From Candidatus Yanofskybacteria bacterium (GTDB lineage: Bacteria > Patescibacteriota > Minisyncoccia > 2-02-FULL-40-12 > IGHO2-12-FULL-4), in assembly GCA_016185525.1 (NCBI GenBank), contig JACPNK010000005.1, forward strand, positions 28,473 through 92,472: a stretch of 64,000 bases of DNA, read 5' to 3'. Below, piece after piece: positions 1 to 64,000 of the stretch. A program made the translations under genes and the position numbers. Positions within the stretch are counted from its first letter, which is position 1, and every line of letters starts with the position of its first letter. The notes beneath the pieces were generated by a model. It did no database searches, had not been told where the DNA came from, and worked only from the letters and a program-made list of their open reading frames with translations.

Positions 1-797
1 GTTTTCTGAAATTTCTAAAGCTAAAGCCAAACCGGTAGCCAAAGCTATGTTTTCGGTACCAGCTCTTAATCCCTTTTCTTGTGAACCGCCGAAAAGTAAA
101 GGAGTAAGCCCAACCTCGCTTTTTTTATAAAGACAACCGACACCTTTAGGCCCGTATATCTTAGCCCCGTTGAATGTCATCAAATCAACACCCAAAGCAT
201 GCGGTCTGATGTTTAAAAAGCCAGCCGCCTGACAAGAGTCCGTGTGAAAATAAGGTAAGTTTGTGTTGTTATTTTTACGCCACTCGTAAATTATTCGGCT
301 GATTTCTTTTATTGGCTGGATAGTGCCAATCTCATTGTTAGCTTGCATTATTGAAATTAAAATCGTACTTTTTGTGATTGCCTTTTTAACGCTTTCCGGA
401 TCAATTATTCCCTCTTTGCCTACCGGCAAATAAGTAATCTTAAAACCTTCTTGTTCCAGAACTTTGCAGGAATTTAAAACCGCCAAATGCTCAATCGCCG
501 AAACAATAATATGCCTGCCTTTATTTTTGTAAAAGCGGGCTGCACCCAAGATGGCTAAATTATCCGACTCAGTGCCTGAACTGGTAAAAAAAACTTCGCC
601 TGGTTTGACTCCCAAAACGCCGGCAACTTTTTTCCTCTCGTCTTCCATAACTTTTTTGGCGGCAGAACCAAAATTATGCACGGAAGAAGGATTGCCAAAA
701 AATTTAACAGATATACCAGAGACAATTTTGCTTACACGACGATCAACTGGCGTTGCCGCCGCATAGTCCAAATAAATTTTTGCATTGTTGATAGACA
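1..797 (-). CDS. cysteine desulfurase (IscS/NifS family), N-terminal 265 aa; C-terminus runs off the window start
   Basis: Minus-strand translation reads MSINNAKIYLDYAAATP...LFGGSQEKGLRAGTENIALATGLALALE, the typical PLP-dependent class V aminotransferase/cysteine desulfurase signature. The start ATG is near 797. Confidence 0.8.
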
Positions 798-849
798 TAA
801 CAAAAGCCCTGCCAGGGCTATAAGACCTTAAAACAAATTGGGTTTTTGG

Positions 850-1215
850 TCAAAATCTTCTTTTGGGCCAAAAAAGCAGAGAAAGAAAACCGCCGATTAA
901 CCCCGCATCCCTTATGGTCACTTCGCTGAAACCTACGGTAAATAAAACAGCCGACAAAAACAAAACAGACAAAAAAGAAAAAAATCTCATCAGAAAACCG
1001 CTCAACAAACTGACTCCCACCAGGACCTCAAAAACACCATTCAAGTATATGAATTGCAAACCGCTAACACTAAACCGCTCTAAAAAACCAACAAACCATT
1101 GGGGAACCCAAGCATTCAGCCAATAGGATGGATGTATGAATTTATCTACTCCAAACCAGAGAAAAACCGCCGCCAAGCCTATCCGCAAAAACAAAAGAGA
1201 TTGTAAACTTGACAT
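850..1215 (-). CDS. DoxX-family small membrane protein
   Basis: 121 aa with 3 to 4 hydrophobic helices; the pattern AAVFLWFGVDKF...LNAWVP fits a DoxX-like fold. Confidence 0.5.
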   Translation of the reverse strand: MSSLQSLLFLRIGLAAVFLWFGVDKFIHPSYWLNAWVPQWFVGFLERFSVSGLQFIYLNGVFEVLVGVSLLSGFLMRFFSFLSVLFLSAVLFTVGFSEVTIRDAGLIGGFLSLLFWPKRRF

Positions 1216-1425
1216 AGTTCTTAAAAAGTGATATAATTATAATATTGGGATACTGCTGTGCTCGTTTTTTTGCCAGCTATCAAACTTGTAACCGCTTCGG
1301 CGAATTACAAATTGATTTAATAATTCATATTAAATCGCTTTTAATTAGCTGGCAAGATAAATCTGTTGATACTTCGGTAGAAACAGCAACCGGTGCCTGC
1401 GGTTTCCACAAGATTGAGTTTAAAC

Positions 1426-1458
1426 TAAAAGTCCTGCAAATTATGCAGGACTTTTAGT
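1426..1458. terminator. perfect hairpin GTCCTGCA/TGCAGGAC overlapping the tig stop codon
   Basis: The sequence aaaagtcctgcaaattatgcaggactttt has a 12 to 14 bp stem with flanking A/T runs and lies between the tig stop and the DoxX gene. Confidence 0.45.
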
Positions 1459-2739
1459 TTGATTCTTTAAATTCACCTTCTCTAAAAACTCAAATATTTT
1501 TTCGTGCAAAAGAGCATCCCCGGCTCTCTGTTTTATTTTCTCTATATCCGGACCTCGTTCATCGGAAACATTTGTTAAGTATCTGGCAATTAGGCCGTCA
1601 GCGGCTTCCCGTGCTTCCTGTTCACTGATTTTAATATTTTCTCTTTTACCTATTTCCCGCATAATCAAACCGCGCCTAATCTGTCCTTCGGCCTGCTCAT
1701 ACCAGCTTTTTTTGAGATCATCTCTGGTTTTTTTTACTTGAGCCAGATAAAGAGACAGTTCCATTCCCTGCTGGTGAAGGCTGTTGTCAAAATTGGCAAC
1801 CATAGCCTCAAGCTGTTCTTCTATCAATTTTGGGGGAACTAACATTTCCGATTTTTTGTCTACTTTGTCCAAGATATCCAAACGCAGCCTGTCTTTTTCT
1901 TTTTGTTCTTTCTCTGTTTTTAAAGCAGAGCGAATGCTGTTTTTAAGATCGTCGGAAGATTGAAAGTTGCCCAAAGTTTTAAGAAACTCGGTATTTAAAT
2001 CAGGCGTGGTTCCGACTTTAATTGACTTGACCATTACCTTAAAATCCAACATTTTGCCGGCTATTGTTTTCTGATAGTAATCGTCTGGAGATTTGAGAGA
2101 AAAGTTTTTCGTTTCGCCTTTTTTTAAACCAATCAAATTGTCCTCAAAGCCAGGAATAAAGCCGCCTTTCCCAAGCACTAAAGGATGATTTTCGCTTTTA
2201 CCGCCGTCAATCAACTTTCCGGCATCTGAAACTTCAAAATCAACTTCCAAGTGATGGCCGTTTTGAGCCGGCCCCTCGAACTCTTTAAAAACCGTGCGAG
2301 ATTCCAAAACCTTAGCCATGGTTTTTTCTACTTCTTCCTCCTCTACAAAAATATCTTTTTTTGAAACCTCCAGATTTTTGTACTCGCCCAACTTCACTTC
2401 GGGAAATAAAAGCAGTTTAATGGAGTACTTAACATGAGCCGGCGTGTTTTCTGTAACTTTTAAGTCGGAGGAGCTTATAATTTCCAAATTCTCTTTGCGC
2501 AAAGCATTGGCCAAACTATCGGTTACCGCAAACTCTAAAGCTTCCTCCAATATCTTCTGATCGCCTATGTTTTTCCTCAAAACATCAAAAGGTATTTTGC
2601 CGCTCCTAAATCCGTCAATCTGAACAACTCCCGAAAGTTTTTCTCCGGTTTTTTTTAGATAGTGTTTAAGATCTTCTTCGTCCAACTCAACCCAGAGTTC
2701 AGCTTCGGAATTTTTTAATTCTTTGATTTTTGTCAGCAT
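1441..2739 (-). CDS. tig: trigger factor
   Basis: 432 aa with a trigger-factor N-terminal ribosome-binding domain, a central FKBP-like domain (GFRSGKIP) and a C-terminal domain. Confidence 0.9.
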   Translation of the reverse strand: MLTKIKELKNSEAELWVELDEEDLKHYLKKTGEKLSGVVQIDGFRSGKIPFDVLRKNIGDQKILEEALEFAVTDSLANALRKENLEIISSSDLKVTENTPAHVKYSIKLLLFPEVKLGEYKNLEVSKKDIFVEEEEVEKTMAKVLESRTVFKEFEGPAQNGHHLEVDFEVSDAGKLIDGGKSENHPLVLGKGGFIPGFEDNLIGLKKGETKNFSLKSPDDYYQKTIAGKMLDFKVMVKSIKVGTTPDLNTEFLKTLGNFQSSDDLKNSIRSALKTEKEQKEKDRLRLDILDKVDKKSEMLVPPKLIEEQLEAMVANFDNSLHQQGMELSLYLAQVKKTRDDLKKSWYEQAEGQIRRGLIMREIGKRENIKISEQEAREAADGLIARYLTNVSDERGPDIEKIKQRAGDALLHEKIFEFLEKVNLKNQTKSPA

Positions 2740-2752
2740 TTATTCCTTTGAT

Positions 2753-4006
2753 TTATTTTGTTTCTATCTCCGCATCGGCTCCGTTTACCGCAGGCTCGCC
2801 GCCTATTGCAGGCTCACTATCAGCGCTGGGACTTTCTAATTCTTCCGAAGAAATTTTTTCTTTGGGCGACCTCACATCTATTTTCCAACCGGTAAGTTTG
2901 GCGGCCAGTCTGACATTTTGGCCTTTTTTGCCTATCGCCAAAGAGAATTGATCGTCGCCGACCTCAACCAGAGCATGCTGCCTGTTTTTGTCCATGATTT
3001 TTACATCCAAAACTTTAGCCGGAGAAAGAGCATTGGCGATAAACTTAGCAGAATCGTCATTCCATTCAATAATATCAATCTTTTCCCCGGAAAGTTCATT
3101 AATAACAGTCTGAACACGCACCCCTTTTTGTCCAACCAGGGATCCGATCGGATCAATGCCTTCCTCTTTTGAAAGAACCGCTATCTTGGAACGGGAGCCC
3201 GCTTCTCTGGCAATTGATTTAATCTCCACACTGCCGGTTTCAATTTCAGGAACTTCAAACTCAAAAAGTTTGGCTATAAGCCTGGGATGGGAACGTGAGA
3301 GTAAAATAACCGGCCCTTTGTTGGTTTCTTCCACCCTAAGAATGTAGAATCTAAATCTCTGGTTTATTCTGTAGTTATCGTTTTCAATTTGTTCTGCCGG
3401 AATCAGCAGGCCATTTGTTTTACCCAAGTCCACGAAAACCATTGGACCCTCTCTTCTTTGAACAACACCGCTGATTATCTCGCCCTCTTTCTTTTTAAAC
3501 TCTTCAAAAATAACATCCCTTTCAATTTCTCTAAGTTTTTGGATTATAACCTGTTTTGCCGTTTGAGCGGCAATTCTGCCAAAATCGGTTTTAGTCTCCA
3601 AAACGGTAACCACCTCGTCGCCGACTTTAAGTTTTTTATTTATTTTCTTAGCCTCCTCCAAAAGAATATGCTTTTCGGGGCTATATTTTATTTTAAGCTC
3701 TTCACCGGCTTCCTGCTCCAGCCTTCTTTCAGAAACGTCTTTTTCTTCTTCCAACTTCAAGGGCAACGGTCCGGTAACATAGCCCTCTTCGTCAGCCCCC
3801 TCTATTACATATTTAATTTGAGTAATGCCAATATCGCCGGTTTCCGGATCAAGTTTTGCTCTGATAATCTGGCTTTTTTCTCCGTAGTCTTTCTTGTAAG
3901 CGGCGGCAATCGCCAGCTGTATGGTTTCTACGATTTTGTCTTTTGAAATGCCCTTCTCTTCGGCAATCTGGTGGATCGCCGACAGGAATTGTTTTGTGTC
4001 TAGCAT
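2753..4006 (-). CDS. nusA: transcription termination/antitermination factor NusA
   Basis: 417 aa; N-terminal NusA domain, S1 and two KH domains (GxxG motifs: LSGEKIDII, AIGKKGQNVRLA). Confidence 0.9.
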   Translation of the reverse strand: MLDTKQFLSAIHQIAEEKGISKDKIVETIQLAIAAAYKKDYGEKSQIIRAKLDPETGDIGITQIKYVIEGADEEGYVTGPLPLKLEEEKDVSERRLEQEAGEELKIKYSPEKHILLEEAKKINKKLKVGDEVVTVLETKTDFGRIAAQTAKQVIIQKLREIERDVIFEEFKKKEGEIISGVVQRREGPMVFVDLGKTNGLLIPAEQIENDNYRINQRFRFYILRVEETNKGPVILLSRSHPRLIAKLFEFEVPEIETGSVEIKSIAREAGSRSKIAVLSKEEGIDPIGSLVGQKGVRVQTVINELSGEKIDIIEWNDDSAKFIANALSPAKVLDVKIMDKNRQHALVEVGDDQFSLAIGKKGQNVRLAAKLTGWKIDVRSPKEKISSEELESPSADSEPAIGGEPAVNGADAEIETK

Positions 4007-4249
4007 ATTAAATTATTATAGTTTATTTTAAAAAATAAAGCCCGCATTCTTAGCGGACATTTTTCTCTTATCTCAACTCAATGTAACCATTTTATTCCAA
4101 ATCCAAACAAATGTCAAGAAACAGTCGTTGTCCGGCTGTTAACGCCGATTCCCCCTGTTTGTTATCCACAGAATTTCTATTGATAATATCTTGCGGTTCG
4201 CTAAGGTGAGGCAAGAGATGATATAATAAATCAGAGAGAAACTCTCACT

Positions 4250-5905
4250 ATGGTCAACCCCAAAACTCTTCCTCAAGAATTGGAAGAAAAACTAGGAGAA
4301 ATTGAAAAGGAAAGAATTGAACAACAGGCCAAAGACATTGCCAACAAGAACAATCTGGCCTACATAAACATCGCCACAAATCCAATTGACCCGGAAGCTC
4401 TAAGCTTGATTGAGGAAGAGGAGTCCAAAACCGCCCAAGCAGGCGTAATCTCAAAAGAAGGAAAAAAACTCAAGACGGTAGTTGTTGATCCAAAAAACCC
4501 AGAGACACAAAAATTGACGGACCGGCTTGCTAAAGAAGGCTTTTCCCTCAACTTGGGGGTGGTTTCTGTTTTGGGAATGCAGAAAGTTTGGAACAAATAT
4601 AAAGAATTGTCTAAGCAAACCGAGGAAAAAATCGGCACCATATCTATAGACACGGGCATCATTTCTGAAACTCAAAAAGAGATCAAAAATATCTCTGACT
4701 TAAAAGAAAAAATTGGCAGCATCTCAACCACCAACCTTTTGGAAATTCTTCTCGGCGGAGCGATAAAAGTTGAAGCCTCCGACATCCATATGGAGCCTGA
4801 AGAAAAAAGTATCAGACTGCGTTATCGCATTGACGGAGTTTTAAATGACGTTACTGAAATAAAATCAGAAAGCTACAACAAGATTCTTGCCAGAATAAAA
4901 ATAAATTCGGGCTTAAAATTGAACATTCACAACACGCCTCAAGACGGAAGATTTACAGTAAGTTTTAAAAACAAAGACATAGAAATACGCACATCAGTTT
5001 TACCGGGAGCTTATGGAGAAAATACGGTCATGAGAATTTTGGATCCGAAAACAATCAGACAAAATATTGAAGATTTGGGTATGACTCCGGAAAACTTCAC
5101 ATTAATAAAAAAACTTCTCCAAAAAACAACCGGCTCAATATTAACTACCGGCCCCACCGGTTCCGGCAAAACAACCACTCTTTACGCTTTTATCCGCCAC
5201 GTCAATGAACCCGGATTGAAGATTATAACCATTGAAGACCCCGTGGAGTATCATATAGAGGGCATATCTCAAACCCAGGTCAGTCCCGCTAAAGGCTATA
5301 CCTTCGCCAGCGGATTACGCTCAATAGTCAGACAAGACCCCGACGTGATCTTGGTTGGCGAGATACGCGACGGAGAAACAGCGGAAATAGCCATGCAGGC
5401 AGCTTTGACCGGCCACCTGGTTTTCTCAACACTTCATACAAACGATGCCGCCGGAGCAATCCCCCGCCTTATAGACCTGGGCATTAAACCAGTAATGATC
5501 GCCCCCGCCCTAAATGCCGTTCTTGCCCAGCGTTTAGTCAGAAAACTCTGTCCGGAGTGTAAAAAGAAAGACACCGTCTCAAAAGAAGAATATGAAAACA
5601 TTAAAGAGGCTTTCGCAGATTTAAGCGACAAAAACAAAATACCGAAAACAAAAGAAGATACCGAGATTTTTCGTCCCGGAAAATGCATAGCCTGCAATTT
5701 TACCGGATACAAAGGACGCATCGGCGTTTTTGAGATATTTTTGATTGATGATGAAATAGAAAGATTGATATTAAAGTCACCGGCCATTTCGGATGTAAAA
5801 GAAGCCGCATTAAAAAAGGGCATGATTACCATGCTTCAAGACGGCTACTTTAAGGTTTTAGAAGGTATAACGTCAATTGAAGAAGTGAGGAGAGTTTTGA
5901 GCTAA
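4250..5905 (+). CDS. pilB: type IV pilus / type II secretion assembly ATPase (PilB/GspE family)
   Basis: 551 aa; Walker A GPTGSGKTTTLYA, Asp box, a His box and the C-terminal CxxC...CxxC tetracysteine motif (CPECKKKD...CIACNFTGYKGR). Confidence 0.85.
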   Translation: MVNPKTLPQELEEKLGEIEKERIEQQAKDIANKNNLAYINIATNPIDPEALSLIEEEESKTAQAGVISKEGKKLKTVVVDPKNPETQKLTDRLAKEGFSLNLGVVSVLGMQKVWNKYKELSKQTEEKIGTISIDTGIISETQKEIKNISDLKEKIGSISTTNLLEILLGGAIKVEASDIHMEPEEKSIRLRYRIDGVLNDVTEIKSESYNKILARIKINSGLKLNIHNTPQDGRFTVSFKNKDIEIRTSVLPGAYGENTVMRILDPKTIRQNIEDLGMTPENFTLIKKLLQKTTGSILTTGPTGSGKTTTLYAFIRHVNEPGLKIITIEDPVEYHIEGISQTQVSPAKGYTFASGLRSIVRQDPDVILVGEIRDGETAEIAMQAALTGHLVFSTLHTNDAAGAIPRLIDLGIKPVMIAPALNAVLAQRLVRKLCPECKKKDTVSKEEYENIKEAFADLSDKNKIPKTKEDTEIFRPGKCIACNFTGYKGRIGVFEIFLIDDEIERLILKSPAISDVKEAALKKGMITMLQDGYFKVLEGITSIEEVRRVLS

Positions 5906-6036
5906 GCAAACTAATTATTTGCCGATATTGCAATTTGCCGAGTTTTCACACTGTTAGCAAAGATAAACCAGAAGAGACTGTGCCAAAGGCGAAGTGTGTC
6001 AAAGACAAGTTCAATATCGGGATTGGGACGTTAAAA

Positions 6037-6186
6037 ACTGCAACCTGTAGGCAAAGCCCGGATATTAAAAATATGCCGGGGCAAGATAACCCTGAGTAAT
6101 CCCCCAGTCGGAACCAGGACAAACATCATTAAATTATCCCAATAAATCACAGTCGTTAAAAAGGATTTATTTGCCTACAGATTGCA
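6037..6186 (+). ncRNA. possible structured RNA; an 18 bp long-range stem closes about 110 nt of intergenic sequence upstream of ruvB
   Basis: ctgcaacctgtaggcaaa near 6040 pairs with tttgcctacagattgcag near 6170 (one mismatch). No ORF is present. There is weak resemblance to the RNase P P4 5-prime strand (aggcaaagcccgg) but no convincing 3-prime partner. Confidence 0.2.
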
Positions 6187-6233
6187 GCTTTTAAAGCCGG
6201 TAATCTTCTATATTTTATACAAAATAAGTTACT

Positions 6234-7268
6234 ATGTCAAATCAAAAACCTTCTGACAAAAAACATGCCGATAACACCCAGGAAGATGAGAAATTTCTAG
6301 ATCTGGCCTTGAGGCCGACAAACTTCAACGACTATATCGGCCAAGACAAGGTAAAAAGAAACTTGTCAATCCTGATAAGCGCCGCCGGCAAAAGGAAGGA
6401 TCCGCTAGAACACATCCTAATACATGGGCCGTCGGGTCTGGGTAAAACCACTCTAGCCTATATTATCTCCCGACAAATGGGTTCCAGTTTACGCATAACT
6501 TCCGGCGCCACTTTGGAAAAAGCCGGTGATCTGGGTTCAATTTTGACCGGCCTAAACGAAGGTGATTTTCTTTTTATAGATGAGGCGCACAGACTTAATA
6601 AATTGGTAGAGGAAACTCTTTATCCGGCCATGGAAAACTACAAACTGGATATTATCATCGGCAAGGGCAACTCGGCTAAAACTCTCCAAATACAACTGCC
6701 AAAATTTACACTGATTGCGGCAACTACCAAAATTTCTTTGTTATCCAGCCCATTCCGCTCACGTTTCGGAGTAAACTATAAACTAGACTTTTACAATCAA
6801 GACGATATTGAAAAAATCTTAACCCGCTCTGCTAAACTGTTGAACATCCGAGCCGAGCCTGAAGCTTTGAAAATAATCGCCGCCGCTTCCCGTTTCACGC
6901 CAAGAACAGCCAACAAACTCCTGAAAAGAGCCCGTGACTATACGCAAAGCGAAAATAAGGAGGTCTTGACCGCAAATCTTGCCAGTCAGACTTTGGATTT
7001 ACTTGAGATAGACCACATCGGTCTGGAAGCCACCGATAAAAAAATATTAAGCTCTATCGCTAAGAATTTCAACGGCGGCCCGGTGGGATTAAAAACTATT
7101 GCCGCCCTAATCGCCGAAGACGAAAATACCATAGAGGATGTATATGAACCTTACTTGATGCAGATAGGTTTTTTAGCCAGAACCACGAGAGGCAGGGTCA
7201 TAACACAAGAAGGAGCCAAGCATATCGGCATAAAGCTAAGCAGTGAGACACAAAGCACATTGATCTAA
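6234..7268 (+). CDS. ruvB: Holliday junction branch migration ATPase RuvB
   Basis: 344 aa; AAA+ Walker A GPSGLGKTTLA, sensor motifs and a winged-helix C-terminal region typical of RuvB. Confidence 0.95.
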   Translation: MSNQKPSDKKHADNTQEDEKFLDLALRPTNFNDYIGQDKVKRNLSILISAAGKRKDPLEHILIHGPSGLGKTTLAYIISRQMGSSLRITSGATLEKAGDLGSILTGLNEGDFLFIDEAHRLNKLVEETLYPAMENYKLDIIIGKGNSAKTLQIQLPKFTLIAATTKISLLSSPFRSRFGVNYKLDFYNQDDIEKILTRSAKLLNIRAEPEALKIIAAASRFTPRTANKLLKRARDYTQSENKEVLTANLASQTLDLLEIDHIGLEATDKKILSSIAKNFNGGPVGLKTIAALIAEDENTIEDVYEPYLMQIGFLARTTRGRVITQEGAKHIGIKLSSETQSTLI

Positions 7269-7834
7269 TGAGTACAAAAATTTCAATTATTATCTTTTCT
7301 TGGTTAGCCGCCATCAGCGGCTTATTTTTATTTTCCAAAACACCGGAACAGATTACTGACCTTCCAAAAACCGCCGGTTTGATAACAGAAATTTCCGTCT
7401 CGCCGATCCCTACAACGACACCGACAAAGACTCCCGGAACAACAACGACCGTAGCTAAGACAATAAATCCGCCTGCTTCTCTGACAAGCGTAGCCACCCC
7501 AACCGCAACCGCTCTAAACACAACTACCTCCACTAACCCGACGCCAACAACCAACACAACAACATTCCTTACCACGACGACACAATTTTTTACCTCTACT
7601 CCCGCTCCCACGACAACATCGACTGTAACTCCTGAACAGTCGGCAAGAATAAACATCAACACGGCAAACAGCCAAGAGCTGGAGAAGATTACCGGTGTCG
7701 GCCCGGTTATAGCTCAACGCATTGTTGACTATAGAAAAGAAAAAGGAGCATTTCAAAAAATTGAAGATATTAAAAAGGTAAATGGCATTGGAGATATAAA
7801 ATTTGAAAAAATGAAAGATGAGATTACAATATAA
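7268..7834 (+). CDS. comEA: ComEA-family competence protein (TM anchor, Thr/Pro-rich linker, tandem helix-hairpin-helix DNA-binding domain)
   Basis: C-terminal NINTANSQELEKITGVGPVIAQRIVDYRKEKGAFQKIEDIKKVNGIG is the canonical ComEA HhH pair. The start overlaps the ruvB stop (ATGA). Confidence 0.75.
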   Translation: MSTKISIIIFSWLAAISGLFLFSKTPEQITDLPKTAGLITEISVSPIPTTTPTKTPGTTTTVAKTINPPASLTSVATPTATALNTTTSTNPTPTTNTTTFLTTTTQFFTSTPAPTTTSTVTPEQSARININTANSQELEKITGVGPVIAQRIVDYRKEKGAFQKIEDIKKVNGIGDIKFEKMKDEITI

Positions 7835-7840
7835 AAATAT

Positions 7841-8377
7841 ATGAGCGGGCACTCAAAATGGAGTCAAATAAAAAGACAAAAGGGCGTTGCTGACCAAAAA
7901 AAGGGTCAGGTTTTTTCCAAGCTTTCAAAGTTTATCTCAATGGCCGCGCGTAAAGGAATTGATCCGGACAAAAATATTGAACTGAAAAACGCAATTGAAA
8001 AGGCCCGTTCTTTAAATATGCCAAAAGAAAGCATAGAAAGGTCTCTAAAGAGAGTGGGAGAAAAAGACCTAGCGCAACTTGAAGAACTTCTGGTTGAGGC
8101 GATTGGCCCCGAATCAGTAAACATAATTATCACCGCCGTTACTGACAATAAAAACCGGACTATCGGAGCGATAAAAAACATCCTCTCAAAATATGAGGCA
8201 AAAATGGCGCAATCAGGTTCGGTCATGTGGGCTTTTGAGAAAAACGGTTCTGGCTTTACCGCAAAGTACCCGACTTCAATTAAAAACCAAAACACTAAAG
8301 ACAAACTGGATAAATTGTTTGAGGAACTAGATAGCAACGAAGACGTTCAAGAAATATATGATAATATTGGGAATTGA
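7841..8377 (+). CDS. YebC/PmpR-family transcriptional regulator (short form, 178 aa)
   Basis: N-terminal MSGHSKWSQIKRQKGVADQKKGQVFSKLSK and C-terminal EDVQEIYDN match the YebC/TACO1 family. It is shorter than the typical protein of about 240 aa. Confidence 0.75.
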   Translation: MSGHSKWSQIKRQKGVADQKKGQVFSKLSKFISMAARKGIDPDKNIELKNAIEKARSLNMPKESIERSLKRVGEKDLAQLEELLVEAIGPESVNIIITAVTDNKNRTIGAIKNILSKYEAKMAQSGSVMWAFEKNGSGFTAKYPTSIKNQNTKDKLDKLFEELDSNEDVQEIYDNIGN

Positions 8378-8837
8378 CCCCGGAACCACAGTCATAGGCT
8401 ATGGTTTAGTAGAAACCGGAGCAAAAGGTTTGTTTTGTCTTGATTATGGAGTCTTTAGAGTTCAAGCCGGAACTGAATCAAATAATCGTATTACTTCTGT
8501 TTACGACTTTTTTGAAAAACTCATAAAAAAATATCAGCCGGACAAAGCCGGCATTGAAAAACTCTTCTTCTTTAAAAATGCCAAAACTATAACCAGGGTC
8601 AGTGAAACAAAAGGGGTTATACTTTTGGCTTTACAAAAACTTGGAGTAGAAGTGAGTGAGTTTACGCCCTTGCAAATCAAACAAGCTGTTTCCAACTATG
8701 GCCGGGCTGACAAGAAACAAGTTCAGAAAATCATCAGTTTGATTCTGGGACTAAAAGAAATACCTCAGCCCGACGACGCCGCTGATGCCTTGGCTACGGC
8801 AATCTGCTGTGCCAATACCACGAAATGGAACTCTTGA
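8358..8837 (+). CDS. ruvC: crossover junction endodeoxyribonuclease RuvC
   Basis: 159 aa; MIILGIDPGTTVIGYGLVE (RNase H-like fold) with catalytic Asp/Glu residues. Adjacent to ruvB-yebC, as in the classic ruv locus. Confidence 0.9.
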   Translation: MIILGIDPGTTVIGYGLVETGAKGLFCLDYGVFRVQAGTESNNRITSVYDFFEKLIKKYQPDKAGIEKLFFFKNAKTITRVSETKGVILLALQKLGVEVSEFTPLQIKQAVSNYGRADKKQVQKIISLILGLKEIPQPDDAADALATAICCANTTKWNS

Positions 8838-8846
8838 CTTATTTCT

Positions 8847-9053
8847 TTGCCCGCATATAATGTCCGAAGGTCGTATACGGCTATATTTATTAATAAAATT
8901 AAAATGATTACAAACACATGGAAGTTGGATGAAGACAGCAACTTTGTCCAAGACCCTATAGAAGAAGACGACTTGGAAAGCGACGACTTGGAAGACGACA
9001 AGGAGACTAAAGACCCGGAAAAGGAAGAAGTGACAGAAGATGCCCTCAACTAA
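8847..9053 (+). CDS. small acidic hypothetical protein
   Basis: 68 aa ORF with a highly acidic C-terminus (DDLESDDLEDDKETKD). The start may be the internal Met at about 8904. Confidence 0.3.
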   Translation: MPAYNVRRSYTAIFINKIKMITNTWKLDEDSNFVQDPIEEDDLESDDLEDDKETKDPEKEEVTEDALN

Positions 9054-9056
9054 ATA

Positions 9057-9092
9057 AATAACCCGGCACTTTCTTAGAAAGTGCCGGGTTAT
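9057..9092. terminator. bidirectional rho-independent terminator
   Basis: aacccggcactttcttagaaagtgccgggtt is a perfect 13 bp stem flanked by A-run and T-run, between the convergent small ORF and tyrS. Confidence 0.65.
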
Positions 9093-10307
9093 TTATTTAC
9101 CGGGTTTTACTTTATAAAATTTTCTTGGGCCTATTTTAAGAATCGAGCCCTCTTCTTTAATTTCCATATTTTCGTTCCAATTTTCAATAACCTTATCGTC
9201 TAGTCTCACCGCTCCTTGCTCAACAAGTCTTTTGATTTCTCCTTTGGAAACGACGATGCCCGCAATAATACTTGTGTCTAAAATGTTTCCTTTCCACTCA
9301 ATTTCCTCCATTTTTTCGGGAAGTTCATGTTGGCCAAAAACATGCTCAAATTCATTTTTGGCTTTTTGAGCTTCTTTTTCGCCATGGTACATTTTAACCA
9401 ACTCGAAAGATAATTCTTCTTTTGCTTTTTTGGGGTTCTCGCCGTTTTTTAGCCCTGTTTCAATTTCAGCAATTGTTTCATCTGAAAGTTCCGTCGCATA
9501 TTTGAATAAAGGCAAAATTGCGCTGTCAGCCAGAGACATAATCCGGCCGAACATTTCCTGCGCGGAGTCGTTCAACGAAACATAGCGGCCCTCGCTCTCG
9601 CTTTTGTTCATTAGTTTTTTGCCCGTCTCCGAATCTTCTAACAACTTCGTGGTAATAACAATTTTGTCTTTGTTTAGAAACGATTTAACCAAATCCCGGC
9701 CAACCATCATGTTGAAGGTTTGATCTGTGCCGCCAACCTCACCGTCAACTTTCATCGCAACCGAATCATAGCCTTGCATTAAAGGATAAAGAAATTCTTC
9801 CAATGTAACCGGCCTGTCTTCGGCCATTCTTCTTTGAAACATGTCCCTGGCAATCATTTGCTGAACGGTTACTTGTCGGGCAAGTTTTCTTATTTCGTTA
9901 AAATTCAATTTGCCAAGCCATCTGCTGTTATGCCTCAAATCAAAAGAGCCTTTCGGTAAGATTTTTACCGCCTGTTTTAAATAAGTCTTCATATTGCTTT
10001 CAACTTCTTTAACTGTCAAAGACTTGCGGGCAGTATCTTTGCCGGTGGGATCGCCTGTTTGAGCGGTAAAGTCGCCGATTAACAAAATAACTTTATGTCC
10101 CAAACCAATCAGCTTCTTCAAAACAAAAAAATTAGTGGTGTGGCCAAGATGAAGGTCTGGTCCGGTAGGGTCAACGCCCAGATAAAAAGTCAGACGTTTG
10201 CCGCTTGCCATCAACTCCAAAGCCCTTTCTTTGGAAGGAAAAACAGCTTCCACGTATCTTCCAAAAACTTCGTTAATTTTACTTTTATCAGTAACAATTT
10301 CCGCCAT
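9093..10307 (-). CDS. tyrS: tyrosine--tRNA ligase
   Basis: 404 aa; class I HIGH-like motif (PDLHLGH), KMSKS-like motif, and a C-terminal S4 RNA-binding domain. Confidence 0.9.
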   Translation of the reverse strand: MAEIVTDKSKINEVFGRYVEAVFPSKERALELMASGKRLTFYLGVDPTGPDLHLGHTTNFFVLKKLIGLGHKVILLIGDFTAQTGDPTGKDTARKSLTVKEVESNMKTYLKQAVKILPKGSFDLRHNSRWLGKLNFNEIRKLARQVTVQQMIARDMFQRRMAEDRPVTLEEFLYPLMQGYDSVAMKVDGEVGGTDQTFNMMVGRDLVKSFLNKDKIVITTKLLEDSETGKKLMNKSESEGRYVSLNDSAQEMFGRIMSLADSAILPLFKYATELSDETIAEIETGLKNGENPKKAKEELSFELVKMYHGEKEAQKAKNEFEHVFGQHELPEKMEEIEWKGNILDTSIIAGIVVSKGEIKRLVEQGAVRLDDKVIENWNENMEIKEEGSILKIGPRKFYKVKPGK

Positions 10308-10323
10308 GTTTCAATAATACTCT

Positions 10324-12495
10324 TTGGCTCTGTTTTATTCAAATATCACAAGCCAAAGCGTTGAAAAAATCCTCCTTTTATGGCAAAATGGTCAGATGTT
10401 TAAATCTTTTTTACTTACCTTTTTTTTGTTGCTGGTAATCGGGCTCGTCTTGGCTGCCGCCTTGTTTTTGTATGTGGCAAAAGATCTGCCTGGCCCTGAA
10501 ACCATAATCTCAAGAAGAGTCAGTGAATCTACCAAAATTTATGACAGAACCGGCAATACTGTTTTATACGATATCCACGGCGAAGAAAAAAGAACTATTG
10601 TCCCTTGGGAAAAAATGCCTGAAAATATAAAGCTCGCCACGCTAGCTTCGGAAGATTCTTCTTTTTATTCCCATCAAGGATTGGACTTTAAGGGCATCAT
10701 CCGGGCTTTTATAAGAAATATTTCTGAATTTAGAATTTCTCAAGGCGGTTCAACGATCACCCAGCAACTGATAAAAAACGCTCTGCTTGGCGACCAGCGC
10801 CAAAACTTTTTTTCCGTTACATCAAGAAAAATAAAAGAAGCGCTGCTTTCAATAGAAATAGAACGCAAATTTTCAAAAGACCAGATTTTCTGGATGTATC
10901 TGAATCAGATACCTTACGGCTCTAACTCTTACGGCATTGAGGCAGCCAGCCAAACTTTTTTTGGGAAGCAAGCAGACAGTCTCTCTCTCGCTGAAGCCGC
11001 CTTGCTGGCCGCTTTGCCCAAGGCGCCTTCTTACTATTCTCCTTACGGCGAACGTCTGGACGAAGCTCTGAAAAGAAAAAATAGCATCTTAGAGAAAATG
11101 TTCCTTCTTGATTACATCGATGAGAACCAATACAACACCGCAATCAACGAAAAGCTTAGTTTTAAGCCTTCACGGGAAAACATCATAGCTCCGCATTTTG
11201 TGATTTTAGTAAAAGATTATTTGATAAAAAAATATGGAGAAGAAATGGCGGAAAACGGCGGATTAAAAATATTTACAACTCTTGATTACGATCTCCAAAA
11301 AATCGCTGAACAGGCAATAAACAGCCATGCAGAAAAAAATGAAAAGCAGTATAAAGCAAAGAATGCCGCTTTAACGGCAATAAACCCCCGTACAGGCCAA
11401 ATTCTTGCGATGGTCGGCTCAAGGGACTATTTTGATTTGGCCAATGAGGGCAACTTTAATGTTGCGACAGCAAGACGCCAGCCCGGATCATCTTTCAAAC
11501 CTTTTGCTTATGCTGTAGCGATGGAGAAAGGATATACCGACTCAACGATACTTTTTGATTTTAAAACAGAATTTAATCCCCAATGCCTCGCTGACAGCAG
11601 TCAGGAAAAAGACTCATTTGGATTAGACTGCTATCACCCTCAAAACTATGACGGGAGATTCCGGGGGCCGGTAACAATGCGCCAAGCTCTAGCTCAGTCT
11701 CTCAATGTGCCTTCCGTAAAAACCCTATACCTGGCCGGCGTAGACGACACAATCAACTTCGCCCAAAGAATGGGCATTTCTACACTTGAAGAAAACCGTA
11801 AAAATTTTGGCCTCTCTTTGGTTTTGGGGGGGGCTGAAGTAAAACTGATTGACATGGTTTCTGCTTATGGGGCATTCGCTAACGATGGAATACGTCAATC
11901 CCCCGCTTCAATATTGAAAATAGAAGATTCCGAAGGAAATGTTTTAGAAGAATACAAACCAAAAGAGGAAAGAGCAGTTGAACCCCAAATAGCGCGAACC
12001 ATTACCAGCATACTTTCCGACAATTCATCGCGTACGGCTGTTTTTGGCGCCAATAGCAGTCTCTATTTTCCCGACAGGCCCGTTGCCGCAAAAACCGGGA
12101 CCACTCAAGAAAACAGGGATGCCTGGGTTCTTGGATATACACCCTCGCTAAGCGTAGGCGTTTGGGTCGGCAACAATGATAATACCTCAATGACCAGGCA
12201 AGGCGCCGGCATCTCTGCTTCCGGACCTATTTGGCATGAGTTCCTGGCCGCAGCTCTAAAAGAAAGTACGCCTGAAGAATTTATACAGCCGGATCCGGTA
12301 GAAGTAGATAAAATAATGCTTAATGGCTCTTACTTGCCGGCAAACCCGGAAGACTCAAAAGAAATACACAGCATTTTATACTATCTAAAAAAGGATGACC
12401 CAAGAGGCGATTCTCCTTCAGACCCTTTCCAAGATTCTCAATTTAAAAACTGGGAAGAGATTGTTAGAATAAACTTCAATTTGACCGGAAACTAA
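10324..12495 (+). CDS. class A penicillin-binding protein (glycosyltransferase GT51 plus transpeptidase), PBP1A-like
   Basis: GT51 motifs (EDSSFYSHQGLDFKGIIRA, GGSTITQQLIKN); transpeptidase SSFKPF (SxxK), SLN and KTGTT. The biological start is probably the Met at about 10396 (MFKSFLLTFF, the TM anchor). Confidence 0.9.
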   Translation: MALFYSNITSQSVEKILLLWQNGQMFKSFLLTFFLLLVIGLVLAAALFLYVAKDLPGPETIISRRVSESTKIYDRTGNTVLYDIHGEEKRTIVPWEKMPENIKLATLASEDSSFYSHQGLDFKGIIRAFIRNISEFRISQGGSTITQQLIKNALLGDQRQNFFSVTSRKIKEALLSIEIERKFSKDQIFWMYLNQIPYGSNSYGIEAASQTFFGKQADSLSLAEAALLAALPKAPSYYSPYGERLDEALKRKNSILEKMFLLDYIDENQYNTAINEKLSFKPSRENIIAPHFVILVKDYLIKKYGEEMAENGGLKIFTTLDYDLQKIAEQAINSHAEKNEKQYKAKNAALTAINPRTGQILAMVGSRDYFDLANEGNFNVATARRQPGSSFKPFAYAVAMEKGYTDSTILFDFKTEFNPQCLADSSQEKDSFGLDCYHPQNYDGRFRGPVTMRQALAQSLNVPSVKTLYLAGVDDTINFAQRMGISTLEENRKNFGLSLVLGGAEVKLIDMVSAYGAFANDGIRQSPASILKIEDSEGNVLEEYKPKEERAVEPQIARTITSILSDNSSRTAVFGANSSLYFPDRPVAAKTGTTQENRDAWVLGYTPSLSVGVWVGNNDNTSMTRQGAGISASGPIWHEFLAAALKESTPEEFIQPDPVEVDKIMLNGSYLPANPEDSKEIHSILYYLKKDDPRGDSPSDPFQDSQFKNWEEIVRINFNLTGN

Positions 12496-12506
12496 TTTAG
12501 AGTTTA

Positions 12507-12791
12507 TTACTTTACAATTATTTTTTTTACAGCAAATTTGGCTTTTTCATTCATCTGCCTGATAATCTCCGTCTGTCTTAAATGTATTTCTTGAGCAAGA
12601 GATTTGTTTTTTGTTTCTAAAAAGATTGAATCTTTTTTCAAATAAAAACTTTTAATATACTTAAAAGCTTTTTCTTTCTCAAATATTTTTGTTAGCGCTT
12701 CTTTGAATAGTTGTCTAAAAATTTTGTCCTGTTTTTCTTTTTCTTCCAAACCTTTTTTTAAGCCATCTAACCTCTTTTTTAAAAGTTCCAT
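12507..12791 (-). CDS. DUF721-family protein (DciA-like), immediately downstream of dnaN
   Basis: 94 aa; C-terminal pattern DSIFLETKNKSLAQEIHLRQTEIIRQMN resembles the DUF721 core (L.v.v.s.W.qEl...k..il..ln). The position after dnaA-dnaN is typical. Confidence 0.5.
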   Translation of the reverse strand: MELLKKRLDGLKKGLEEKEKQDKIFRQLFKEALTKIFEKEKAFKYIKSFYLKKDSIFLETKNKSLAQEIHLRQTEIIRQMNEKAKFAVKKIIVK

Positions 12792-12799
12792 TATAAGTT

Positions 12800-13891
12800 C
12801 TAATTCCTTAAAGGCATGATTAAATAAGTAACATCTTTTCTTTCTTCGGGTCTTATTATTAAAGGGTTGCCTTCTCCCGTAAATTCTAAAACAACATTAT
12901 CTGTAGGAATAACTTTTAGACCGTCCATTAAGTACCTATAATTTACCATCACCTCAAAAGGTTCATCCTTAACAATAGCGCTATTAATCCAGGAAGAAGC
13001 TTCTCCTTTGTCCGTATTTTTGGCGGCAATCCTCAAGCCTTCGCTTTCACCCTTTATTTTAATGTCGGAAATATGAGACGAAAAAATTCCAGCTAAACGT
13101 ACGCTTTTTTCTATTTCTTCTTTCTTTACAAGTACTCTTGATATCCGCCTCTCTGGTATAACTTTTTTATAGTCCGGATAAGAACCGTCTATAAGCCTTG
13201 AAACAATTTCTAAATCTTCGGAGACAAAGAAAATCTGATTGTCTGAAATTGAAATAGTAATATTTTCCAGTCCCGGAAGTATTCTGATCAACTCTTGCGC
13301 TGTTACTCTTGGAAGAATGATGCTTTGTTCTGCTTTGTTATTTTTTATATTTAAGACTTTTTCAGCCAACCTGAAACTGTCAGTCGCCGCCCCCTCAATT
13401 TTGTCAGCAGAAAAATTAATTAAAATACCTGACAACTCTGGCCTGCTTTCTGATAAAGAAACCGAGTCAATGACAGTCAGTAGTATTTCCAAAAATTCTT
13501 GTGACGGAACTTTAATAAAACCGTTTTCTTTTACTCTTGGTATGATTGGAAAATCTTTGGTCGGAAAACCGATAATTTTAGTTTTGTAGTTATCAGAGTT
13601 TATTGAAATAATATGTTCTTTGGAATTTATGGTAATTTTTTCGTCATGTATATTATCAATAAAATCAGAAAATATTTTTGCCGGCACTGCTATTTCACCA
13701 TCCTCTTCAATTTTTGCTCCAATCCAAGAATTAATCCCAATTTCAAGGTTAGTTGATGATATTTTCAATCTGCCGTTTTCTGTTTTAAGAACAATGTTTT
13801 GGAGTACCGGTAAAGCAAGATTTCTGGAAACGATCCTTTCTACCAAAGTCAGGCTTCTTTTAAGATTTTTTTGATTAACCGCGATAATCAT
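12800..13891 (-). CDS. dnaN: DNA polymerase III beta sliding clamp
   Basis: 363 aa with a three-domain clamp. The stop codon is TAG, which shows TAG functions as a stop in this genome. Confidence 0.9.
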   Translation of the reverse strand: MIIAVNQKNLKRSLTLVERIVSRNLALPVLQNIVLKTENGRLKISSTNLEIGINSWIGAKIEEDGEIAVPAKIFSDFIDNIHDEKITINSKEHIISINSDNYKTKIIGFPTKDFPIIPRVKENGFIKVPSQEFLEILLTVIDSVSLSESRPELSGILINFSADKIEGAATDSFRLAEKVLNIKNNKAEQSIILPRVTAQELIRILPGLENITISISDNQIFFVSEDLEIVSRLIDGSYPDYKKVIPERRISRVLVKKEEIEKSVRLAGIFSSHISDIKIKGESEGLRIAAKNTDKGEASSWINSAIVKDEPFEVMVNYRYLMDGLKVIPTDNVVLEFTGEGNPLIIRPEERKDVTYLIMPLRN

Positions 13892-14139
13892 AATAATGAT
13901 ATAAAGATTTATTATTACTATTATTAAGAGGGTTGTAACTGGGGATAACAGTTAAAAAACATTGATAAATAAAGTTTTTAAAAGGTTTTGCTTATAGGAA
14001 ATAATGTTGATAATTATTTAATAACCTTGGTAAAAAAATAGAGTAACTTCCAAAAAAGACTGGCAGATTAAAAGTTATTCTTAAATTATCGCCTATTAAT
14101 CCCAAAAATATTAACAGCTATATCAACAAGCATTTTAAC
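13892..14139. promoter_or_regulatory. candidate oriC: AT-rich dnaA-dnaN intergenic spacer with DnaA-box-like 9-mers
   Basis: TGGGGATAA at about 13941, TGTTGATAA at about 14015, TTGATAAAT, and TATCAACAA at about 14121 (reverse complement TTGTTGATA). The spacer is very AT-rich and sits between dnaA and dnaN as in many bacteria. Confidence 0.35.
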
Positions 14140-15504
14140 TTACTTATCAAAAGATTGGTATATTCTTTCTTTAATTAAAACAATTTCCTGTTTTGTAATT
14201 TCATCCGTTTCTTCTTCAGTTTTCACTTTTTCATAAGCGTGAATTACCGTGGAATGGTCTCTGCCTCCCAATTTCTGGCCGATCTCCGGAAAAGATGATT
14301 TAGTCTCTTCTCTTAGTAAGTACATAGCAATCTGTCTGGGTCTTACCACCTCTTTCTTGCGGCTTCTTTTTATCAAATCGTTTGGCGAAATGTTATAGAA
14401 ATCAGAGACAGATTTTAAAATTAATTGAGGGGTGGTTTTTTTGTATGGCGTACTCAAGTAAGTCGCAAGCAGTTTTTTGACTTCTTTAACATCCAGATTT
14501 TTGTTATAAATCTGGCTTACGGCGATGATTCTGTTTAAAGCGCCTTCCAGTTCTCTTATATTTTTTTGTATGTTTGTTGCTATGTAACCCAAAACGTTTT
14601 CATCTAAAGCGATGTCTTTTTGTTTTGTTTTCAGTTTCAAAATAGCCAGTCTCGTTTCAAAATCCGGTGTGTTTATGTCGGCAATCATTCCTCCTTCAAA
14701 ACGAGATCTGAGCCTTTCTTCCAATGCAGGTATGGCTTTAGGCGGACGGTCTGATGACAAAATAATCTGTTTGTTTTTCCCATACAGCTCGTTGAAGGTT
14801 GCAAAAAAGATATCTTGGGTTTTTTCTTTTCCGGCTATAAACTGAATATCATCAACAATAAGCATGTCCAGTTTTGCATATTTGCTTTTAAGTTCTTCAA
14901 CATTTTTGTTTCTTACAGACTCAACAATTTCAGCCGTAATTCTTTCGGAAGGGATATAAAGGACTTTTTTGGTCGGATCGTCTTCTAAAATCTTATTGCC
15001 GGTAGCTTGCAGCAAATGAGTTTTTCCCAGACCGACTCCGCCATAAATGAATAAAGGATTATAGGCTTTGCCAAGATTTTTGGCGACAGCCGAACTTGCG
15101 GCATGAGCCAGCTCGTTGTGAGAGCCGACTATAAAAGAATCAAAAGAATATTTTTTGTTTAAGTTTGTTTGAGGATTAATGTCAGCAGGCTGTTTGTTTT
15201 CAAATACCCTCTCTGTGATGAATTGGGAAAAGTCCTTTTTGACGTTTGATTGAGGCAAACTGTTGCCGATAGTGTAACTAATCTCTCTAATTTCCGGAGA
15301 AAAAGTTTGTATAGAAGTCAGTATTTGTTTATGGAATTTGTTTTCTAACCATTCTTTGATAAATCCATTAGGAACTCCGACTATAACCGAAGTCCCTTCA
15401 TTGGCTAATATGGAAGTGTTTTTAAACCAGGTAGTAAAGTTGGCCTTGGAAAGAGAAAGCTCCATCTCTCCCAAAACAGCTTTCCACAATTCTTCTTTGG
15501 TCAT
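14140..15504 (-). CDS. dnaA: chromosomal replication initiator DnaA
   Basis: 454 aa; AAA+ Walker A GGVGLGKTHLLQA and a C-terminal DnaA-box binding domain (HSTVIHAYEKV). Confidence 0.95.
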   Translation of the reverse strand: MTKEELWKAVLGEMELSLSKANFTTWFKNTSILANEGTSVIVGVPNGFIKEWLENKFHKQILTSIQTFSPEIREISYTIGNSLPQSNVKKDFSQFITERVFENKQPADINPQTNLNKKYSFDSFIVGSHNELAHAASSAVAKNLGKAYNPLFIYGGVGLGKTHLLQATGNKILEDDPTKKVLYIPSERITAEIVESVRNKNVEELKSKYAKLDMLIVDDIQFIAGKEKTQDIFFATFNELYGKNKQIILSSDRPPKAIPALEERLRSRFEGGMIADINTPDFETRLAILKLKTKQKDIALDENVLGYIATNIQKNIRELEGALNRIIAVSQIYNKNLDVKEVKKLLATYLSTPYKKTTPQLILKSVSDFYNISPNDLIKRSRKKEVVRPRQIAMYLLREETKSSFPEIGQKLGGRDHSTVIHAYEKVKTEEETDEITKQEIVLIKERIYQSFDK

Positions 15505-15643
15505 TTTAAGGGGTTTTAATTAACCTAATTCTAAGCTAAACAGCCAAAATTAAGAACAGAGCGTTTTAGTTTATAAATTGTTTATAAAAAGTGGATGACC
15601 GTGCGGCATTGACGGAAGAAAATAATTTACCTATAGTTGATTA

Positions 15644-15781
15644 ATGAAATCAACCTTATATCGTCCTAAAACTAAAAAAAGGAAAAATAAACACGGATTT
15701 TTAAAAAGATCGCAGAAAAAAGCTGGGCGAAAAGTGCTGTTAAGGCGCCGACGCAAAGGCAGGCACAAGCTTACTGTTTAA
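15644..15781 (+). CDS. rpmH: 50S ribosomal protein L34
   Basis: A 45 aa ORF below the ORF-track length cutoff translates to MKSTLYRPKTKKRKNKHGFLKRSQKKAGRKVLLRRRRKGRHKLTV, the canonical L34. It is divergent from dnaA and directly upstream of rnpA. Confidence 0.85.
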   Translation: MKSTLYRPKTKKRKNKHGFLKRSQKKAGRKVLLRRRRKGRHKLTV

Positions 15782-15793
15782 GCTGAAAATGAC

Positions 15794-16135
15794 ATGGCTT
15801 TACCTAAAAAGCATAGAATCAAGAGCAGAAAAGATTTAGATCGGGTTTTTAAAGCAGGCAGAAGTTTTAGAAGCCGCCTATTGCTGGTAAAAGTATCTAA
15901 GAACAGTTTTCCGTTTTGCCGGGGAGCCGTAATTGTTCCGTCAAAATTTATCCAAAACGCAGTTTTACGAAACAAGATTAAAAGAATCATTTTTAGCGTT
16001 TTGGCATCAGCTTTTACTTTTTGTAAAGTACATGTTGATGTTGTTGTTGTCGTCCAAGCAAGCTTCAAAGAAAATAAATTTTTGGAAGCCAAGGAAAGTC
16101 TATTAGAAATTTTTAGAAAAGCCAATATTGTCTAG
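15794..16135 (+). CDS. rnpA: ribonuclease P protein component
   Basis: 113 aa basic protein (KKHRIKSRKDLDRVFKAGRSF...) in the rpmH-rnpA context. Confidence 0.85.
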   Translation: MALPKKHRIKSRKDLDRVFKAGRSFRSRLLLVKVSKNSFPFCRGAVIVPSKFIQNAVLRNKIKRIIFSVLASAFTFCKVHVDVVVVVQASFKENKFLEAKESLLEIFRKANIV

Positions 16136-16144
16136 CCTTGTTAA

Positions 16145-16402
16145 TTGATGTCTAATAAAATTTTAAACAACAAACTGCTTGTGAAAATATTGCAAGAGAC
16201 GGCGAGAGTTTATAAAAAAAATTTTTCTTATTTGTTGGCAGTGTCTCCTCATCTTTTTTTTCCGACAAGCTGCAGATTCTATCCTACCTGTTCCGAGTAT
16301 TTTGCCGAAGCTATTGGAGAACAGGGTTTGATCAAAGGCTCAATTTTAAGTTTAAAAAGAATAAGCAAGTGCAATCCTTTAGGCGGCCAAGACTTGAATT
16401 AA
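16145..16402 (+). CDS. yidD: membrane protein insertion efficiency factor YidD
   Basis: 85 aa with conserved YPTCSEY and CNPLGG motifs. Confidence 0.85.
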
Positions 16403-16403
16403 T

Positions 16404-17138
16404 ATGTCAGCCATTTTTAACGAGGCTTTATATCGGCCAATATTTAATTTTTTGGTTTTTATCTACAATCTGATTCCAGGATCCGATTTCGGTTTGGCAA
16501 TTATAGTTCTGACGTTATTGGTAAGGTTGATTTTTATGCCGCTGTCTGTCAAAGCGCTGCGTTCACAAAAGCTGATGGCCAGGCTTCAGCCGAAAATTAA
16601 AGAGTTGCAGATGAAACACAAAGATGACAAGGCCGCCCAAGCCCAAGCAGTCATGGCTCTTTACAAGGAAAATAAAGTTAATCCGGCTTCCGGTTGTTTG
16701 CCTCTCATAGTCCAGCTTCCCGTGTTGTTTGCTTTATATAAGGCTTTTGCCAACGGCTTTAAACCGGAGAGTTTGGGCCTGCTCTACGGTTTTATAAGTA
16801 ACCCTGATGCTATAAACAGCATCTCTTTTGGTTTTTTTGATTTGTCAAAAAACAGCCCTATTCTTGCCGTTATCTCCGGCGCTTTTCAGTTTTTGCATTC
16901 CAAACTTAGTTTCGCGAAGCAGGAATCTGATAAAAACTTAGACGCAGGAAGCTCTCTGAAAAGTAGTTTTGATATGGGAGCGATGAATAAACAAATGTTG
17001 TATTTTTTTCCGATAATGATTATAATTATTGGCTGGAAGTTGCCAGCCGGACTTGTTTTATATTGGGCGGTTACTACTTTGTTTTCAACGTTTGAGCAGT
17101 TATATATAAACAAAAAATTTCCCAATCTGCCCAGCTAA
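16404..17138 (+). CDS. yidC: membrane protein insertase YidC/Oxa1 (short form)
   Basis: 244 aa, five TM helices, 60 kDa inner-membrane-protein family motifs (PLSVKALRSQ...MQ...YKE). Sits in the rnpA-yidD-yidC-jag context. Confidence 0.85.
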   Translation: MSAIFNEALYRPIFNFLVFIYNLIPGSDFGLAIIVLTLLVRLIFMPLSVKALRSQKLMARLQPKIKELQMKHKDDKAAQAQAVMALYKENKVNPASGCLPLIVQLPVLFALYKAFANGFKPESLGLLYGFISNPDAINSISFGFFDLSKNSPILAVISGAFQFLHSKLSFAKQESDKNLDAGSSLKSSFDMGAMNKQMLYFFPIMIIIIGWKLPAGLVLYWAVTTLFSTFEQLYINKKFPNLPS

Positions 17139-17147
17139 GTTACTAAA

Positions 17148-17666
17148 ATGAACGAAAACTTAAACGAAAAAATAGATGAAAAGCCTGTAATTTTAGAAAA
17201 CGTTACCAAAGACGTTCTGGATAAACTTGGTTATCAGGCGGAAGTAAATATTTTTTCAAATGAAAAAGATCAAAACTTAAAAGTTGTGGCGATAAATTCA
17301 AGTGAGGACTTAAGCGCTTTGATAGGAAAAAACGGGCAGAACATAAAAGCGGTTGAGCATGTGATTAAGCTATTGTATTTTAAAAGGTCAAATTTTTTAA
17401 ACGATAATTCTGCATCCCTTAAGCCGTTTGCTTTTATGGTTGATATTAACGACTACAGAAAGCTAAGGGTTCAACAAGTGATAGAAAAGGCTTTAGGCGT
17501 GGCAAACAGAGTCAAGGTTACAAAGAAAGCTGAAGCTTTGGATCCCATGTCCTCCTATGAAAGACGCTTAATTCACGTTGAGCTGGCCTCTCACCCGGAC
17601 CTGGAGACAGAGAGTATCGGTGAGGAGCCGGAAAGAAGAGTAGTCATCCGTCCTCTGATAATATAA
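17148..17666 (+). CDS. Jag/KhpB RNA-binding protein (KH plus R3H domains)
   Basis: 172 aa; the C-terminal R3H motif SYERRLIHVELASHPDLETESIGEEPERRVVIRP is typical. Confidence 0.8.
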   Translation: MNENLNEKIDEKPVILENVTKDVLDKLGYQAEVNIFSNEKDQNLKVVAINSSEDLSALIGKNGQNIKAVEHVIKLLYFKRSNFLNDNSASLKPFAFMVDINDYRKLRVQQVIEKALGVANRVKVTKKAEALDPMSSYERRLIHVELASHPDLETESIGEEPERRVVIRPLII

Positions 17667-17678
17667 AGTAATAAAAAC

Positions 17679-17709
17679 TTGGACTAGACAATCCAAGTTT
17701 TTATTAAAG
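17679..17709. terminator. bidirectional terminator hairpin between jag and the convergent propeller gene
   Basis: aaaaacttggactagacaatccaagttttt has an 11 bp stem including A:T pairs and is flanked by T runs. Confidence 0.5.
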
Positions 17710-18795
17710 GCTGATAGCGTAAAGATACTGGTCGTAGCCGTTTGTGAAAAAGATGAAATTTTCTGTTGGGGATAAAAAGGGTTTTTCAATACTAATAGAG
17801 TCGGCAGAATTGGACTGGAATACTAAACCAAATTCTTTTTTGTTCAGGTCAAATTCGTAAAGGCCTTCCTCTTCGCTATCAGCTTTGGTTCCTCCGCAAT
17901 AAAACTTTTGTGAATTTAAACGCCAAACACATTTTCCGGCATTTGTCCGCAGGTCAGTTTCCATACTCTCGTAATTCCCGTCTTTAATCCGAATTATATT
18001 TGTAACCGGGCCGATCCCCTCTTTATTGTAAGAATAAATCAAACTTAAACCGTCAGGAGACCAAAGAGTTTTCAAATTATCGTATGATTCTAGAATTTTT
18101 TCCAGTTCCCCAGTTTCTTTGTTTAACAAAAGTAAGCTTTTATCTGCTCCGCTTGGACTGTGGAAAGCGATGATGTCTTTACTTGGCCAGGTAATTTTTA
18201 GTTGGCCATTTCTGGTGGGCAGGATGTTTTTAAAAGACGAGCCGTCAGGGTTGGCAATACTGATATTTCCTTCTTCAGTCGTGGGTTCAAAAAATAGGTA
18301 GGCTATTTTTTGGCCGTCAGGCGACCAAGTTATGCCGGACATTTTAGCATTTAAGCTTACCAAGTCCTTATTTTTTAAGTCAAACAAACTTAAGGTTTGT
18401 CCGCGGGGAGTTTTTTTTGCCACAATCGCTTGACGGCCGTTTTTTGACCAGACGGCTTCGGTTATATTTTCTTTTATCTCGCCGGTAATAATTTGAGTGT
18501 TTTGGCCAGTAAAGTCGCTGGAGAAAATTTTGCCGGTGTCTTTCTCAAAATAAATAAGATTTCTGCCGTCTTCAGAAACAGTCGGCCCTATAACCTTGAC
18601 ACTGCTTAAGCGATTCAATTTTGCCACAACGCTTTTTTCCGGTCCGGTCTTGCCGGAGAAACTGGAGAAGCGGCTTAACCCCGCTATGTTGGCAGTTTGT
18701 CCGGTATTCTTGTTTGCCAAAAGATAGCCTCCTAAAAAAGTAATCAAGCCGAAGAGAATTGCTATTAGTATTATTAAAATCTTTTTTTGGTTCAT
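17704..18795 (-). CDS. TolB-like beta-propeller protein with N-terminal membrane anchor
   Basis: 363 aa; N-terminal TM, repeated PD40-like motifs (WSPDGQKIAY, WSKNGRQAI, WSPDGLSLIY). Confidence 0.6.
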   Translation of the reverse strand: MNQKKILIILIAILFGLITFLGGYLLANKNTGQTANIAGLSRFSSFSGKTGPEKSVVAKLNRLSSVKVIGPTVSEDGRNLIYFEKDTGKIFSSDFTGQNTQIITGEIKENITEAVWSKNGRQAIVAKKTPRGQTLSLFDLKNKDLVSLNAKMSGITWSPDGQKIAYLFFEPTTEEGNISIANPDGSSFKNILPTRNGQLKITWPSKDIIAFHSPSGADKSLLLLNKETGELEKILESYDNLKTLWSPDGLSLIYSYNKEGIGPVTNIIRIKDGNYESMETDLRTNAGKCVWRLNSQKFYCGGTKADSEEEGLYEFDLNKKEFGLVFQSNSADSISIEKPFLSPTENFIFFTNGYDQYLYAISL

Positions 18796-18838
18796 TTCTG
18801 TTAAGTCTAGCTTATCATGCTATTTATACTGCTTCAAA

Positions 18839-19429
18839 TTAACGTTTTATTAACTTTAAGGCAGATTTGGCAACAGCCAGCTTTTGGATCAAGGGAGCTT
18901 CTTTATTTTTTTCAATACTGGCCGCAACACTGAAAGCTTTAGAGGCAACCTTAAGTTCGGCTGATACAGGCGAAGGGATGTAAGAGGCAATCTTTAATCC
19001 TTTTTCTATGCGTGACATTAATTTAGGACGCGAAGCAATAAAACTCCAAGTAAGCAAGATAGTTCGCAAGGGAAGGATATTAAGAATTGGAACTGACTCT
19101 ATAAATAAAGCGCTAACCAGTTTTTTCCATTGTTTCCGACCGGCACGAGTAAATCCTAAAGTCACGAACAGTATGAAGTCAATAAATAGTCCTGTAAGCC
19201 AACCAATTGTGCCTACTGTGAATATTTCAATTAGGTCGGCAATAATACTTAATAATAAAGCAAAAATAAAAACCAACCAACCCATTTGGTCTTTTTTTTG
19301 CTGTTGCTTTTTGGCTTCTTCTTCGCTTGCTCGTCGCTCTTGAGCCAGCAATTCAGGGTTTCTAACGGCATCTAACTCTTGTGCTCTATACTCGTCTTGT
19401 TCGTCGTATGAATTAGTTTCTTGGTTCAT
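18839..19429 (-). CDS. membrane protein, acidic N-terminus, 3 to 4 TM helices (hypothetical)
   Basis: 196 aa; it shares the operon strand with the VirB4-like gene. Confidence 0.4.
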   Translation of the reverse strand: MNQETNSYDEQDEYRAQELDAVRNPELLAQERRASEEEAKKQQQKKDQMGWLVFIFALLLSIIADLIEIFTVGTIGWLTGLFIDFILFVTLGFTRAGRKQWKKLVSALFIESVPILNILPLRTILLTWSFIASRPKLMSRIEKGLKIASYIPSPVSAELKVASKAFSVAASIEKNKEAPLIQKLAVAKSALKLIKR

Positions 19430-19432
19430 GGT

Positions 19433-22400
19433 TTAACTTTTTTGCTGTTCTGCCCATTCTCTTTTAGCCTTTTCAATTTCCAGAATCTGGCGCGGGTCGG
19501 AAGTGATAATTTGATCTTCGGTATAAGAAGCGACAACTCTGATGCCGACGTGGTTAGAGCCGGCAAAAAACAGTCCGTGTCCGACGCCGGCCTCCAGCAA
19601 AAAGAATTTTTCAGCGTCTGTCAGGTTGAAAGTCTCTTTGACGCCTTCAATGGAGGCGGCGGATTGTTTCATTAAAATTTGGATTGAGGAGTTGGTGACG
19701 ATAGCCTTGCCATAAGAGGAGTTCAAAAAGTCCGGCACGTCTTGGGAAATTGTCGTCAATCCCAGAAAGTATTTTCTGGCTCTTTTGGCTACGTTGAACA
19801 GAAAAGCTCCGCCAATTTCGTATTTAAGCAGCCACCAGGCTTCGTCCACAACGAGAGTTCTTTTTTTAAGAACAGTGCGGACTTTGGTCCATACGTAATT
19901 TAAGACAAGATACATGGCGATGGGTCTCAACTCTTCTTCCATATCTCTGATGCTGAAAAGCACCAGCCTGTTGTCTAAGGAGACATTTGTCGGTTTGTTC
20001 AAAAATCCGGAGAAAGTTCCTTCCGTATATTTTTTTATGCGGATGGCCATAGATTCGGCTCCGGCAAGCCCTTCAAGGATATTTTGAAAATCAGAGAGCA
20101 ATGGCACTTCGCCTTGGCCGTTATTATTTTCTGTGGTTATATCTTTCAGCGCATAGGTTTGAATTAACGCCTCGTCAAGAAGAGAATCTTCTTCCGGCGT
20201 AAGTTCTCCCATCATTAACTTAAACAAACCGGTTAAGTCTAAAATGTGTGTCCGGAAAACATCTTTGAAATCTTCCCCTTCAGTCGGCGACGGCAGGTCA
20301 AACGGATTTATATGGTTATCCGAAGCAATGGAGATGTTTATTGAAGAGCCGCCAACCGTATCAGCCAAGTACCGGTATTCATTTTCGGGATCTATTATAA
20401 AAACCTCTGTGCCCAGCATTAAACTTCTCAATATTTCCAGTTTTACGGTATAAGAGTTATGAACAAACACCCCCCCGGTGCCAGCTAGAAAAACTTCATT
20501 GTCCACAGTCAAATCGTAAACATATTTTTCTTTTCGATTTTTAATTTTCTCTACTTTTTTGATGGGATCCCAGAATAAATTACTATTGGCCAGCATCTCC
20601 AGTTTTTCAAGCAATTGCTCCAGTCGTGGGACATTATTTATTCTTTCCCGGTATTTTTGTGAAATGTATTTGCTTGAATCCCAGAGCATTTTATATGAAG
20701 TGTTCCCGGACGGCCCGCTGATAAGAGCGCTTTGTAATGACGGATTAAAGTGATTCATAACTAACCCCATTTCTTGAAAACCAGAGCGAAGCAATTTTTT
20801 AATTTCTGCCAAAGAATAATCAAAACCGGCACCCATTGTTTTTAAGGCTTTTAATACATTAACTGTTCTGGGCGCTACTCCACCATTTTTCATTGTATGC
20901 CAGCTTTGTCCTAGAACCTGCCATAATTTGCAGTTTAAGTCCTTATTCTGTGCACCTTTCTCTATGATTGATTCTAAACTAGGAAGGTTAAGGTTAAAAC
21001 GGGAACTTTGATTTCTAAATTTATCTATAATTTTTCTAATTTCACTGATAACTACACTCAACTGTGCTGGTGATGGATCATAAATCTCTCTTTTTAGTGG
21101 AGATAGTTTTTGAAACCTTCTAGAATGAGCAGGTAATAGCCGGTCAATTTCTTTAAATATCTCACTAAGGCCAGGTATTATATCTACATTAGTATTTCTG
21201 TCTCGGCTAATTTGTTGAAGCAACAAGTTTCTTTTTCGTTTAGAAACGAAATTGATGTTGTCGGCGAATCTCTTCAAATTTTCCTGGCCGGAAATTGTCA
21301 GCTGCCAATAAAGTTTTTTTCTTATCCAACCGGAAGCCTTTTTCTTAATGGGTCTTATGCGGGCAACAATACCGAAGTAGTATAGCAAATAAGATAATTC
21401 AGAAATGAGCTGTTTAGATTTTGAACTGGCGCTGATTGAAGCACTTTCTACTCCGCCATCACCTTCAAAGTATGCACGCAAATAAGCGGCAATTACCGAT
21501 TTTTCTGCACCGAAAACAAAAGGCGCAATAGTTTTAGTGCCAGCTTTTTGCTTGCCCCCTATAGATTTAATGAGTTCAACAAAAGGCTTGTCGGCAGTGT
21601 TGATGCCACGATTGCCGAAGAAGTAAGGAATGCCTAATTGTCGGAAAGATTTAGCGCTATCATCTAATACTGTTGGGTCTAAGTTAGAAATCATCACCAC
21701 ATTTTCAGTAATTGTTCCTTCAGCAGCAATGTAACCGAGAATTTTCAGAAACGGCTCGTTAATAGGCCACTGCATTGGTAAATGACTGCGTTGATTTCTA
21801 GAAACAATCTTTAATTTGCTAAGAATAGGATCATTTAAAGAAATTCTAAATTTGGCCAGAATTTTGTACAAGTAATTTAGCGGAATAGGACGTCCGGCGC
21901 AGTATTTGTACAAGTAGCGATCTCTGTCATCTAGTTTTGTCTTTTTTAAAACACTTCTCCATGTTTGCAATAAAGGTCCGGCTCCAGCAACATAAATTTT
22001 ATTTGATTTTTTCAGCGCTTCCAGTAGATTCAAAAATTTTCGGGGCTGTTCGGATGGTTTGATGTGGCGAGGTAAAGGCAACCACTCACCTGCTTTAGTT
22101 TCAGAACCTTTTGATACTGCTATCTGTCCGTTTTTAAGTGTGACCAAATTATGGTCGCCGGTGGTAGTAATTGTTCGGCCGGAGCCAGTAGTAAATCGGT
22201 AGAAATAATCAGTGGCTACTTTTCTGGCCGCTACTGTTACCTTAGACCATGAACCTTTTAAATTCTTGTCAAAACTCCAAACTTCCAGATTGGGATCAAT
22301 AACCCCTTCTAACTCTTCGTCAATTTGCACAGCTCCATGTTTGGCAATTTCTTTTTCTATTAGTGGACCGATGGCAGACAGTTTTACTTGACCGTTGCGT

Positions 22401-23179
22401 CTAATTAAAACCGGCTCAGAGCCTTTTACCGACTTTCCGCCGCCGGATTTTCCGAAAACGACCGAGTTGTAATTTTCCAAAGAAAATCTGTCAAAAAGAA
22501 TCAAAGAGTTGTTGTGGGTGTTGATGCCGTACAAAAGGCCGCTATCTGAAGTCAGGTCGTAAGAAACAAATGGAAACACCGAAGAAATGGGTTGAGTATT
22601 CAAAGAACTGTGAGCATTCAAGAGATCGTTGTCTAAAGGCAGGGTTGAAAGGAAACCCTCTTTCATTCTGAAGGTTGCCGGTTTAAGGTAAATCAGTTGC
22701 GCTTCAAAAATGCCCCTGATCTTGGCCTCGGTTTCATCTAACTCTTTTTCATTTTGGCCGTAGATTGTGATATAAACTCCAAATTCAAAAAATCTGTCTG
22801 TGCCTTGCTGTATCGTGTCTCTCAAGTCCTCAATATCCGAAATGGCCGTGTCAAGAATGGGGTTGCGGACCTTGCCTTGATTGGCCTCTTCTATCGCCTG
22901 TGCCTGCAGACGGGCAAGTTTATCTCTTAGTTTTTTTAGGATACTGCCGGAGTCGGTTGGGTGAAAAAAGATTGAAACATCCAAAACACGATCCAGGTTT
23001 ATCACAGGCGAGAACCACTGGGTGTTCAGGTATCTCGGCAGAGTTGACAAAAATAAAGTCCGGGCAAACCTATCGCCTACCTGGATGTTGCTGCTGGAGA
23101 TATTAACGGCGCTTGGAGCCAGCTGGTCGTCCAAAAACTCTTCCGTTTTGGTTTCTATTTTTTTATTAAATATTGGCAT
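19433..23179 (-). CDS. VirB4/TrbE/CagE-family type IV secretion ATPase interrupted by an intein
   Basis: N-extein ends at the Walker A FGKSGGGK. C-extein resumes SYTVKLEIL... and carries Walker B LVVDEAWWLL. The spliced product would restore GKSGGGKS. Confidence 0.8.
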   Translation of the reverse strand: MPIFNKKIETKTEEFLDDQLAPSAVNISSSNIQVGDRFARTLFLSTLPRYLNTQWFSPVINLDRVLDVSIFFHPTDSGSILKKLRDKLARLQAQAIEEANQGKVRNPILDTAISDIEDLRDTIQQGTDRFFEFGVYITIYGQNEKELDETEAKIRGIFEAQLIYLKPATFRMKEGFLSTLPLDNDLLNAHSSLNTQPISSVFPFVSYDLTSDSGLLYGINTHNNSLILFDRFSLENYNSVVFGKSGGGKSVKGSEPVLIRRNGQVKLSAIGPLIEKEIAKHGAVQIDEELEGVIDPNLEVWSFDKNLKGSWSKVTVAARKVATDYFYRFTTGSGRTITTTGDHNLVTLKNGQIAVSKGSETKAGEWLPLPRHIKPSEQPRKFLNLLEALKKSNKIYVAGAGPLLQTWRSVLKKTKLDDRDRYLYKYCAGRPIPLNYLYKILAKFRISLNDPILSKLKIVSRNQRSHLPMQWPINEPFLKILGYIAAEGTITENVVMISNLDPTVLDDSAKSFRQLGIPYFFGNRGINTADKPFVELIKSIGGKQKAGTKTIAPFVFGAEKSVIAAYLRAYFEGDGGVESASISASSKSKQLISELSYLLYYFGIVARIRPIKKKASGWIRKKLYWQLTISGQENLKRFADNINFVSKRKRNLLLQQISRDRNTNVDIIPGLSEIFKEIDRLLPAHSRRFQKLSPLKREIYDPSPAQLSVVISEIRKIIDKFRNQSSRFNLNLPSLESIIEKGAQNKDLNCKLWQVLGQSWHTMKNGGVAPRTVNVLKALKTMGAGFDYSLAEIKKLLRSGFQEMGLVMNHFNPSLQSALISGPSGNTSYKMLWDSSKYISQKYRERINNVPRLEQLLEKLEMLANSNLFWDPIKKVEKIKNRKEKYVYDLTVDNEVFLAGTGGVFVHNSYTVKLEILRSLMLGTEVFIIDPENEYRYLADTVGGSSINISIASDNHINPFDLPSPTEGEDFKDVFRTHILDLTGLFKLMMGELTPEEDSLLDEALIQTYALKDITTENNNGQGEVPLLSDFQNILEGLAGAESMAIRIKKYTEGTFSGFLNKPTNVSLDNRLVLFSIRDMEEELRPIAMYLVLNYVWTKVRTVLKKRTLVVDEAWWLLKYEIGGAFLFNVAKRARKYFLGLTTISQDVPDFLNSSYGKAIVTNSSIQILMKQSAASIEGVKETFNLTDAEKFFLLEAGVGHGLFFAGSNHVGIRVVASYTEDQIITSDPRQILEIEKAKREWAEQQKS
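20456..22423 (-). mobile_element. intein (about 656 aa) with LAGLIDADG homing endonuclease inserted in the VirB4 P-loop
   Basis: Begins with Ser (SVKGSEPVLIRRNGQ... block A-like) and ends ...LAGTGGVFVHN followed by the +1 Ser. Internal LAGLIDADG-like motifs are ILGYIAAEGT and YLRAYFEGDGGV. Confidence 0.75.
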
Positions 23180-23789
23180 TGTAAAGTCTATAAAACATAC
23201 TAACCAGCTCTTCTCTTTCCAAAGTTACGGAGTTCAGGCCCATTCCACGCAGACCCTCTTTTATTATTTCAGCCCGCTGTTCTATCTGGCTTTTATACAA
23301 GTTGAAATCTTGCTCTTCAAGACTCTTTATTTTTTGAGCGGCTGAACCGAAGGCGCTTTTGATGTTCTCCAGAAAACTCTTTTTTGAAGCGGCTTCGGTT
23401 ATATATAATGGCACTACGACATAAAAATTTTTAGACATAATGTTGGCAAGTTCAGTCAGGCCTTTGATAAATCTTATATACTCAATCCCCTGAATTTTCA
23501 AAAGCTCGTTGTCCAGCTGGTCAACGAGGACTTGGGTTTTGGCCAAGTAGTTTTTAATATCAAGCTGGCGGGAGTGTACGGCAATTTGCAAAGGGAAATC
23601 AAGCGAGTTTAAAAAATTTTGAAACGCTTTGACGATTGCAATCTGTTCATCGTTTGATTTCAAATCAAAATTGACGGAGTCAACTTTCAAAATCAGGCGC
23701 ATTGAGCCGTTTTTAAGTATTACCACGCCGTCTTTAATATCGTGGATGTCAACAAACTGTTTTGTGTTTAGGTTTTTATTTTGGGGCAT
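23166..23789 (-). CDS. hypothetical soluble protein, translationally coupled to the VirB4-like gene
   Basis: 207 aa; the 3-prime end overlaps the virB4-like start by 14 nt. No recognisable motif. Confidence 0.4.
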   Translation of the reverse strand: MPQNKNLNTKQFVDIHDIKDGVVILKNGSMRLILKVDSVNFDLKSNDEQIAIVKAFQNFLNSLDFPLQIAVHSRQLDIKNYLAKTQVLVDQLDNELLKIQGIEYIRFIKGLTELANIMSKNFYVVVPLYITEAASKKSFLENIKSAFGSAAQKIKSLEEQDFNLYKSQIEQRAEIIKEGLRGMGLNSVTLEREELVSMFYRLYNANI

Positions 23790-24081
23790 GGTTTGTTTCT
23801 TCTTGGCCGGGCTTGTAGATGTATCTTTTGGGGTTAAAAGTAAAACTTATAGCATTGGCTAAGTAAACATACAGAGGAATTTCCGAAACTTTTATCAGCG
23901 CAAGACTCAAGGTGACTGCTATTACCGGTATTGCCAAAACTACAAACCAGCCCGGAGGAACAAGAAAAAATATCAGGAATAACAGCATTCCGCCGATGGT
24001 GATGAAAATAAACTGCTTAATAGTAAAAGGCCCGATTATCTTTTCTTCCGTTTCTATAAATTGTGGAACTTGAAATCTCAT
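23776..24081 (-). CDS. small 2-TM membrane protein (VirB3/PrgI-like position and topology)
   Basis: 101 aa with two hydrophobic helices, immediately upstream of the VirB4-like operon genes. Confidence 0.35.
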   Translation of the reverse strand: MRFQVPQFIETEEKIIGPFTIKQFIFITIGGMLLFLIFFLVPPGWFVVLAIPVIAVTLSLALIKVSEIPLYVYLANAISFTFNPKRYIYKPGQEETNHAPK

Positions 24082-24578
24082 TTATTTCTTAAATCAACGG
24101 TATTGTTTGGATTATTTATACCACCTGTCGCCGGGGCGGAGGATGGAGCTGTTTCTGTTTTCTTTCCAAACTTCTCAATGTGGAGTTTTTTGATGTCTTC
24201 AAGAGCGGGAGTGAAAAGACGGATTAGCTCATTCGCAATTTGTTTTGCTGATTCAGTAGTGATGTCAAGTTTTTCTGCAATTATTTTTACCATGTCGCCA
24301 AGATAAACTTTTGCAAGCAACAAGTCGCGGACAACTCGAGTAATTTCTCGTTTTTGCGGAACAGGGAGGTTAAACTTTGGACCTAGCTCTTCTTCAATAA
24401 ATTCGGCGGTCTCAAAGTCCAACAGAATTTTCTGAATGTTTTTAGTGGGTTCAAGCGTGCTTAAAATATATTTTTCCATTGATCTCTGGTCTGTAAAACT
24501 TTTTATGTCAATTTCGTAAGGTGTGTTGTACTCTCCTTCTTTTGAGAATTGTTGTTGAGTTGTAATGTCAATATCCAT
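24078..24578 (-). CDS. hypothetical protein
   Basis: 166 aa with no TM; the start overlaps the preceding gene. Confidence 0.35.
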   Translation of the reverse strand: MDIDITTQQQFSKEGEYNTPYEIDIKSFTDQRSMEKYILSTLEPTKNIQKILLDFETAEFIEEELGPKFNLPVPQKREITRVVRDLLLAKVYLGDMVKIIAEKLDITTESAKQIANELIRLFTPALEDIKKLHIEKFGKKTETAPSSAPATGGINNPNNTVDLRNK

Positions 24579-24595
24579 AAACTGTAAATTAAGGA

Positions 24596-26671
24596 TTAAG
24601 GAATTATTAATTCTTTTGCCGCCGCATCGGCGGTTGAATTATTGTCTCTTACTGCTTGGCGTAGCCTGTTTTTAAAAGTATTTCTAGCTTTGGCAGAAGT
24701 GAAACCCACAAGCTTGTTGTCCAAAGCGGTTTTGAAATCGGGGTCTGACCAGACAGTCATGGGCATTTTAGAAATCTCCACGGGGTTAGTTAAGGATTTT
24801 TCTATATATTGGTCTCGCCTCATAGGCGCAACTCCTGGTCTAGGCGGCAAGGTCATTTTGAAAGAAGCTACCAGATCAGGACGCACTTTATTAATGGCCT
24901 TTATGTAGTTCGCTCCATCTATAGTCTCGTTTCCTCCAAACAGCTCTAATCCGTTTTCAAAAGCCACATTATCAAATTCAGCGTCAGACAAAGCTTTTTC
25001 GTCGCCTTGTATAAATTTATACCATTCTTTTCTGGAAGAAATGGCGGACGGAGTTTTATATTTTAAGTAAGTTGGTCCTTCAGCTTTTGCCATTTGCACC
25101 AGCTGGCTCGTTGGAACTTTCTTGTAGCCACCTTTGGCGGCTCTTGCTGACATAGACTGCGCTACAAAAGCGTTTCTTTCTGTCCAGTCGGTCATGTCTT
25201 TGTCAAACTCTGCGGCGTCAATCAACCCTCTTTCATAAAGGAGCCCTCTTGCGGCCATGCCTTTTATACTGTTTCGGTCTTCTTTAAGGGTATTTGCTTG
25301 AAAAGTGTTGTCTACTGTGAGTTCTCCAGCAAGCTCTAGGTTCTTTAAGCGAGCTACCTCTGCATCTATCTCACCCACCTGCTGTTGCTGAAGTTTGGTT
25401 TCTGGGGTGTAGCCCAACTTTCTTGCCAACTTTTGTTCCCAAGCGGCAGTTTCTTTTTGGGCGCCTCTGGTGCCAGTATATAACTTACCGAGCAATCCAT
25501 ATTGTTCTGGTAAGCCTTCTTGTTTAACTCTTTTAAAAAGTTCTTGTGCGCCCGTAACACCAGTTTTTCTTTTTGCCCAGTTGTTTATGGTCCCGCTGAT
25601 ATTGCCGAAAACTTTGGTGGCGCCACTGCCGGCGGCAAAGCTAGCTTTCAAGGAAGCGGCGAGGCCGCCGATTAAAATGATGACAGTCAGGATCCAATAG
25701 AAAAGATCCTGAAAAGCAAAGCCAAAAAAGTTAGCTGCTCTAGTCGGCAATCCAACTGGACCGCTGCTTTGCTCCGCTAAAACAGCAGCGGCGCTTAAGT
25801 CAGGCCTGCCCTTGAGAATTACAATGCCCATCATAAGGGCGAATAAGTAAGTTGGCAGGAAAAAAGTCCAGCCGATAAACCAGTTCCACCATTTACTCCA
25901 AATCTGTCTTGTGCTGGGTAAAATATAAGAAATCCAGGCGATGGGCGAGACTATAAGTAAAGCCCACAAAACCGGCACTCTTACCATTGAAAATATCAGA
26001 GCCGCAAGCATTGCCAGCAAAGTGATAACGGCCACAATCAACATGCCACCAAGTGAAATTATGGCGCCTAAGGCTAAAGCTTCCGGGTCGCCTGAAGATT
26101 TTTCCAGGACAGCTTTTACGCTGCTGGTGCCTCCGCTTAGAGCGGCGCCTAATTTAGTGATTCCGAAACCGCCTGCCAAATCGATGGTGATGTCGCCAAA
26201 CTGTTTGAGCACCAGATTGGATAAGTTATTGGAAACGTCTATCAGAAATCCGCCTATCGCCAAACTAAAATTTATCAAAAGAGCGGCCACAATAAATTTG
26301 GCCATCAGGCCCTTCCAGTTGTAATTCTGGATGTCAAAAATAGTCGCAAAAGCAATGATGATTAAAATCAGGATAAAAAACATATTGGCGAAGTTGCGAA
26401 AAACTTCCCAAGAAGTTTTGACAATGGCGACTTCTTCAAAAAACCCTCCCTGAAATTTGAGGAACCAAGATAAGGCGTAAGCTGTCCAGGCTAGAGCTGT
26501 GCCTATGAATCCCATAACTAACCCCTGGAAGAACAAAATTATTTTTGAGAGAACTGTATTGACCATATCAATTCCCAAAAAAGCATGGGCTTTAGGCGCT
26601 GAAAAAACAAAAACAGCCAGGATAAAAATTGGTAGTATAAATTTTATTTTTTTGTAGATCGTTTTGCTCAT
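24596..26671 (-). CDS. polytopic membrane protein, VirB6/TrbL-like (putative channel component)
   Basis: 691 aa; signal peptide, at least 8 TM helices in the N-terminal two thirds, C-terminal soluble domain. Confidence 0.45.
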   Translation of the reverse strand: MSKTIYKKIKFILPIFILAVFVFSAPKAHAFLGIDMVNTVLSKIILFFQGLVMGFIGTALAWTAYALSWFLKFQGGFFEEVAIVKTSWEVFRNFANMFFILILIIIAFATIFDIQNYNWKGLMAKFIVAALLINFSLAIGGFLIDVSNNLSNLVLKQFGDITIDLAGGFGITKLGAALSGGTSSVKAVLEKSSGDPEALALGAIISLGGMLIVAVITLLAMLAALIFSMVRVPVLWALLIVSPIAWISYILPSTRQIWSKWWNWFIGWTFFLPTYLFALMMGIVILKGRPDLSAAAVLAEQSSGPVGLPTRAANFFGFAFQDLFYWILTVIILIGGLAASLKASFAAGSGATKVFGNISGTINNWAKRKTGVTGAQELFKRVKQEGLPEQYGLLGKLYTGTRGAQKETAAWEQKLARKLGYTPETKLQQQQVGEIDAEVARLKNLELAGELTVDNTFQANTLKEDRNSIKGMAARGLLYERGLIDAAEFDKDMTDWTERNAFVAQSMSARAAKGGYKKVPTSQLVQMAKAEGPTYLKYKTPSAISSRKEWYKFIQGDEKALSDAEFDNVAFENGLELFGGNETIDGANYIKAINKVRPDLVASFKMTLPPRPGVAPMRRDQYIEKSLTNPVEISKMPMTVWSDPDFKTALDNKLVGFTSAKARNTFKNRLRQAVRDNNSTADAAAKELIIP

Positions 26672-26679
26672 TGCTCAAG

Positions 26680-27918
26680 TTATTGATCTATGGTGGGGAT
26701 AGCGCATTGCTGTTCGCATTCAACTCGTTTATTATTTTCACAAATCTGTTTTTCTGCGGGAGTTGAAAGCGGATTACTGCAACTGGCTGATGCGTTTATG
26801 GCGCAGAAAGAATAGCAGTCATTTTGCGCCCCGCCAGTGTATTGCCCAGTTTGACTAGCGCCTTTGTCTTCGGAACCGGGGCTGACTGACGTGAAACCGG
26901 TTTTGTCCAAAGCAAAATTCGCTAGCTTGTTAATAGCGGCGCTGACTATAGCCATAATTACTTCCGAAAGCTCATCTGAAGTGACCAGCCACTTGGAGTT
27001 GTTATCAAACCATTGTGCCGCGCTTTCACCCAATATTTTTGCCGGGGTTAAAGTTTTACCAAGGAAGTTGCATTGAGCGCCGGCTCCAACGCTAGTTTGA
27101 CCTTGGCATTGGTTCAAACAAGTTTTGTCAGCGTCGCTGACGCATAAATTTTTTCGATTTAAATCAGGAATAATGTTACAGGCTCTTAGCAACGGGTCGT
27201 AACAGTTGTTGTAGCAGACAGTGCTTCTGACATTGGGAGTTCCTCGGCACGAACCTTGCGCTCCGGTAAAACCGCCGCCTCCGACAATTTCGCTTTGTCT
27301 AGCATTTTCTTGGGAGCTTCTTTGTTTATTTAATTCTTCCAAACTTATTGCCAAAGCTCCGGCTAAATTATTTTGCGGTTCCACCAAACGTGACCATGTC
27401 TCCCAGCCGCCGCCTTTTTCAAAACTTTTTTTAAAGTCAGCCCTGACCTTTTCTGGAATAGTGCATTTAATTTTAGTTTGAAATGGTGTCAGAGTGTCTT
27501 GTTTTAGTTCGTCATTAAAATCCGTCTGACCGATATCGACGTACGGAACACTGCTTGTTTGAAAGGCCAGGGCCAACGGCCCTCGTAAGTCGTCGCACAA
27601 AATACCCTTTTGTATAGAATAGTTTAACTGGGTGCGGAATTGATTTTCTCCTATTCTTTGGGCGTCAGCTAGAAACTTTTTCCAATTTTGCACGAAACTG
27701 GGCGCTTGTTGTCCTTTTTCAAGACCCAGGTTGTTTATGGAATTAACAACTCCGTTGCTTAGGTTTGTGAGCAGTCTTCTTGCCAAGGCCCTTGCTATCA
27801 AGTCAAGGCCGAATTCTTTAGTGATGTAAGCGATAGCGGCTGCTCCTTGACTGGCATAAAAAGGCACGCTAAAACCAAGCGCAAATATTAAAACAAGGAT
27901 AGTTATTTTTTTCCTCAT
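26680..27918 (-). CDS. secreted cysteine-rich protein (hypothetical; candidate surface or effector protein)
   Basis: 412 aa; signal peptide plus about 30 Cys in CxxC-like spacing (CYNNCYDPLLRAC, CLNQCQG, CENNKRVECEQQC). Confidence 0.45.
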   Translation of the reverse strand: MRKKITILVLIFALGFSVPFYASQGAAAIAYITKEFGLDLIARALARRLLTNLSNGVVNSINNLGLEKGQQAPSFVQNWKKFLADAQRIGENQFRTQLNYSIQKGILCDDLRGPLALAFQTSSVPYVDIGQTDFNDELKQDTLTPFQTKIKCTIPEKVRADFKKSFEKGGGWETWSRLVEPQNNLAGALAISLEELNKQRSSQENARQSEIVGGGGFTGAQGSCRGTPNVRSTVCYNNCYDPLLRACNIIPDLNRKNLCVSDADKTCLNQCQGQTSVGAGAQCNFLGKTLTPAKILGESAAQWFDNNSKWLVTSDELSEVIMAIVSAAINKLANFALDKTGFTSVSPGSEDKGASQTGQYTGGAQNDCYSFCAINASASCSNPLSTPAEKQICENNKRVECEQQCAIPTIDQ

Positions 27919-28904
27919 TTAGTCAATAAAATAGAAATGTCAAAAAAATCGCTGTCCGGCGGAGTGAGATTATTCGCTTTTATTTTAGCGTTAATTTCAA
28001 GCAGTATCGGCTGGGCCTCAAGGTAAACGGTTTGTAGGTTGCCCAAAACGACCATCTGCTTTAGGGGGTCGTCGGTGGAAAGCGCTATGGAGCGGTAGTA
28101 TAGCTCCAGTTTTTTTAAAAGGGTCAATATCTTTTTATGAATACCGAGCCACTCTCTAGAAACCGAAGAATTATTTATTTCGTCATATGCTTGTTGAAAT
28201 TTGACAGAGTGTTCTAGAAATTTGCTCTTAATTCTCTCTTTTTGCTGGTCGTCATAGATTTCTTCGCTATCGGCCGTTTGGTCGGGAGAAAAAAGCAAAA
28301 CAAGTTCTTTGGGTTGACCTAAAAGAATCTCGGTTATATCTTCTGATATAGCCCGAAAAGCAATATTTAAATAATTTTCCTGTGCCTCTTTTGTGTTTTC
28401 AACTAAGTTTTTGACCTCATCGCCGACATTTACATCTTCCAAAGCTGAAAGAATTGAATAAACAGTGGCGCTAGCCGTTGAATCTACGGATTGAGCGTAA
28501 GTCTGCGAGTTATTGCTTTTTTTCAAATCTCCGCTCAAAACACCTCCAGCAACCAAAGAAGCCAGTCTTTCAGTAGAGTTCATGGAAAGAAACCTTCTTG
28601 TTTTGGCAAGGGAATCGTTATCGGCTTGTGTGGGATTGTGGTCGGAAAAAGCTTCTTCGCCGTCTAAGTAGCCGTCGCCATCTGTATCCGGATTGTATGG
28701 ATCGCTACCCCAAACCGCTTCTTCTGCGTTTTTTAGGCCATCGTGGTCAAAGTCGTCGCTGTCCTGGTAGTCAACTTTTATGCTTTCTGAAACTACCGCA
28801 GTCGCAGGACTGAAAGTTTTGTTTATAAGTATGCCAACTCTGGCCACCACCAAACCGGCGGCTCCAAAAAGTATTACCATCAGGACTTTAATTGATTTGG
28901 TCAT
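27915..28904 (-). CDS. membrane-anchored protein with thrombospondin type 3-like Ca-binding Asp repeats
   Basis: 329 aa; N-terminal TM, DSDDFDHDGLKNAEEAVWGSDPYNPDTDGDGYLDGEEA. Confidence 0.45.
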   Translation of the reverse strand: MTKSIKVLMVILFGAAGLVVARVGILINKTFSPATAVVSESIKVDYQDSDDFDHDGLKNAEEAVWGSDPYNPDTDGDGYLDGEEAFSDHNPTQADNDSLAKTRRFLSMNSTERLASLVAGGVLSGDLKKSNNSQTYAQSVDSTASATVYSILSALEDVNVGDEVKNLVENTKEAQENYLNIAFRAISEDITEILLGQPKELVLLFSPDQTADSEEIYDDQQKERIKSKFLEHSVKFQQAYDEINNSSVSREWLGIHKKILTLLKKLELYYRSIALSTDDPLKQMVVLGNLQTVYLEAQPILLEINAKIKANNLTPPDSDFFDISILLTK

Positions 28905-28937
28905 AGTAGGTTCTAGGTTTCAGGTTCTAGCTTCTAG
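28905..28937. repeat. CTAG-rich repeat (left flank of four-helix-bundle gene)
   Basis: ggttctaggtttcaggttctagcttctag. The blocks are reverse-complementary to those at 29277-29312. Confidence 0.5.
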
Positions 28938-29276
28938 TTTAGAAATTATAACATTTAACATTTTTTGGACTTCTTCTAGTAAAGATGATGATTGTTCAAA
29001 ATCAATTTTTGGATACAGGTCTTTTGATATGATTAGTTGAGTTTCTAGTTCGGCGGCAGAAGAATAAGATATTCTTAAGAATTGCAAGTATTCCTTTAAA
29101 TTTTTGCGTTGTTGACCTTCGGCTATGTTAGAAGGAATTGATACTGCCGCTCTTCTCATTTGAGAGGATAGACCATAAATCTCGTTGAAAGGAAATTTTG
29201 CAGTGTTTTTATATATTTCTTTGACTAGTTCTATTCCTTTTTGCCAAACTATCAGTTCTTTAAATGATTTTATCAT
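28920..29276 (-). CDS. four-helix-bundle protein (23S rRNA intervening-sequence protein family)
   Basis: 118 aa; KELIVWQKGIELVKEIYKNT...RRAAVSIPSNIAEGQQR...SAAELETQL is the diagnostic family pattern. Confidence 0.75.
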   Translation of the reverse strand: MIKSFKELIVWQKGIELVKEIYKNTAKFPFNEIYGLSSQMRRAAVSIPSNIAEGQQRKNLKEYLQFLRISYSSAAELETQLIISKDLYPKIDFEQSSSLLEEVQKMLNVIISKLEART

Positions 29277-30939
29277 GCCTAGAACCTAGAACCTGAAAGC
29301 TAGAAGCTATCAGTACACTTAAACTAGCCAGTAAAATTGGCCAATCTCCTAGTTTATTATACAATGTTTTCTTGCTATTTAATACAATGTCGCCTGTTAA
29401 TATCTGAAATCCCTGCACTTGGAACGGATAAGTGCTTTCAGCACGAGAGTGCAAATCCGTTCCAAGTGAGGGGTCAAAACCCGTTTCGGAAGCTTCTCTT
29501 GAGATTTTTCCCGAGCCCGAAACCACAAAAGATGGTCCATAATTTGCGGCATAGATTAGGTATTTGTTGTTTTCAGCGGCGCGCAAAGAAGCCATAGCTT
29601 TAACTTGTCTGATTAAGTCTTTGGAACCGTTAGCAAAAGCGAAACTGCCTTGCACAGCTATGAGTTGTCCGCCAGACAAGGAAATATTTCTGGCCAAAGA
29701 CGGCGAAGAAATATCGGAACAAACCAAAGCCCCTACCCCCACCTGAGGACTGTCCTCAGTAAGATTGGGAAAATTAATAGCGGAGGGTGGCTGATGACCG
29801 CTTTGTAGCTCTTCAAAATTTTTAAGCTCTTCGGAATCAATGCCTAAAACTTTATCTAACAGGCGGAAGAGATAAGGCGCGTATTCCCCTCCCGGAGTCA
29901 AGAGTTTTTTGTCATAATCTCCAACCACGCCGCTTTTGGAATCCAAGTATATGGTTTTAGATTTTTTCAGAAAATTTTCCTGGATATGCGAGTTGTCTAT
30001 GATGGCGGTTTTGGAAGAAAATAGATTGTTGAAAAAAAGGCCGACATTCAAAGTATTGCCGAATAAACTTATGTTAGTAAAAAAATTGCTGGCTTCGGGA
30101 AAAACTATCAGTTTGGTTTCGGGTTCTTCTCTACTTATTTTATTCATCAGTTCAAGCTGTTTTTTGAAAAAAGAAAGCTGTTCTTGGGGGCTGTAGTTTT
30201 TTTTGCTTGGGATATAACTTTGAATGACCGCTACTTTAATCTTTTCGGCATTATTGTTGGAAGGAACGAACCAGTCAAATGGAAAGTAAGAAAGAGAAGT
30301 TAAAACAGCGATAAAAATCCAAAGTTTTTTGTATTGTCTTTTTTCCAAAAAAAGAAAAATTAAAACGGCGGCGAGAGCGACAAAAAAAGTAACGCCGTAA
30401 ATGCCAAGCAGAGACGATAACTTAAGAATCAAAGTGTTAGCATGCAAGTTGTAAGCAAGATTGCCGGCTGTCCAATCGGGTGAAATTGTATTGCCCGGGC
30501 TGAACCAGAGAATTGAAATTATAAATGATCTTAAATACTCAAACCAAACAAATATTGAAGGAAAAACAATCAAAGATGTCCAGCTTGTTTTCTTCTCAAT
30601 TTTCTTGAAAAGCCAAAATGCCGTTGCCCAGAGAAATGACATTGCCAGAGCGGTCAAAAGCCAAGCGAAAGCTATCAAACCGGCGGCAAGGTAGTGATTT
30701 TCAAAACCGAGTCCTTCAAGAGGATAAGTGTCCCAAAACCATCTGAAGACGAATAAGAAATAAACCAAACCAAACCAAAAGCCGGTTGAAAAAGCTTTCT
30801 GCGGGCGGATTTCAAGAAAAACAAAGAGAAGTATTAAAGCAAAAAATACCAGCCAGCCTAAGCCGAAAAAAGGCAAAGAAAAAGCCAAAATTAAACCGCC
30901 TAAAACTGCAAAGATAAGATTTGGCTTAATTTTCTCCAT
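29260..30939 (-). CDS. lnt: apolipoprotein N-acyltransferase-like (8-TM domain plus carbon-nitrogen hydrolase domain)
   Basis: 559 aa; CN-hydrolase triad candidates are E in IVFPEAS, K in DKKLLTPGGEYAP and C in GALVCSDI. The hydrophobic N-terminal half is typical of Lnt. Confidence 0.65.
   Translation of the reverse strand: MEKIKPNLIFAVLGGLILAFSLPFFGLGWLVFFALILLFVFLEIRPQKAFSTGFWFGLVYFLFVFRWFWDTYPLEGLGFENHYLAAGLIAFAWLLTALAMSFLWATAFWLFKKIEKKTSWTSLIVFPSIFVWFEYLRSFIISILWFSPGNTISPDWTAGNLAYNLHANTLILKLSSLLGIYGVTFFVALAAVLIFLFLEKRQYKKLWIFIAVLTSLSYFPFDWFVPSNNNAEKIKVAVIQSYIPSKKNYSPQEQLSFFKKQLELMNKISREEPETKLIVFPEASNFFTNISLFGNTLNVGLFFNNLFSSKTAIIDNSHIQENFLKKSKTIYLDSKSGVVGDYDKKLLTPGGEYAPYLFRLLDKVLGIDSEELKNFEELQSGHQPPSAINFPNLTEDSPQVGVGALVCSDISSPSLARNISLSGGQLIAVQGSFAFANGSKDLIRQVKAMASLRAAENNKYLIYAANYGPSFVVSGSGKISREASETGFDPSLGTDLHSRAESTYPFQVQGFQILTGDIVLNSKKTLYNKLGDWPILLASLSVLIASSFQVLGSRHDKII
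29277..29312. repeat. CTAG-rich repeat (right flank), partner of 28905-28937
   Basis: cctagaacctagaacctgaaagctagaagcta; it overlaps the 3-prime end of the lnt-like ORF. Confidence 0.5.
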
Positions 30940-31694
30940 TCATTTAATGTCAGCGACTCCGGACGCCTTTTTTCGTCAATGCCGGCTTCTTGAAGCTTTT
31001 TTCCAAGGGCCGCCCTTGGAAGGCTTAGTCCGGCGGAGAGACTGTTTAATAATTGTTTTCTTTTGCCGTTGAAAGCCAAACGGGCTAATTTCATAATTTT
31101 TTCAACTTGTTCTTTTTCCGTCGGACCTTGGTCTTTAGGTGTCATTTTTATTAAAGCCGAATCAACTTTCGGTACTGGCCGGAAATTTCCTTTGGAAATA
31201 TATTTTAAAATTTTTGCGTCTGCGTAGAACCGAACCGACAAAGCCAGCAAACTCATTTTGGAAGGTTTAGCGACTATTCTTTGGGCTACTTCTTTCTGTA
31301 CCATGAACAAAATTAACTTTGGTGAAGGCCATTCGCTAAGCACTCTTCTTAAAAGTTGCGATGTCAAATAATAAGGGATATTCCCCACTACCTTGTATTT
31401 CCAAGGTTCGACCTTGATCAGATTAAGGTCGAACCTTAATATGTCTCCCTCAATCATTGTAACATTTTTTTGATTTTTAAACTTGGTTTGTAGAACCGGA
31501 ACTAAGTTTCGGTCTTTTTCAACGGCAATAATTTTTGCTCCGGTTTCCGCCAGTTTTTCGGTCAACAGACCTGTGCCGGCGCCGACTTCCAGCACAGTGT
31601 CGCTAGCTGAAATTTCAGCCATTTCAACTATGGATTTAAGTATACTGGCGTTTCTTAGAAAATTTTGACCCAATTTTCTTGACGGCCTTATCAT
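30900..31694 (-). CDS. rsmA: 16S rRNA (adenine1518/1519-N6)-dimethyltransferase
   Basis: 264 aa; KLGQNFL and SAM motif VLEVGAGTGLLT. Confidence 0.9.
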   Translation of the reverse strand: MIRPSRKLGQNFLRNASILKSIVEMAEISASDTVLEVGAGTGLLTEKLAETGAKIIAVEKDRNLVPVLQTKFKNQKNVTMIEGDILRFDLNLIKVEPWKYKVVGNIPYYLTSQLLRRVLSEWPSPKLILFMVQKEVAQRIVAKPSKMSLLALSVRFYADAKILKYISKGNFRPVPKVDSALIKMTPKDQGPTEKEQVEKIMKLARLAFNGKRKQLLNSLSAGLSLPRAALGKKLQEAGIDEKRRPESLTLNEWRKLSQILSLQF

Positions 31695-31715
31695 GCTTGT
31701 ATCTTATTTAGCGCA

Positions 31716-31861
31716 GCAGACACAGCCTCTGAAGTCGCTGAGGAGGCAGTTTGCATGGTTGAGATTAAGTATAGTTATTCTTAACTTAATCTCAAAACTG
31801 CCGACGTCGCGAGCGAACGGAGTCGCTGGCGTAGTGAGCGTGCTGAAGAGGCTGTGTCTGC
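31716..31861. repeat. 146 bp MITE-like element, copy 1 (15 bp terminal inverted repeats GCAGACACAGCCTCT)
   Basis: About 89% identical to the reverse complement of 45448-45593. Termini are gcagacacagcctct...agaggctgtgtctgc. Confidence 0.6.
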
Positions 31862-31876
31862 GAAGCTAAAAAGTTC

Positions 31877-34800
31877 CTAGTCATAATCTATAAAATCTTC
31901 GTAATTAAAGTCCCGCCTAAACGGTTTTTTTGTATTTTCAGATATAAAATCTTCGGGTATTTCAGAGACGAATCTTGAAACCGGATTAAATTGAGACGAA
32001 CCATAAACCATGCGGTTTTGGCAGTGAGTCAAATAAAGTTTTTCTTTGGCTCTGGTGATTCCAACATAGCAAAGTCTTCTCTCTTCCTCCAACTCAACCG
32101 GATCAGTAATTGATCTGGGATGAGGAAACAGACCTTCTTCCATGCCTGCTAAAAAAACGGTTGGAAATTCCAGGCCTTTGGAAGCGTGCATGGTCATCAG
32201 GGTTGCGCTTTTTTCTTGGTTTTTAATTTGGTCGGTTTCTTGTATCAACGAAACCTCTTCCAGAAAAACCGGCAGAGATTCGCGCGACTTTAGGTTGTCG
32301 TATTTTGACGTAACTGTCAGAAGTTCTTTTACGTTCTCCCAGCGGGATTCGTGGTCAACAGTTTTTTCCTGAAGGTATTTTTGGTAGTCAATATTTTGGA
32401 GGAGTTTTTTTATGAGTTTTGAAAGGTAAGACTCGTCTAGTTTTTCTTCCAAAGCATTTATGGTTTTGCTCAATGAAGCCAAACCGGACAAAGCTTTCTT
32501 ATCTAATTCTTCTCTGTGATTTTTGAAAAGCTCAAAAACATTTCCGGCAGATTTTTGTTTTTGAATTTCCAGTATCCTTTCAAATGTTTTCTTGCCGATT
32601 CCTCTGCTTGGTACGTTGTGAATTCTTTCTAAACTAAAGTTGTCGCTCGGATTGAGCAGAAGCCTTAGATAAGCCAAGACGTCTTTAATTTCTTTTCTTT
32701 CATAAAATTTTAAGCCGCCAATAATTTTGTAGGGCAGACCGGCTTTCAGCATGGCTTCTTCAACAGCGCGGGACTGGGCGTGAGTGCGGTATAAAACACA
32801 AAAGTTGTTTAAGTCTTGTCCTTTTTTTAGTCCCTTTTTTATTTCGTCGGTTATAAATTTACCCTCTTCTCTTTCATTTCCTAATTCGGCAAGCAGTATT
32901 TTTTCGCCTTCCTGATTTTCAGTCCAGAGATTTTTGTGTCTTTGGAATTTATTGTTTGAAATAATATTTTGGGCGGCGGCTAAGATGTTCTGGGTTGAGC
33001 GGTAGTTTTGCTCCAAAAAAACAATTTTTGCCTCCGGATAGTCTCTTTCAAAACTTAAAATGTTGCGCAAATCTGCTTGTCGGAATCCGTAAATAGAGTT
33101 ATGGACAGCAAAATTGTTGGCAGTATAAGTGTGTGTTCTTTCAATATCTAGGTCGTAAACGGGGCCGTTATAATCAATTTTTTTAATATCAATGATTTTT
33201 TCGTTAACAAATTTTTTACCGTTAAAAACAGGAACAACCATGTGGGAATGCAAGTGAGATGCAGGCATAAAGTCAAAGTTAATGTCGGTGATTAAGGCGT
33301 GTTTTGTGACTTCAACGCCACACAATTCGGCTATTTGGCCGGCAAATTCTTCTGCCTTTTTATTATCGGCAAATACTTTCTCAATTCGCCAAGTATTAGC
33401 TTTGCCTTTTCTGACTTTCAGTCCGGAGTCTGTGAGTAATTTTCTAATTTTTTTGTTTTGGTTGTTTATACTGACTCTTGCTCTCCGTGACTTTGCTCTA
33501 GTTCCGCCATCGGAAGATGAAAAGTAGCACAGATTAACGGAAGTTCTCTTGGTTTGAAATTTTGTGGTTCCTTGCGGTCGGTGGTGGGGATAACTAAACG
33601 ACAAATCCAGATCAAGCATTAATTTTTTAGCGCGTTCAGCGCTTGGTATTTCTCGGAAAAGCTTTTCAATTTGTTTTTGGGTAATTAAACCGGAATCCGG
33701 GCCATTGCCTCTGTCAGCAAAAAAGACGGTAGTGGGTATGCCATAGTTAAAAGCATAATAAGACTCCCAAAAATGAGCTTCGGAACGGTTAGGCGAAAGT
33801 TTTAGAATCCACATTTTGTCAGCTCTTTCTTGATTAGCCCGCACATTTAGTCCAAGTCTGCTTTTGTTTTTTTTTATCTGTCTTATTCCCACAGTAACGC
33901 CTATTCTGTATCCTAATTTCTTAGAATACATCAAGTAAGTAAGAAAAAAATTTTTAGAGGGAAGAAGTTTACTAAACAAAATATGGTTGGGGGTGGTTTG
34001 TAAGACATTTCCATTTGCAGTGGTTATTTCCAGTAGCGGCCCCTTATATCGAAATCTTCTTGCATTTAATACTTTTGCCGGGCGAGTTAAACTTCTTCCG
34101 GCTGGCGACAAAATGTTCTCCCCTTTACTGACTTTTTCAATCTCTTTTAAGCCCTTTTCGGTTTTAATTTTTGTTTTTGGCGGAAAACATTGGTAATCAT
34201 CCCCAACAGCCATGATATTTTTGTGTTTTTGAGCCAGCATTTTCAGAAAAAGATACTGCGGTTTGTTGGTGTCCTGATATTCATCAACCAAAATGTATCT
34301 AAAGCGGTCTTGGTATTTTTCCAGTATGCTTTTTCCCTGTTTTAACATTTTTACGGTCCAAAAAAGCAGATCGTCAAAATCCATAGCGTTGCTGTTTTCC
34401 AAGTTTTTCTGGTAGAGAGGATAAATTTTAGCGACGATTTTTTCAAAAAATTCCTTAGCCGAGCCGCTGTATTCAGCCGGTCCGGCCAGGTTGGTTTTGG
34501 CTTCAGATATTCTGGCAAGCACGGCGCGGGGATTTGTTTTTTTTGTGTCAATTTCCAGTTCTTCCATTACTTTCTTGATAACGCCAAGCTGATCCTCGGT
34601 ATCGTAAATGACAAAGTTGGAAGTGTAAGGCGAGTTAAATTTTCCGATTTCGTTTCTTAACAACCTTGCCGATATGGAGTGAAACGTCCCCAGCATAGGA
34701 AAACCTAAATTTTGAATTTTGCCTGCCCCGCCGTTGGCGTATGACCTGGGGAATTTTGAATTTTGAATTAAGCTTATAACCCGCTCCCTCATCTCCCCCG

Positions 34801-34993
34801 CGGCTTTGTTTGTGAAAGTAACCGCTAAGATATTTTCTGGTCTTACTCCCTGCTGGATTAAGTGAGCAGTCCGATGGGTCAGCACCTTTGTTTTACCGCT
34901 GCCAGCGGCGGCAATAACCAAAACCGGACCCTCTGTGGCCCGTACCGCTTCAACTTGTTTTTCGTTTAAACCCTCAAAAAGATTTTTAGACAT
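31877..34993 (-). CDS. UvrD/PcrA-family ATP-dependent DNA helicase interrupted by an intein
   Basis: Walker A AAAGSGKTKVL and DEYQDTN. Motif III VGDDYQ is split from SIYGFRQAD by about 367 aa. C-terminal helicase motifs (QNYRST, VTRAKEKL) are intact. Confidence 0.85.
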   Translation of the reverse strand: MSKNLFEGLNEKQVEAVRATEGPVLVIAAAGSGKTKVLTHRTAHLIQQGVRPENILAVTFTNKAAGEMRERVISLIQNSKFPRSYANGGAGKIQNLGFPMLGTFHSISARLLRNEIGKFNSPYTSNFVIYDTEDQLGVIKKVMEELEIDTKKTNPRAVLARISEAKTNLAGPAEYSGSAKEFFEKIVAKIYPLYQKNLENSNAMDFDDLLFWTVKMLKQGKSILEKYQDRFRYILVDEYQDTNKPQYLFLKMLAQKHKNIMAVGDDYQCFPPKTKIKTEKGLKEIEKVSKGENILSPAGRSLTRPAKVLNARRFRYKGPLLEITTANGNVLQTTPNHILFSKLLPSKNFFLTYLMYSKKLGYRIGVTVGIRQIKKNKSRLGLNVRANQERADKMWILKLSPNRSEAHFWESYYAFNYGIPTTVFFADRGNGPDSGLITQKQIEKLFREIPSAERAKKLMLDLDLSFSYPHHRPQGTTKFQTKRTSVNLCYFSSSDGGTRAKSRRARVSINNQNKKIRKLLTDSGLKVRKGKANTWRIEKVFADNKKAEEFAGQIAELCGVEVTKHALITDINFDFMPASHLHSHMVVPVFNGKKFVNEKIIDIKKIDYNGPVYDLDIERTHTYTANNFAVHNSIYGFRQADLRNILSFERDYPEAKIVFLEQNYRSTQNILAAAQNIISNNKFQRHKNLWTENQEGEKILLAELGNEREEGKFITDEIKKGLKKGQDLNNFCVLYRTHAQSRAVEEAMLKAGLPYKIIGGLKFYERKEIKDVLAYLRLLLNPSDNFSLERIHNVPSRGIGKKTFERILEIQKQKSAGNVFELFKNHREELDKKALSGLASLSKTINALEEKLDESYLSKLIKKLLQNIDYQKYLQEKTVDHESRWENVKELLTVTSKYDNLKSRESLPVFLEEVSLIQETDQIKNQEKSATLMTMHASKGLEFPTVFLAGMEEGLFPHPRSITDPVELEEERRLCYVGITRAKEKLYLTHCQNRMVYGSSQFNPVSRFVSEIPEDFISENTKKPFRRDFNYEDFIDYD
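33098..34198 (-). mobile_element. intein (about 367 aa) in helicase motif III
   Basis: Begins CFPPKTKIKTEKGLKEI... (Cys1) and ends ...NNFAVHN followed by the +1 Ser of SIYGFR. No clear LAGLIDADG motif was seen, so the endonuclease domain may be degenerate or absent. Confidence 0.7.
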
Positions 34994-35063
34994 GTAAACT
35001 CTTTTGGTTCTATCATATTTTTGAGCTGATTAAAAACAAAAAACCAGATTTGCTGATTTATTT

Positions 35064-35136
35064 GTATCCCCGGACCGATTTGAACGGTCGGCCTCTTCCT
35101 TCGGAGGGAAGCGCTCTTCCGCTGAGCTACGGGGAC
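35064..35136 (-). tRNA. tRNA-Arg (anticodon CCG)
   Basis: Cloverleaf GTCCCCG/TAGCTCAGCGGAAGAGC/CTTCC-CTCCGAA-GGAAG/GACCG-TTCAAAT-CGGTC/CGGGGAT-A. No encoded CCA. Confidence 0.8.
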
Positions 35137-35178
35137 GATTCCAACGAGATAAATTTTTTCTTGCGAGTTGCCAGATGA

Positions 35179-35592
35179 TTATTTAATTTTTTCTAAGTCA
35201 CCGTTTATAATGACTGGCTTAACGGCCTCAATCTCTGACTTGTAATACGGTATTTCTGGAATAGGATTGTACAAAAATATTTTCTGACCTAAAACATGAG
35301 CAAATCCTATTTCCATTAACGTATTGCCGCCGATATAGTATTGAATGTTGTTCTTGTCCAGGTTCATTACTAATATGGCGTCTGCTCCCTGCATTAATTT
35401 CCAGAATTCTTTTATAGCATCCAAATTATATTTTTGATGAAGTTTGATTTTCTCTATTTCTTCATCAGATTTGCCAATGAAAGGATCTGCAAGATTTGTG
35501 AGAAAAGCATCGTGTCCATATTTAACAAGCTCATCACGAGCTTCAATCATTTTTTCTGTATATTGCATACTGCCAACAACTCCAATTCTCAT
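35179..35592 (-). CDS. nucleoside 2-deoxyribosyltransferase-like small protein (putative)
   Basis: 137 aa; the pattern GADAILVMNL...GGNTLMEIGFAHVLGQKIFLY resembles the PF05014 fold. Confidence 0.35.
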   Translation of the reverse strand: MRIGVVGSMQYTEKMIEARDELVKYGHDAFLTNLADPFIGKSDEEIEKIKLHQKYNLDAIKEFWKLMQGADAILVMNLDKNNIQYYIGGNTLMEIGFAHVLGQKIFLYNPIPEIPYYKSEIEAVKPVIINGDLEKIK

Positions 35593-35628
35593 AATTATTT
35601 TTGTTGTATTTGTCTCCTGTTAGAAATG

Positions 35629-35703
35629 CTGGTGGACCCGAGGGGAATTGCACCCCTGACCCCTGCAATGCGAATGCAATGCTCTGCTGCTGAGCTACGG
35701 GCC
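35629..35703 (-). tRNA. tRNA-Ala (anticodon CGC), CCA encoded
   Basis: GGGCCCG/TAGCTCAGCAGCAGAGC/TTGCA-TTCGCAT-TGCAG/GGGG-TGCAATT-CCCCT/CGGGTCC-A-CCA. Confidence 0.8.
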
Positions 35704-35712
35704 CGTCTCTTA

Positions 35713-35784
35713 GTCGGAATGCCGGAATTCGAATCCGGACTACCACCACCCGAAGATGGCGTGCTACCGTTACACCACATTCCG
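35713..35784 (-). tRNA. tRNA-Pro (anticodon CGG)
   Basis: Starts with a C1-G72 pair (CGGAATG...CATTCCG-A) as is typical of tRNA-Pro; anticodon loop TTCGGGT; T-loop TTCGAAT. Confidence 0.75.
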
Positions 35785-37230
35785 TTATTCCACAAAATGT
35801 TTTTGCTTGATTTTTTTAACTTCTTTTTCCTCTTCTTCTGTTATTTTTTCTTTGCCCGCTTGGGCCAGTTTTAGTATTTCTTTTTCTGACAATTTATTTA
35901 ACTCAGCAGAGCGCTTGTTCAGGTATTCTGCACTGTTTTTGCCGGGATCTTCCAATACCTCATTCATCAAGGCGTTAATGATCATACCAACTTTTGGTCC
36001 GGGACTAATTTTGAGCAGCTGCATAAGTTGATTGCCGTTGATTTTTAGCATTTTTGGCGAAAGTGGGTCGCGAGCCACTTTGTCAATCATAAACTGCAGG
36101 TGGCGCAGTTTGTAAGGTTTTGCTTTAGGCGTGCCGGAACCGATTCGATCAGCTTCTCTGACCTTGATTAAATCTTCAACATTTTCTTTGCCGATGTTTG
36201 CCACCAGCCGTCTGACCGAACTTTCGGTAACTTCGCCGACATTGTAGTAAAACAGATGCCATCTTACCAGCTTAATAATTTTTTCAGCCTGCTTTTGCGG
36301 AAACTTTAAGCGATCTAAAACTTGGGCGGTCATTTTGGCGCCAATCATTTCATGGGCGTAAAAAGTTGAATTCCGACCCATTCCCCTTTTTGACCTTGGT
36401 TTGCCGACATCGTGCAGGAGTGAAGCCAGTCTGACTTCTACGGAATAATTTTTTGAACAAGCGTAATCAAGAGCGCGGATATTGTGTTCCCAAACGGTGT
36501 AAATATGGTGCAGGTTTTGCTCAACCCCGACTCCTTCAAGCAATTCTGGCAAGGCGTATTGCATAAGCTCGGTTTCCCGCAATAGCTCTGCGCCTTTCTT
36601 AGCGTCCCGGCTTTCAACTATTTTCACTAGCTCGTCGCGGATTCTTTCTTTTGATATTATTTTCATCAAAGAATGTTTGTTTTTTATCGCTTCAAGAGTT
36701 TTCTCTTCAATAGTAAAGTTAAGCGAAGCGGCAAATCTTACGGCGCGCATCATGCGTAGAGCATCTTCGGAAAATCTTTCTTCCGGATCGCCGACTGCCC
36801 TTATGACTTTTTCCTTTAAATCTTTTTGTCCGTCAAACAAGTCGGTAACTTTGCCTTCTTTATCCATTGCTAAAGCGTTTATCGTGAAGTCGCGCCTCTT
36901 TAAATCTTCTTCCAATTTCTCGGCAAACCTTATTTTATCCGGATGTCTTTTGTCGGTATATTTTGACTCTATGCGGTAAGTGGTAACTTCCACCACCAAA
37001 GTTTTTTCTTCCTGACCTGTTTTTACACCCACAGTGCCGAAATCATTTTCATAAAAACTATCGGGAAAAATTTTCTGAATTTCTTCAGGCTTGGCGTTGG
37101 TGGTTATGTCCCAGTCAGTCGGCTCTTTGCCTAGCAACAAATCGCGCACACATCCACCCACGACAAAAGCCTGAAAATTGTTTTCTTCCAGTTTTTCCAG
37201 AATTGATTTTACTTCTTTGGGTAAAGTCAT
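35785..37230 (-). CDS. cca: CCA-adding tRNA nucleotidyltransferase with HD domain
   Basis: 481 aa; head motif VVGGCVRDLLLGKEPTDWDITT and HD motif LLHDVGKP. Confidence 0.85.
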   Translation of the reverse strand: MTLPKEVKSILEKLEENNFQAFVVGGCVRDLLLGKEPTDWDITTNAKPEEIQKIFPDSFYENDFGTVGVKTGQEEKTLVVEVTTYRIESKYTDKRHPDKIRFAEKLEEDLKRRDFTINALAMDKEGKVTDLFDGQKDLKEKVIRAVGDPEERFSEDALRMMRAVRFAASLNFTIEEKTLEAIKNKHSLMKIISKERIRDELVKIVESRDAKKGAELLRETELMQYALPELLEGVGVEQNLHHIYTVWEHNIRALDYACSKNYSVEVRLASLLHDVGKPRSKRGMGRNSTFYAHEMIGAKMTAQVLDRLKFPQKQAEKIIKLVRWHLFYYNVGEVTESSVRRLVANIGKENVEDLIKVREADRIGSGTPKAKPYKLRHLQFMIDKVARDPLSPKMLKINGNQLMQLLKISPGPKVGMIINALMNEVLEDPGKNSAEYLNKRSAELNKLSEKEILKLAQAGKEKITEEEEKEVKKIKQKHFVE

Positions 37231-37345
37231 GTTGTAAATTTAACTGTGGCTAGGACTTACTTACGTTACTATTGCACTGTTTATAACTATTTGTTAGTAT
37301 ACTAGTGACAGGCGTCGACCGTTTGGTCTATGGCCTGTTTTTTGT

Positions 37346-38110
37346 TTATTTAAATGAGTTTTTAGTGCCCTTGAATATGCTAATTTTAAACTTTTCTTTC
37401 AAAAATTTATCTTGTCGATTCCCTCGTTTATCAATAAAGAATGAACCATTTTCTATACCGAGTTTCTCTTGTAAAAAGTCTAGTAATTTTGACTTAAGAT
37501 TTGGGTGTTTTTTGAGGATACTATCTTGAATTTTGAGGTCGTAAAGCACTGCACCGAGCAGTAGATCGGTTAGTTGCAAAAGATCGGAAGATTTTGAATT
37601 TATTTGCAAGAATCCGGCAATAACTATCTTTTTATAATGATCGTTTACTATGCCACGAGTTGCTAGTTCCAAGTTTATACCATCAGGATAAAAATAATCA
37701 TCAGCCAGTACCGTACATATTTGATTGTCACCATTTCCAATGTTTCTCTTAAGAAGATCTACTGTAAAAGAACGGTAAACCTTTAAAAGGTTGTTGTTAA
37801 AATAAGTTTTAAAGTCCAACTCGTTCTTTTTGAGAATAATAGAGCTAAATACAGCGGAAGGATCTTTAAAGAAAGCTTCAAATCCCTGCTTTATGATTTC
37901 ATATTTAAGCGGACTCACTTTGTTCCATTTTAGTTCTTCATAAAAGTGAAGTTTGTCACGCAAGGTTCTTATTTTTCTCTGTAGTTCATGGGGCCGTTCT
38001 GTTCTGATTACGCCCAATGCAAAATATGGGTCATCACCTTTTTTTAATATACCAGTTTCATCTAGGAAAAATACTGGCAATTTTATTTTTTTGAAGTCGT
38101 TATCTATCAT
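37346..38110 (-). CDS. DUF3800-like hypothetical protein
   Basis: 254 aa; N-terminal VFFLDETG and a C-terminal LTDLLLGAV pattern as in DUF3800. Confidence 0.4.
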   Translation of the reverse strand: MIDNDFKKIKLPVFFLDETGILKKGDDPYFALGVIRTERPHELQRKIRTLRDKLHFYEELKWNKVSPLKYEIIKQGFEAFFKDPSAVFSSIILKKNELDFKTYFNNNLLKVYRSFTVDLLKRNIGNGDNQICTVLADDYFYPDGINLELATRGIVNDHYKKIVIAGFLQINSKSSDLLQLTDLLLGAVLYDLKIQDSILKKHPNLKSKLLDFLQEKLGIENGSFFIDKRGNRQDKFLKEKFKISIFKGTKNSFK

Positions 38111-38149
38111 TTATTTTTTGTGGAATTATACAACTCTGCTTGAACATTT

Positions 38150-38300
38150 TTTGAAGAGAACTAACCGCCTCTGCGGAGTTTATCCCGCACCGAGCTTGCT
38201 CTGGTGCGGGGCTCCGGCGGAACGCTCGGGCGCGGCGGAATTCCCCCCACACTCTCTTCCGTCGCGTCCTCGCGGGAGGCCAAAATTTTTTCGGCACCAA
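38150..38300. other. about 150 bp GC-rich (about 70% GC) intergenic island with an 8 bp GC hairpin, in an otherwise roughly 40% GC context
   Basis: ctctgcggagtttatcccgcaccgagcttgctctggtgcggggctccggcggaacgctcgggcgcggcggaattcccccc... lies between the NUDIX gene and the DUF3800-like gene. Confidence 0.3.
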
Positions 38301-38771
38301 CTATAATGACTGCCGCAATTCCGATACTTTTAGTGTAGCTTCTCTCGGCACATTTTCAAAATTAGTTTTTGCGTCCTCAATAAACCAATCACGAATTTCG
38401 AGAGGATATAAAAGTAATTGTGGCAGACCTTTTGTATTGTACCAAATCGGATTGTAAAAATTTGTATTACTTTCTTTCATATCTCGCGCCTCGTTTCCGT
38501 CGCCAAGTTTTGGCTCGCCGGAAACATATCGACAAAGATAGAAAAATTGCTCAGTGTTGTCGTCGTAAATGTGATGGTAAAGCAATTTTTCTATCTTTAC
38601 TTCAAGTGATGTTTCCTCTTGGACTTCGCGTAAAACCGCCTGCTCGACAGTTTCACCATTTTCTATGCCGCCGCCAGGAAAGACATGATATTCTTTTCCG
38701 TTGTTTATGCGGTGCATTAGTAAAATCTTTCTATTATTTACTATTATGGCGACGGCGCGGATTCTTTTCAT
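38301..38771 (-). CDS. NUDIX hydrolase
   Basis: 156 aa; Nudix box GGGIENGETVEQAVLREVQEETSL. Confidence 0.85.
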   Translation of the reverse strand: MKRIRAVAIIVNNRKILLMHRINNGKEYHVFPGGGIENGETVEQAVLREVQEETSLEVKIEKLLYHHIYDDNTEQFFYLCRYVSGEPKLGDGNEARDMKESNTNFYNPIWYNTKGLPQLLLYPLEIRDWFIEDAKTNFENVPREATLKVSELRQSL

Positions 38772-39538
38772 AACTTTTTCAATTCAAAAATCATAAAGAG
38801 TGGGATTTTTGAATGAATATCGTAAAAGTTTGGCTTTTCTTTCACAACAGGTTTTAGTGGTTTTGGTTCAACGAAATCTGAAATAATAAAACCACTTTTT
38901 ACAATATCGCTGATAATTTCGGAAAGCGGGCGATGATAGTAGCTAACTTTAAATTCGTTGAACCAAATGTCATCAATTTTTCTTGTGTTGAGATAGTCGC
39001 CAAAAACTTTACTTTCGCCAGATTCGTATTTCTCATATCCCATTAAGAATGTGTCCTTTTCTTTTGACCGATTTACTGACGCACCCCATTTAACTGGGTG
39101 GTGTGTGGAAAAAAGAAATGTTCCGTCCTTTTTCAAAATCTTATGAATACCGTTCAAGGTTTTTGTCCAATCTTTAACATAGTGCATTGTTAAACTTGAG
39201 TAAACAAAATCAAAAGAGTTGTCGGGAAAATTTAATTTTTCCATGTCTATTACATGAAATTCCAAATCGGGATAACTCTTTTTAGCAAAATCAATCAGTC
39301 CTTTTGAAATATCTATACCGACGACTCTTTTTGCTCCGAGGGATTCTAGATGTTTGCATTCTTCGCCAGTTCCACAACCTATGCATAAAACGGACTTTTC
39401 TTTCAGATCGGGAAGTTTTTTGTACATCGCTGGCTTCTCTAAAAATTTATGTGCGATGTTTTTACCACTTCGCATTTTCTCCGCCCATTTGAGAGCGTAG
39501 TCATCATAAGATTTAATTGTTTTTTTATCGGTAGCCAT
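38768..39538 (-). CDS. class I SAM-dependent methyltransferase
   Basis: 256 aa; motif I VLCIGCGTGEE and an acidic motif II. Confidence 0.8.
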   Translation of the reverse strand: MATDKKTIKSYDDYALKWAEKMRSGKNIAHKFLEKPAMYKKLPDLKEKSVLCIGCGTGEECKHLESLGAKRVVGIDISKGLIDFAKKSYPDLEFHVIDMEKLNFPDNSFDFVYSSLTMHYVKDWTKTLNGIHKILKKDGTFLFSTHHPVKWGASVNRSKEKDTFLMGYEKYESGESKVFGDYLNTRKIDDIWFNEFKVSYYHRPLSEIISDIVKSGFIISDFVEPKPLKPVVKEKPNFYDIHSKIPLFMIFELKKL

Positions 39539-39542
39539 AAAT

Positions 39543-39716
39543 TTATTTCAATAACTCATCCGCTGACACGTCAAGTGCGTCAGCCAATCTTTGAATTGTT
39601 GCAAGATTAGGATTCTTATTACCGCTCTCAATGTTGCTAATGTAACCCTTATCTACCTCCAAAAGCTACGCTAAAACTTCTTGCGACAATTTTTTCTTGG
39701 CGCGAACCTATTTCAT
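39543..39716 (-). pseudogene. XRE-family helix-turn-helix remnant with two in-frame TAG codons
   Basis: Translation is MK*VRAKKKLSQEVLA*LLEVDKGYISNIESGNKNPNLATIQRLADALDVSADELLK. The frame is intact and HTH-like except for two amber codons. Genome-wide recoding is unlikely because dnaN terminates with TAG. Confidence 0.35.
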
Positions 39717-39740
39717 GTTCTCGCCTAATTTTTTGGATAT

Positions 39741-39815
39741 TGGTGCCCTCGCCATGAGTCGAACATGGATTTAGACGCTAGGAGTGTCTTGTTCTATCCA
39801 TTGAACTACGAGGGC
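39741..39815 (-). tRNA. tRNA-Arg (anticodon CCT), CCA encoded
   Basis: GCCCTCG/TAGTTCAATGGATAGAAC/AGACA-CTCCTAG-CGTCT/CCATG-TTCGACT-CATGG/CGAGGGC-A-CCA. There is an A31-C39 mismatch at the base of the anticodon stem. Confidence 0.7.
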
Positions 39816-39889
39816 TATTATATCGTTTAATGTTGCCATCTTAGCACTTTTATGATATTTTTCAATTAAAATTTTAAACACTAACTAAT

Positions 39890-40267
39890 ATGCAAACAGA
39901 AAAAAGAGAAGATAAATTTTCCGGGCCAAGAGTTGAGATTAAGGTGGATTTCTCAAGGAACTTGAAAGAGTTGAACGATTCGGAGTTGAATGACGTCATT
40001 AACGTTTTTCGGCACTATAAAGCCGGACGCTTGGCAGAGTTGCGCAAAAACAATCCGAGTTTTGGTATGGTTGATTTTGAAAACCATAAATTTGAGAGGG
40101 AAAAAGTTTTTGCGGCGATTAAAGAGGCGCTTAAAGGCGCGGATGTACCGGTAGAATTGATGGATGTAAACTACGCAGACGCTTTAAATATTATAGATTG
40201 GTATGATAAGGAGAACAAAAAACAAAATGATAAAAAGTTTAAAGAAAAAAAGTTCTCTTCTTATTAG
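39890..40267 (+). CDS. hypothetical protein
   Basis: 125 aa ORF with a Lys-rich C-terminus and no recognisable motif. Confidence 0.4.
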   Translation: MQTEKREDKFSGPRVEIKVDFSRNLKELNDSELNDVINVFRHYKAGRLAELRKNNPSFGMVDFENHKFEREKVFAAIKEALKGADVPVELMDVNYADALNIIDWYDKENKKQNDKKFKEKKFSSY

Positions 40268-40271
40268 AAAA

Positions 40272-40343
40272 GGGCCTGTAGCTCAGCGGCAGAGCACTTC
40301 TATGGCATAGAAGGGGTCGCCCGTTCAAATCGGGTCAGGTCCA
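40272..40343 (+). tRNA. tRNA-Ala (anticodon GGC)
   Basis: GGGCCTG/TAGCTCAGCGGCAGAGC/CTTCT-ATGGCAT-AGAAG/GCCCG-TTCAAAT-CGGGT/CAGGTCC-A. Confidence 0.8.
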
Positions 40344-40460
40344 CAACTTAAAAAATGTTATCAAAAAAGAGGCGTAATGGCCTCTCTTGCGGTGTGTTTG
40401 CTTGAAGGGTATCGCTTTGATATTCTGTTTGTAGAAACTTTACAAATTGAGGCTTAGTGA

Positions 40461-41156
40461 ATGAGAAAAGTTATTTTTACTTTTTTATTTTTTTGCTTTT
40501 CTTTGAGTGGATTTGTTGAAGCTAAAGATGCTTGTTGTTGTAACTCAAAATACGGCAACAAAGATTTCAAGAAAGCTTTTTTGGGCGAGTACTCGCTGGA
40601 GAAGCAGAATTTTGTGGCTGATCTTTGGAAACTTCAGCGGTTTGAGAACGAGTTGGAGATTAAAGAAGCCGTGCGGTTAAAGAAACTGGTTTCTGTTCCG
40701 TCATCTACGCAGTATTATTTCGTTGACTCTCGTCTGGACAAGAAGACCCACTTTGTAAGTCCATGGACTTTAATTTTTATCGATCAACTTAGTAAAGATT
40801 TTTACGAACGCGCCCAAAGTGATAAAAAGAAGAACAAAAAGAAAATTAAAGTTGCGAGTCTTGTTAGGCACAGAAAATATCAGAAAGCTTTGGCTAAAAG
40901 AAATCCCAACGCGGTTTGGGACGAGAATAATCCTGATCGTCAATCCAGCCATCTCACTGGCGCAACTTTTGATGTCAGCACCAAAGACTTAACCAGAGAT
41001 GAAATATGCTGGCTAAAAGAGTATCTTTTGGAATTACAAAATTTAAATCTTATTCACGTCAGAGACGAGTTTTACAACAACTGTCTTCATGTTATGGTTT
41101 TTCCGGTACCGACTTTCTTTGGGGATTTTGAGAAATATGTAAACGAGCGGAAGTAG
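40461..41156 (+). CDS. secreted protein, possible LAS/M15-like metallopeptidase fold
   Basis: 231 aa with a signal peptide; SSHLTGATFD resembles the SxHxxGxAxD zinc-binding motif of M15/YcbK-like peptidases. Confidence 0.35.
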   Translation: MRKVIFTFLFFCFSLSGFVEAKDACCCNSKYGNKDFKKAFLGEYSLEKQNFVADLWKLQRFENELEIKEAVRLKKLVSVPSSTQYYFVDSRLDKKTHFVSPWTLIFIDQLSKDFYERAQSDKKKNKKKIKVASLVRHRKYQKALAKRNPNAVWDENNPDRQSSHLTGATFDVSTKDLTRDEICWLKEYLLELQNLNLIHVRDEFYNNCLHVMVFPVPTFFGDFEKYVNERK

Positions 41157-41207
41157 ATCCGCTTTTTTGTTGAAAAAAGACTCTAAAAATGCTAATTTGT
41201 TAAGTCT

Positions 41208-41292
41208 GGAGGGTTCGCCTAATGGCATGGCAGCGGTTTCGAAAACCGCCGGGCGCAAGCCCTTAGAGGTTCGACTCCTCTACCCTCCGCCA
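41208..41292 (+). tRNA. tRNA-Ser (anticodon CGA), long variable arm, CCA encoded
   Basis: GGAGGGT...GCGGT-TTCGAAA-ACCGC-CGGGCGCAAGCCCTTA-GAGGT-TCGACTC-CTCTACCCTCC-G-CCA. Confidence 0.8.
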
Positions 41293-41402
41293 GTTGGGAA
41301 ATGAAGTCATTGCCTGCCTGCCGGCGAGGCAGGGCTTGTGCAAACGGCTGGCAAGATTACCAAAGCGTTAGGTGTTCCAATGGAAGATTTGGTACAATAA
41401 AT

Positions 41403-41939
41403 ATGGTTAAGGTCATCCAAAAAGATGGTAAAAACATATATCAACATGAGGAGGAGGGCATGATGCTTGAAGATAAAATAGGCATTATCGGCCGTTCCCT
41501 TAGACTGCTCGCCGGTCTTCTTATATTGTTTTATCTTGCATATGCCTTTGTAAGTGAAAGTTTTTTATTGAGCGTGAACTTCTTTTTTGTGGCGGCTGTA
41601 GGGTTATTTTTACTCATTTCGATATACATATTTGTTCACAGGATTTCTAGAAAAAACAATCGCATTAACTGGTTGGTTTCTGCCTGCTTAATTCTTATTC
41701 CCGTTCTTTTGATGTATATTTTTGGCGGGGCATCTGGCGAGGGTAAAGTATCAGCCCTGCTTTTTCTCGGTGTCTCACTAATCGTAGCGGCAATTCGTTC
41801 CGATTTTGGTTGCGAAGTAATGTCTATACCAAACTTAATTTTTGGAAAGAGATCTCGATTTGCGTGTCTTGTTTTTTCACCATTAGATAAAATGGAAAAA
41901 AGACATATCAGCCGCCAAAAAAAACTTGAAGACAACTAA
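41403..41939 (+). CDS. membrane protein (hypothetical)
   Basis: Multi-TM. The track ORF begins at 41301, but that extension overlaps a tRNA end and a GC palindrome, so the start is more likely Met 41403 or 41460. Confidence 0.4.
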   Translation: MVKVIQKDGKNIYQHEEEGMMLEDKIGIIGRSLRLLAGLLILFYLAYAFVSESFLLSVNFFFVAAVGLFLLISIYIFVHRISRKNNRINWLVSACLILIPVLLMYIFGGASGEGKVSALLFLGVSLIVAAIRSDFGCEVMSIPNLIFGKRSRFACLVFSPLDKMEKRHISRQKKLEDN

Positions 41940-41964
41940 AAACCCTCGCTTGAGGGCTTTAAAC

Positions 41965-42369
41965 TTACTTGTTTTTCTTTTTCTTAACTTCGTCAGAACT
42001 AAGCCCGAAGACAACAGAACAAATGCCCATCATTACCGCAAGCATAAGAAATGGCACAGCTTCTTCTAAAGAAACCGCTCTGGCCACTCTGGCGAAACCA
42101 AAAAAGATAAAACTTAAATATCCGGAAATCAGAGCAAACATAAAAAATCTGTCGGGAAATTTTTTATTCTGCGCCCAAACGGCAAGAACAGCCCCTCCGA
42201 CGAAAGTCGCGAGAAACAACAAAAGCAAGCTTGGACTAGGGTCCGCCCCCCTTATAAAAACAAACATGCCAAACATTGAACCAAAGAAAATCAAAAGTCC
42301 GACAATACTCAAAAACTTCATTTCCGTCCTCATTTCCCTAAGACAAAAAGAACTTTTGTAATTATACAA
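41965..42369 (-). CDS. small 4-TM membrane protein (hypothetical)
   Basis: 134 aa hydrophobic ORF. Confidence 0.4.
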   Translation of the reverse strand: MYNYKSSFCLREMRTEMKFLSIVGLLIFFGSMFGMFVFIRGADPSPSLLLLFLATFVGGAVLAVWAQNKKFPDRFFMFALISGYLSFIFFGFARVARAVSLEEAVPFLMLAVMMGICSVVFGLSSDEVKKKKNK

Positions 42370-42425
42370 AAACCTGGTAAAAAGTAAACTTTGATTTTCA
42401 CAACTTCAACTGTTAAGATTCGGAT

Positions 42426-43829
42426 ATGCTTAGACCAGAAAAAACAAACATCGCAGAAAAGACCAAGACAAAACCCCAAGAAAGAGTCGGCGAGTTGAGA
42501 GAAAACGAGAAAAAGATTTTGGATAATTTACTGGAAATAACAAAGTGGTTTGAAGATTACGAAGCCACTTGTTTTGGTTTGGACAAAAATGTGGCCGACA
42601 AAAATCCCAAACTGGAAAAATATCTCAAAGACTTTTACAAAGAATTTCGCAACTTTGAACAGCCAGCCGAAGCCCAAAAGGTTGAAGCTGAAGCGAGAAA
42701 TTCAGATATCGTCTTCCTTGGAGACCGACACAACCTAAGAAAAAATCAAGAGTTTTCAGCCGAGTTTATAGAAAAAGTGGTTAAACCGCAGTCGGGTCAG
42801 GCGGTTTTGGCCTTAGAATTTATTTCGCCCAAACACCAGAAAGCGGTAGAAGAATTTATGTCAGATAAAATAGACGAGGAGTCGTTTTTAAAAAGATCCC
42901 ATTTTCTGGAGTGGAGTGACCTGGAACATTGGCCGGGTTATAAAAAAATATTGGAAACAGCCAAAAAACTTGGGATTAAAATCTATGGCATAAAGTTTCA
43001 AGCCGAGAGCGGCGAACAAGATCTGGAAGACAAATTTTTCGTCGAAAAAATTGCGGCTATTGCGGAAAAGCATCCGCAAGCTAAATTGTTTGTCCATATC
43101 GGTGATGCTCATCTGGCCGGCAGTCACTTGCCGAAAGCCTTGTCTCAAATTGACCGGTTCCGAAACAAAAAAAGTACTACAGTTTTACAGAATATCCGGC
43201 CGTTATATTTCTCTGCTTTGGAAAGATACGAAAACTTTCGGATACCCAAAGTTCTTAAGATCAAAGGTGGAACTTACAACTTCTTTACCGCACCCCTGAT
43301 CACGGAAGTTGTTTCAGACATAGAAAACTTAAAACAGTTTGCCGGTGAAACTGAAGGAGAGATAGATATTTGGTCTGATGTCTTGGGCGTGGAGATTGTC
43401 AGCAGGCTTAGAAAAATAACCGGCATTGGCACGGATGAAAGAATTGTTGATTCAAAAGATTTGTCGCCTTCACTTTTCTCCCCCTCTTTTTATTTGGAAC
43501 AGGACAGCGAAGTAGTCGCGAAACAACTGAAAGAAGAAGCGCCGGCAGGCGCCTACAGCCGATACCTAAAAACTTTAGAAGAAAAAGGCTGCGCCTATGT
43601 TCCTTTCAGCAACTCTTTGGTCATAAGAAAGTTCAGGCTGAAGAGAATAATTGAGGAGCTGGCGAAGTTTGTGATAGACCCCAAAGGAGAAAAAGGCGAT
43701 ATTTCCAGTTTACAATATTTTTGCTCAAAGCTTTTTATCCCCGAGCGCCGGCCGGAAGACGAAAAAGAAGAGGTCGGGGAAAAAGTTTTTCTTGATTTTC
43801 TTGCCGGTAAACAACCGTCTCTTCCTTAA
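42426..43829 (+). CDS. hypothetical protein, possible ChaN/Tiki/TraB-superfamily fold
   Basis: 467 aa; DIVFLGDRHN resembles the GE(Q)HD(N) motif of the ChaN/Tiki family. Confidence 0.35.
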   Translation: MLRPEKTNIAEKTKTKPQERVGELRENEKKILDNLLEITKWFEDYEATCFGLDKNVADKNPKLEKYLKDFYKEFRNFEQPAEAQKVEAEARNSDIVFLGDRHNLRKNQEFSAEFIEKVVKPQSGQAVLALEFISPKHQKAVEEFMSDKIDEESFLKRSHFLEWSDLEHWPGYKKILETAKKLGIKIYGIKFQAESGEQDLEDKFFVEKIAAIAEKHPQAKLFVHIGDAHLAGSHLPKALSQIDRFRNKKSTTVLQNIRPLYFSALERYENFRIPKVLKIKGGTYNFFTAPLITEVVSDIENLKQFAGETEGEIDIWSDVLGVEIVSRLRKITGIGTDERIVDSKDLSPSLFSPSFYLEQDSEVVAKQLKEEAPAGAYSRYLKTLEEKGCAYVPFSNSLVIRKFRLKRIIEELAKFVIDPKGEKGDISSLQYFCSKLFIPERRPEDEKEEVGEKVFLDFLAGKQPSLP

Positions 43830-43837
43830 AACCAAAT

Positions 43838-44374
43838 GTGGTGTTAGATTTAAGCATGTCTCAAATCATAGACTTGAGAAAAAAGAATGTTGAAAATAGC
43901 AAAACAGCTTTGCCTTCAAAAATTTCCGGCCGCATTCCCGCTCATTATCAGTTTGTAAACAAGTCGCTGCTAGCGGTCATAGTCTCTGTTTTGGCCATAA
44001 TCGGCCTGCTCTATCTGCTTATTTCTCAAAACACCGTTACCGCCATATTCTTTTTTTTGATTGCAACGGTTATGGTGATTTTAGGAATGCAAGAGAAGAA
44101 AGATGTGGCTTGGGAGATAAACCAAAGAGGTTTGGTGTTAGATGGGGAGGTCTATCTTTACAGACACTTGAAATCTTTTTGGATTGAGTATGATCCCCCA
44201 TTTCTTAAAGAGCTTAGCTTTAAGCACAAAGGTTGGCACCGCTCTTACATCAAACTTCCTCTTGTCGGCCAAGAAAGTCCCGTAGAAATCCGCAATATGC
44301 TGTTGTGTCTTTTGCCGGAAGAGCGGCACGAAGATACTATAATTGAGACTATCACCAGAAAATTGGGCATGTAA
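43838..44374 (+). CDS. 2-TM membrane protein (hypothetical)
   Basis: 178 aa. Confidence 0.4.
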   Translation: MVLDLSMSQIIDLRKKNVENSKTALPSKISGRIPAHYQFVNKSLLAVIVSVLAIIGLLYLLISQNTVTAIFFFLIATVMVILGMQEKKDVAWEINQRGLVLDGEVYLYRHLKSFWIEYDPPFLKELSFKHKGWHRSYIKLPLVGQESPVEIRNMLLCLLPEERHEDTIIETITRKLGM

Positions 44375-44378
44375 CACT

Positions 44379-44451
44379 GTCCCCGTAGCTCAACGGATAG
44401 AGCGTTTGCTTGCGGAGCAAAAGGTTGGGTGTTCGAATCACCCCGGGGACA
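44379..44451 (+). tRNA. tRNA-Arg (anticodon GCG as read; unusual for bacteria)
   Basis: GTCCCCG/TAGCTCAACGGATAGAGC/TTTGC-TTGCGGA-GCAAA/GGGTG-TTCGAAT-CACCC/CGGGGAC-A. Confidence 0.65.
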
Positions 44452-44461
44452 CAACTCTTTC

Positions 44462-44478
44462 CTGAGGACAGTCCTCAG
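44462..44478. repeat. palindrome CTGAGGACAGTCCTCAG (family A), immediately 3-prime of a tRNA
   Basis: Perfect 17 nt palindrome. Family members are also at 29744-29760, 45651-45692 and 59331-59345. Confidence 0.6.
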
Positions 44479-44540
44479 GGCTTGCACACGAGGGCACAAG
44501 ATAGTTGCTATTTTTAGTTTTTGTAGTACCATCTCACTAT

Positions 44541-45434
44541 ATGGCAAAAATTATTGTAACTGGCGGAGCGGGTTTTATCGGCTCAAATTTGGTGGATGAG
44601 TTGGTCAGGCAAGGCCACAAAGACATCCATATTATTGACAACCTCTCAACCGGTAAAAAAGAAAATCTTAATCCAAGGGCTAAATTTCACAATTTAAGTA
44701 TTGTTGATCTGGATAAAATCAGGCCCATCTTCAAAAAAGCGGAAGTTGTTTTTCACTTGGCGGCTCAACCCAGAATTCAGCCCTCAATCAAAGACCCCAA
44801 AACTTCTCACGATGCCAATCTCACCGGTACTCTGCATGTTTTGCTTGCCGCCAAAGAAGCCGGGGTTAAGAAATTTATATACTCTGCTTCTTCTTCAGCT
44901 TACGGCCTGCAAAAAACTACGCCCTTGCGGGAAGATATGATCGCCAATCCCCTCAACCCTTATGCCATGCAAAAATACATGGGCGAAAGATATTGCCAAC
45001 TTTTTCACCACCTTTACGGTTTGCCGATTGTCTGTTTAAGGTATTTTAATGTCTATGGGCCCAGGCAAACTTATGAAGGCGCTTATGCGACTGTAATCGG
45101 AATTTTTTTAAAACAGAAAAAAGCCGGCCAGCCGCTGACTATTGTTCCTGACGGCAAACAGAGAAGAGATTTTATCAATGTCCGGGATGTGATAGCTGCT
45201 AACCTTGCGGCTATGAAGTCGGACAAAGTCGGCAAAGGAGAAATTATAAATATCGGCAGTGGGGAGAATTACTCAATTGTTGAAGTAGCAAAAATGATTG
45301 GCGGTAAAACAAAAGTTATTGCCCCCAGAAAAGGAGAAGCTAGATTAACTTTGGCTGATATTAGTTTGGCTAAGAAATTACTTGGCTGGAAGCCGACGGT
45401 AAGGCTGGTTGATGGGATAGAAGAGTTGAGATGA
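44541..45434 (+). CDS. NAD-dependent epimerase/dehydratase (UDP-sugar 4-epimerase/decarboxylase-like)
   Basis: Rossmann motif TGGAGFIGSNL and a YxxxK catalytic motif (YAMQK). The track ORF starts at 44505; the likely start is MAKIIV at 44541. Confidence 0.8.
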   Translation: MAKIIVTGGAGFIGSNLVDELVRQGHKDIHIIDNLSTGKKENLNPRAKFHNLSIVDLDKIRPIFKKAEVVFHLAAQPRIQPSIKDPKTSHDANLTGTLHVLLAAKEAGVKKFIYSASSSAYGLQKTTPLREDMIANPLNPYAMQKYMGERYCQLFHHLYGLPIVCLRYFNVYGPRQTYEGAYATVIGIFLKQKKAGQPLTIVPDGKQRRDFINVRDVIAANLAAMKSDKVGKGEIINIGSGENYSIVEVAKMIGGKTKVIAPRKGEARLTLADISLAKKLLGWKPTVRLVDGIEELR

Positions 45435-45447
45435 GTCGTTCAGCTTC

Positions 45448-45593
45448 GCAGACACAGCCTCTTCAGTACGCTCACTTCGCCAGCGTCTCCGTTCGCTCGC
45501 GACGTCGGCAAATTTGAAATGAAGTTAAGAAAAATTATACTTCATTTCAACCATGCAATTTGCCTCCTCAGCGACTTCAGAGGCTGTGTCTGC
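45448..45593. repeat. 146 bp MITE-like element, copy 2 (inverted relative to copy 1)
   Basis: gcagacacagcctct...agaggctgtgtctgc; about 89% identical to the reverse complement of 31716-31861. Confidence 0.6.
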
Positions 45594-45650
45594 TATGCTT
45601 TATTGGTCGTCGGCTCTCAAAGCATTTAACCACCCATTTTCGAACCTTTT

Positions 45651-45692
45651 CCGAGGACTGTCCTTAAATCTGAAAAAAGGACAGTCCTCGGA
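45651..45692. repeat. family A palindrome as a split hairpin (15 bp stem, 12 nt loop)
   Basis: ccgaggactgtcctt-aaatctgaaaaa-aggacagtcctcgg. Confidence 0.55.
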
Positions 45693-45743
45693 TCTGACCT
45701 TAACATGTGTATAAAACCTTGAAAAATGAGGGTTTTTAAACCA

Positions 45744-45773
45744 TTGACAATGGTGGTTAAAGTTTGGTATAAT
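45744..45773 (+). promoter_or_regulatory. near-consensus sigma70-type promoter (TTGACA, 18 nt spacer, TATAAT)
   Basis: ttgacaatggtggttaaagtttggtataat, followed by GGAG and the ATG of a 60 aa ORF. Confidence 0.5.
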
Positions 45774-45802
45774 TAGAGTATAGAATTTCCCGGAGCTTAA
45801 AG

Positions 45803-45985
45803 ATGACCACAGAAGAAACAGAACAAAAGCGTTTTGAAGAAATTTTAGAAAGTATTCGTCGCAGAATGGCGGCGGATGCCTTAAGAGGAAATCCCGTAGG
45901 AAGAAAAACTTACGGTCATAGTCCAAAGATTGACAACGACTATGATTCTGGAGATCGAGCACATTATATCTTAGATCACGAGTAA
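45803..45985 (+). CDS. small hypothetical protein (60 aa) in a compact promoter-ORF-terminator unit
   Basis: MTTEETEQKRFEEILESIRRRMAADALRGNPVGRK...; it has an upstream consensus promoter and a downstream terminator. Confidence 0.4.
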   Translation: MTTEETEQKRFEEILESIRRRMAADALRGNPVGRKTYGHSPKIDNDYDSGDRAHYILDHE

Positions 45986-46013
45986 AATAACACGAGAACG
46001 GTTATTGCGTTGT

Positions 46014-46044
46014 ACCCCGAGAGTTAATTCTCGGGTCTTTTTTT
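46014..46044 (+). terminator. rho-independent terminator
   Basis: cccgagagttaattctcggg followed by tcttttttt. Confidence 0.55.
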
Positions 46045-46091
46045 ATGAAACTTCTGATGGACTTCTTTCAACCGGCTCTTCTCGTCAAGGT

Positions 46092-47048
46092 TCAACCTTG
46101 ACGTTTCTTGTGAAACTTTTTATGTATTTCTTTCAAACCGCTGTCGGTAACATGAGTATAAATTTGAGTTGTCGTTACTGAAGAGTGGCCGAGTATCGCT
46201 TGGACAGAGCGGATATCGGCGCCGTTTCTTAAAAGGTCGGTGGCCATACTATGGCGGAGCGAGTGCGGTGAAACTTTTTTACCGACAATTCCGGCGCGTG
46301 TTGCGTGCTTTTTTATTATCCTTTGTATGCTTCGGGGACTTAATCTTAGGTTTTCGTATTTGCCAAAAGCTTGGTCTTTGGGAATCCGAATAAAAAGTGC
46401 TGGGTCGGCGTCACTGCGTTTTTTTAAAAAGCTGCTGATTGATTTTTGGGCATCGTCAGATAAGAAGACCAACCTGATTTTTGAGCCCTTGCCTTTAACC
46501 GATATCTCTCCCCTGTTCAAATCCACCTTGTCTGTTTCCAAAGAGCAGAGCTCTGATACGCGCAAGCCGGTGCTGAACAAAGTTTCCAAGATAGCTTTAT
46601 CGCGCAAATCAGACAAGTTGTCGTCTTTAGGCGAAGCCAGAAGCCTTGCCAATTCGTTTGACTCCAGAAAATCTATATGCCTGTCTTCCTGCTTGCCCAG
46701 TTCTATTTTTTCCGGCGAGACGGATTTTATCTCTCTCTTGGATAAATATTTCAAAAAAGCCCGTATGGCGATTATGTGGTAGTTTTGAGTAACTTTTTTT
46801 AGAGACTCGCCGTGATTGTCAGTCAGCCGATTTAAATAGATCCGGAACTTTCTAATCAAATCTTCGGAAATCTGGCTAGCCGAACCGACTTTTGCAAAAT
46901 TCAAAAACCGGTTGAGATAATGGCCATAGTTTTCCACCGTCTTCGACGAGCGGTTTTTCTCAATCTCCAGATACTCCAGAAAATCGTTTTTTAATTGCTT
47001 AACATCTGCCACGCATATAATCATACCCCACAAACCCAAGTCGCACAA
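46092..47048 (-). CDS. tyrosine site-specific recombinase (XerC/XerD or integrase family)
   Basis: 318 aa; N-terminal core-binding domain; C-terminal HSLRHSMATDLL...GHSSVTTTQIYTHV (R-H-R-Y catalytic residues). Confidence 0.8.
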   Translation of the reverse strand: MCDLGLWGMIICVADVKQLKNDFLEYLEIEKNRSSKTVENYGHYLNRFLNFAKVGSASQISEDLIRKFRIYLNRLTDNHGESLKKVTQNYHIIAIRAFLKYLSKREIKSVSPEKIELGKQEDRHIDFLESNELARLLASPKDDNLSDLRDKAILETLFSTGLRVSELCSLETDKVDLNRGEISVKGKGSKIRLVFLSDDAQKSISSFLKKRSDADPALFIRIPKDQAFGKYENLRLSPRSIQRIIKKHATRAGIVGKKVSPHSLRHSMATDLLRNGADIRSVQAILGHSSVTTTQIYTHVTDSGLKEIHKKFHKKRQG

Positions 47049-47085
47049 TAACTTTCTGACACCGGGTGTCAGAAAGTTATTGTGT
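47044..47085. promoter_or_regulatory. 42 bp perfect palindrome at the recombinase start / rpsO upstream region
   Basis: cacaataactttctgacacc g ggtgtcagaaagttattgtg (20 bp arms). Confidence 0.35.
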
Positions 47086-47167
47086 TGTGGTATTGTGTAA
47101 AATCGAAACTTGCCTCAAAACCAAATCCGTGATATCTTTGTCAATATAGTCAAGTTGGTTTTCCGCA

Positions 47168-47434
47168 ATGATTAATCCTAAAGACAAAACAAAAATTATA
47201 AAAAAGCACTCAATTCACGAGACTGATACCGGTTCGGCGGCTGTTCAGGTGGCTTTGTTTAGCGAAGAAATTGAGAGGCTAACCAAGCATCTCAAGAAAC
47301 ACGTCAAAGACAACAGCTCCCGCGCCGGTCTTTTGAAAATGGTCTCCAAAAGACGCCGGCTTTTGGAATATCTCAAAAAAGAGTCGCCAAAAAAATACGC
47401 TAAAATTCTCAAAGAACTCGGACTCAAAAAATAA
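47168..47434 (+). CDS. rpsO: 30S ribosomal protein S15
   Basis: 88 aa; HETDTGSAAVQVALFSEEI...LLKMVSKRRRLLEYLKK. Confidence 0.9.
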   Translation: MINPKDKTKIIKKHSIHETDTGSAAVQVALFSEEIERLTKHLKKHVKDNSSRAGLLKMVSKRRRLLEYLKKESPKKYAKILKELGLKK

Positions 47435-47964
47435 TGCAGAAAGGCCGCAAACCAAAAATCTCTGAAATTACTTCTGAACACCAAAGGGTGGGTGTTTTTG
47501 TTGACGCCCAGAACATGTACCATTCGGCAAAAAATCTTTATCATGCTAAGGCTAACTTCAAAAAAATCTTGGAAGCGGCGGTCGGCGACCGTCAGTTAAT
47601 CAGGGCTTTTGTTTATGTCATCAAGACTGAAACCGGCGAAGAAAAAGCTTTTTTGGAGGCGCTGGAAAAAAGCGGTTACGAAATCAAGGTCAAAGACCTC
47701 CAAATCTTTCCCGGAGGCATGAAAAAAGCCGACTGGGACGTCGGCATGGCGATTGACGCTATCATTTTGGCGGACAAAATTGATGTGGCGGTCTTAGTTA
47801 CCGGCGACGGCGACTTTATTCCTCTGGTTGAATATCTCCGCGTCAACCGTGGCCTCAAAGTTGAGGTCGTCTCTTTTGGCCGCAGCACTTCGGCCAAGCT
47901 CAAAGAAACGGTGGATGTTTTCACCGACTTAGGCGAGGACCCTAAAAAGTTTCTAATGTATTAA
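47434..47964 (+). CDS. NYN-domain (LabA/PIN-like) protein
   Basis: 176 aa; VGVFVDAQNMYH...VLVTGDGDFIPLVEYLR. The start overlaps the rpsO stop. Confidence 0.7.
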   Translation: MQKGRKPKISEITSEHQRVGVFVDAQNMYHSAKNLYHAKANFKKILEAAVGDRQLIRAFVYVIKTETGEEKAFLEALEKSGYEIKVKDLQIFPGGMKKADWDVGMAIDAIILADKIDVAVLVTGDGDFIPLVEYLRVNRGLKVEVVSFGRSTSAKLKETVDVFTDLGEDPKKFLMY

Positions 47965-48117
47965 CCAAAACTGGAAAGATTTAATTAGGCATTTAAGTCC
48001 CCTTTTGGGGATTTTTAAACACCCAAAACTTGTAGCCGAGGGATGTAACATTCGGGAGGGTTGGAGTATTATACTTAATGATATCCAAAAACATCTGCCG
48101 ACCGGCAGACTGCGAAT

Positions 48118-48639
48118 ATGGAGCAAAACGAAGAAAAAATGCTTGTAAAAAGAGCCCGGAGCGGAGACCGCCAAGCGCTGAGTCTGCTTTGGGATGCTCT
48201 AACGCCTAAGCTTTTTGGTTATCTCGTCAATACCACCAAAAACAAACCGCTGGCCGAAGACTTGCTTCAAACAACCTGGCTTAAGGCAATTGATAATCTT
48301 TCCAAATTTAAGCAGCAGGACGCGGGTTTTAGCGCTTGGCTTTTTGCCATAGCCCGTAACGAATACCGTCAACACTGGCGAAAGCGTAAAAACGAAGTGT
48401 CTTTTGAACCAGCCGAACACGACCAGCCGGATAGCAGCCAAGGGTCTCCGGAAGCAAAGATTTTTGTAGAACAAGCTCTTGCCTATCTTTCTGATGACGA
48501 CAGGGAGCTTATCAGGCTCCGATATATTGTCGATTTACCGATTAAAGATATTGCCTTAATCCTCAAACTTAATTTTGTAACAGTGCGAGTGCGCATACAT
48601 CGGGCCTTAGCCAAAATGCGCGCCGCTATTACTTCTTAA
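48118..48639 (+). CDS. ECF-subfamily RNA polymerase sigma factor
   Basis: 173 aa; region 2 (LLQTTWLKAIDNL...FSAWLFAIARNEY) and region 4 HTH. Confidence 0.8.
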   Translation: MEQNEEKMLVKRARSGDRQALSLLWDALTPKLFGYLVNTTKNKPLAEDLLQTTWLKAIDNLSKFKQQDAGFSAWLFAIARNEYRQHWRKRKNEVSFEPAEHDQPDSSQGSPEAKIFVEQALAYLSDDDRELIRLRYIVDLPIKDIALILKLNFVTVRVRIHRALAKMRAAITS

Positions 48640-48641
48640 AT

Positions 48642-49793
48642 ATGGCTAATTTTTTTAGGACAATTGAAGAGGTTCTTGCTGACTGGGGACGCAGGCAACG
48701 TCAACTTCCCTCTCGCAACGAACTGTTAAAAAGCGAAATCTTAAACAAGCTACAGGCTACAGAGCCGATGCTGCCGAAAATTTTACCGCAACACTGGCAC
48801 ACTCCTTGGCTTAGTTTTGCTTTTACCAGCTTGGCACTGATTTCCTTGTTTGTCGGAAGTCTTTTGCCTCTTGGAACTTCTACTACGGTCAAAACTCTAA
48901 ACAACAAGGACGTAGAACTTTCAAGTCCGTTTTCAAATTCGTTGAGCATCCGAAAGGGCGATTCAATTTTCTTCACTCCGCCACAAGGTTATGAAATTCC
49001 AATAACTGATAACCGTGAGTTTACAAGAACCGACTACAGCGCCAATATCCGTACTCGCCGCGTAGATGAACTTGTTGAAAATATTGGCGATACCGTCCGT
49101 TTTCTTGGCGGGCGGGTGGATAGTTCCAACAGCTCTAAGCAATATGGCCATGTCAGTTTTGTGGTGCCGGCAGACAAATTTGAATCTTTCAGGCGTTCGG
49201 TCAAAAGATTGGCAGGCGGCAGGTTTTTGATAGAAAATATCTACACCGAGAATCTTCTTCCGCAAAAGCAATCCATTGAACAACAGCAAAAAAATGCGGG
49301 GGAAACACTTACCAAACTTAGAAGCGAAAAAAACAGTCTTATCTCAAACCACAAAAAAGTCGTTGCTCAGATCCAGTCAAAGATAAACGAAGTTGACAAG
49401 AGGATCACCGCGGTTAGAATTAAGCTTGACGTCACCAACGATCCGTCGCAAAGGGAGATTCTTAAAGCTGAAGAAAGAAGGCTTTTGGACGAAAAGAATA
49501 CCCTTGAAGCTGAACTTGCTAACGAAAACTCTAATTACTCAAGCAAGCTTTATTCGCTTGATTTGCAAATCCGAGAAAATGAAGCAATTTTAGACAGTGC
49601 TTTTAAAGAAGACCAAAAACTTGTTGATACTGTTGCCACCGTCCGCGGGACTGTTTCTCTTGGTTGGATAAGCGTTTGGGAAATTATCCGGCTTTATGTT
49701 CCCGTAAACTTTGGCTTTGTGGTATTCGGCATTGCCGCAATTGCCGCTTATCTTATTCACCGCCGACGTTCATATTTATTTTTGCCGGACTAA
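48642..49793 (+). CDS. DUF4349-like membrane protein, putative anti-sigma partner
   Basis: 383 aa; N-terminal cytoplasmic segment, TM, periplasmic domain with coiled coil, C-terminal TM. Co-transcribed position after the ECF sigma gene. Confidence 0.45.
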   Translation: MANFFRTIEEVLADWGRRQRQLPSRNELLKSEILNKLQATEPMLPKILPQHWHTPWLSFAFTSLALISLFVGSLLPLGTSTTVKTLNNKDVELSSPFSNSLSIRKGDSIFFTPPQGYEIPITDNREFTRTDYSANIRTRRVDELVENIGDTVRFLGGRVDSSNSSKQYGHVSFVVPADKFESFRRSVKRLAGGRFLIENIYTENLLPQKQSIEQQQKNAGETLTKLRSEKNSLISNHKKVVAQIQSKINEVDKRITAVRIKLDVTNDPSQREILKAEERRLLDEKNTLEAELANENSNYSSKLYSLDLQIRENEAILDSAFKEDQKLVDTVATVRGTVSLGWISVWEIIRLYVPVNFGFVVFGIAAIAAYLIHRRRSYLFLPD

Positions 49794-49845
49794 AGAGGGC
49801 TCTCCGCCCTCTTTAAATTTTAGAAGTAATGTGGTAAAATTTTTT

Positions 49846-50079
49846 CAAATGCCCACCCCCGCTATTACCAAAAAATTAACCCAAAAAGGTGACTTTGTAA
49901 TCATTCCTCGTAAAGGATACGAGGAGTTTTTAGCTTGGCGAGGAACAAACAAGAGAATAGAGACTTACACTCCGACACCTGCCGAGAAAAGGGCTATTGC
50001 CAAAGCAAAACGAAACTTTACCAAAGGAAATTATGTAACTTGGGAAGAACTGAAACATGAGTTGGCAAGTAATCGTTGA
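49846..50079 (+). CDS. type II antitoxin (copy 1), paralog of 52212-52424
   Basis: MPTPAITKKLTQKGDFVIIPRKGYEEFLAWRG...; the first 25 aa are identical to copy 2. The track ORF is 5-prime extended. Confidence 0.5.
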   Translation, partial: QMPTPAITKKLTQKGDFVIIPRKGYEEFLAWRGTNKRIETYTPTPAEKRAIAKAKRNFTKGNYVTWEELKHELASNR

Positions 50080-50082
50080 TAA

Positions 50083-50219
50083 ATCAGCCAGAAAACAACT
50101 CCAGCGTTTACCAAAAAGAGGTTTCCAGTATTTACAGAATTTTTTACACAATTTATTTTAAAGAAAGGATAATTTACATTTTTGAAATCAAGCGTCGAAC
50201 CACGACTACTTATTCGTAA
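50083..50219 (+). pseudogene. RelE/ParE toxin remnant (internally deleted)
   Basis: It retains 5-prime and 3-prime DNA similarity to relE at 52428-52679 (...gaaatcaagcgtcgaaccacgactacttattcgtaa) but is about 115 nt shorter. Confidence 0.5.
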
Positions 50220-51041
50220 ATGAAAAACCAAAAAGGATTCGCTCTTGTTCCTGTAATCTTGGTGCTTATCATCGCTGGCATGGGCATCTGGTTTTTGCTT
50301 ACCAAAAGCCTCGCTCCGGATCAGCTCCGACAATATGTTAAAGACGGCAAAATAGACCGAGATTTTGCATTTTGGTTAGGAAAAAATGAAAGCATGGACG
50401 CACTTGTTATTTTCAAGAGTAATGATGAAAAGAAAAGATTTTTAAACACTTTTTCTAAAAATGACTACATCCTTTTGGAGGACTACGGTGGATTCGAAAC
50501 GGCCTATATAACAATCCCAAACATGGATGCCGCCGGTAGAATTTTATCAGATTCAGGAGTAGTAAAGTTTTCACCATACGGATGGGCTTTTTCGCAATTT
50601 GACGTCAAGGCTAGAGCAAAAACAAAAGCGTATCGTGATGATAAATACGGTTACGAAGTTAAAACCTCCAACTTTTACGCTCCTATCAAGAAACTATCGT
50701 CGACAGCTTTAAGAATAGGAGATGAGGCTATATTCCAGCAAATTTCAGTATTTGATAACCAAACGATTGGGGGCAGGATAAAGACAGCAGACATTCAAGA
50801 GATTTTAAAAACTGTTCGTCCGGGGTTAAGCTTAAGTAGATCAATTAAGAAATCTACTGTGGAGTATTATCTGGGAGGTAAAAAAGGTAAAGCGGTTATT
50901 TTTACCTTGGCACCGGAAGACAAGTACACTTATATTCTTGTGGAAAAAGATAACAAATTATACGAATTTTTCACTCCCGGTGATCTAAAAAATGGCGGGT
51001 CAGATGCAGAAACCTACTCCACCTTTAAATTTATTAAGTAA
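50220..51041 (+). CDS. pilin-like secreted protein, paralog P1 (MKNQKGF leader, C-terminal TFKFIK)
   Basis: 273 aa; prepilin-like N-terminus MKNQKGFALVPVILVLIIAG without Glu5; ends STFKFIK. Confidence 0.5.
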   Translation: MKNQKGFALVPVILVLIIAGMGIWFLLTKSLAPDQLRQYVKDGKIDRDFAFWLGKNESMDALVIFKSNDEKKRFLNTFSKNDYILLEDYGGFETAYITIPNMDAAGRILSDSGVVKFSPYGWAFSQFDVKARAKTKAYRDDKYGYEVKTSNFYAPIKKLSSTALRIGDEAIFQQISVFDNQTIGGRIKTADIQEILKTVRPGLSLSRSIKKSTVEYYLGGKKGKAVIFTLAPEDKYTYILVEKDNKLYEFFTPGDLKNGGSDAETYSTFKFIK

Positions 51042-51316
51042 TGTGGTATAGTGAACCCATGCCAAAAGTCAATAAAAAAATCTACTCTTACTCGGTATTT
51101 TATGAATCGGATCCGGACGGCGGTTATATTGTAACCGCACCAACCCTACCCGGTTGTTATAGCCAAGGCGATACACTAGAAGAAGCCGAAAAAAATATCA
51201 GAGAAGCGATCGAGCTTTACATAGAAAGTTTGGTTGCCCACCGTGAACCTATTCCGAAGGAAGTAAAATCTTTTCAGGGCACTGTGGTAATTCCTGTTTC
51301 ACCCCCTGCTCGATAG
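51041..51316 (+). CDS. hicB: HicB-family antitoxin
   Basis: YSVFYESDPDGGYIVTAPTLPGCYSQGDTLEEAEKNIREAIELYIE. Confidence 0.75.
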   Translation: MWYSEPMPKVNKKIYSYSVFYESDPDGGYIVTAPTLPGCYSQGDTLEEAEKNIREAIELYIESLVAHREPIPKEVKSFQGTVVIPVSPPAR

Positions 51317-51317
51317 C

Positions 51318-51548
51318 ATGGTTAAGATTCCTGCTTTAACTGCCAAAAAAGTCATCAAAGTTCTCAAAAGAATAGGATTTTTAGAAGATCGTCAAAAAGG
51401 TAGCCATCTAATTTTGTTTAACTCAAAAACCAACACGAGAACAGTTGTGCCAGTTCACGCTGGAAAAACACTGAAAAAGCCTCTTGTACGAGCAATTATT
51501 AATGATACTAAATTAACCGTCAAAGAATTTGTAGAGTTACTAAAATGA
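51318..51548 (+). CDS. hicA: HicA-family mRNA interferase toxin
   Basis: 76 aa; KVLKRIGFLEDRQKGSHLIL...VVPVHAGKTLKKPLVRAIIN. Confidence 0.75.
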   Translation: MVKIPALTAKKVIKVLKRIGFLEDRQKGSHLILFNSKTNTRTVVPVHAGKTLKKPLVRAIINDTKLTVKEFVELLK

Positions 51549-52192
51549 AAAACCAAAAAGGATTTTCTAAAATAGCGGTGATTATTATTGCTGCAATTGT
51601 GATCGCAGTTGCCGGCTGGCGGTATTTATGGAGACCATACACGAATATCTACCCAGTTACTCCCACTCCGACAGTTAGTTCAACTACTGACCCCACCGCT
51701 GGCTCGCCCCGTGACGAAATTTTACGGGGCTGGCAAACTTACCGCAATGAGCAGTATGGGTTTGAGTTCCAAACTCCCGCCAACTGGATTATTGAAAATG
51801 AAAGTCGAGACGTCGGAAACGGTGTGGCGTTTATTACTGATTTTAAATCCCCGGACTTCAAACAGGCTGGGGATATGATGAATGAAGTGGATGTTTTGAG
51901 TGGCTATTTGCTCAATATTCATTTACAATATCCTTCAAATATTAAAACTTTTAGCGAACTGACAGAATTTTTGAAGCTCGGTCGTGGCGGCCACATTCAG
52001 TTGAGTGAGAAATTGATTTTGGTAGATGGTGAAAAGACCATCTTACATGACTTAGGAGATTATCGGCAAGGTAGCTTGAAGGATGTGCATTTTCTTCACG
52101 GGGATAAATGGTTCACTATTACCTTTTCTTACGCGAATTACGAAGATGATCAATTCAACCAAATCCTCTCCACCTTTAAATTTATTAAGTAA
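51545..52192 (+). CDS. pilin-like secreted protein, paralog P2
   Basis: 215 aa; MKNQKGFSKIAVIIIAAIVIAVAG...; central WQTYRNEQYGFEFQTPANW shared with P3; ends STFKFIK. Confidence 0.5.
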   Translation: MKNQKGFSKIAVIIIAAIVIAVAGWRYLWRPYTNIYPVTPTPTVSSTTDPTAGSPRDEILRGWQTYRNEQYGFEFQTPANWIIENESRDVGNGVAFITDFKSPDFKQAGDMMNEVDVLSGYLLNIHLQYPSNIKTFSELTEFLKLGRGGHIQLSEKLILVDGEKTILHDLGDYRQGSLKDVHFLHGDKWFTITFSYANYEDDQFNQILSTFKFIK

Positions 52193-52211
52193 TATGGTAA
52201 AATTTTTTCAA

Positions 52212-52424
52212 ATGCCCACCCCCGCTATTACCAAAAAATTAACCCAAAAAGGTGACTTTGTAATCATTCCTCGTAAAGAATACGAGGAGTTTTTGAAATT
52301 TAACTCTAGGCCGGTATATAAACCGACAAAAACTGAGTCGCGTATGATCAAACGAGCCAGAGAGGATTTTAAAAAAGGCAACTACATAACTCTGGAGGAG
52401 CTAAAAAAGAAATTAGGGTTTTGA
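52212..52424 (+). CDS. type II antitoxin (copy 2), partner of relE
   Basis: MPTPAITKKLTQKGDFVIIPRKEYEEFLKF... Confidence 0.55.
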   Translation: MPTPAITKKLTQKGDFVIIPRKEYEEFLKFNSRPVYKPTKTESRMIKRAREDFKKGNYITLEELKKKLGF

Positions 52425-52427
52425 TTA

Positions 52428-52679
52428 ATGTGGAGCGTTGTTGTAAGAAAATCTGCCGAAAAACAGTTGGATAGACTATCCAAATCCGCTCAAGTCAAAA
52501 TAATTCTTGCTCTGGAGACTTTCAAAAGCAATCCATTTAGCGGCGATATCGCCAATCTCAAAGACAGTATCTGGCGCCGGCGTGTCGGCTCCTATCGCAT
52601 TACATTTGAACTGATCAAATTCAGACGGATAATTTATGTAATTGAAATCAAGCGTCGGACCACAACTACTTATTCGTAA
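52428..52679 (+). CDS. relE: RelE/ParE-family toxin
   Basis: 83 aa; KSAEKQLDRLSKSAQVKIILALETFKSNPF...RRRVGSYRITFEL...VIEIKRR. Confidence 0.75.
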   Translation: MWSVVVRKSAEKQLDRLSKSAQVKIILALETFKSNPFSGDIANLKDSIWRRRVGSYRITFELIKFRRIIYVIEIKRRTTTTYS

Positions 52680-52680
52680 A

Positions 52681-53280
52681 ATGAAACAACTCTTTCAACA
52701 ATTTCAGAATCAAAAAGGCTTTGCCATCATCCCTCTCATAGTTATCCTCGCTTTAGCCGGCATTGGGGTTTATTGGTTTACCTCCGGAAGAACAATTCCG
52801 GGTGTATCTTGGCTTATGCCAACCCCAGATCCGACTGCTGGGTGGCAGACATACAGAAATGAGCAGTATGGGTTTGAGGTGAAGTATCCGGAGGGGTGGC
52901 AAATAAATGAAAATAATAGTCCGCTAACTTCACAATGGGTTCAAGTATTTTTAAACTCTAATCAGTTACAATCACAGAAAGAACCCCAGGTTCTAGACGA
53001 TTTTGAGATCAAAGTAAGCAAAGAATACAAACCAGGGTGGGAAAATTATTTTTTTGACCACAGTTCTAACGGTGAAATCACAATAAATAATGTCTATTGG
53101 AAAACCTTTTTGTTGCCAACTGGTACCGGTGGAGACGCGGCGTCAGGACAGACTTTTTTACCAGTTTTCGGACTTCAGTCGGTTCATAATAACTCTCTTT
53201 TTTCAATAAAATTTTTTAATCAAACCAATTTAACATCTTTACAAAACCAAATCCTCGCCACCTTTAAATTTATTAAGTAA
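52681..53280 (+). CDS. pilin-like secreted protein, paralog P3
   Basis: MKQLFQQFQNQKGFAIIPLIVILALAG...; WQTYRNEQYGFEVKYPEGW; ends ATFKFIK. The track ORF starts at 52642; the likely start is 52681, just after the relE stop. Confidence 0.5.
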   Translation: MKQLFQQFQNQKGFAIIPLIVILALAGIGVYWFTSGRTIPGVSWLMPTPDPTAGWQTYRNEQYGFEVKYPEGWQINENNSPLTSQWVQVFLNSNQLQSQKEPQVLDDFEIKVSKEYKPGWENYFFDHSSNGEITINNVYWKTFLLPTGTGGDAASGQTFLPVFGLQSVHNNSLFSIKFFNQTNLTSLQNQILATFKFIK

Positions 53281-53424
53281 TGTGGTAGAGTGCTTTTATT
53301 AACTTTGACAAGTAAGTTTTGCGGGGAGGAACGGAAGTAATGGGGCTTTGGCCAAAGCGTTCAAAAAGTTGAGCTTTTTGGCCAGAATCAGTTACTCTCC
53401 TCTCGTTTACTTGTTACACAATTT

Positions 53425-55521
53425 GTGGATATAAAAACATATTCCGAAGAGTTTGCGGGCAAGAAGCTCTTTGTTGAAATTGGCCGTTTGGCCGGACAGG
53501 CCAACGGCTCTTGCCGTGTGCAGTACGGCGATTCTACGGTGCTGGTAACAGCCACGATGTCGGCTCATCCAAAAAGCGCCGACTACTTTCCTTTGTCGGT
53601 GGACTACGAAGAAAAGTATTACGCCGCCGGAAAGATCAAGGGCTCAAAATGGATCAAGCGCGAAACCCGTCCGTCGGAGGAAGCGATTCTCACCAGCCGG
53701 GTAATTGACCGCTCAATCAGGCCAAGGTTTGACCACAACATAAGAAACGAGGTACAGGTTGTGCCAACTGTCTTAACTTTTGACGGAGTCAACGACCCCG
53801 ACATAGTGGCGCTTTTTGGCGCTTCTTTGGCTTTGATGATATCTGACATTCCTTTTGCTGGCCCGGTGGCTGGCGTTCGGATTGGTAAAATCGCGGGCAA
53901 ATTAGTTATAAACCCAACTTATGCCGAACGCACCCAAAGCGACTTTGACATAATTGTCGCCGGCACGGCCAACAAAATAAATATGATTGAGGCCGGCGGT
54001 AAGATTATCCCGGAAAAAGACATGGCTGAAGCTATAAATCATGGCTTCAAAGAAATACAAAAATTAACCAAACTACAGCAGAAAATTGCGGATGATTTTA
54101 AGGTTGAGAAGAAAAAACTGGACATTTTCAGCCACGACGAGGCTTTGCACAAGCTAGTCAGCGATTTTGTTGCGCCAAGACTTGAAAAGGTGCTTTACAC
54201 GCCTCACAAACAAGAGTATGTGGAAGGCCTTCACAGAACACAGGACGAGCTTGCTGAATATATCAAGGAACAATTCAAAGAGCATCCGGAGTTAGATGGC
54301 AAGCTTAAAGAAGCAAACGTTATCTTTGAAGAAGAAATTGACCGGATCGTCCACAAAAATATTTTGGAGTCGGAAAAAAGACCGGATGGCAGAAAAGTTG
54401 ATGAACTCCGGGCAATTAACGCTGAAGTTGCCGTTCTCCCCCACTCTCACGGCACCGGCTTGTTTAACCGAGGCACGACTCAAGCGCTATCGTCACTTAC
54501 TCTAGCGGCACCGGGCATGGAGCAATGGATTGAAACCATGGAAATTGAACTGACTAAAAAACGCTTTATGCATCACTATGTTTTTCCGCCTTTTAGTGTC
54601 GGCGAGGTTGGCAGAATGGGTTTTGCCGGCCGAAGAGAAATTGGCCACGGCGCTTTGGCTGAAAGAGCTTTGGAGCCGATTATCCCTTCCAAAGAAGAAT
54701 TTCCTTATACAATCAGGGTTGTTTCTGAAATCCTATCTTCCAACGGCTCATCTTCTATGGCCTCGGTTTGCGGCGCCTCTTTGGCTTTGATGGACGGCGG
54801 TGTGCCGGTCAAAACGCCGGCGGCGGGAATTGCCATGGGTTTAATGTTTTCCGCCGAAGGCGATAAGTATAAAGTCCTAACCGATATTCAAGGTCCGGAG
54901 GACCACCATGGCGATATGGACTTAAAAGTTGCCGGCACTAGAGATGGCATTACGGCTATGCAGATGGATGTAAAAATTGAAGGCATCACGCCGGAAATAC
55001 TGGAAAAGGCGCTAGAACAAACCAAAAAAGCAAGGTTAGAAATACTGGATCATATGGCCAAGGCCATATCAGAGCCAAGAAAAGAACTCTCATCTTTTGC
55101 ACCTAGGGTTAAAATTATTAAAATAAATCCGGAAAAGATTCGCACCGTAATCGGTCCGCAGGGCAAAATGATAAACGAAATTATAGACAAAACCGGCGTG
55201 CAAATTGACATTGAAGACGACGGCTCGGTGTTCATAACTTCAGACAGCGCCGAAGGCATGAAAAAGGCAATCTTGTGGATTGAAGATATAACTTACGAAG
55301 CCAAACCGGGCGACGAGTTTGACGGCAAAGTTGTAAAAATTATGGATTTCGGGGCTTTTGTTGAGTTTAAACCCGGACAAGACGGCATGGTCCATGTTTC
55401 TGAAATTTCAAACGAGCATATCCGCCGGCCGTCAGATGTTCTAAAAATTGGACAAAGCGTGCATGTGCGTGTGAAAAACATCGACGAGTATGGTAGAATA
55501 AACTTATCCATGAAAAAATAA
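53425..55521 (+). CDS. pnp: polyribonucleotide nucleotidyltransferase (PNPase)
   Basis: 698 aa; two RNase PH domains, KH (GPQGKMINEII) and S1 (GQSVHVRVKNID). Apparent GTG start. Confidence 0.9.
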   Translation: MDIKTYSEEFAGKKLFVEIGRLAGQANGSCRVQYGDSTVLVTATMSAHPKSADYFPLSVDYEEKYYAAGKIKGSKWIKRETRPSEEAILTSRVIDRSIRPRFDHNIRNEVQVVPTVLTFDGVNDPDIVALFGASLALMISDIPFAGPVAGVRIGKIAGKLVINPTYAERTQSDFDIIVAGTANKINMIEAGGKIIPEKDMAEAINHGFKEIQKLTKLQQKIADDFKVEKKKLDIFSHDEALHKLVSDFVAPRLEKVLYTPHKQEYVEGLHRTQDELAEYIKEQFKEHPELDGKLKEANVIFEEEIDRIVHKNILESEKRPDGRKVDELRAINAEVAVLPHSHGTGLFNRGTTQALSSLTLAAPGMEQWIETMEIELTKKRFMHHYVFPPFSVGEVGRMGFAGRREIGHGALAERALEPIIPSKEEFPYTIRVVSEILSSNGSSSMASVCGASLALMDGGVPVKTPAAGIAMGLMFSAEGDKYKVLTDIQGPEDHHGDMDLKVAGTRDGITAMQMDVKIEGITPEILEKALEQTKKARLEILDHMAKAISEPRKELSSFAPRVKIIKINPEKIRTVIGPQGKMINEIIDKTGVQIDIEDDGSVFITSDSAEGMKKAILWIEDITYEAKPGDEFDGKVVKIMDFGAFVEFKPGQDGMVHVSEISNEHIRRPSDVLKIGQSVHVRVKNIDEYGRINLSMKK

Positions 55522-55537
55522 TTTTGGATAAGTTTAT

Positions 55538-56917
55538 ATGGCAACAAATCCTCCTCCTTCAAATTTACCGATAGCAAAAGATTCAGAGTCAACCCCTCAA
55601 TTGCCGCCTGTCCGTCCAGCAGACGGGCCTCTAGCTTCTTTGCCTACCCGTCCGGCCCGCCTGCCGGACGGGCAGGCAGGCGGGCCTGTATTACAACCGC
55701 CAAAACCAACGACCCCAGTTACTATTCCGATACCAGTCGTACCCAAACCTCCGCTAACCGCTACTCCACTTCCACCAATCATCACCCCTTCTGCTAAAAG
55801 TTCACCTAACACTTTGTCCCCCATCCTTCCACGACCAGTCCAACCTGGTCTAGGAACCAGCAACATTAGCGCCAAATCCTCCATTAGAACCATGGAAAGT
55901 GACATTAAATCTGTTGGTCAAGGAGCTCCGGCAAAGGGTGTTGAAGTAATCATACCCAAATCCACACCTCTACCGTCTATTGGCCAACCTGAATCTGACA
56001 GGTTACCAAAAAAGCCACTACCGCCTTCGGCAAGTGTAAGTATTGCCGGAGCAGAAAAACGTTCCGTACTTCCTAATGTCAGACCATTTATTCCAGAACA
56101 AGTCAAGGATAAGCCTGCTACATCAGCGGAAATTGCCGTACCGCCCAAAAAGACCCAAATATTCAGCCGCTGGACTCTAATTGCAATTATTGTTCTTGCG
56201 GTTTTAGGAAGCGGCGGGTACTGGTTCTACTTCTTAAGAGAAGGCGAAACTCCTGCCACCGTCTCTTCGCCGACTCCCACTTTCAAGCCCGATTTTCTTA
56301 AACCGCTAAAAACAATTTTTACCGCTAATGATTCGGTTATCATCCCCGACCTTGCTTCCATAGAAAACTTGGAACCGCTTAACTTAGCCTTATCTCAAAT
56401 AGTGATAAGCGAAGGTTCAAAAAATTTATTTTTAGAACCCAAAAATGAAGCTGAAGAACCCATAGCTTTTTCAAGCTTTGCCAGCAGATTCCTTGGCAAC
56501 TCAAACCAGAGCCTTCTTGGTAACATAACAGATAAAAGATTTGGTTTGGTAATATCGCGCCAGCAAGAAAAGTTTGACTTTCTGGGCGAACCGGTTTTGG
56601 GAGCAGAGTTGGAAACCAGAACCGCTTTGATTGTTGAGGTTACAGATGCAATTTCTGCCAAAACAGCCATGTCGGAATGGGAGCAAATCCTCCCGGAAGC
56701 TTTATTGGATTTCTTTCAGATTACAGATGAATCGGACCAAATCTCTTTTGATGACAACATATACCGAGACGTGGGTATACGATTTATGAACTTTCCTTCA
56801 CCCGACAGATCCATAGATTATGCTTTTGTTTCCTCGGCGACGGGTAGCACCTACCTTGTAATCGCTAACTCTCGTGAGCAAATATACTCAATTACCGATA
56901 CTCTTTTAGGATTTTAA
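55538..56917 (+). CDS. Pro/Thr-rich membrane-anchored protein (hypothetical)
   Basis: 459 aa; about 200 aa Pro-rich N-terminal region, one TM (WTLIAIIVLAVLGSGGYWFYFL), C-terminal globular domain. Confidence 0.45.
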   Translation: MATNPPPSNLPIAKDSESTPQLPPVRPADGPLASLPTRPARLPDGQAGGPVLQPPKPTTPVTIPIPVVPKPPLTATPLPPIITPSAKSSPNTLSPILPRPVQPGLGTSNISAKSSIRTMESDIKSVGQGAPAKGVEVIIPKSTPLPSIGQPESDRLPKKPLPPSASVSIAGAEKRSVLPNVRPFIPEQVKDKPATSAEIAVPPKKTQIFSRWTLIAIIVLAVLGSGGYWFYFLREGETPATVSSPTPTFKPDFLKPLKTIFTANDSVIIPDLASIENLEPLNLALSQIVISEGSKNLFLEPKNEAEEPIAFSSFASRFLGNSNQSLLGNITDKRFGLVISRQQEKFDFLGEPVLGAELETRTALIVEVTDAISAKTAMSEWEQILPEALLDFFQITDESDQISFDDNIYRDVGIRFMNFPSPDRSIDYAFVSSATGSTYLVIANSREQIYSITDTLLGF

Positions 56918-56921
56918 CACC

Positions 56922-56941
56922 TTATCAACACCTGTTGATAA
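56922..56941. promoter_or_regulatory. inverted pair of DnaA-box-like 9-mers TTATCAACA cc TGTTGATAA upstream of the dksA/traR-like gene
   Basis: Perfect 9 bp inverted repeat; the same 9-mer class occurs in the dnaA-dnaN spacer. Confidence 0.3.
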
Positions 56942-57122
56942 CTCTCGTTGACTTTTTTTATTTAACCTGATACCCTAAATGTAGATCTTTATCTGGTTGC
57001 CACCGCTTTTATGGGGCAACCGGTACCATTTTATTTTTAGGGCACTTGCCTGCTCAAGTAAGTTATTTTGATAGGCGATAGTGCCCTTTTTTTTGTTTTT
57101 TCTAGATTTGTGTTAACCTTAG

Positions 57123-57506
57123 TTGTTATTTATGACCAAAGATGAACAACAAAAACTTTTAGAGAGCCTGCGAAAAGAAGAAGCTGAAATCCTAACCGAA
57201 TTGGCAACTTTCGCAAAAAAAGATCCTAATACAGAGGATGACTTTATAGTCCCCTTTCCCAACGAAGGCACAGGAATTGATGAAAATGCCAGAGAAATAG
57301 AGGAGTTTGAAAGACTTAATATACTTAAAAACAATCTTGTAACCAGGCTAAGGGATGTAAGGGCTACAATCAGAAAAATCAAGGAAGGGATTTACGGCCA
57401 GTGCGAAACTTGTTCTTCAAAAATCATTTCAACCCGCTTAAAAGTCATGCCCATAGCCAGATTCTGCATAGATTGTGCCAATAAACAAAGGACTAAATCT
57501 TCATAA
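57123..57506 (+). CDS. DksA/TraR-family C4 zinc-finger regulator
   Basis: 127 aa; CETCSSKI...CIDCANKQ (CxxC-17-CxxC) after a coiled-coil region. Confidence 0.7.
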   Translation: MLFMTKDEQQKLLESLRKEEAEILTELATFAKKDPNTEDDFIVPFPNEGTGIDENAREIEEFERLNILKNNLVTRLRDVRATIRKIKEGIYGQCETCSSKIISTRLKVMPIARFCIDCANKQRTKSS

Positions 57507-57517
57507 TAGAAAAAGTT

Positions 57518-59059
57518 ATGTCTGTGGTTGTTTCATCGGCCGCTCTAAGCGGTTTGGAGGCTGTAAAAATTGATGTAGAAGTTGATTCTTTTCCCGGTTT
57601 ACATTTTTTCAATATCGTTGGTCTACCGGACAAAAGCGTTGAAGAGTCAAAAGATAGGCTGGACTCAGCTATTAGAAATAGCGGTCTTGTTAACCCAAAA
57701 TCTAAAAATTTAAGAATAATAGTCAATCTGGCCCCGGCAAATATAAAAAAAGAGGGCTCGTCGTTTGACCTGCCAATTACCATAGGTTATCTGGCCGCAA
57801 CGTCACAAATTAAGTTAGACCCAAAGAAAGCTCGCCTTTTTGCAGGCGAGCTTTCTTTGGATGGCTCTTTAAGACCAGTCAATGGTATTCTGTCCATGGC
57901 AATTTTGGCCCATAAAATGGGCTTTTATGAGATCTTGGTACCCAAATCAAACGCCAAAGAAGCGGCACTGGTCAACAACATAAAAGTTGTTGGTGTGAAT
58001 AACTTGAAAGAACTAGTTTCATACCTAAAAAGTGAGATTGAAATTGAGCCTGAAAAACAAACTCCGTGGAATCAAGTTGGTCACAATAATCAGGAAAGTG
58101 ACTATGACTTTGCAAATATTAAAGGTCAGGAAGGGGCAAAAAGAGCCCTTTTGGTAGCCGCGGCAGGCGGACACAATATTTTGATGTTTGGACCACCGGG
58201 GTCAGGAAAAACAATACTGGCAAGGGCTTTAGCCACAATTTTGCCTTCCATGAGCCGTGAAGAAGCCATAGATGTCACGAAAATATACAGTGTTGCCGGT
58301 TTAACCAAAGAAAAACCATTCATAAACCAAAGACCGTTCAGAAGCCCGCACCACACTGTTTCAGCCCCAGGAATCATAGGCGGAGGTTCTATCCCCCATC
58401 CTGGAGAAATCAGCTTGGCGCACCGAGGAGTGCTTTTTCTGGACGAACTGCCGGAATTTCAAAGAAATGTATTAGAATCCCTAAGACAGCCTCTAGAGGA
58501 GGGCTGTGTTACAGTTGCCAGAGCCTCCGGTTCAAGCCATTTTCCGGCAAGATTTATGCTTGTAGCCTCCATGAACCCCTGCCCTTGCGGAAATTTTGGC
58601 AGTGAGACAGAAGTCTGTCTTTGCCCGCCAGTAAATGTTGTCCGATATAAGAAAAAAATCTCCGGCCCGCTTTTAGACCGGATAGATATTCAGTTTTATG
58701 TTTCGCGCGAAACATTTGCTAATCTTAAAGACACCAATTCTTCAGAATCTTCGTTAGAATTAAGGAAAAAGGTTGAAAAAGCAAGAGAAATTCAGGCCGA
58801 AAGACTAAAAAAATTTAACATTCTCACTAATTCCGAAGTTAGTTTTAAGAACGTACAAAAAATTTGTAATTTGACACCGGAAGCAGAATTAATACTCGGC
58901 AGATTTGTTGAAAAACATGGAATTTCGGGCAGGGGCTATCACCGAATGTTAAAAATAAGCCGGACGATAGCCGATTTAGAGAATAGCAACACTATAACCG
59001 CCAATCATATTAAAGAAGCGGTTAGTTTTAGACTTCATGATCTAGGGAAAATGTCATAG
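57518..59059 (+). CDS. comM: YifB/ComM-family Mg-chelatase-like AAA+ ATPase
   Basis: 513 aa; Lon-like N-terminal domain, Walker A GPPGSGKT, Walker B VLFLDELPEF, C-terminal domain. Confidence 0.85.
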   Translation: MSVVVSSAALSGLEAVKIDVEVDSFPGLHFFNIVGLPDKSVEESKDRLDSAIRNSGLVNPKSKNLRIIVNLAPANIKKEGSSFDLPITIGYLAATSQIKLDPKKARLFAGELSLDGSLRPVNGILSMAILAHKMGFYEILVPKSNAKEAALVNNIKVVGVNNLKELVSYLKSEIEIEPEKQTPWNQVGHNNQESDYDFANIKGQEGAKRALLVAAAGGHNILMFGPPGSGKTILARALATILPSMSREEAIDVTKIYSVAGLTKEKPFINQRPFRSPHHTVSAPGIIGGGSIPHPGEISLAHRGVLFLDELPEFQRNVLESLRQPLEEGCVTVARASGSSHFPARFMLVASMNPCPCGNFGSETEVCLCPPVNVVRYKKKISGPLLDRIDIQFYVSRETFANLKDTNSSESSLELRKKVEKAREIQAERLKKFNILTNSEVSFKNVQKICNLTPEAELILGRFVEKHGISGRGYHRMLKISRTIADLENSNTITANHIKEAVSFRLHDLGKMS

Positions 59060-59215
59060 CGCCAAAATTTGGCGCTAGTGCCATTTGGCACAGCGGTGGC
59101 GCGCCACTGCGCCATCCTCCGCCAACACTGCGCCACTTGGCGCGCTATGTGGCGCTCTGTTTGGCACAGTGGCGCTACTACCGGCGGCGCTAACTTGACA
59201 CGAGTGATTGGGGAA
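59060..59215. repeat. GC-rich degenerate tandem repeat (TGGCGC / TTGGCACAG units)
   Basis: gcgccaaaatttggcgctagtgccatttggcacagcggtggcgcgccactgcgcc...tgtttggcacagtggcgctactaccggcggcgc. Confidence 0.35.
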
Positions 59216-59239
59216 TTTTAGTAAATATTGCTTCTGGGT

Positions 59240-59400
59240 CGCTGTGAAGTTGCAAAGGCGAAGTTTCTTAGCCGGTGCTTTAGCCCGAATAGAATCGCCT
59301 GAGGGTTGCTTGGTTGCGAGCAGTTTAGCCGGAGGACAGTCCTCCGTTTGAGAAAAGAAGCAGCATCTCTAGGTTTTTGTAGAATGTTTCGTGCGAAACA
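59240..59400. repeat. left inverted-repeat flank of the M23 peptidase gene, includes a family A palindrome at 59331-59345
   Basis: gagggttgcttggttgcgagcag (59300-59322) is the reverse complement of 60790-60812. gtttcgtgcgaaac pairs with gtttcgcgcgaaac at 60843. Confidence 0.45.
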
Positions 59401-60489
59401 CTAATACTTTGCCAGAGGGTTTTTGGCGCCGTGAACTTCAAAATGCAGGTGGCAGCCGGTAGAGCGTCCGGTTGTGCCCATAACAGCTATCTGCTGGCCT
59501 TTCTCTATTGATTCTCCTTGATTTACAAGGAGTTTGCTGGCATGAGCATAAATTGTTTCTGTGCCATTTGGGTGCACAAGTTTTATAAATTTACCAAACC
59601 CGCCATTCCAGCCGACAGCATCTGATATGGCCGCGACACCACCAGCCGCCGCGTAAATTGGCGTCCCGCAGCTATTGGCTATATCTACGCCATTTCTGCC
59701 GTGTATAATCCCCCAGTTTCTGCCGATAGCCGGAAGCATAAAAAAATCACTTAAATCGGGCAGATAAGCAAATCTTTTGGCTAAGGCTTGGCTTCCGGAG
59801 ACAGCAATACCACTAGATGACTTTTTGCCGTCAGGAATAATTAATTCGTCGTCAATTTGCAGTGAGCCGTCCTTGGGTAAAGCGTTAAATTCAATGATTT
59901 TGTCCTGTTCAGCTGCATATTTTTGGGCGACAGAAGTGATTGTATCTCCCTTTTTAACTTTGTGTATAACCCCATTTATGGGCGGTATTTTAAGCTCGTC
60001 ACCCGGCCTGATACTGTCAATATCCTTTAAATTATTGGCCCAGATAATAGTGTTTGTGCTGACACCAAAGTCAGAAGCAATAAAAGAAAGCGTATCGCCT
60101 TCCTGTACGGTGTAAATTGAAATTTGATCTCCCTTGCCCGAACCCTTAAAATCCGAAAAGTTATTTTCCAAAGAGTTAAAAGCCAGAAGAGAAGTCTGTT
60201 GCAAAGTGTTAACCGGACTTATTAAAAAATTTTGAGACTCCAAACTAATAAAAGAAGCCCAACTGTTGGCTTCTGCTAACTGCATTTTGCTTAGAATCTT
60301 TGAGGAAAGAGCCGATTCTTCAACATAATCCTTGACGGAATTAATTGATGTTTCGTCTTGGCCGTAAGTCAAAGAACCTCTGGCAAAAATCAACTGGCTG
60401 GAAAGAAAAACTGCTAAAAACAAAAAGAAAACGTCTTTTTGGCAAAAAGATTTAAAAACCCTTATCTTGTCCTCTTTGACTCGGACCAA
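59401..60489 (-). CDS. M23-family peptidase with two LysM domains
   Basis: 362 aa; LysM (YTVQEGDTLSFIAS...; HKVKKGDTITSVAQ); M23 core (HGRNGVDIA...GTTGRSTGCHLHFEV). Confidence 0.8.
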   Translation of the reverse strand: MVRVKEDKIRVFKSFCQKDVFFLFLAVFLSSQLIFARGSLTYGQDETSINSVKDYVEESALSSKILSKMQLAEANSWASFISLESQNFLISPVNTLQQTSLLAFNSLENNFSDFKGSGKGDQISIYTVQEGDTLSFIASDFGVSTNTIIWANNLKDIDSIRPGDELKIPPINGVIHKVKKGDTITSVAQKYAAEQDKIIEFNALPKDGSLQIDDELIIPDGKKSSSGIAVSGSQALAKRFAYLPDLSDFFMLPAIGRNWGIIHGRNGVDIANSCGTPIYAAAGGVAAISDAVGWNGGFGKFIKLVHPNGTETIYAHASKLLVNQGESIEKGQQIAVMGTTGRSTGCHLHFEVHGAKNPLAKY

Positions 60490-60689
60490 CTTAGCGATAA
60501 TTTGAGCCGTAAAAGAGAAAGCTTTTTTTATGCGAGTACCAATGTTAAAGTTGTTATAGAATCGGCTACAACAGAGAAAAACTATATTTTAAAGCAAAAA
60601 TTCTCTGACGAGAATCACTTGATAATTGTAGTATTTTGAGGCTTTTATGTCAAAAAGTTGTCCACTGACGAGCTTGGCAAATACCGCTT

Positions 60690-60870
60690 CTTTGGTACGT
60701 TCGTCTGCTCCTGCCTGCCTGCCGGCAGGCAGGCGGCAGACTCACTCGCGCTGAAGTTGGGGTTTGCTCGCAGTTATAAGAATAATTATACTGCTCGCAA
60801 CCAAGCAACCCTCAACTTCAGAGCGACCGCAGAAGCGTGGAAGTTTCGCGCGAAACGCTACAACTAAAAA
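60690..60870. repeat. right inverted-repeat flank of the M23 gene, includes the family B palindrome CCTGCCTGCCGGCAGGCAGG (60709-60728)
   Basis: ctgctcgcaaccaagcaaccctc is the reverse complement of 59300-59322. The segment also carries a perfect 20 nt GC-rich palindrome. Confidence 0.45.
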
Positions 60871-60874
60871 ACAT

Positions 60875-60949
60875 AAAATTTGTAAATATGTCTCTTTTGC
60901 AGTTGACGGCGACAGTCCGACACAAAAAAGAGATATATTTACAAATTTT
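60875..60949. repeat. long hairpin (24 bp stem with one mismatch, about 25 nt loop) upstream of yraN
   Basis: aaaatttgtaaatatgtctctttt...aaaagagatatatttacaaatttt; the loop contains gacagtcc, half of the family A core. Confidence 0.45.
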
Positions 60950-60971
60950 GTAGTCACAGGTTGCAACAGAT

Positions 60972-61355
60972 ATGTCTAACGATAACAAAAAAATTGGTTT
61001 TCTGGGTGAGAATATCGCCGCCAAATACTTGGAAAGCAGGGGATATAGAATACTCGCCAGAAATTATCAAAAACCTTGGGGCGAGATAGACATCATCGCA
61101 GAAAAGGAAGGAGTAACTATCTTTTGCGAGGTCAAAACGAACAGTAAAGAATTTGGAAGCAGTTTTAGCCCGGAATTAAGGGTAAGCCCCAAAAAAGCCG
61201 GCCATATTATCAGAACTGCCAGACTTTTTTTAAACAATCAAAAGCAAAACAATGGAAAAGAGTGGCGAATTGACATCTTGTCTATAACAGTCAATAAACT
61301 TGACAGTAAGGCAAAGGTATTGCACTTTAAAAATGCTTTAGCGGATTCTCGTTGA
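60972..61355 (+). CDS. YraN-family (UPF0102) endonuclease-like protein
   Basis: 127 aa; GENIAAKYLESRGYRILARNYQ...GEIDIIA...VEVK (PD-(D/E)xK-like). Confidence 0.75.
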   Translation: MSNDNKKIGFLGENIAAKYLESRGYRILARNYQKPWGEIDIIAEKEGVTIFCEVKTNSKEFGSSFSPELRVSPKKAGHIIRTARLFLNNQKQNNGKEWRIDILSITVNKLDSKAKVLHFKNALADSR

Positions 61356-61510
61356 CAAAACGGTTGACATCCAGAAAAACTAAGAATATGCTTGGTCAAG
61401 ACTACTGAAAAGAAAAGGGCAAATCCCAACAAAAAGCGGGGTTTTCGACTCTATTCCTAAGTAGATTGTGTTGTTCTTTGACAACATTTTTCTAACACTG
61501 GGTACTAGAA

Positions 61511-63256
61511 TTGAAAACTCTGTTTTTTGTTTGTGCAAAGGAAGGAGGAAAAATGAGACGCTTTTCGCTGGTTTTATGCTTGTCTGTCATTTTACTGACG
61601 GCCTGCGGGAAAAGTGTCCACCTTCCCGCTCCCGGACCCGAAAAAGAAAAACAAACGCAAGAACAAAAAGAAATAGCCAAACAAAAAAACTCTTTCTTAA
61701 ATAAACTCAACTCTTTGGAAAAGAGTTATCACCGCATAAATGGCAAGATGCTGGAAAAGAGAAGCAGGGGATACAACACTGCCGAGGCCGAAGCTATTTT
61801 GAGTGCTATACAAAAGAGTTTGTCCGAAGCCAAAGATTTGGCTTATTGGGAAAATTTTGAAGAGCTTAAGCTGAAAATTGAAGAGATAAAAATACTGGCT
61901 AAAAAGGCCGACTCTTTAATTAAATCAGCCCCCGAATTTGGCGATAAACCTATAAAAAAAGAGAAGATACAAAGAAAATACGGACTTGACGACCGAGAGC
62001 GGGTTAGAGAAATAAGAGGGGAGCCGGACAAGTTTAATAAGCATATCCGAACGCCATCAAGAGTTACACTTAGGATTTCCAACCCCACGCCGATGCTAAC
62101 CAGTTCTAACTGCTGGAGCGACTTTACACAGACTTTTGTGATAGAGAGTCCGCCGAATGTAGAAAGCTGGTATTATCCGGAAGATCAAATGCTCTATATT
62201 TTTATTGAGACCAACTCAATTGTTGACCAATTTATGTTAAGCAATGAGTTGCCAGATTCGGAAAGAGACAGACTGCTTGCCCAACTCTGCGTTGTGCAAA
62301 GTTACTCCGGGTACAAGCTTATCTATGCTGACGCACCGAAAACCGACGTCGGCCAAATCTTAGAACAGGTTTTTGGCGGAGCTTATCGTAGCGCTGATAT
62401 GTTTGGGGTTGGTGCTTTGGACCGTCTGGCTAAAGCCACAGCCGTTTTGCCTGACCTTTCCGTAGCTTCTGTAGCTTTCAATACCAAACTAGAGCCGCTT
62501 AATAGACAACAAAAGGAAGAGTTTGACAAGTTTACTGAATTTATAAACACTATTGATCCGGCCGTAGCCAATTTTTTGGCAGAGAACGAGGTTATCAGAA
62601 AATCTGACGAACCGGAAAATATAAAAGACAAAAAGACGAGAGAATTAATGAGTCGGCAATCCGTCAAAACAAAGAAGGCTCTTGAAGCTGTAAACAGGGT
62701 CTTTAAATGGCAAAGGACACTTGACCCTGAACTAAAAGATATTGAGCGCCTAACCAAGCTTTTTCCTGAAAAAGAAAAGGAAATTAAAGAGATTTTGGAA
62801 TTATTCAGCCAAAGTCTGGCCGGTTTATCTGACCAGTTTGAAGATCTCCGCAAAGAACTTCTGAAATTCAAAAACAGCGGTTTTTTGGAGCTGATTTTTC
62901 AAAAAGATTACCCGCCAGCGACCTTTTTTCTGCTGGAGGGCGTGCGTTTTGAAGAAAAAGAACTTGCCAACGGAGAAGTTGTTGAATTGCCTGACCTATC
63001 GGTAAAAATTACAATTGAATTAAAAACGAGCAAGAAAGAACCGCCAATACTGGTTAAAGAAATGCCGGAAATTAAAATTTCCACAGCTAACCAGTTTATA
63101 AACGCGGTCAGAGAATCGCGCCGTTTAACCAGTTTCGGTTTAACTTTTCCGACAACTCTTAATCCAGGAAACTATCTGATTACTTTTTTAATTAGCGACA
63201 ATCTAAGGGCAAAAACAGTCAAGCAAACCGTTAACTGGATAGTTTTACCCGATTAA
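61511..63256 (+). CDS. lipoprotein (hypothetical)
   Basis: 581 aa; signal peptide with lipobox LLTAC. Confidence 0.5.
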   Translation: MKTLFFVCAKEGGKMRRFSLVLCLSVILLTACGKSVHLPAPGPEKEKQTQEQKEIAKQKNSFLNKLNSLEKSYHRINGKMLEKRSRGYNTAEAEAILSAIQKSLSEAKDLAYWENFEELKLKIEEIKILAKKADSLIKSAPEFGDKPIKKEKIQRKYGLDDRERVREIRGEPDKFNKHIRTPSRVTLRISNPTPMLTSSNCWSDFTQTFVIESPPNVESWYYPEDQMLYIFIETNSIVDQFMLSNELPDSERDRLLAQLCVVQSYSGYKLIYADAPKTDVGQILEQVFGGAYRSADMFGVGALDRLAKATAVLPDLSVASVAFNTKLEPLNRQQKEEFDKFTEFINTIDPAVANFLAENEVIRKSDEPENIKDKKTRELMSRQSVKTKKALEAVNRVFKWQRTLDPELKDIERLTKLFPEKEKEIKEILELFSQSLAGLSDQFEDLRKELLKFKNSGFLELIFQKDYPPATFFLLEGVRFEEKELANGEVVELPDLSVKITIELKTSKKEPPILVKEMPEIKISTANQFINAVRESRRLTSFGLTFPTTLNPGNYLITFLISDNLRAKTVKQTVNWIVLPD

Positions 63257-63261
63257 CCGAG

Positions 63262-63291
63262 GCCGAGGCTTTACAGCCTCTTTTTTTTGTG
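63262..63291 (+). terminator. rho-independent terminator
   Basis: gaggctttacagcctc followed by a T8 run. Confidence 0.5.
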
Positions 63292-63328
63292 TTAATTTTT
63301 GCCAAGAACTTTAAAAAAGGAGAGATAA

Positions 63329-63979
63329 TTGAAACCACATACCAAAATCATTATTACTTTCTTAACTGTAATATTTGTTTTTAACTCTGGAATTTTCACC
63401 AAACCTTCTTTTGCGGCCAGTAAGTCGCAAGAAAGCCCACAACAAGAACCGGTGGCGATGACGATTAAGATAGTGGACGGTTTTTTCCATCACCTAGATT
63501 TGGAAAAAAAACTGATGTATGTCGCCATAGACAAAGATGGCAAAGTGCTTCAAAGCATCAATCTTCGCCAAATAGAATCCGTGTATCTCATCCAAGGCAG
63601 ACCGGAAAAACTCAAAGGGCTTTTAACCGGCGGTTCAATTGGGGCTGTTATCGGTTTTTCGTCTTTGTTTTGGCGAGACGTAGTCGGCCTTAACAAAAAC
63701 GACAAGACCACAGAAACCGCTGATAAAAATGGCAACAGAATTAATATCGCTGACTTAGCAATAAGAATCGGCGGCGGAGCGGGAGTCGGTCTCTTGGTCG
63801 GCTATTTCGGAAGGCAAGGCGAAGACGACATAAGACCTTTTCCTGTCTATGACCCGAGTATAAAACAAACTAACCCGCATCCCAGCATTAACTTTGGCGA
63901 TATTGGAAACTTATCAAAAATGCTTAGAGAGAAAGAATCTTTTGTCCATGTTACCCTGAAAGAAAGAGAAGAAAAATGA
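63329..63979 (+). CDS. secreted protein with central hydrophobic/Gly-rich segment (hypothetical)
   Basis: 216 aa; signal peptide. Confidence 0.4.
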   Translation: MKPHTKIIITFLTVIFVFNSGIFTKPSFAASKSQESPQQEPVAMTIKIVDGFFHHLDLEKKLMYVAIDKDGKVLQSINLRQIESVYLIQGRPEKLKGLLTGGSIGAVIGFSSLFWRDVVGLNKNDKTTETADKNGNRINIADLAIRIGGGAGVGLLVGYFGRQGEDDIRPFPVYDPSIKQTNPHPSINFGDIGNLSKMLREKESFVHVTLKEREEK

Positions 63980-64000
63980 GAAAAAGCTTGAAATTGTGCG

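Follow-up and report, generated by a model that had tools for sequence, protein, structure and literature searches.

Folded, dispersed repeats at gene junctions in Yanofskybacteria-like Patescibacteria

Genomes of the Patescibacteria (CPR) are tiny and tightly packed. In the 64-kb stretch of such DNA analysed here (the window), a preliminary description had pointed to a small sequence that is bounded by inverted repeats and occurs twice in opposite directions, and had called it MITE-like. The question is what such a sequence is: a passive transposon derivative, a chromosomal RNA, a recombination site, the trace of a local duplication, or a mobile repeat of another kind. A search of the full-text literature for MITEs or for structured RNAs between genes in Patescibacteria/CPR brought up nothing on the subject.

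Two inverted copies with one predicted fold

A repeat search of the window returned one outstanding inverted pair, with arms at 31710-31870 and 45439-45599 (161 nt, 90% complementary), the runner-up being 41 nt at 76%. The two inverted copies reported earlier are thus real, and both the identity of about 89% and the termini given for them were correct. There are exactly four occurrences of the 15-mer GCAGACACAGCCTCT in the window, one at each end of each copy, and allowing up to 3 mismatches it has 5 matches there against 0.8 expected. The repeat extends 6 nt past each 15-bp terminal repeat (AGCTTC...TAYGCT), giving a 158-nt unit in which the minus strand of copy 1 aligns with the plus strand of copy 2 at 90% identity. 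Copy 1, of subtype A1 (31710..31867, minus strand; 187.9 bits with our R1 covariance model), lies 9 nt past the UvrD stop and 15 nt ahead of the KsgA start, while copy 2, of subtype A2 (45442..45599, plus strand; 192 bits), lies 7 nt past the epimerase stop. As previously described the element carries no ORF, at least none of 60 aa or more, although its sense frame 3 is uninterrupted over the full length.

One and the same three-way junction is predicted for both copies, at z-scores between -8 and -10.6 whether the sequence is treated as RNA or DNA and on either strand. The closing stem, P1, is a perfect 15 bp in each copy, or 18 bp with the outer AGC/GCT. In copy 2 its 5' arm GCAGACACAGCCTCT (45448..45462, plus strand) pairs with the 3' arm AGAGGCTGTGTCTGC (45579..45593, plus strand); the counterpart in copy 1, on the minus strand, pairs 31847-31861 with 31716-31730. 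P2 is a GC-rich hairpin (45478..45501, plus strand, in copy 2; 31808-31831 in copy 1), identical in sequence across five type-A copies bar one mismatched base in copy 2. P3, the AT-rich internal hairpin that had already been noticed, is long (45507..45564, plus strand, in copy 2; 31745-31802 in copy 1), and between subtypes A1 and A2 it differs by four compensated pairs. A 7-nt bulge, ACCAUGC, displays a conserved AUG (45550..45556, plus strand, in copy 2; 31753-31759 in copy 1).

The helices covary. From the sequences available (five intact type-A copies and only two independent type-B copies), the type-A alignment has 97.8% of its cells paired, and nine pairs are changed on both sides, compared with 4.1±1.4 in shuffles (0/500 of which reach 9) and 0-1 in slid controls. 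Variation is found in 28 of 110 paired columns versus 6 of 49 unpaired ones, and the residues of the three-way junction are almost invariant. The four adjacent compensated pairs in the copy at L126 could represent a single recombination event, given that its terminus, GCGAGTA, is also present in type C; and template-switch 'self-correction' of a palindrome can imitate selected covariation. We attempted to assign a strand by comparing G-U with A-C mismatches, but the tally pointed to neither strand, and so it lends no support to selection at the RNA level.

Copies at non-orthologous junctions

A motif scan of GTDB genomes located further intact type-A copies. In MAG GCA_016181105.1, to which the loci are assigned by MAG binning, one lies upstream of mreB (L126) and another between serS and alr (L132); in MAG CAYZNJ01 a copy lies between lnt and a TSP3-repeat gene (L128). 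None of these sites is common with the window. In all, the five intact type-A copies occupy five different junctions in three genomes, alongside a decayed copy and a fragment. Further copies thus exist, at non-orthologous junctions in at least two other genomes, and the outcome under which the preliminary description would have been abandoned, a single ancient duplication with no copies elsewhere, is refuted by them. That the pair arose by one local duplication without any family could be argued from there being only two intact copies in the window; we give it next to no chance, since near-identical copies exist at other loci and in other genomes, related types exist as well, and copy 2 shares 97% identity with L132 but only 90% with copy 1. 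Across genomes the intact type-A copies are 94-97% identical where the flanking coding DNA is only 72-86% identical, and this high identity could reflect recent horizontal transfer instead of constraint.

Two copies of a related type, B (L122 and L139), are ~93% identical in the core and show five compensated internal pairs, yet their outer stems are wholly different and still complementary. The outer repeats vary in the family generally (GCAGACA, GCGAGTA, GGCAAAT, ACCACGA, GCAATAA) and are complementary in every case, which makes them a poor fit to a sequence-specific transposase binding site. The window itself holds a third, diverged copy, A' (60671..60845, plus strand; 35.9 bits with R1, E ~1e-7), upstream of a UPF0102 gene. 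It is 3'-truncated in this strain; the perfect 21-nt partner of its 5' arm AGCTTGGCAAATACCGCTTCT is present in the strain of Logan contig L143, where the copy is intact, so that a strain polymorphism removes one arm. A 28-nt A'-type fragment from the 3' side of P3 (59300..59327, minus strand), 96% complementary to 60787-60814, lies in sense orientation downstream of a LysM/M23 peptidase gene.

Copy number is low, at 2-3 per 64 kb in the window, and the motif matches no more than three copies in the other MAG. The R1 model found no further type-A copy in ~58 kb of additional DNA of relatives (L135-L142), nor in ~26 kb of same-species Logan contigs (L143-L149), which mostly re-cover the window. 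Exact 13+13-nt paired ends had no match in GTDB genomes, the nearest copy being L128 with one arm mismatch. A metagenome scan with an 11+11-nt core found the window element in 0/121 loci; the abundant palindromic family that it did return (Ga0123352-57, Ga0131853, Ga0136643) is unrelated, having only ACACAGCCTCT in common. Three different patterns had no match in viral contigs, blastn found none in plasmid and phage collections, and a protein database search with the frame-3 translation gave no candidates. For a wider census of the family, the R1 covariation model is directly usable.

The junctions themselves turn over. Between UvrD and KsgA we find type A in the window, B in L122, C in L124, D in L123 and an empty site in L125, and behind the epimerase gene the spacer is occupied by type A in the window and by type B in L138/L139. 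Gene order is as in relatives both at the tRNA-UvrD/KsgA-Lnt junction and at the ChaN-epimerase/60-aa gene-integrase-S15-NYN junction, and each window copy is co-oriented with its local genes. Thus there is no indication of the inversion that the two copies had been suggested to mediate.

Orientation, start codons and a promoter-like hairpin

The elements of types A, B and C that lie between co-directional genes are all in the sense orientation (6/6). Copies 1 and 2 are on one replichore (dnaA/dnaN at 12.8-15.5 kb) and point in opposite directions, showing that orientation tracks transcription rather than replication.

From the conserved bulge (A/G)UG, a reading frame enters the downstream gene or ends at its start. 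In copy 1 a frame of 21 codons (31691..31756, minus strand) runs from the bulge AUG to a TGA overlapping the KsgA ATG (ATGA), and at L128 the short bulge frame likewise ends in an ATGA that overlaps the downstream start. From the bulge ATG/GTG of each type-B copy the frame continues into the gene that follows (KsgA in one case, a FolD-like gene in the other), and the gene caller's start for the FolD-like gene is the type-B bulge GTG itself. Start-codon coupling is thereby seen in four of five cases, marginal against chance (p roughly 0.05 by our own estimate). Shine-Dalgarno sites are almost unused by this genome (4/46 genes), and we have for this reason discounted an antisense small ORF with GGAGG 8 nt ahead of its AUG.

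Within P3, four of the five type-A copies have a sigma-70-like promoter sequence, TTGAxA-16-TATACT (45514-45541 in copy 2; 31795-31768 in copy 1). No terminator-like site was found at copy 1 or copy 2, both of which lack the short GC-rich hairpin with U-tract of an intrinsic terminator; short T-runs follow three A2-subtype copies only. That the element is transcribed as a structured RNA is plausible in view of its covariation and of how it is oriented with respect to transcription.

What kind of element?

We compared the element with known systems. In Rfam 15 only tRNAs pass thresholds, and all that permissive E-values add on the elements are miRNA/snoRNA-type hairpins scoring far below threshold. 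Rfam gives no signal for hammerhead or other small ribozymes, 6S, retron msr/msd, bridge RNA or omega RNA, and no reverse transcriptase, TnpB or IS110 gene is adjacent. An antisense CUGAGGA is present, but no hammerhead GAAA core follows helix II. A DGR TR/VR pair is likewise rejected, the differences between copies being of all kinds, not adenine-specific, and paired across stems, with both copies intergenic and no reverse transcriptase; an Avd-like gene (PF05635) lies at 28920-29276.

The term MITE-like stands in part. The element is small (158 nt) and has no transposase gene, its terminal inverted repeats match perfectly over 15 bp and extend outward by 3 bp (with an outer half that varies in sequence between copies), and it belongs to a dispersed family with several copies at non-orthologous sites; what does not stand are target duplications. 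Eight copies show no significant flanking direct repeat, and none appears on comparing junctions with empty or differently filled sites, the sole exception being seen when L143 and the window are put together, where 19 nt are directly repeated close to the A' copy. The window and fetched loci yielded neither a transposase nor an autonomous partner, the window no reverse transcriptase or RAYT gene (Y1_Tnp/RAYT has no match among its ORFs), and no IS with matching ends turned up in the window or in the GTDB and viral paired-end scans, which covered only 100-130 nt between ends; the other viral scans used the element's interior as query. We consider it unlikely that the element is a classical MITE, that is, an IS deletion derivative whose 15-bp repeats are bound in trans by a DDE transposase, and the same estimate covers its corollary that the inverted copies serve as sites at which the 13.7-kb segment inverts. 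In favour of such an origin are part of an rve_3 transposase at the L122 contig edge, in a related MAG, together with the perfect repeats, the lack of a gene and the copies at different sites in different genomes; but, besides the missing duplications and the want of a matching IS in the scans just described, the outer repeat differs between copies while remaining complementary throughout, the interior is more conserved than expected of a passive MITE, with invariant junction bases, and the gene order shared with relatives at both junctions speaks against inversion.

The conservation just mentioned could instead be that of an immobile chromosomal RNA under selection, either a small RNA family or a cis-regulatory or intercistronic structure, with differing locations reflecting gene-order change and paralogy. 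Covariation in all helices, invariant junction and bulge residues, conservation exceeding that of neighbouring genes, orientation tied to transcription and the promoter-like P3 in 4/5 type-A copies are all as this proposal would have it. We nevertheless find it decidedly unlikely: the sites are non-orthologous between genomes 14-28% diverged whose flanking genes are otherwise syntenic, close relatives carry different element types at one junction, and there are a decayed copy, a fragment and the strain polymorphism that removes one arm. Nor is there an Rfam match, a consistent terminator or a strand preference in the mismatch tally, and the downstream genes are functionally unrelated (KsgA, a TSP3-repeat protein, Alr, a FolD-like protein, UPF0102). 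Were the family instead a folded single-strand DNA recombination site, whether attC-like and served by a tyrosine recombinase or REPIN-like and served by a Y1-HUH RAYT, then conserved structure with variable stem sequence, missing target duplications, exchange of types at one site, a ssDNA fold as stable as the RNA fold, and positions directly after stop codons in fixed orientation would follow, features in which the element does resemble attC and, for its compensatory changes, REPINs (PMC3116915). This we hold to be very unlikely. The element ends, AGCTTCGCAG...CTGCTAYGCT, lack the attC R''/R' cores RYYYAAC/GTTRRRY; there is no integron integrase or cassette array, the neighbours being core housekeeping genes (UvrD, KsgA, epimerase, SerRS, Alr) and not cassettes; and the nearby tyrosine recombinase gene (46092-47048) is syntenic, Xer-like and present also where the type-A element is not. 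The window holds no Y1 transposase. IS200/IS605-type single-strand transposition has a replication-linked orientation, unlike the opposite directions seen here on one replichore.

The nearest likenesses are to short repeats known from other bacteria. Like REPIN/REP/BIME sequences, the element is short, non-coding, intergenic and hairpin-forming, has no gene of its own and lacks classical target duplications, and REPIN hairpins also carry compensatory changes on both sides of the stem (PMC3116915). A REPIN, however, consists of two REPs of 20-40 nt, inverted to form one simple hairpin, and is present in tens to hundreds of copies with a RAYT gene flanked by REPs; our element has few copies, and although its closing stem shows compensatory changes, that stem encloses a three-way junction carrying two hairpins where a REPIN has its spacer. 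Correia elements have a TA target duplication and hundreds of copies. Neither is found for the present element, and the 26-bp repeats and IHF site of Correia elements were not found either. Even so, Correia elements (CREE/NEMIS of Neisseria) are similarly 100-160 bp long, bounded by inverted repeats and next to genes, with possible promoter-like sequences and locations that differ between strains; they affect adjacent gene expression via promoters and RNase III, being co-transcribed, as we infer our element to be, with a long stem that is an RNase III substrate (PMC2649163). ERIC/IRU and RPE sequences are ~127-150-nt imperfect palindromes in transcribed regions, compatible with translation (PMC10969869, PMC2229807). 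RPE fuse in frame with host genes (PMC10969869), resembling type B, whose frame joins the gene after it, and type D, which in L123 forms an in-frame part of the N-terminus called for KsgA. They differ in host phylum and have no sequence similarity to the element, and RPE lie mostly within genes where type A lies between them.

On balance we think it probable that the element is a new structured mobile intergenic repeat of the ERIC/REPIN/Correia/RPE kind, co-transcribed with operons and belonging to a superfamily of type A (A1, A2), a diverged A' and type B in Yanofskybacteria-like Patescibacteria. Bacterial repeats of this kind are known, but in Yanofskybacteria-like CPR they appear to be undescribed. 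We propose that non-autonomous elements move, or are swapped, from one gene junction to another and among related genomes, that they insert where compact operons leave only very short spacers, and that they survive almost only in the sense orientation, as would be expected if element and neighbouring genes share a transcript. Selection or hairpin-dependent copying would maintain the single strand in its folded form, with a closing stem of 18-21 bp, two hairpins and a three-way junction whose bases are invariant; with no target duplications and a variable yet complementary outer stem, recognition of a folded strand fits better than a classical DDE transposase. Within an mRNA, the closing stem may tuck the insert away while the bulge-exposed (A/G)UG lets ribosomes either read on into the next gene or halt where that gene starts, and by these two means downstream expression would survive the insertion. 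The family, its dispersal, conservation and covariation and its orientation are what the sequences show; co-transcription, an effect on translation and any processing of the RNase III type are what we infer.

A bolder reading, which we judge rather unlikely, is that A, A' and B (perhaps also C and D) are modular, interchangeable 'intercistronic cassettes' of CPR, a class not recognised before. These structured RNA/DNA units would be recognised by fold rather than sequence, would take each other's place at a given operon junction, and would each bring a start codon exposed in the element, with type A adding a promoter-like hairpin. If this were so, the element would be a portable gene-expression adaptor rather than merely a selfish repeat, re-establishing translation or transcription of the downstream gene without Shine-Dalgarno-led initiation. 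Should the fold be active in mRNA, by way of processing or start-codon display, it would offer a handle on operon expression in organisms without Shine-Dalgarno sites.

Even compact CPR genomes, then, carry dispersed structured repeats with turnover at operon junctions, and this has practical consequences for MAGs. The repeats break metagenome assemblies: contigs begin or end inside them, and Logan contigs of the same organism break within the element. Gene callers read such repeats as N-terminal extensions of real genes (L139, L123), a misreading that matters for MAG annotation.

The repeat unit and its setting

The window holds one outstanding inverted repeat, with arms of 161 nt (31710-31870 and 45439-45599) that are 90% complementary. 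The 15-mer GCAGACACAGCCTCT stands exactly at both termini of both copies and, allowing up to three mismatches, matches the window five times against 0.8 expected. Since the similarity runs 6 nt past each terminal repeat, we define the unit as 158 nt, AGCTTC-GCAGACACAGCCTCT...AGAGGCTGTGTCTGC-TAYGCT, present as copy 1 (31710-31867, minus strand) and copy 2 (45442-45599, plus strand). Folding predicts the same architecture for either strand, as RNA or as DNA, with z-scores of -8 to -10.6: a closing stem of 15 bp (18 bp including the outer AGC/GCT) and a short extension enclose two hairpins, the GC-rich P2 and the long AT-rich P3, the latter with a 7-nt bulge, ACCAUGC, on its 3' side. Given that the repeat pair, the exact termini and the fold are all recovered, the preliminary description of paired inverted copies with 15-bp termini and an AT-rich hairpin is correct.

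The best-supported reading places this element, termed type A, in a new family of structured, non-autonomous intergenic repeats within a small superfamily. On this reading such elements settle, sense-oriented and with a maintained fold, in the operon junctions of Yanofskybacteria-like CPR genomes. REPIN, Correia, ERIC and RPE elements are comparable (PMC3116915, PMC2649163, PMC10969869, PMC2229807). Full-text literature searches on MITEs and on structured intergenic RNAs in Patescibacteria/CPR yielded no relevant hit.

Both copies sit among housekeeping genes of a Patescibacteria (CPR) bacterium. Copy 1 separates UvrD from KsgA, two minus-strand genes, and copy 2 comes directly after an epimerase gene on the plus strand; in both cases it is the same strand of the element that continues the sense strand of the preceding gene. 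A protein on a Logan contig of run SRR12113431 matches the KsgA adjoining copy 1 at 100% identity, and KsgA of a Candidatus Yanofskybacteria MAG matches it at 80%. Copies 1 and 2 share a replichore, since dnaN and dnaA are located at 12.8-15.5 kb. The region 12800-16403, where dnaN and dnaA on the minus strand are followed by a 900-nt spacer before yidC, is likely the chromosomal origin, and the cumulative GC skew has its minimum at ~12-14 kb.

Several minor features adjoin the copies. The UvrD-like helicase (31877-34993, minus strand; 1038 aa) contains an intein (Intein_splicing/Hint matches at ~residues 265-632), which the 657-aa orthologue in a related MAG (L122) lacks. Inside its coding sequence, Rfam n00280 ('C. 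difficile sRNA included into helicase gene') matches 32016-32100 (minus strand) below threshold (52.9 bits; gathering score 65.2), most likely reflecting conserved helicase coding sequence. Beyond copy 2 are a 120-aa ORF that looks spurious (45600-45962, minus strand), a perfect 16-bp hairpin (45650-45692), a predicted 12/12 sigma-70 promoter with extended -10 (45744-45773, plus strand) and a 60-aa ORF (45803-45985), which is a called gene at the same position in the related locus L135 (DNA 86% identical).

Further copies and turnover at junctions

An exact paired-end scan of GTDB genomes and viral contigs gave no match. For metagenomes the core was too short, and matches were dominated by an unrelated palindromic repeat (122-151 nt, ends GTCAAAATTGCATTACACAGCCTCTGGTATCATCACACCTATAGGTG) that has only the 11-mer ACACAGCCTCT in common with the window's element; it is very abundant, often nested or tandem, and occurs on at least 120 contigs (L001-L120; Ga0123352-57, Ga0131853, Ga0136643, Ga0209755). 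The orthologous UvrD-KsgA spacer of L122, from a Yanofskybacteria MAG, contains a diverged element of the same architecture, type B, which shares with the window's element the motifs CCTCTTC, CCAGCGA, AACCATGC and TCAGAGGC. Three of these four motifs were used to query GTDB genomes, matching nine places, of which six look like chance, about the number expected; three places lie in the MAG of L122 and one in a second MAG, CAYZNJ01. Three matches are intact type-A elements, upstream of mreB (L126), between serS and alr (L132) and between lnt and a TSP3-repeat gene (L128), none of these sites being in common with the window. The three are 94-97% identical to the window copies, while flanking coding DNA is merely 72-86% identical. 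Copy 2 is 97% identical to L132 but 90% to copy 1, so the subtypes A1 and A2 are each common to different genomes.

A covariation model, R1, built from the five type-A copies, detected a third, diverged copy in the window, A' (60671-60845; 35.9 bits, E ~1e-7), and a 28-nt fragment of this type lies at 59300-59327. With the intact copies in two MAGs, these bear out the expectation of further copies. In another strain, represented by a sister sample's Logan contig (L143), the third copy keeps a 21-nt 3' arm that is intact and perfectly complementary; the window strain has a deletion of ~67 nt there. This strain polymorphism (L143 1-90 against window 60649-60845) includes ~52 extra bases in L143, within which window 60649-60667 (TGTCAAAAAGTTGTCCACT) recurs as a 19-nt direct repeat. 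Logan contigs begin inside copy 1. Taken together, these copies behave as members of a repeat family undergoing gain, loss and decay.

The same junctions are occupied by different elements in different relatives. Between UvrD and KsgA, where the window has type A, L122 has type B, L124 has type C, a hairpin element of smaller size, and L123 has type D, which is related to window 5922-6037 and read in frame as a KsgA N-terminal extension; the junction is empty only in the most distant relative, L125, where stop and start overlap (ATGATTAA). After the epimerase, the window carries type A and L138/L139 (epimerase 91% identical) carry type B; L135 has other sequence in this spacer and L140 no element. 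The lnt-TSP3 junction has type A in L128, a PF05635 gene cassette in the window, and nothing in L122 and L125. The PF05635 gene ('23S rRNA intervening sequence protein', Avd-like; 28920-29276, minus strand, within 28872-29304) is bracketed by 31-nt inverted repeats (28907-28937 and 29279-29309, 90% complementary) and looks like a separate small mobile cassette.

Conservation of the fold and possible relation to translation

Among the pair cells of the five type-A copies, 97.8% hold a standard pair. Nine pairs are changed on both sides; column shuffles give 4.1±1.4, with 0 of 500 as high as observed, and sliding the partners gives 0-1. Variable columns comprise 28 of 110 paired and 6 of 49 unpaired positions; the junction strands, P2 loop and bulge are invariant bar one junction position. 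The cores of the two independent type-B copies are ~93% identical, with compensated pairs in P2 (three) and at the P3 apex (two); their outer closing stems are wholly different in sequence, yet complementary, and A' has again another, complementary terminus. Element spread may depend on the fold rather than the sequence. The sample is small (five type-A and two independent type-B sequences), and the four compensated pairs that adjoin one another in L126 may have arisen in one event, given that GCGAGTA, the terminus of L126, is found again in type C. Selection on paired changes can also be mimicked by hairpin-templated repair. G-U against A-C mismatches favour neither strand.

Elements between co-directional genes are in sense orientation in six cases out of six (copy 1, L128, L132, L122, L139 and L124; p ~0.03 two-sided by our own estimate, if events are independent). 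Copies 1 and 2 are mutually opposite, each co-oriented with its local genes. A conserved CATG provides a sense-strand start codon within the bulge. Both type-B copies have the bulge ATG/GTG in the reading frame of the gene that follows, which is KsgA in L122 and, in L139, a FolD-like gene that the gene caller begins at the bulge GTG. In copy 1 and L128 the TGA of the short bulge frame overlaps the downstream ATG; in L132 this frame stops 27 nt before the downstream start. Such coupling in four of five cases is marginal (p ~0.05 by chance, our own rough estimate), and we therefore regard it as a lead rather than a result. A Shine-Dalgarno-like motif precedes just 4 of the 46 window ORFs of at least 150 aa, such that initiation in this organism seems largely SD-independent. 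The best-supported view is that the 3' part of the element is compatible with downstream translation, which it may assist. A promoter-like TTGAxA-16-TATACT in P3 of four type-A copies is given little weight because type B lacks it.

Relation to known classes, and other repeats

The element has no Rfam family match, and blastn against plasmid and phage collections found none. A DGR repeat pair, an attC site (core sites are absent) and an intrinsic terminator were each considered and rejected. The label MITE holds insofar as the elements are small, bounded by inverted repeats and dispersed; it does not extend to target-site duplications, which had been anticipated and were found at none of the eight copies examined, or to a known partner. 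No transposase or reverse transcriptase gene is encoded in the 64-kb window, and the recombinase at 46092-47048 is Xer-like, its position kept in relatives without type A. There is no sign that the 13.7-kb segment has inverted, as was suggested it could, given that gene order across both junctions matches that of relatives.

Other repeats occur elsewhere in the window and in relatives. The 328-nt spacer between a T2SS ATPase gene and ruvB (5906-6233) has two more closing-stem elements: type D (5922-6037), to which copies in L140 (2733-2778) and in L123 (1080-1194, where the called KsgA ORF reads through the element in frame) are related, and a 164-nt element with 25-nt arms (6031-6055 and 6170-6194, 92% complementary). 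The type-B apical hairpin (CCCCTCACCAC...GTGGTGAGGGG; L139 ~1075-1115) also stands alone in L135 (~9840-9900), where it is terminator-like with a T-run behind, which suggests that hairpin modules are common to different elements. Downstream of its type-A copy, L126 has a stretch of ~1.5 kb (2100-3590) with no ORF of at least 70 aa, crowded with further closing-stem hairpins such as CTGCGGAGCGGG...CCCGCTCCGCAA; a tRNA-like match in this stretch (2335-2395, minus strand) stays below threshold at 23 bits. Window 49794-53296 carries four copies of a 52-nt direct repeat (CCACCTTTAAATTTATTAAGTAATRTGGTA...) spaced ~1.1-1.2 kb apart and a 121-nt pair, 96% identical; uncharacterised genes follow downstream in a run, some sharing internal sequence, and the repeats are probably a repeated promoter/leader.

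Follow-up and report, generated by a model that had tools for sequence, protein, structure and literature searches.

Gene content of the rpsO-pnp region

The window, i.e., the whole stretch of DNA analysed, comprised 64,000 nt of Candidatus Yanofskybacteria bacterium (GCA_016185525.1, contig JACPNK010000005.1, positions 28,473 - 92,472, forward strand). All genes that an earlier note had listed were found at its coordinates (Table 1). Upstream of rpsO, a gene on the opposite strand coded for a tyrosine recombinase, the start of which was placed at 47024 (310 amino acids) by the Logan gene calls. This protein scored 241.6 bits with the NCBIfam XerA model (cut-off 220) and 133 bits with the integron-integrase model, far under the cut-off of 265. 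The rpsO gene was followed by a gene coding for an NYN-domain nuclease, the nearest solved structure of which is 2qip (VPA0982; E 6e-23). Its ATG overlapped the rpsO stop codon by 1 nt, in line with the translational coupling that had been proposed. The terminator-like hairpin after the NYN gene was not listed by the consensus terminator scan. The genes coding for an ECF sigma factor and a DUF4349 protein formed an operon; it appears to be flanked by terminators, and a weakly promoter-like sequence precedes it.

Three cassettes, located at the putative promoter element S ahead of a structured pnp leader, shared one orientation, and each contained the genes for an antitoxin, a toxin, and a membrane-anchored protein with a PsbP fold. 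The toxin-antitoxin array described earlier was recovered, but its supposed pilin-like members have a PsbP fold; the PL1, PL2, and PL3 proteins are membrane-anchored paralogues, and the model of PL2 displayed a transmembrane helix and this fold. AT1 and AT3 were identical at 47 of the 76 aligned positions, their first 121 nt being 96% identical before the sequences diverged, which represents a mosaic identity of cassettes 1 and 3. The cassette 3 toxin scored 21.5 bits with Pfam ParE_toxin, below the cut-off of 23. Base composition was unremarkable, with a GC content of 38.9% for the cassette array, 43.7% for the sigma factor module, and 40.6% for the whole window. The MITE-like repeat reported upstream of the recombinase gene was real (45439 - 45594) and carried 26-nt terminal inverted repeats; a second, inverted copy (91% identity) occurred at 31715 - 31870.

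Table 1. Features of the recombinase-to-pnp region (positions in the window)
Feature	Position	Strand	Evidence or remarks
Tyrosine recombinase, Xer-type	46092-47048	-	Pfam Phage_integrase and Phage_int_SAM_1
rpsO (ribosomal protein S15)	47168-47434	+	Pfam Ribosomal_S15, 104.7 bits, E 2.9e-30
NYN-domain nuclease gene	47434-47964	+	Pfam NYN, 120.7 bits
Terminator-like hairpin after NYN	47997-48012	+	GTCCCC-TTTT-GGGGAT, then T run; read from the sequence; kept in L125 and L127
ECF sigma factor	48118-48639	+	Sigma70_r2 and r4_2; TIGR02937, 86.7 bits (cut-off 42.9)
DUF4349 membrane protein, putative anti-sigma partner	48642-49793	+	28.8 bits, barely over the cut-off of 27.7
S0	49792-49848	+	DUF4349-gene terminator hairpin (49792-49814) fused to first S; core 49812-49836; -10 element TGGTAAAAT 49832-49840
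Cassette 1	49849-51041	+	AT1, toxin pseudogene, PL1
AT1, orphan putative antitoxin	49849-50079	+	Paralogue of AT3
RelE-like toxin pseudogene	~50063-50219	+	Internal deletion; N- and C-terminal remnants in two different frames
PL1, PsbP-like protein	50220-51041	+	Family N-terminus MKNQKGF, C-terminus STFKFIK
S1	51006-51057	+	Core 51024-51048; -10 element TGGTATAGT 51044-51052
Cassette 2	51059-52192	+	HicB, HicA, PL2
HicB antitoxin	51059 (likely start; ORF listed from 51041)-51316	+	Pfam HicB_lk_antitox, 53.4 bits
HicA toxin	51318-51548	+	Pfam HicA_toxin, 64.1 bits
PL2, PsbP-like protein	51545-52192	+	Start overlaps HicA stop
S2	52157-52208	+	Core 52175-52199; -10 element TGGTAAAAT 52195-52203
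Cassette 3	52212-53280	+	AT3, RelE/ParE-like toxin, PL3
AT3, small putative antitoxin	52212-52424	+	
RelE/ParE-like toxin	52428-52679	+	PHROG 1213 RelE-like toxin, E 6.9e-16
PL3, PsbP-like protein	52681 (likely start)-53280	+	
S3, presumed pnp promoter	53245-53296	+	Core 53263-53287; -10 element TGGTAGAGT 53283-53291
Structured pnp 5' leader, long irregular hairpin	53306-53416	+	RNA fold -46.3 kcal/mol, z = -4.46
pnp (polynucleotide phosphorylase)	53425-55521	+	GTG start; Pfam RNase_PH (twice), KH, S1

The repeat S

Each cassette was bounded by S, a direct repeat of 40 - 50 nt, one copy of which formed its end. Att-like direct repeats had been expected at about 47.4, 49.8, and 53.3 kb; copies of S occurred at 49.8 and 53.26 kb, as well as at 51.0 and 52.2 kb, and no such repeat was found at 47.4 kb. 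In its left half, S contains the final ~10 codons of a PsbP-like gene (...QILSTFKFIK and stop), which specify a C-terminus that hardly varies within this protein family, widespread among CPR bacteria. The right half is an extended -10 promoter motif (TTTAAA-N17-TGGTAnAnT), the generic one of this organism, which occurs at other gene starts too. First genes that are unrelated to each other, namely those of the AT family and of three HicB lineages, begin 6 - 10 nt downstream of the -10 element of S, as is the case for the likely true HicB start (6 nt after that of S1) and the AT3 start (8 nt after that of S2). Judged from its sequence, S may thus act as a promoter 6 - 8 nt ahead of the next ATG, yielding a leaderless or near-leaderless mRNA, and its last copy would serve pnp; S3 fell under the threshold of the consensus promoter scan and was not listed there.

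The hairpin of S0 had a fold z of -4.05, and S0 is orthologous to the single S of a more distant relative (L125). No hairpin was found in S1 - S3 (fold z of +0.4 to +1.6, with one value of -1.1), and a repeat search retrieved no inverted repeat or inverted arms within S. Where remnants of S lack a PsbP-like gene body, they start immediately behind the previous stop codon and ~7 - 18 nt ahead of the -35 element, which is consistent with promoter-preserving deletions. S was found only in the NYN-pnp interval, in the window (with no copy elsewhere in its 64 kb), in the relatives L001 - L004 and L125, and in the metagenome contigs L102, L105, and L106, amounting to only about ten independent S-carrying arrays; the remaining 27 metagenome matches were isolated and apparently due to chance.

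Conserved and variable parts among related genomes

The neighbourhood of a divergent xer gene and rpsO-NYN-pnp is conserved across Yanofskybacteria and other Paceibacteria. The order rpsO-NYN-pnp was present in 64 of the 73 related loci with enough upstream sequence (median rpsO-NYN gap of 48 bp), so that NYN is an ancestral member and not an inserted gene; the earlier note had counted NYN as part of an insertion, naming the same order in relatives as what would speak against it. In 47 related loci, the recombinase gene preceded rpsO on the opposite strand, and a Xer-type gene occurred in 13 of the 16 Yanofskybacteria loci (L001 - L049) with an NYN-pnp gap of at most 200 bp. The recombinase is a conserved Xer-type context gene outside the variable islet and not an island integrase; its presence had been noted correctly, its reading as part of the signature of an integration hotspot or variable island was not supported.

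The sigma factor/DUF4349 pair was also located between NYN and pnp in the more distant relatives L125 (83% and 72% amino acid identity) and L127 (83% and 79%), and was missing from all 80 genome loci, including the closest relatives; a 55%-identical homologue sits elsewhere, in L126. L125 displays an empty-site configuration, namely NYN, the sigma factor and DUF4349 genes, the terminator with one S, the leader, and pnp.

In keeping with the variable island suggested in the earlier note, the NYN-pnp stretch differed between related genomes in size and in its toxin-antitoxin and secreted-protein genes. The gap ranged from 5 bp to 4.5 kb, the lowest value being ~125 bp apart from smaller gaps in more distant relatives, and its contents were non-homologous across genomes (HicAB, RelE, AbiEii, MNT/HEPN, DUF6036, PIN, GH10-SLH, and GerMN). 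PsbP-like genes were present in this gap in many Yanofskybacteria, fused or in tandem in L032 and L045. Compared with its closest relative (L001), the window differed exactly from the NYN stop (47964) to S3 (53252), a stretch replaced in L001 by a different segment of 0.66 kb; S3 and the pnp leader were nearly identical in L001 and L002, and the pnp product was 98% identical (amino acids) to that of L001. On its right side, the variable region is delimited by the conserved pnp leader. The order of the cassettes differed among the window, L002, and L004, the orthologous HicBA of L004 (82 - 85% amino acid identity) being at a different array position. The gap of L009 contained antitoxin, RelE-like toxin, and PL genes in the order of cassette 3, flanked by copies of the NYN 3' end. 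Within the source community, where a check for strain heterogeneity had been advised, one contig (L119) showed an alternative junction within S2, starting after 52188, although this contig could be a de Bruijn-graph chimera at a shared 30-mer.

Among the Yanofskybacteria loci, gaps exceeding 400 bp accounted for 47% of the NYN-pnp, 39% of the xer-rpsO, 55% of the pnp-next gene, and 5% of the rpsO-NYN gaps. Since the neighbouring intergenic gaps are similarly variable, the NYN-pnp gap is not the exceptional integration hotspot that had been suggested, and no evidence was found for integrase-type integration.

Origin of the variable region

The interval from rpsO to pnp is best regarded, with a probability of about 0.6, as a layered flexible islet with three layers of different age and not as one insertion. 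Of the 6-kb insertion (47434 - 53424) that the earlier note saw as splitting rpsO and pnp, only the part between the NYN stop (47965) and about 53250 is variable among relatives. The first layer is ancestral and holds two genes, NYN in its coupling to rpsO and the divergent gene for the Xer-type recombinase. The second would be older accessory DNA, namely the sigma factor/DUF4349 operon (48118 - 49793), shared at this position by some of the lineages. The youngest layer would be the 3.45-kb array of three co-oriented operons (~49.8 - 53.3 kb).

This array was probably shaped at S by homologous recombination and unequal crossing-over as well as by deletions, rather than by integrase-mediated insertion. 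Growth and reshuffling may proceed through import of related DNA, gene conversion, or unequal crossing-over, for which homology would be provided by the S copies, by both conserved ends (5' and 3') of the PsbP-like genes, and by NYN and pnp on the flanks; a dedicated integrase would not be involved. Shrinkage may occur through deletions constrained to keep S, because S would be needed for the expression of the next antitoxin or of pnp, and the array is probably stabilised by its toxin-antitoxin pairs. Homologous exchange and decay are indicated by the mosaic identity of cassettes 1 and 3, one toxin pseudogene, the shifted positions of the HicBA cassettes between the window and L004, the fused or tandem PsbP-like genes of L032 and L045, the NYN 3' ends around the cassette of L009, and the lack of hairpins in S1 - S3 and of inverted repeats in S. 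With a small strain-variable set of toxin-antitoxin and surface-protein genes, apparently built up by ordinary recombination at a repeated promoter, and with NYN and the recombinase as old residents, the region is real yet fairly ordinary.

It is unlikely that S is instead a site-specific recombination site and that the cassettes are small non-autonomous mobile modules moved by the single Xer-type recombinase nearby, which would make the locus a cassette platform of a CPR bacterium, similar to an integron or to dif modules. In favour of such sites, the cassettes are co-oriented, and each is bounded by a direct repeat with a higher conservation than the adjacent coding DNA; L125 has an empty site that retains one S; an alternative junction falls inside S; and the content is rich in toxin-antitoxin genes, as it is in chromosomal integrons and in the dif modules of Acinetobacter (PMC13141974, PMC6449649). 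Moreover, as in integrons, the recombinase gene is found on the opposite strand, 2.8 kb upstream of the first S, which counts against homologous recombination, and the same 40 - 50 nt are precisely joined to unrelated genes at a near-constant distance from the ATG. Such precision exceeds what simple homologous recombination would lead one to expect, and a site-specific mechanism followed by selection would fit as well. However, S1 - S3 lack hairpins and inverted arms, and all copies are direct instead of alternating, so that homologous recombination is the best explanation. In addition, both halves of S are accounted for by a family-invariant protein C-terminus and a generic promoter; the recombinase occupies the same place in 47 loci, including most of those with short gaps, lacks an integron-integrase score, and is separated from the array by rpsO, NYN, and the sigma factor operon; and S was found in no other genomic context.

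A classical integrase-borne island or degraded prophage, integrated at rpsO or pnp by the adjacent tyrosine recombinase and including the MITE-like repeat at its end, would explain the recombinase gene and the terminal-inverted-repeat element at 45.4 - 47.0 kb as well as the accessory content, but is largely refuted by synteny and extremely improbable: the order and orientation of the recombinase gene, rpsO, and NYN are kept in cassette-free relatives with short NYN-pnp gaps, phage or conjugation genes, an att-like repeat at 47.4 kb, and a marked compositional shift are absent, and the MITE-like element has a copy 14 kb off in an unrelated intergenic spacer. That nothing was inserted, the whole order being ancestral and relatives having lost genes, is very unlikely too. 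Whereas NYN is ancestral, the sigma factor/DUF4349 pair is common to L125 and L127 at this position with identities comparable to those of core genes, and PsbP-like genes recur in this gap, the non-homologous gap contents, the differing cassette orders, the duplicated NYN 3' ends of L009, and the different junction of L119 from the same community point to gains of non-homologous cassettes. Finally, the triplicated array could have arisen in assembly, if repeats of this metagenome-assembled genome were collapsed or wrongly joined, as short-read contigs from Logan end at the repeat of 121 nt (49811 - 49931 and 52174 - 52294) and 24 nt (52225 - 52248) are spanned by no retrieved contig. This is hardly credible, as independent contigs from several sequencing runs reproduce 45665 - 50129, 49832 - 52224, and 52249 - 54878 at 100% identity, copy-specific mismatches assign each repeat copy correctly, and L002, L004, and L105 display the same architecture.

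Comparison with known systems

Flexible genomic islands may be of the replacement or the additive type and are exchanged via homologous recombination in their flanks. The NYN-pnp slot resembles such islands and the accessory or defence hotspots between conserved core genes, for example those known from Pseudomonas aeruginosa as core defence hotspots (PMC10250203). Its flanks (NYN and pnp) are conserved, no integrase lies inside it, and its content, non-homologous between related genomes, includes many genes of the toxin-antitoxin, abortive-infection, and surface-protein types. Unlike defence hotspots and flexible islands, it is much smaller (0.1 - 5 kb), reuses one gene-end/promoter element of 40 - 50 nt at its internal junctions, is no more variable than neighbouring slots, and belongs to a reduced CPR genome.

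Sedentary chromosomal integrons (for example the superintegron of Vibrio, in which attC sites recur and cassettes code for toxin-antitoxin pairs) are similar in their small co-oriented cassettes, several encoding toxin-antitoxin pairs, bounded by a conserved repeat, and in the tyrosine recombinase gene upstream on the opposite strand. In contrast, the recombinase of the window is of the conserved Xer type without integron-integrase features, the S copies do not fold as attC hairpins, each cassette apparently possesses its own promoter instead of one common Pc promoter, and housekeeping genes lie between recombinase and array. Acinetobacter plasmid dif modules often carry toxin-antitoxin pairs, are shuffled between replicons, and are bounded by pdif (XerC/XerD) sites of 28 bp, with two inverted binding arms and alternating orientation around the modules (PMC13141974, PMC6449649). 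They share with the cassettes a short length, a frequent toxin-antitoxin content, a repeated short boundary site, and the absence of an own recombinase, with Xer being available in the cell. However, the present array is chromosomal and confined to a single locus, and S has no inverted arms and only direct copies.

As in Escherichia coli (PMC5029454), rpsO is situated upstream of pnp, which has a long leader hairpin and apparently its own promoter; the E. coli hairpin is cleaved by RNase III (PMC5029454). Unlike in E. coli, an NYN nuclease gene is fixed between both genes and coupled to rpsO, the space from NYN to the leader accommodates accessory genes, and the leader sequence is unrelated, an Rfam search with it giving no match. 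Compensatory changes were found at 13 of the 17 predicted inner-hairpin pairs of this leader among 27 Yanofskybacteria sequences.

Gene content of the rpsO-pnp region

All genes that the earlier note had named around rpsO and pnp were retrieved from the window, whose source is a Candidatus Yanofskybacteria genome (CPR, Paceibacteria), and each was located where that note had placed it. The reported coupling of the NYN-domain gene to rpsO is consistent with the overlap of their start and stop codons. The MITE-like repeat near the tyrosine recombinase gene (xer) corresponded to an element of 156 nt bounded by inverted repeats of 26 nt (85% identity), of which the window holds a second copy; a partial match to this element was seen in the related locus L002. 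Between 49.8 and 53.3 kb, three units were found, all co-oriented, with a direct repeat of 40-50 nt, referred to as S, at each unit boundary.

Features of the rpsO-pnp region of the window and of one related locus
Feature	Position (nt)	Remarks
MITE-like element, two copies	45439-45594 and 31715-31870	Opposite orientations, 91% identity, both intergenic
Tyrosine recombinase gene (xer)	46092-47048	Minus strand
rpsO	47168-47434	
NYN-domain gene	47434-47964	ATG overlaps rpsO stop codon by 1 base
ECF sigma factor gene	48118-48639	
DUF4349 membrane protein gene	48642-49793	
Repeat S0	49794-49845	
Unit 1, putative small antitoxin	49849-50079	
Unit 1, RelE-like toxin pseudogene	about 50063-50219	Internal deletion
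Unit 1, PsbP-like protein	50220-51041	273 aa
Repeat S1	51006-51057	
Unit 2, HicB		Likely start at 51059
Unit 2, HicA	51318-51548	
Unit 2, PsbP-like protein	51545-52192	215 aa
Repeat S2	52157-52208	
Unit 3, putative small antitoxin	52212-52424	Second copy
Unit 3, RelE/ParE-like toxin	52428-52679	Intact; PHROG 1213, E 6.9e-16
Unit 3, PsbP-like protein	52681-53280	199 aa
Repeat S3	53245-53296	
pnp	53425-55521	
Segments noted for the duplicated NYN 3' end, recombination footprint	8398-8487, 9615-9682, 9731-9773	Related locus L009

Unit 2 encoded a HicAB type II toxin-antitoxin system, its proteins scoring 53.4 bits (HicB_lk_antitox) and 64.1 bits (HicA_toxin) against cut-offs of 27 bits each and their genes lying 2 nt apart. 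The toxin of unit 3 scored 21.5 bits against Pfam ParE_toxin, below the cut-off of 23, and a PDB sequence search with this RelE-like protein gave nothing significant. The small gene preceding a RelE/ParE-like toxin was assigned as a putative antitoxin, based on its position and its recurrence in the related locus L009; the two small antitoxins had no family match in NCBIfam, Pfam or PHROGs. In the toxin pseudogene of unit 1, the N-terminal 32 and C-terminal 19 codons remain in different reading frames, decay of the RelE-like toxin having left an orphan antitoxin.

The third protein of each unit had been described as pilin-like. Pilins are recognised by their fold and by a class III signal peptide in which G stands at -1, F at +1 and E at +5; a KGF motif was present, but position +5 was occupied by P, A or another residue, never E, and the modelled fold was that of PsbP, so that the label does not hold. 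For the 215-aa member, AlphaFold modelled (pLDDT 74) a transmembrane helix at the N-terminus, joined through a disordered linker to a domain that resembles PsbP structures with E-values of 3e-6 to 1e-5. Despite a Pfam score of 20.7 for PsbP_2 (PF18933), below the cut-off of 27, membership of a PsbP_2-related alpha/beta sandwich family is indicated by the model and by the homologues, which bear PsbP-related annotations and in many cases PF18933. Distant homologues occurred in varied housekeeping contexts, and those of three of them showed no tie to toxin-antitoxin genes or pnp. A role of the PsbP-like gene as third toxin-antitoxin component was rejected, as it stands alone or upstream of the pair in five related loci (L002, L016, L018, L032 and L045). 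In L032 (2320-3408), PsbP-like genes of the NYN-pnp interval are joined into one ORF of two domains, inside which an ILSTFKF motif remains; in L045 (5500-9500) they are expanded to about three tandem copies.

Conserved neighbourhood of rpsO, NYN and pnp

An accessory insertion of about 6 kb, including the NYN gene, had been proposed to split rpsO from pnp. Synteny was assessed by mapping the window genes in 80 genome loci around PNPase relatives, and the order rpsO-NYN-pnp was counted only where pnp had 1.5 kb or more of upstream sequence (73 loci). It was kept in 64 of these 73, including Yanofsky-, Azam-, Nealson-, Portnoy- and Uhrbacteria. The earlier note itself had held that a shared gene order in related genomes would speak against insertion, and for the NYN gene this is what was found. 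A split of rpsO and pnp by NYN, which is tempting to misread as an insertion, is the norm in Yanofskybacteria and many other Paceibacteria. In loci with this order, the rpsO-NYN spacing had a median of 48 bp and exceeded 400 bp in only 3%. The cluster, with NYN tightly coupled to rpsO (47168-47964 in the window, and 64 related loci), spans the Paceibacteria.

Similarly, the recombinase gene, taken earlier as a sign of integration, was found in 47 loci, each time ahead of rpsO and on the other strand. These include 13 of the 16 loci among L001-L049 in which NYN and pnp lie no more than 200 bp apart and no cassette gene was detected. Its product is of the Xer type by score, with 241.6 bits for the XerA model (cut-off 220), and remained below the cut-offs of the integron-integrase model TIGR02249 (133 bits, cut-off 265) and of PRK15417 (83.7 bits, cut-off 435). 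Because order and position are kept across related loci, and given the Xer-type scores, both NYN and the recombinase are conserved residents, the latter being housekeeping. The conservation of rpsO-NYN-pnp suggests a functional link of the NYN endonuclease with S15 and PNPase. The closest solved structure to the NYN protein was 2qip (VPA0982), and a literature search combining NYN with rpsO or pnp found no linking paper in the collection searched.

Extent and content of the variable islet

The NYN-pnp spacer ranged from 5 bp to 4.5 kb across loci. In the closest relative, L001 (PNPase 98% identical at the amino acid level, DNA about 84%), similarity with the window ended at the NYN stop codon (47964) and returned at 53252, L001 having in between an unrelated 0.66-kb segment, in which lie a DUF6036-like nucleotidyltransferase gene and an ORF of 62 aa. 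Compared with this relative, the variable part thus starts after NYN and ends at 53252, and not at the limits first proposed. In the same slot, other genomes harboured genes for HicAB, for RelE and a small antitoxin, for AbiEii, MNT/HEPN or PIN, one to three paralogues of a PsbP-like family of 200-500 aa, a GerMN protein or a GH10-SLH xylanase.

The proposal of an integration hotspot was not sustained, as the slot is not exceptional: in Yanofskybacteria, spacers longer than 400 bp occurred between NYN and pnp in 47% of cases, between xer and rpsO in 39%, and between pnp and the next gene in 55%. The base composition of the array (38.9% GC) and of the sigma module (43.7%) is unremarkable (window, 40.6%). 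The region is a real but ordinary flexible islet, with boundaries and a mechanism unlike those proposed earlier. What truly varies is a small islet coding for toxin-antitoxin proteins and for envelope proteins of the PsbP fold. It illustrates how CPR genomes, though reduced and symbiotic, retain some flexible gene space between their essential operons, apparently with no dedicated mobile-element machinery.

The sigma/DUF4349 module

The ECF sigma factor exceeded the TIGR02937 cut-off of 42.9 with 86.7 bits and possessed only regions 2 and 4, as in group 4. The DUF4349 gene, 2 nt downstream, forms a conserved pair with it, but its product showed no anti-sigma domain. The pair was found near pnp in none of the 80 genome loci. 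Among the closest database homologues of the DUF4349 protein (L125-L127), the module was likewise located between NYN and pnp in L127 (79% identical) and L125 (72%). These two are no closer to the window than L004, and L001-L003 are closer and lack the pair. From the position shared with L125 and L127 and the absence from L001-L003, the module is therefore considered an older accessory operon of patchy distribution. The NYN-sigma spacer, conserved in the three genomes with this arrangement (the window, L125 and L127), holds a terminator-like hairpin (47997-48012) and a promoter-like box. The third homologue (L126, 55% identical) occurs elsewhere, adjoining type IV secretion-like genes and the dnaA region. 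In this other CPR genome, the pair lies beside TraC/TraG-like genes, near rnpA-dnaA (region 2920-9140), which hints that it can travel with conjugative DNA.

Repeat S and rearrangement of the array

The left half of S encodes ...QILSTFKFIK*, a C-terminus that is near-invariant across CPR lineages in an alignment of 30 family members. Its right half, TAATGTGGTAnAnT, and a TTTAAA lying 17 nt ahead of it make up a predicted extended -10 promoter, detected by a promoter scan in S0-S2; the shape TGGTAnAnT also precedes other window genes. From the -10 element to the start codons of unrelated first genes, the distance is 6-8 nt in the window and 6-10 nt in L002 and L004, suggesting leaderless or near-leaderless mRNAs. 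Single-strand folding of S1-S3, on either strand, was no better than that of shuffled sequences; only S0 folds, its hairpin being the terminator of the DUF4349 gene.

Of the places named earlier for att-like direct repeats, those at about 49.8 and 53.3 kb hold a copy of S and that at 47.4 kb has no direct repeat. At up to five mismatches, S occurs nowhere beyond its four copies in the 64-kb window. At this threshold, S was found in other loci only in the NYN-pnp interval of L001-L004, and with six mismatches also in L125. A metagenome-wide scan with the S core returned 30 loci, of which only the contigs L102, L105 and L106 were related, resembling L003 and L004; the remaining matches were isolated in unrelated contigs. 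S is thus limited to a narrow clade, and the scan contributed little diversity. The region upstream of rpsO (47116-47139) shares a match of 13 nt with the left flank of S3, which was dropped, being at about chance level in 12 kb.

Several arrangements around S were encountered. L125 carries the sigma and DUF4349 genes, the terminator, one S, the leader and pnp, i.e. the window minus its three units. The order is NYN-PL-S-HicBA-S-pnp in L002 (PL, PsbP-like gene) and NYN-S-HicBA-PL-S-HicBA-pnp in L004, where the second HicBA is the orthologue of that of the window (82-85% amino acid identity) at a different array position. Several S copies have no attached PsbP-like gene, only 7-18 nt of its end following directly on the preceding stop codon. 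Units 1 and 3 are mosaic, sharing 121 nt at 96% identity (S and the 5' end of the antitoxin gene) and diverging beyond. L009 contains two diverged remnants of the NYN 3' end (about 80%) after an antitoxin-RelE-PsbP-like unit, a footprint of repeated recombination in the NYN end.

Concerning strain heterogeneity, the Logan contig L119 (SRR12113383, same sample series) is identical to window positions 50818-52188 and departs in the middle of S2, after TTTAAATTTATTAA, into a convergent PIN (VapC-like) toxin gene, which follows the second PsbP-like gene and replaces S2 and unit 3. This points to a community variant, but the junction may be a graph chimera, and independent short-read contigs otherwise agree with the gene order of the window.

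Possible mechanisms of unit exchange

In the simplest account, the array would grow, shrink and swap units through deletion, gene conversion and homologous recombination. Such events would have their anchors in S, in the PsbP-like genes at their conserved ends, and in NYN and pnp on either side. Being both gene end and predicted promoter, S would have to be retained, since expression of the next antitoxin, or of pnp, would depend on it, and the toxin-antitoxin pairs probably stabilise the array.

Alternatively, the precise junctions and the nearby recombinase could reflect a site-specific, Xer-driven cassette system. This is rated very unlikely, because every structural test applied failed. 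An integron has an array of co-oriented cassettes beside a divergent recombinase gene; here the cassettes are co-oriented and the recombinase lies on the opposite strand, with rpsO, NYN and the sigma operon (2.8 kb) in between. By its model scores, the recombinase is not an IntI-type integrase, a class marked by an integron-specific extra domain, and S has no reported inverted repeat of the kind by which attC folds, as a single strand, into a hairpin. Xer dif and IMEX sites comprise 28-31 bp, with two inverted Xer-binding arms and a 6-8 bp spacer; inverted Xer arms were found neither in the 25-nt S core nor in its flanks, and all S copies are direct, whereas sites in dif modules alternate in orientation. 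An IMEX element sits at the chromosomal dif site, and the GC skew of the window showed no terminus-like switch by which dif could be placed. An integrase-borne genomic island would own an integrase that is absent from empty sites, whereas the window recombinase is kept in loci with no detected cassette gene. Also very unlikely is that the S copies are recombination sites of a previously undescribed, promoter-bearing CPR cassette platform run by the single Xer-type recombinase of the cell, functionally like an integron and using neither IntI nor attC hairpins. If true, small toxin-antitoxin and surface-protein modules would be captured and shuffled upstream of pnp, and xer kept beside the locus.

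Possible regulatory elements flanking the islet

The 5' untranslated region of pnp (53306-53416) forms a long hairpin (-46.3 kcal/mol, z = -4.46). Its inner part is kept among 27 Yanofskybacteria, in which 13 of its 17 base pairs have undergone compensatory changes. The leader had no match in Rfam and, by analogy with the RNase III hairpin of E. coli, may be an autoregulatory processing site. The rpsO-NYN-pnp cluster and this covarying, Rfam-absent leader are by-products of possibly more lasting use.

Between the xer start and rpsO, a perfect 41-nt palindrome with two 20-nt arms was found (47044-47084), overlapping a GTCGCACAA box that is seen again ahead of xer in several relatives; at this site, the palindrome of L004 is a different one. 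The role may be that of an operator, of a hairpin in the mRNA or of a site for recombination. In addition, a 60-aa ORF (45803-45985; region 45744-45985) is preceded by a perfect consensus promoter, TTGACA-N18-TATAAT with an upstream TG, and followed by a terminator (46016-46035); this promoter is kept in L001 and L002.

Follow-up and report, generated by a model that had tools for sequence, protein, structure and literature searches.

The array described here lies in a genome of Candidatus Yanofskybacteria (CPR), between rpsO and pnp, in a 64-kb stretch of DNA that was analysed as a whole (hereafter, the window). Three toxin-antitoxin (TA) operons, each with a gene for a membrane-anchored PsbP-like protein (P) tightly downstream, are joined by a repeat of ~40 bp that comprises a PsbP-like gene end and a promoter-like sequence. 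The gene order given in the first-pass annotation (A1, broken relE, P1, hicB, hicA, P2, A2, relE, P3) was confirmed, and stop and start codons are tightly coupled from toxin to P in all three units. All TA modules (three) and P genes (three) found so far in the window sit in the array; P genes were sought by a motif scan of all ORFs, and the screen for TA modules outside the array covered only ten other small ORFs. The features are as follows.

49794-49840, + strand: variant junction J0, with TTTAAA at 49812-49817, 17 nt, and TGGTAAAAT at 49832-49840
49849-50079, + strand: antitoxin gene A1, an intact ORF (76 aa); ATG 8 nt past the -10 box
50057-50219, + strand: degraded relE (toxin pseudogene), two broken frames
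50220-51041, + strand: P1 (273 aa), with an N-terminal membrane helix and an extra domain, its C-terminal part PsbP-like but divergent
51017-51052, + strand: junction J1, the last codons of P1 (STFKFIK*) plus TG TGGTATAGT; predicted -35 at 51024-51029, extended -10 at 51044-51052
51059-51316, + strand: hicB antitoxin gene (85 aa; PF15919, 53.7 bits); ATG 6 nt past the -10 box
51318-51548, + strand: hicA toxin gene (76 aa; PF07927, 64.1 bits)
51545-52192, + strand: P2 (215 aa), with a membrane helix (residues 9-28), a disordered linker, and a PsbP-like domain
52162-52203, + strand: junction J2, the last codons of P2 (ILSTFKFIK*) plus TA TGGTAAAAT; predicted -35 at 52175-52180, extended -10 at 52195-52203
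52212-52424, + strand: antitoxin gene A2 (70 aa); ATG 8 nt past the -10 box
52428-52679, + strand: intact RelE/ParE-superfamily toxin gene (83 aa; phrog_1213 RelE-like toxin, 6.9e-16)
52681-53280, + strand: P3 (199 aa), a PsbP-like paralogue of P2
53250-53291, + strand: junction J3, the last codons of P3 plus TG TGGTAGAGT; predicted -35 at 53263-53268, extended -10 at 53283-53291
53292-53424, + strand: pnp 5' leader with a long hairpin (-47.4 kcal/mol, z -4.9)
53425-55521: pnp, next to the leader

The two unassigned antitoxins are identical at 27 of their first 28 residues, neither A1 nor A2 matches a Pfam or NCBIfam family, and the designation of A1 as an antitoxin rests on its position upstream of relE. 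The relE remnant there is split into an N-terminal ORF of 34 aa and, in another frame, a C-terminal piece, with ~90 nt absent internally, and the product of the intact relE scores slightly below the cut-off for ParE_toxin (21.5 versus 23 bits). The coupling to P takes a different form in each unit: the P1 ATG directly abuts the stop of the relE remnant, the hicA stop overlaps the P2 start (ATGA), and the P3 ATG lies 1 nt past the relE stop. Gene callers also give a 91-aa form of hicB starting at 51041. The earlier proposal that repeated units form a tandem array is supported, with boundaries homogenised between units: units 1 and 3 are nearly the same at their two ends (96-100% at 49811-49931) and about 40-65% identical in between. 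As had been noted, the antitoxin genes begin alike (49811-49931 versus 52174-52294, 96% identical over 121 nt), past which identity drops to about 40-65% in the interior, and the relE remnant and intact relE have a common 3' end (last 54 nt, 89% identical).

The P proteins had initially been regarded as three paralogous, pilin-like proteins. The pilin-like label must be abandoned, as they combine an N-terminal membrane helix with a PsbP-like domain, and the P2 model has a PsbP fold (matches to CyanoP and PsbP structures, E 5e-6 to 1e-4). Their paralogy is clear for P2 and P3 (E 9e-17), while P1 is a distant member whose relationship shows only in the last 80 residues (hhalign against the P family, 96.9% over residues 194-273). 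Homologues carry PsbP_2 (PF18933), and the family is very large in CPR (42,440 cluster representatives, many of which carry the domain 2-5 times in tandem); tandem duplication is a habit of this family. An N-terminal motif and the C-terminus NQILSTFKFIK are both kept family-wide, the latter with synonymous differences in distant homologues.

The recurring junction is real: a 25-nt core (TTTAAATTTATTAAGTAATGTGGTA) is present in four copies with up to 3 mismatches (at 49812, 51024, 52175, and 53263), all on the + strand, none being expected by chance (100 shuffles), and in-register similarity spans up to 52 nt. The variant copy reported near 49807 was likewise recovered, as J0, with similarity spanning 49794-49845; its upstream part is a terminator-like hairpin (AGAGGGC/GCCCTCT, 49794-49812; -9.6 kcal/mol, z -3.3) 3' of a DUF4349 gene, and J0 may be what is left, in degenerate form, of the 3' end of a P gene (CTC TCC GCC CTC TTT AAA TTT TAG). 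The junction consists of the last 9-11 P codons and 14 non-coding bases past the stop. Its coding part reflects protein constraint, the P motif being conserved family-wide, and its non-coding part appears to be only an extended -10 box; similarity among seven aligned copies stops right past the -10 hexamer, and the non-coding TGGTA box is seen only in the group formed by the window, L005 (a congeneric genome), and L010 (a metagenome contig).

From consensus and spacing, the junction reads as a sigma-70 promoter (TTTAAA, 17 nt, TGgTAnAnT), in which the FK codons (TTTAAA) would act as the -35 box and TAA nn TGGTAnAnT, 17 nt downstream, as the extended -10. When scanned for sigma-70 promoters with the TG extension, three of the four copies pass and the fourth (TAGAGT) is one match short; such a promoter type is plausible for this genome because other parts of the window contain canonical TTGACA / TGnTATAAT sites. 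As a -35 box, TTTAAA is weak, and L010 has a poor -10 box (TAGGGT). In five TA modules (A1, hicB, and A2 of the window and the hicB modules of L005 and L010), the antitoxin ATG lies 6-9 nt past the -10 box, a spacing that suggests leaderless antitoxin mRNAs. From the -35 box of J3 through the pnp leader, the window and L005 share 100% identity for about 190 nt, as against only 83-87% in the flanking genes, and we read J3 as the predicted pnp promoter.

The two independent related loci that bear the junction support the variable site that had been suspected, with the same junction beside different hicBA modules and with P genes deleted or decayed. In L005, the order is NYN-P0-J-hicBA-J'(relic)-pnp, wherein P0 is the counterpart of P2 by position and sequence, and the HicB and HicA proteins share 33% and 42% identity with their window counterparts. 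In L010, the gene after P-J-hicBA is a P2-like pseudogene with an internal deletion; the junction is nearly identical in nucleotides there, with TA proteins of only 36-40% identity. Vertical descent alone explains this near-identity poorly, and strong DNA-level selection or horizontal exchange of units would be needed. A site-specific mechanism would account for it as well. The first-pass annotation had held that junction similarity confined to coding 3' ends, together with a single unduplicated copy in related genomes, would speak against a cassette array, and the outcome goes half against its proposal: non-coding conservation ends only 14 nt beyond the stop codon, and in the one syntenic relative a single intact P gene is accompanied by a relic. 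An apparent alternative arrangement of the locus (L002, P2 then vapCB) may be an assembly chimera, possibly joined through a shared 32-mer; such a join is possible because the arrangement of a P gene convergent with vapCB exists elsewhere.

We consider it probable that the TA-P tandem array was made by unequal crossing-over and gene conversion at the promoter-bearing repeat, the interval from rpsO-NYN to pnp being a variable spot and the array a lineage-specific expansion there. The locus looks like a recombination-prone TA hotspot. The repeat unit would comprise a junction promoter, a leaderless antitoxin-toxin operon, and, in translational coupling with it, the gene for a membrane-anchored PsbP-like protein. 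The junction promoter would first have driven pnp, the leader of which would mark the ancestral downstream target, and each junction copy would now drive the next TA-P unit. Unequal crossing-over between junction copies would gain or lose whole units because every unit ends in the same ~40 bp, and gene conversion would homogenise the ends of the units (the junction with the initial ~85 nt of the antitoxin gene on one side, the final ~54 nt of relE on the other), leaving the interiors to diverge, to decay (relE of unit 1), or to give way to other TA modules. P genes would come and go, and TA modules probably persist because they are addictive; a putative role for them in stabilising the units is plausible. 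The components decay independently (the toxin is dead and P1 intact in unit 1; P is lost and hicBA intact in L005 and L010). Given the mosaic identity of units 1 and 3 and the homology boundaries that vary between junction copies, recombination would have lacked a fixed crossover point. The analysis separates neither homologous nor site-specific recombination from the other, and we infer the homologous route; the evolutionary model rests on few points, namely the two related loci.

It is unlikely that the array has no special DNA-level feature, i.e., that ordinary tandem P paralogues have TA modules between them by chance and P ends that are alike only via protein constraint and codon bias. 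The family-wide motifs at both protein termini, the same QILS codons in several distant P members, and the size and tandem duplication of the family would all fit. Nevertheless, the non-coding TAA-nn-TGGTAnAnT keeps its spacing unchanged in seven copies, which span three genomes and precede five different genes; all synonymous sites in the last 11 codons are identical in P2, P3, and L005 P0, proteins that are only 37-42% identical overall; and neither the 121-nt tract running from the junction into the antitoxin genes nor the invariance between genomes from J3 through the pnp leader sits well with it. A further reading, which we judge quite improbable, treats each TA-P unit as a functional three-gene system with the PsbP-like protein as the third TA component, P serving, for example, as an envelope sensor or trigger, or as a product switched on or off by the TA promoter. 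The tight coupling in 3/3 units, the confinement of the window's TA modules and P genes found so far to the array, the recurrence of the hicB-hicA-P order in L010 and a distant contig (L011), and that of P convergent with vapBC in L018-L022 are in its favor, but relE is dead beside an intact P1, P is deleted or a pseudogene beside intact hicBA (L005, L010), the same kind of P pairs with three unrelated toxin families (RelE, HicA, and VapC), L005 P0 is coupled to NYN rather than to a TA module, five other P members with checked context lie among housekeeping genes with no adjoining TA gene, and PADLOC matched no defence model.

Site-specific exchange was weighed likewise. The integron or shufflon mechanism of which the array had seemed reminiscent was not substantiated: J1-J3 fold on neither strand (z -1.6 to +1.7) and form nothing like the attC hairpin, a recombinase-type dyad is missing too (the best pair of 9-12-nt arms reaches 60-70% complementarity, a level that 70-93% of shuffles equal), and the window contains no inverted junction copy, all copies being direct repeats. 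No IntI was found in the window, as the earlier reading had stated; the only tyrosine recombinase near the array (46092-47048, 2.7 kb upstream) is Xer-type, scores as XerA/C/D, falls far under the integron-integrase cut-off (133 versus 265 bits), and keeps its syntenic position in L005, as expected of a housekeeping gene. The junction might still be an attachment site at which promoterless TA or TA-P cassettes are exchanged by a host tyrosine recombinase in trans, such as this one, in the manner of integron cassettes, Acinetobacter pdif modules, or Xer-exploiting elements. Each module is indeed flanked by direct junction copies, the hicBA of L005 lies between a full junction and a 35-nt P 3'-end relic that together resemble attL/attR after integration at a gene 3' end, related genomes hold different TA families at the same distance from the junction, and the L010 junction is nearly identical beside very divergent TA proteins. 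We nonetheless regard this as a slim prospect: beyond the missing dyad and hairpin and the housekeeping character of the recombinase, the window has no match to a dif consensus within 5 mismatches, the variable homology boundaries define no single crossover point, and L010 demonstrates that internal deletion of a P gene can give the relic state.

The favored model of crossing-over and conversion at the repeat can be set against known systems. In chromosomal integrons with TA cassettes, such as the Vibrio superintegrons, small cassettes of the same orientation are separated by repeats and interspersed with TA modules that are thought to protect the array from deletion. The array shares the same-orientation small units, the intervening repeated sequence, and the interspersed TA modules, but it has no IntI, its repeat has no attC-like fold, and its unit boundaries are imprecise; attC is a structured recombination site, whereas the junction is a gene end plus a promoter-like sequence. 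The pdif modules of Acinetobacter and other Xer-dependent elements are small, lack their own recombinase, often carry TA genes, and have short conserved flanking sites, pdif sites being 28-bp dyads that combine a XerC with a XerD arm and alternate in orientation. Small TA modules, short conserved flanks, and a nearby Xer-type recombinase are common to both, but the junction has no XerC/XerD-type dyad and all of its copies are direct repeats. The minimal mobile elements of Neisseria place different cassettes within the same conserved flanks and are swapped via transformation and homologous recombination. Here, too, conserved flanks (the NYN or P 3' end on one side, the pnp leader on the other) enclose different genes in related genomes, none of them for mobility, and exchange through flank homology would be the most economical route; in contrast to the Neisseria elements, the flank homology includes a short internal repeat, through which tandem amplification is possible as well. 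In ANME-1 archaea, hicAB-associated structural-variant hotspots have been reported (PMC13385816). Such TA hotspots or variable islets likewise gather several TA families (hicAB, relE/parE, and vapBC) at one site and differ between close relatives through insertions and partial deletions. By comparison, the present locus has a regular repeat unit, with the TA operon 6-9 nt past a repeated promoter-like sequence that is embedded in a PsbP-like 3' end and with the TA module translationally coupled to the next PsbP-like gene; no description of this arrangement was found in the literature searched. Lastly, the P2 model match, the PF18933 domain of homologues, and the commonness of tandem domains ally the P proteins with PsbP-CyanoP proteins, including multi-domain CPR members, but, unlike in those, the tandem copies here are separate genes with TA operons between them.

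The movement and accumulation of chromosomal toxin-antitoxin (TA) modules are poorly understood, and CPR genomes retain many of these modules although they are very small. In a Candidatus Yanofskybacteria genome, the interval between rpsO and pnp is a TA hotspot and a tandem paralogue array, in which TA modules and three genes for membrane-anchored PsbP-like proteins (P1, P2 and P3) are linked by an unusual shared joint of gene end and predicted promoter. This joint is a junction of about 40 bp, comprising a P-gene end and 14 non-coding bases, and is present in four copies (J0 to J3). The features of the locus are as follows.

46092-47048, strand opposite to the array: Xer-type tyrosine recombinase gene
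47168-47434, plus strand: rpsO
47434-47964, plus strand: NYN-domain gene
48118-48639, plus strand: ECF-type sigma factor gene
48642-49793, plus strand: DUF4349 membrane protein gene, followed by J0
49849-50079, plus strand: antitoxin A1 (unit 1)
50057-50219, plus strand: broken relE (unit 1)
50220-51041, plus strand: P1, 3' end forming J1
51059-51316, plus strand: hicB (unit 2)
51318-51548, plus strand: hicA (unit 2)
51545-52192, plus strand: P2, 3' end forming J2
52212-52424, plus strand: antitoxin A2 (unit 3)
52428-52679, plus strand: intact relE (unit 3)
52681-53280, plus strand: P3, 3' end forming J3
53292-53424, plus strand: pnp 5' leader (133 nt); pnp starts at 53425

In all three units, the stop codon of the toxin gene touches or overlaps the start codon of the P gene that follows (TAAATG, ATGA and TAAAATG). 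HicB (PF15919, 53.7 bits) and HicA (PF07927, 64.1 bits) both score over their cut-offs, and their genes, separated by 1 nt, have the composition and spacing of a predicted type II TA module of the HicAB family. Likewise, A2 and the intact relE form a predicted type II module of the RelE/ParE superfamily: the toxin matches phrog_1213 (RelE-like toxin, 6.9e-16) and reaches 21.5 bits against Pfam ParE_toxin, slightly below the 23-bit cut-off, and A2, a 70-aa ORF without a match to any known family, ends 3 nt upstream of the toxin start. The A1 and A2 genes have in common a 121-nt tract of 96% identity that runs from within the junction to 83 nt into the coding sequence; past this tract, identity between units 1 and 3 falls to approximately 40-65% before rising to 89% across the last 54 nt of relE. 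The relE of unit 1 has lost about 90 nt, and its remainder lies in two frames. The first-pass annotation had thus described the gene order, the repeated junction, the shared antitoxin 5' ends and the shared relE ends accurately. No further TA module was found among ten other small ORFs screened in the window, and PADLOC models of known defence systems gave nothing above noise against nine proteins.

The 25-nt core of the junction occurs four times in the window at three or fewer mismatches, always on the plus strand, where no copy is expected by chance, and the copies can be aligned in register over up to 52 nt. When the 3' ends of P-family genes were tabulated from twelve loci, the coding half of the junction proved to be a conserved C-terminal motif at which distant members differ synonymously; the non-coding half, TAA-nn-TGGTAnAnT, was restricted to the window, a congeneric syntenic genome (L005; GCA_964479745.1, contig CAYZNJ010000008.1) and a JGI metagenome contig (L010). 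Across seven junction copies, similarity ends straight after the -10 hexamer, regardless of the gene downstream. J0 is probably the degenerate remainder of the 3' end of a P gene; it additionally includes a hairpin, resembling a terminator, at the end of the DUF4349 gene. On the left side, nothing is conserved 5' of the P start codons except the ATG itself; a resemblance between the 3' ends of hicA and the NYN gene, considered as a candidate left junction, is explained by short C-terminal motifs.

The non-coding half of the junction is a predicted extended -10 box of a sigma-70 promoter, for which TTTAAA (FK codons), 17 nt upstream, would serve as the -35 box. J0, J1 and J2, which combine TTTAAA, the 17-nt spacer and TG-G-TAAAAT or TATAGT, pass a promoter scan (9/12 matches with the TG extension); J3, with TAGAGT as its -10 box, reaches 8/12 and falls short. 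Canonical promoters of the extended -10 type are present elsewhere in the window. From the -35 box of J3 through the entire pnp leader, identity to L005 is 100% over approximately 190 nt, and the flanking genes are 83-87% identical. In five different TA modules, the first ATG lies 6-9 nt behind the -10 box without a Shine-Dalgarno sequence, a spacing that would correspond to the geometry of a leaderless mRNA. The end of similarity at the -10 box, the identity from J3 through the leader, and the spacing to the ATG further support the promoter prediction. Past the decayed P gene of L010 (about 660-800, minus strand), there is a gene pair whose second member resembles an AbiEii nucleotidyltransferase by eye, and whose first ATG is preceded at 7 nt by a separate extended -10 box, TGCTATAAT; leaderless TA operons may thus be common in the group. 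The pnp 5' leader itself (window 53292-53424; L005 5175-5307) folds into a long stem-loop (-47.4 kcal/mol, z -4.9), matches no Rfam family, and is probably autoregulatory. Within 46000-54000, no convincing Rfam match to a structured RNA was obtained, the four matches being at chance level and far under their gathering scores.

The P proteins had been labelled pilin-like, a description ruled out by a sub-threshold N_methyl score, a missing Glu at +5 and the non-pilin fold of P2. Class III signals consist of a short basic leader with G at -1, F or M at +1 and E at +5. P1 reaches 13.4 bits with the N_methyl model, against a cut-off of 21.2, and P2 and P3 give no match; the residues at +5 are P, A and P, with Glu in none. 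Because the G-F pair is present, cleavage by a prepilin peptidase is possible; the MxNQKG(cut)F N-terminus and the hydrophobic helix behind it, which recur across the family, look like a prepilin-peptidase site that lacks Glu+5. A pilin fold has a long N-terminal helix packed on a beta-sheet; the AlphaFold model of P2 (mean pLDDT 73) comprises a membrane helix (9-28), a low-confidence or disordered linker (34-48) and a separate alpha/beta domain. The top Foldseek matches of this model in the PDB are CyanoP (2lnj and 2xb3) and PsbP (4rti), none of them a pilin, with E values of 5e-6 to 1.5e-5 and TM scores of 0.48-0.64 on the target; taken together, the best matches, to cyanobacterial and plant PsbP, span E values of 5e-6 to 1e-4. 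P2 is accordingly modelled with a PsbP/CyanoP fold. P2 and P3 score 20.7 and 19.1 bits against PF18933 (PsbP_2; cut-off 27 bits), which many of the homologues found with P2 carry. P2 and P3 are paralogous (E 9e-17), and P1 is linked to the family solely via its last 80 residues (hhalign 96.9%). P2 has a counterpart of 100% identity annotated in a Candidatus Yanofskybacteria MAG. The family spans 42,440 clusters at 50% identity (E <= 1e-3), many members contain two to five tandem domains, and an N-terminal MxNQKGF and a C-terminal NQILSTFKFIK recur throughout. The locus shows this very large, uncharacterised CPR family of membrane-anchored proteins diversifying at sites of its kind, where the ends of the proteins are conserved and their bodies hypervariable.

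A search of other genomes for the junction, as the first-pass annotation had suggested, yielded L005 and L010: an exact-motif scan of species-representative genomes returned the L005 contig only, and a codon-degenerate scan of JGI metagenomes returned L010 only. In L005, the order is xer, rpsO, NYN, a single intact P gene (P0) coupled directly to NYN, the junction, and hicB/hicA, the products of which are 33% and 42% identical to those of the window; next are 35 nt that remain of a P 3' end, together with the junction, and then the identical pnp leader. The record of the L005 contig bears the name Candidatus Saccharibacteria, and the protein of the window is annotated as Candidatus Yanofskybacteria; at 83-87% DNA identity, one of these labels is likely to be wrong. 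The pair of sigma factor and DUF4349 genes (48118-49793) is missing from L005, where the P gene stands instead, and its presence or absence is a further indel of the same hotspot; the DUF4349 membrane protein is a possible anti-sigma partner of the ECF-type sigma factor. In L010, the junction stands between a P 3' end and another divergent hicBA. Behind these lie a P2-like pseudogene with an internal deletion, whose 3' end matches P2 at 92% identity, and then the AbiEii-like pair. The persistence of TA modules beyond P genes in L005 and L010 agrees with the addictive nature of such modules and lends some support to the suggestion of the first-pass annotation that they may stabilise each unit. 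A distant contig (L011) has the order hicB-hicA-P without the junction, and the other five members of the family whose surroundings were checked, on six contigs, have housekeeping genes and no TA module next to them.

The arrangement of the window is also seen in Logan contigs from five runs, which break at the repeats. An alternative cassette order, as the first-pass annotation had envisaged, has one candidate among the metagenome contigs (L002), in which an identical P2 is followed by a convergent vapCB after a break within the junction. This contig was downgraded as proof since the P/vapCB arrangement exists in other genomes (L018-L022) and the join falls inside a 32-mer common to P-gene ends; the exact VapC was found on that contig alone, and the join may be an assembly chimera. 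On these five contigs, which come from different samples, a 229-aa P-family gene (L018 3652-4341, minus strand) is conserved and convergent with vapB-vapC, which is a second recurrent adjacency of P gene and TA module. On two further contigs, the transketolase is split, and its N- and C-terminal parts have a P-family gene between them (L016 4001-4621 and L017 3583-4203); such genes thus lodge inside housekeeping operons too.

The resemblance to integron or shufflon regions that was first noted is not upheld as a mechanism, and the actual mechanism is probably more ordinary. That an IntI-type integrase is absent was correctly noted: the only nearby tyrosine recombinase (46092-47048) is of the XerD/XerC/XerA type (about 242-245 bits), reaches 133 bits with the integron-integrase model against a cut-off of 265, and has an Xer-type counterpart at the same place in L005. 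Sites of the attC type are imperfect inverted repeats that fold into hairpins as single-stranded DNA; J1-J3 gave no attC-like hairpin when either strand was folded as DNA (energies from -0.7 to -6.1 kcal/mol, z from -1.6 to +1.7), and an integron is rejected on junction folding together with recombinase typing. A shufflon, which has inverted site copies around invertible segments and an Rci-type recombinase, is ruled out by the lack of inverted copies: no minus-strand junction lies in the window within three mismatches, and the units are not flanked by long inverted repeats. Xer/dif sites, including pdif and those of Xer-exploiting elements, span about 28 bp, with two 11-bp inverted arms and a 6-8-bp spacer. 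The best dyads in J1-J3 are 60-70% complementary, equalled by 70-93% of shuffles, and a dif consensus has no match in the window within five mismatches; such a site is rejected on dyad symmetry and this consensus scan. Viral contigs yielded neither the junction motif nor a P-family relative, and a phage origin is rejected on these grounds.

An origin of the array by site-specific recombination has a low probability. The observation that fits it best is that L010 carries a nearly identical junction although its TA genes are very divergent; none of the defining features of the known site-specific systems is present. It is very improbable that the junction serves in these CPR bacteria as a genuine capture site, at which a host recombinase acting in trans would insert and exchange TA cassettes, with or without a PsbP-like gene, that lack promoter and leader, its target being the promoter/gene end of about 40 bp; if it were one, it would constitute an integron-like cassette platform without IntI and without attC. 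An obligate three-gene system is argued against by the independent decay of toxin, antitoxin and P gene. The explanation that we favour, with somewhat better than even confidence, is that a promoter-bearing repeat seeds unequal crossing-over and gene conversion. Whole units would thereby be gained (as in the window) or lost (as in L005), unit ends would be homogenised as interiors diverge, and the TA modules behind the promoter would be swapped, probably where the junction and the conserved 5' ends of the P genes provide homology.

Judging from its sequence, the short repeat would give ready expression to any TA operon placed behind it, and the same repeat would supply the homology to amplify, delete or swap whole units. 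Should both the predicted promoter and the proposed recombination prove right, variation among Yanofskybacteria strains could usefully be followed at the rpsO-pnp interval, and the locus would offer a small natural system for the study of TA turnover without mobile-element machinery. Elsewhere in the window, a PrgI-family ORF (23776-24081, minus strand) lies inside a minus-strand cluster at about 19433-31694 whose large genes include ones for products of 1248 aa and 691 aa; this setting points to a cluster for type IV secretion or a conjugation-like process.
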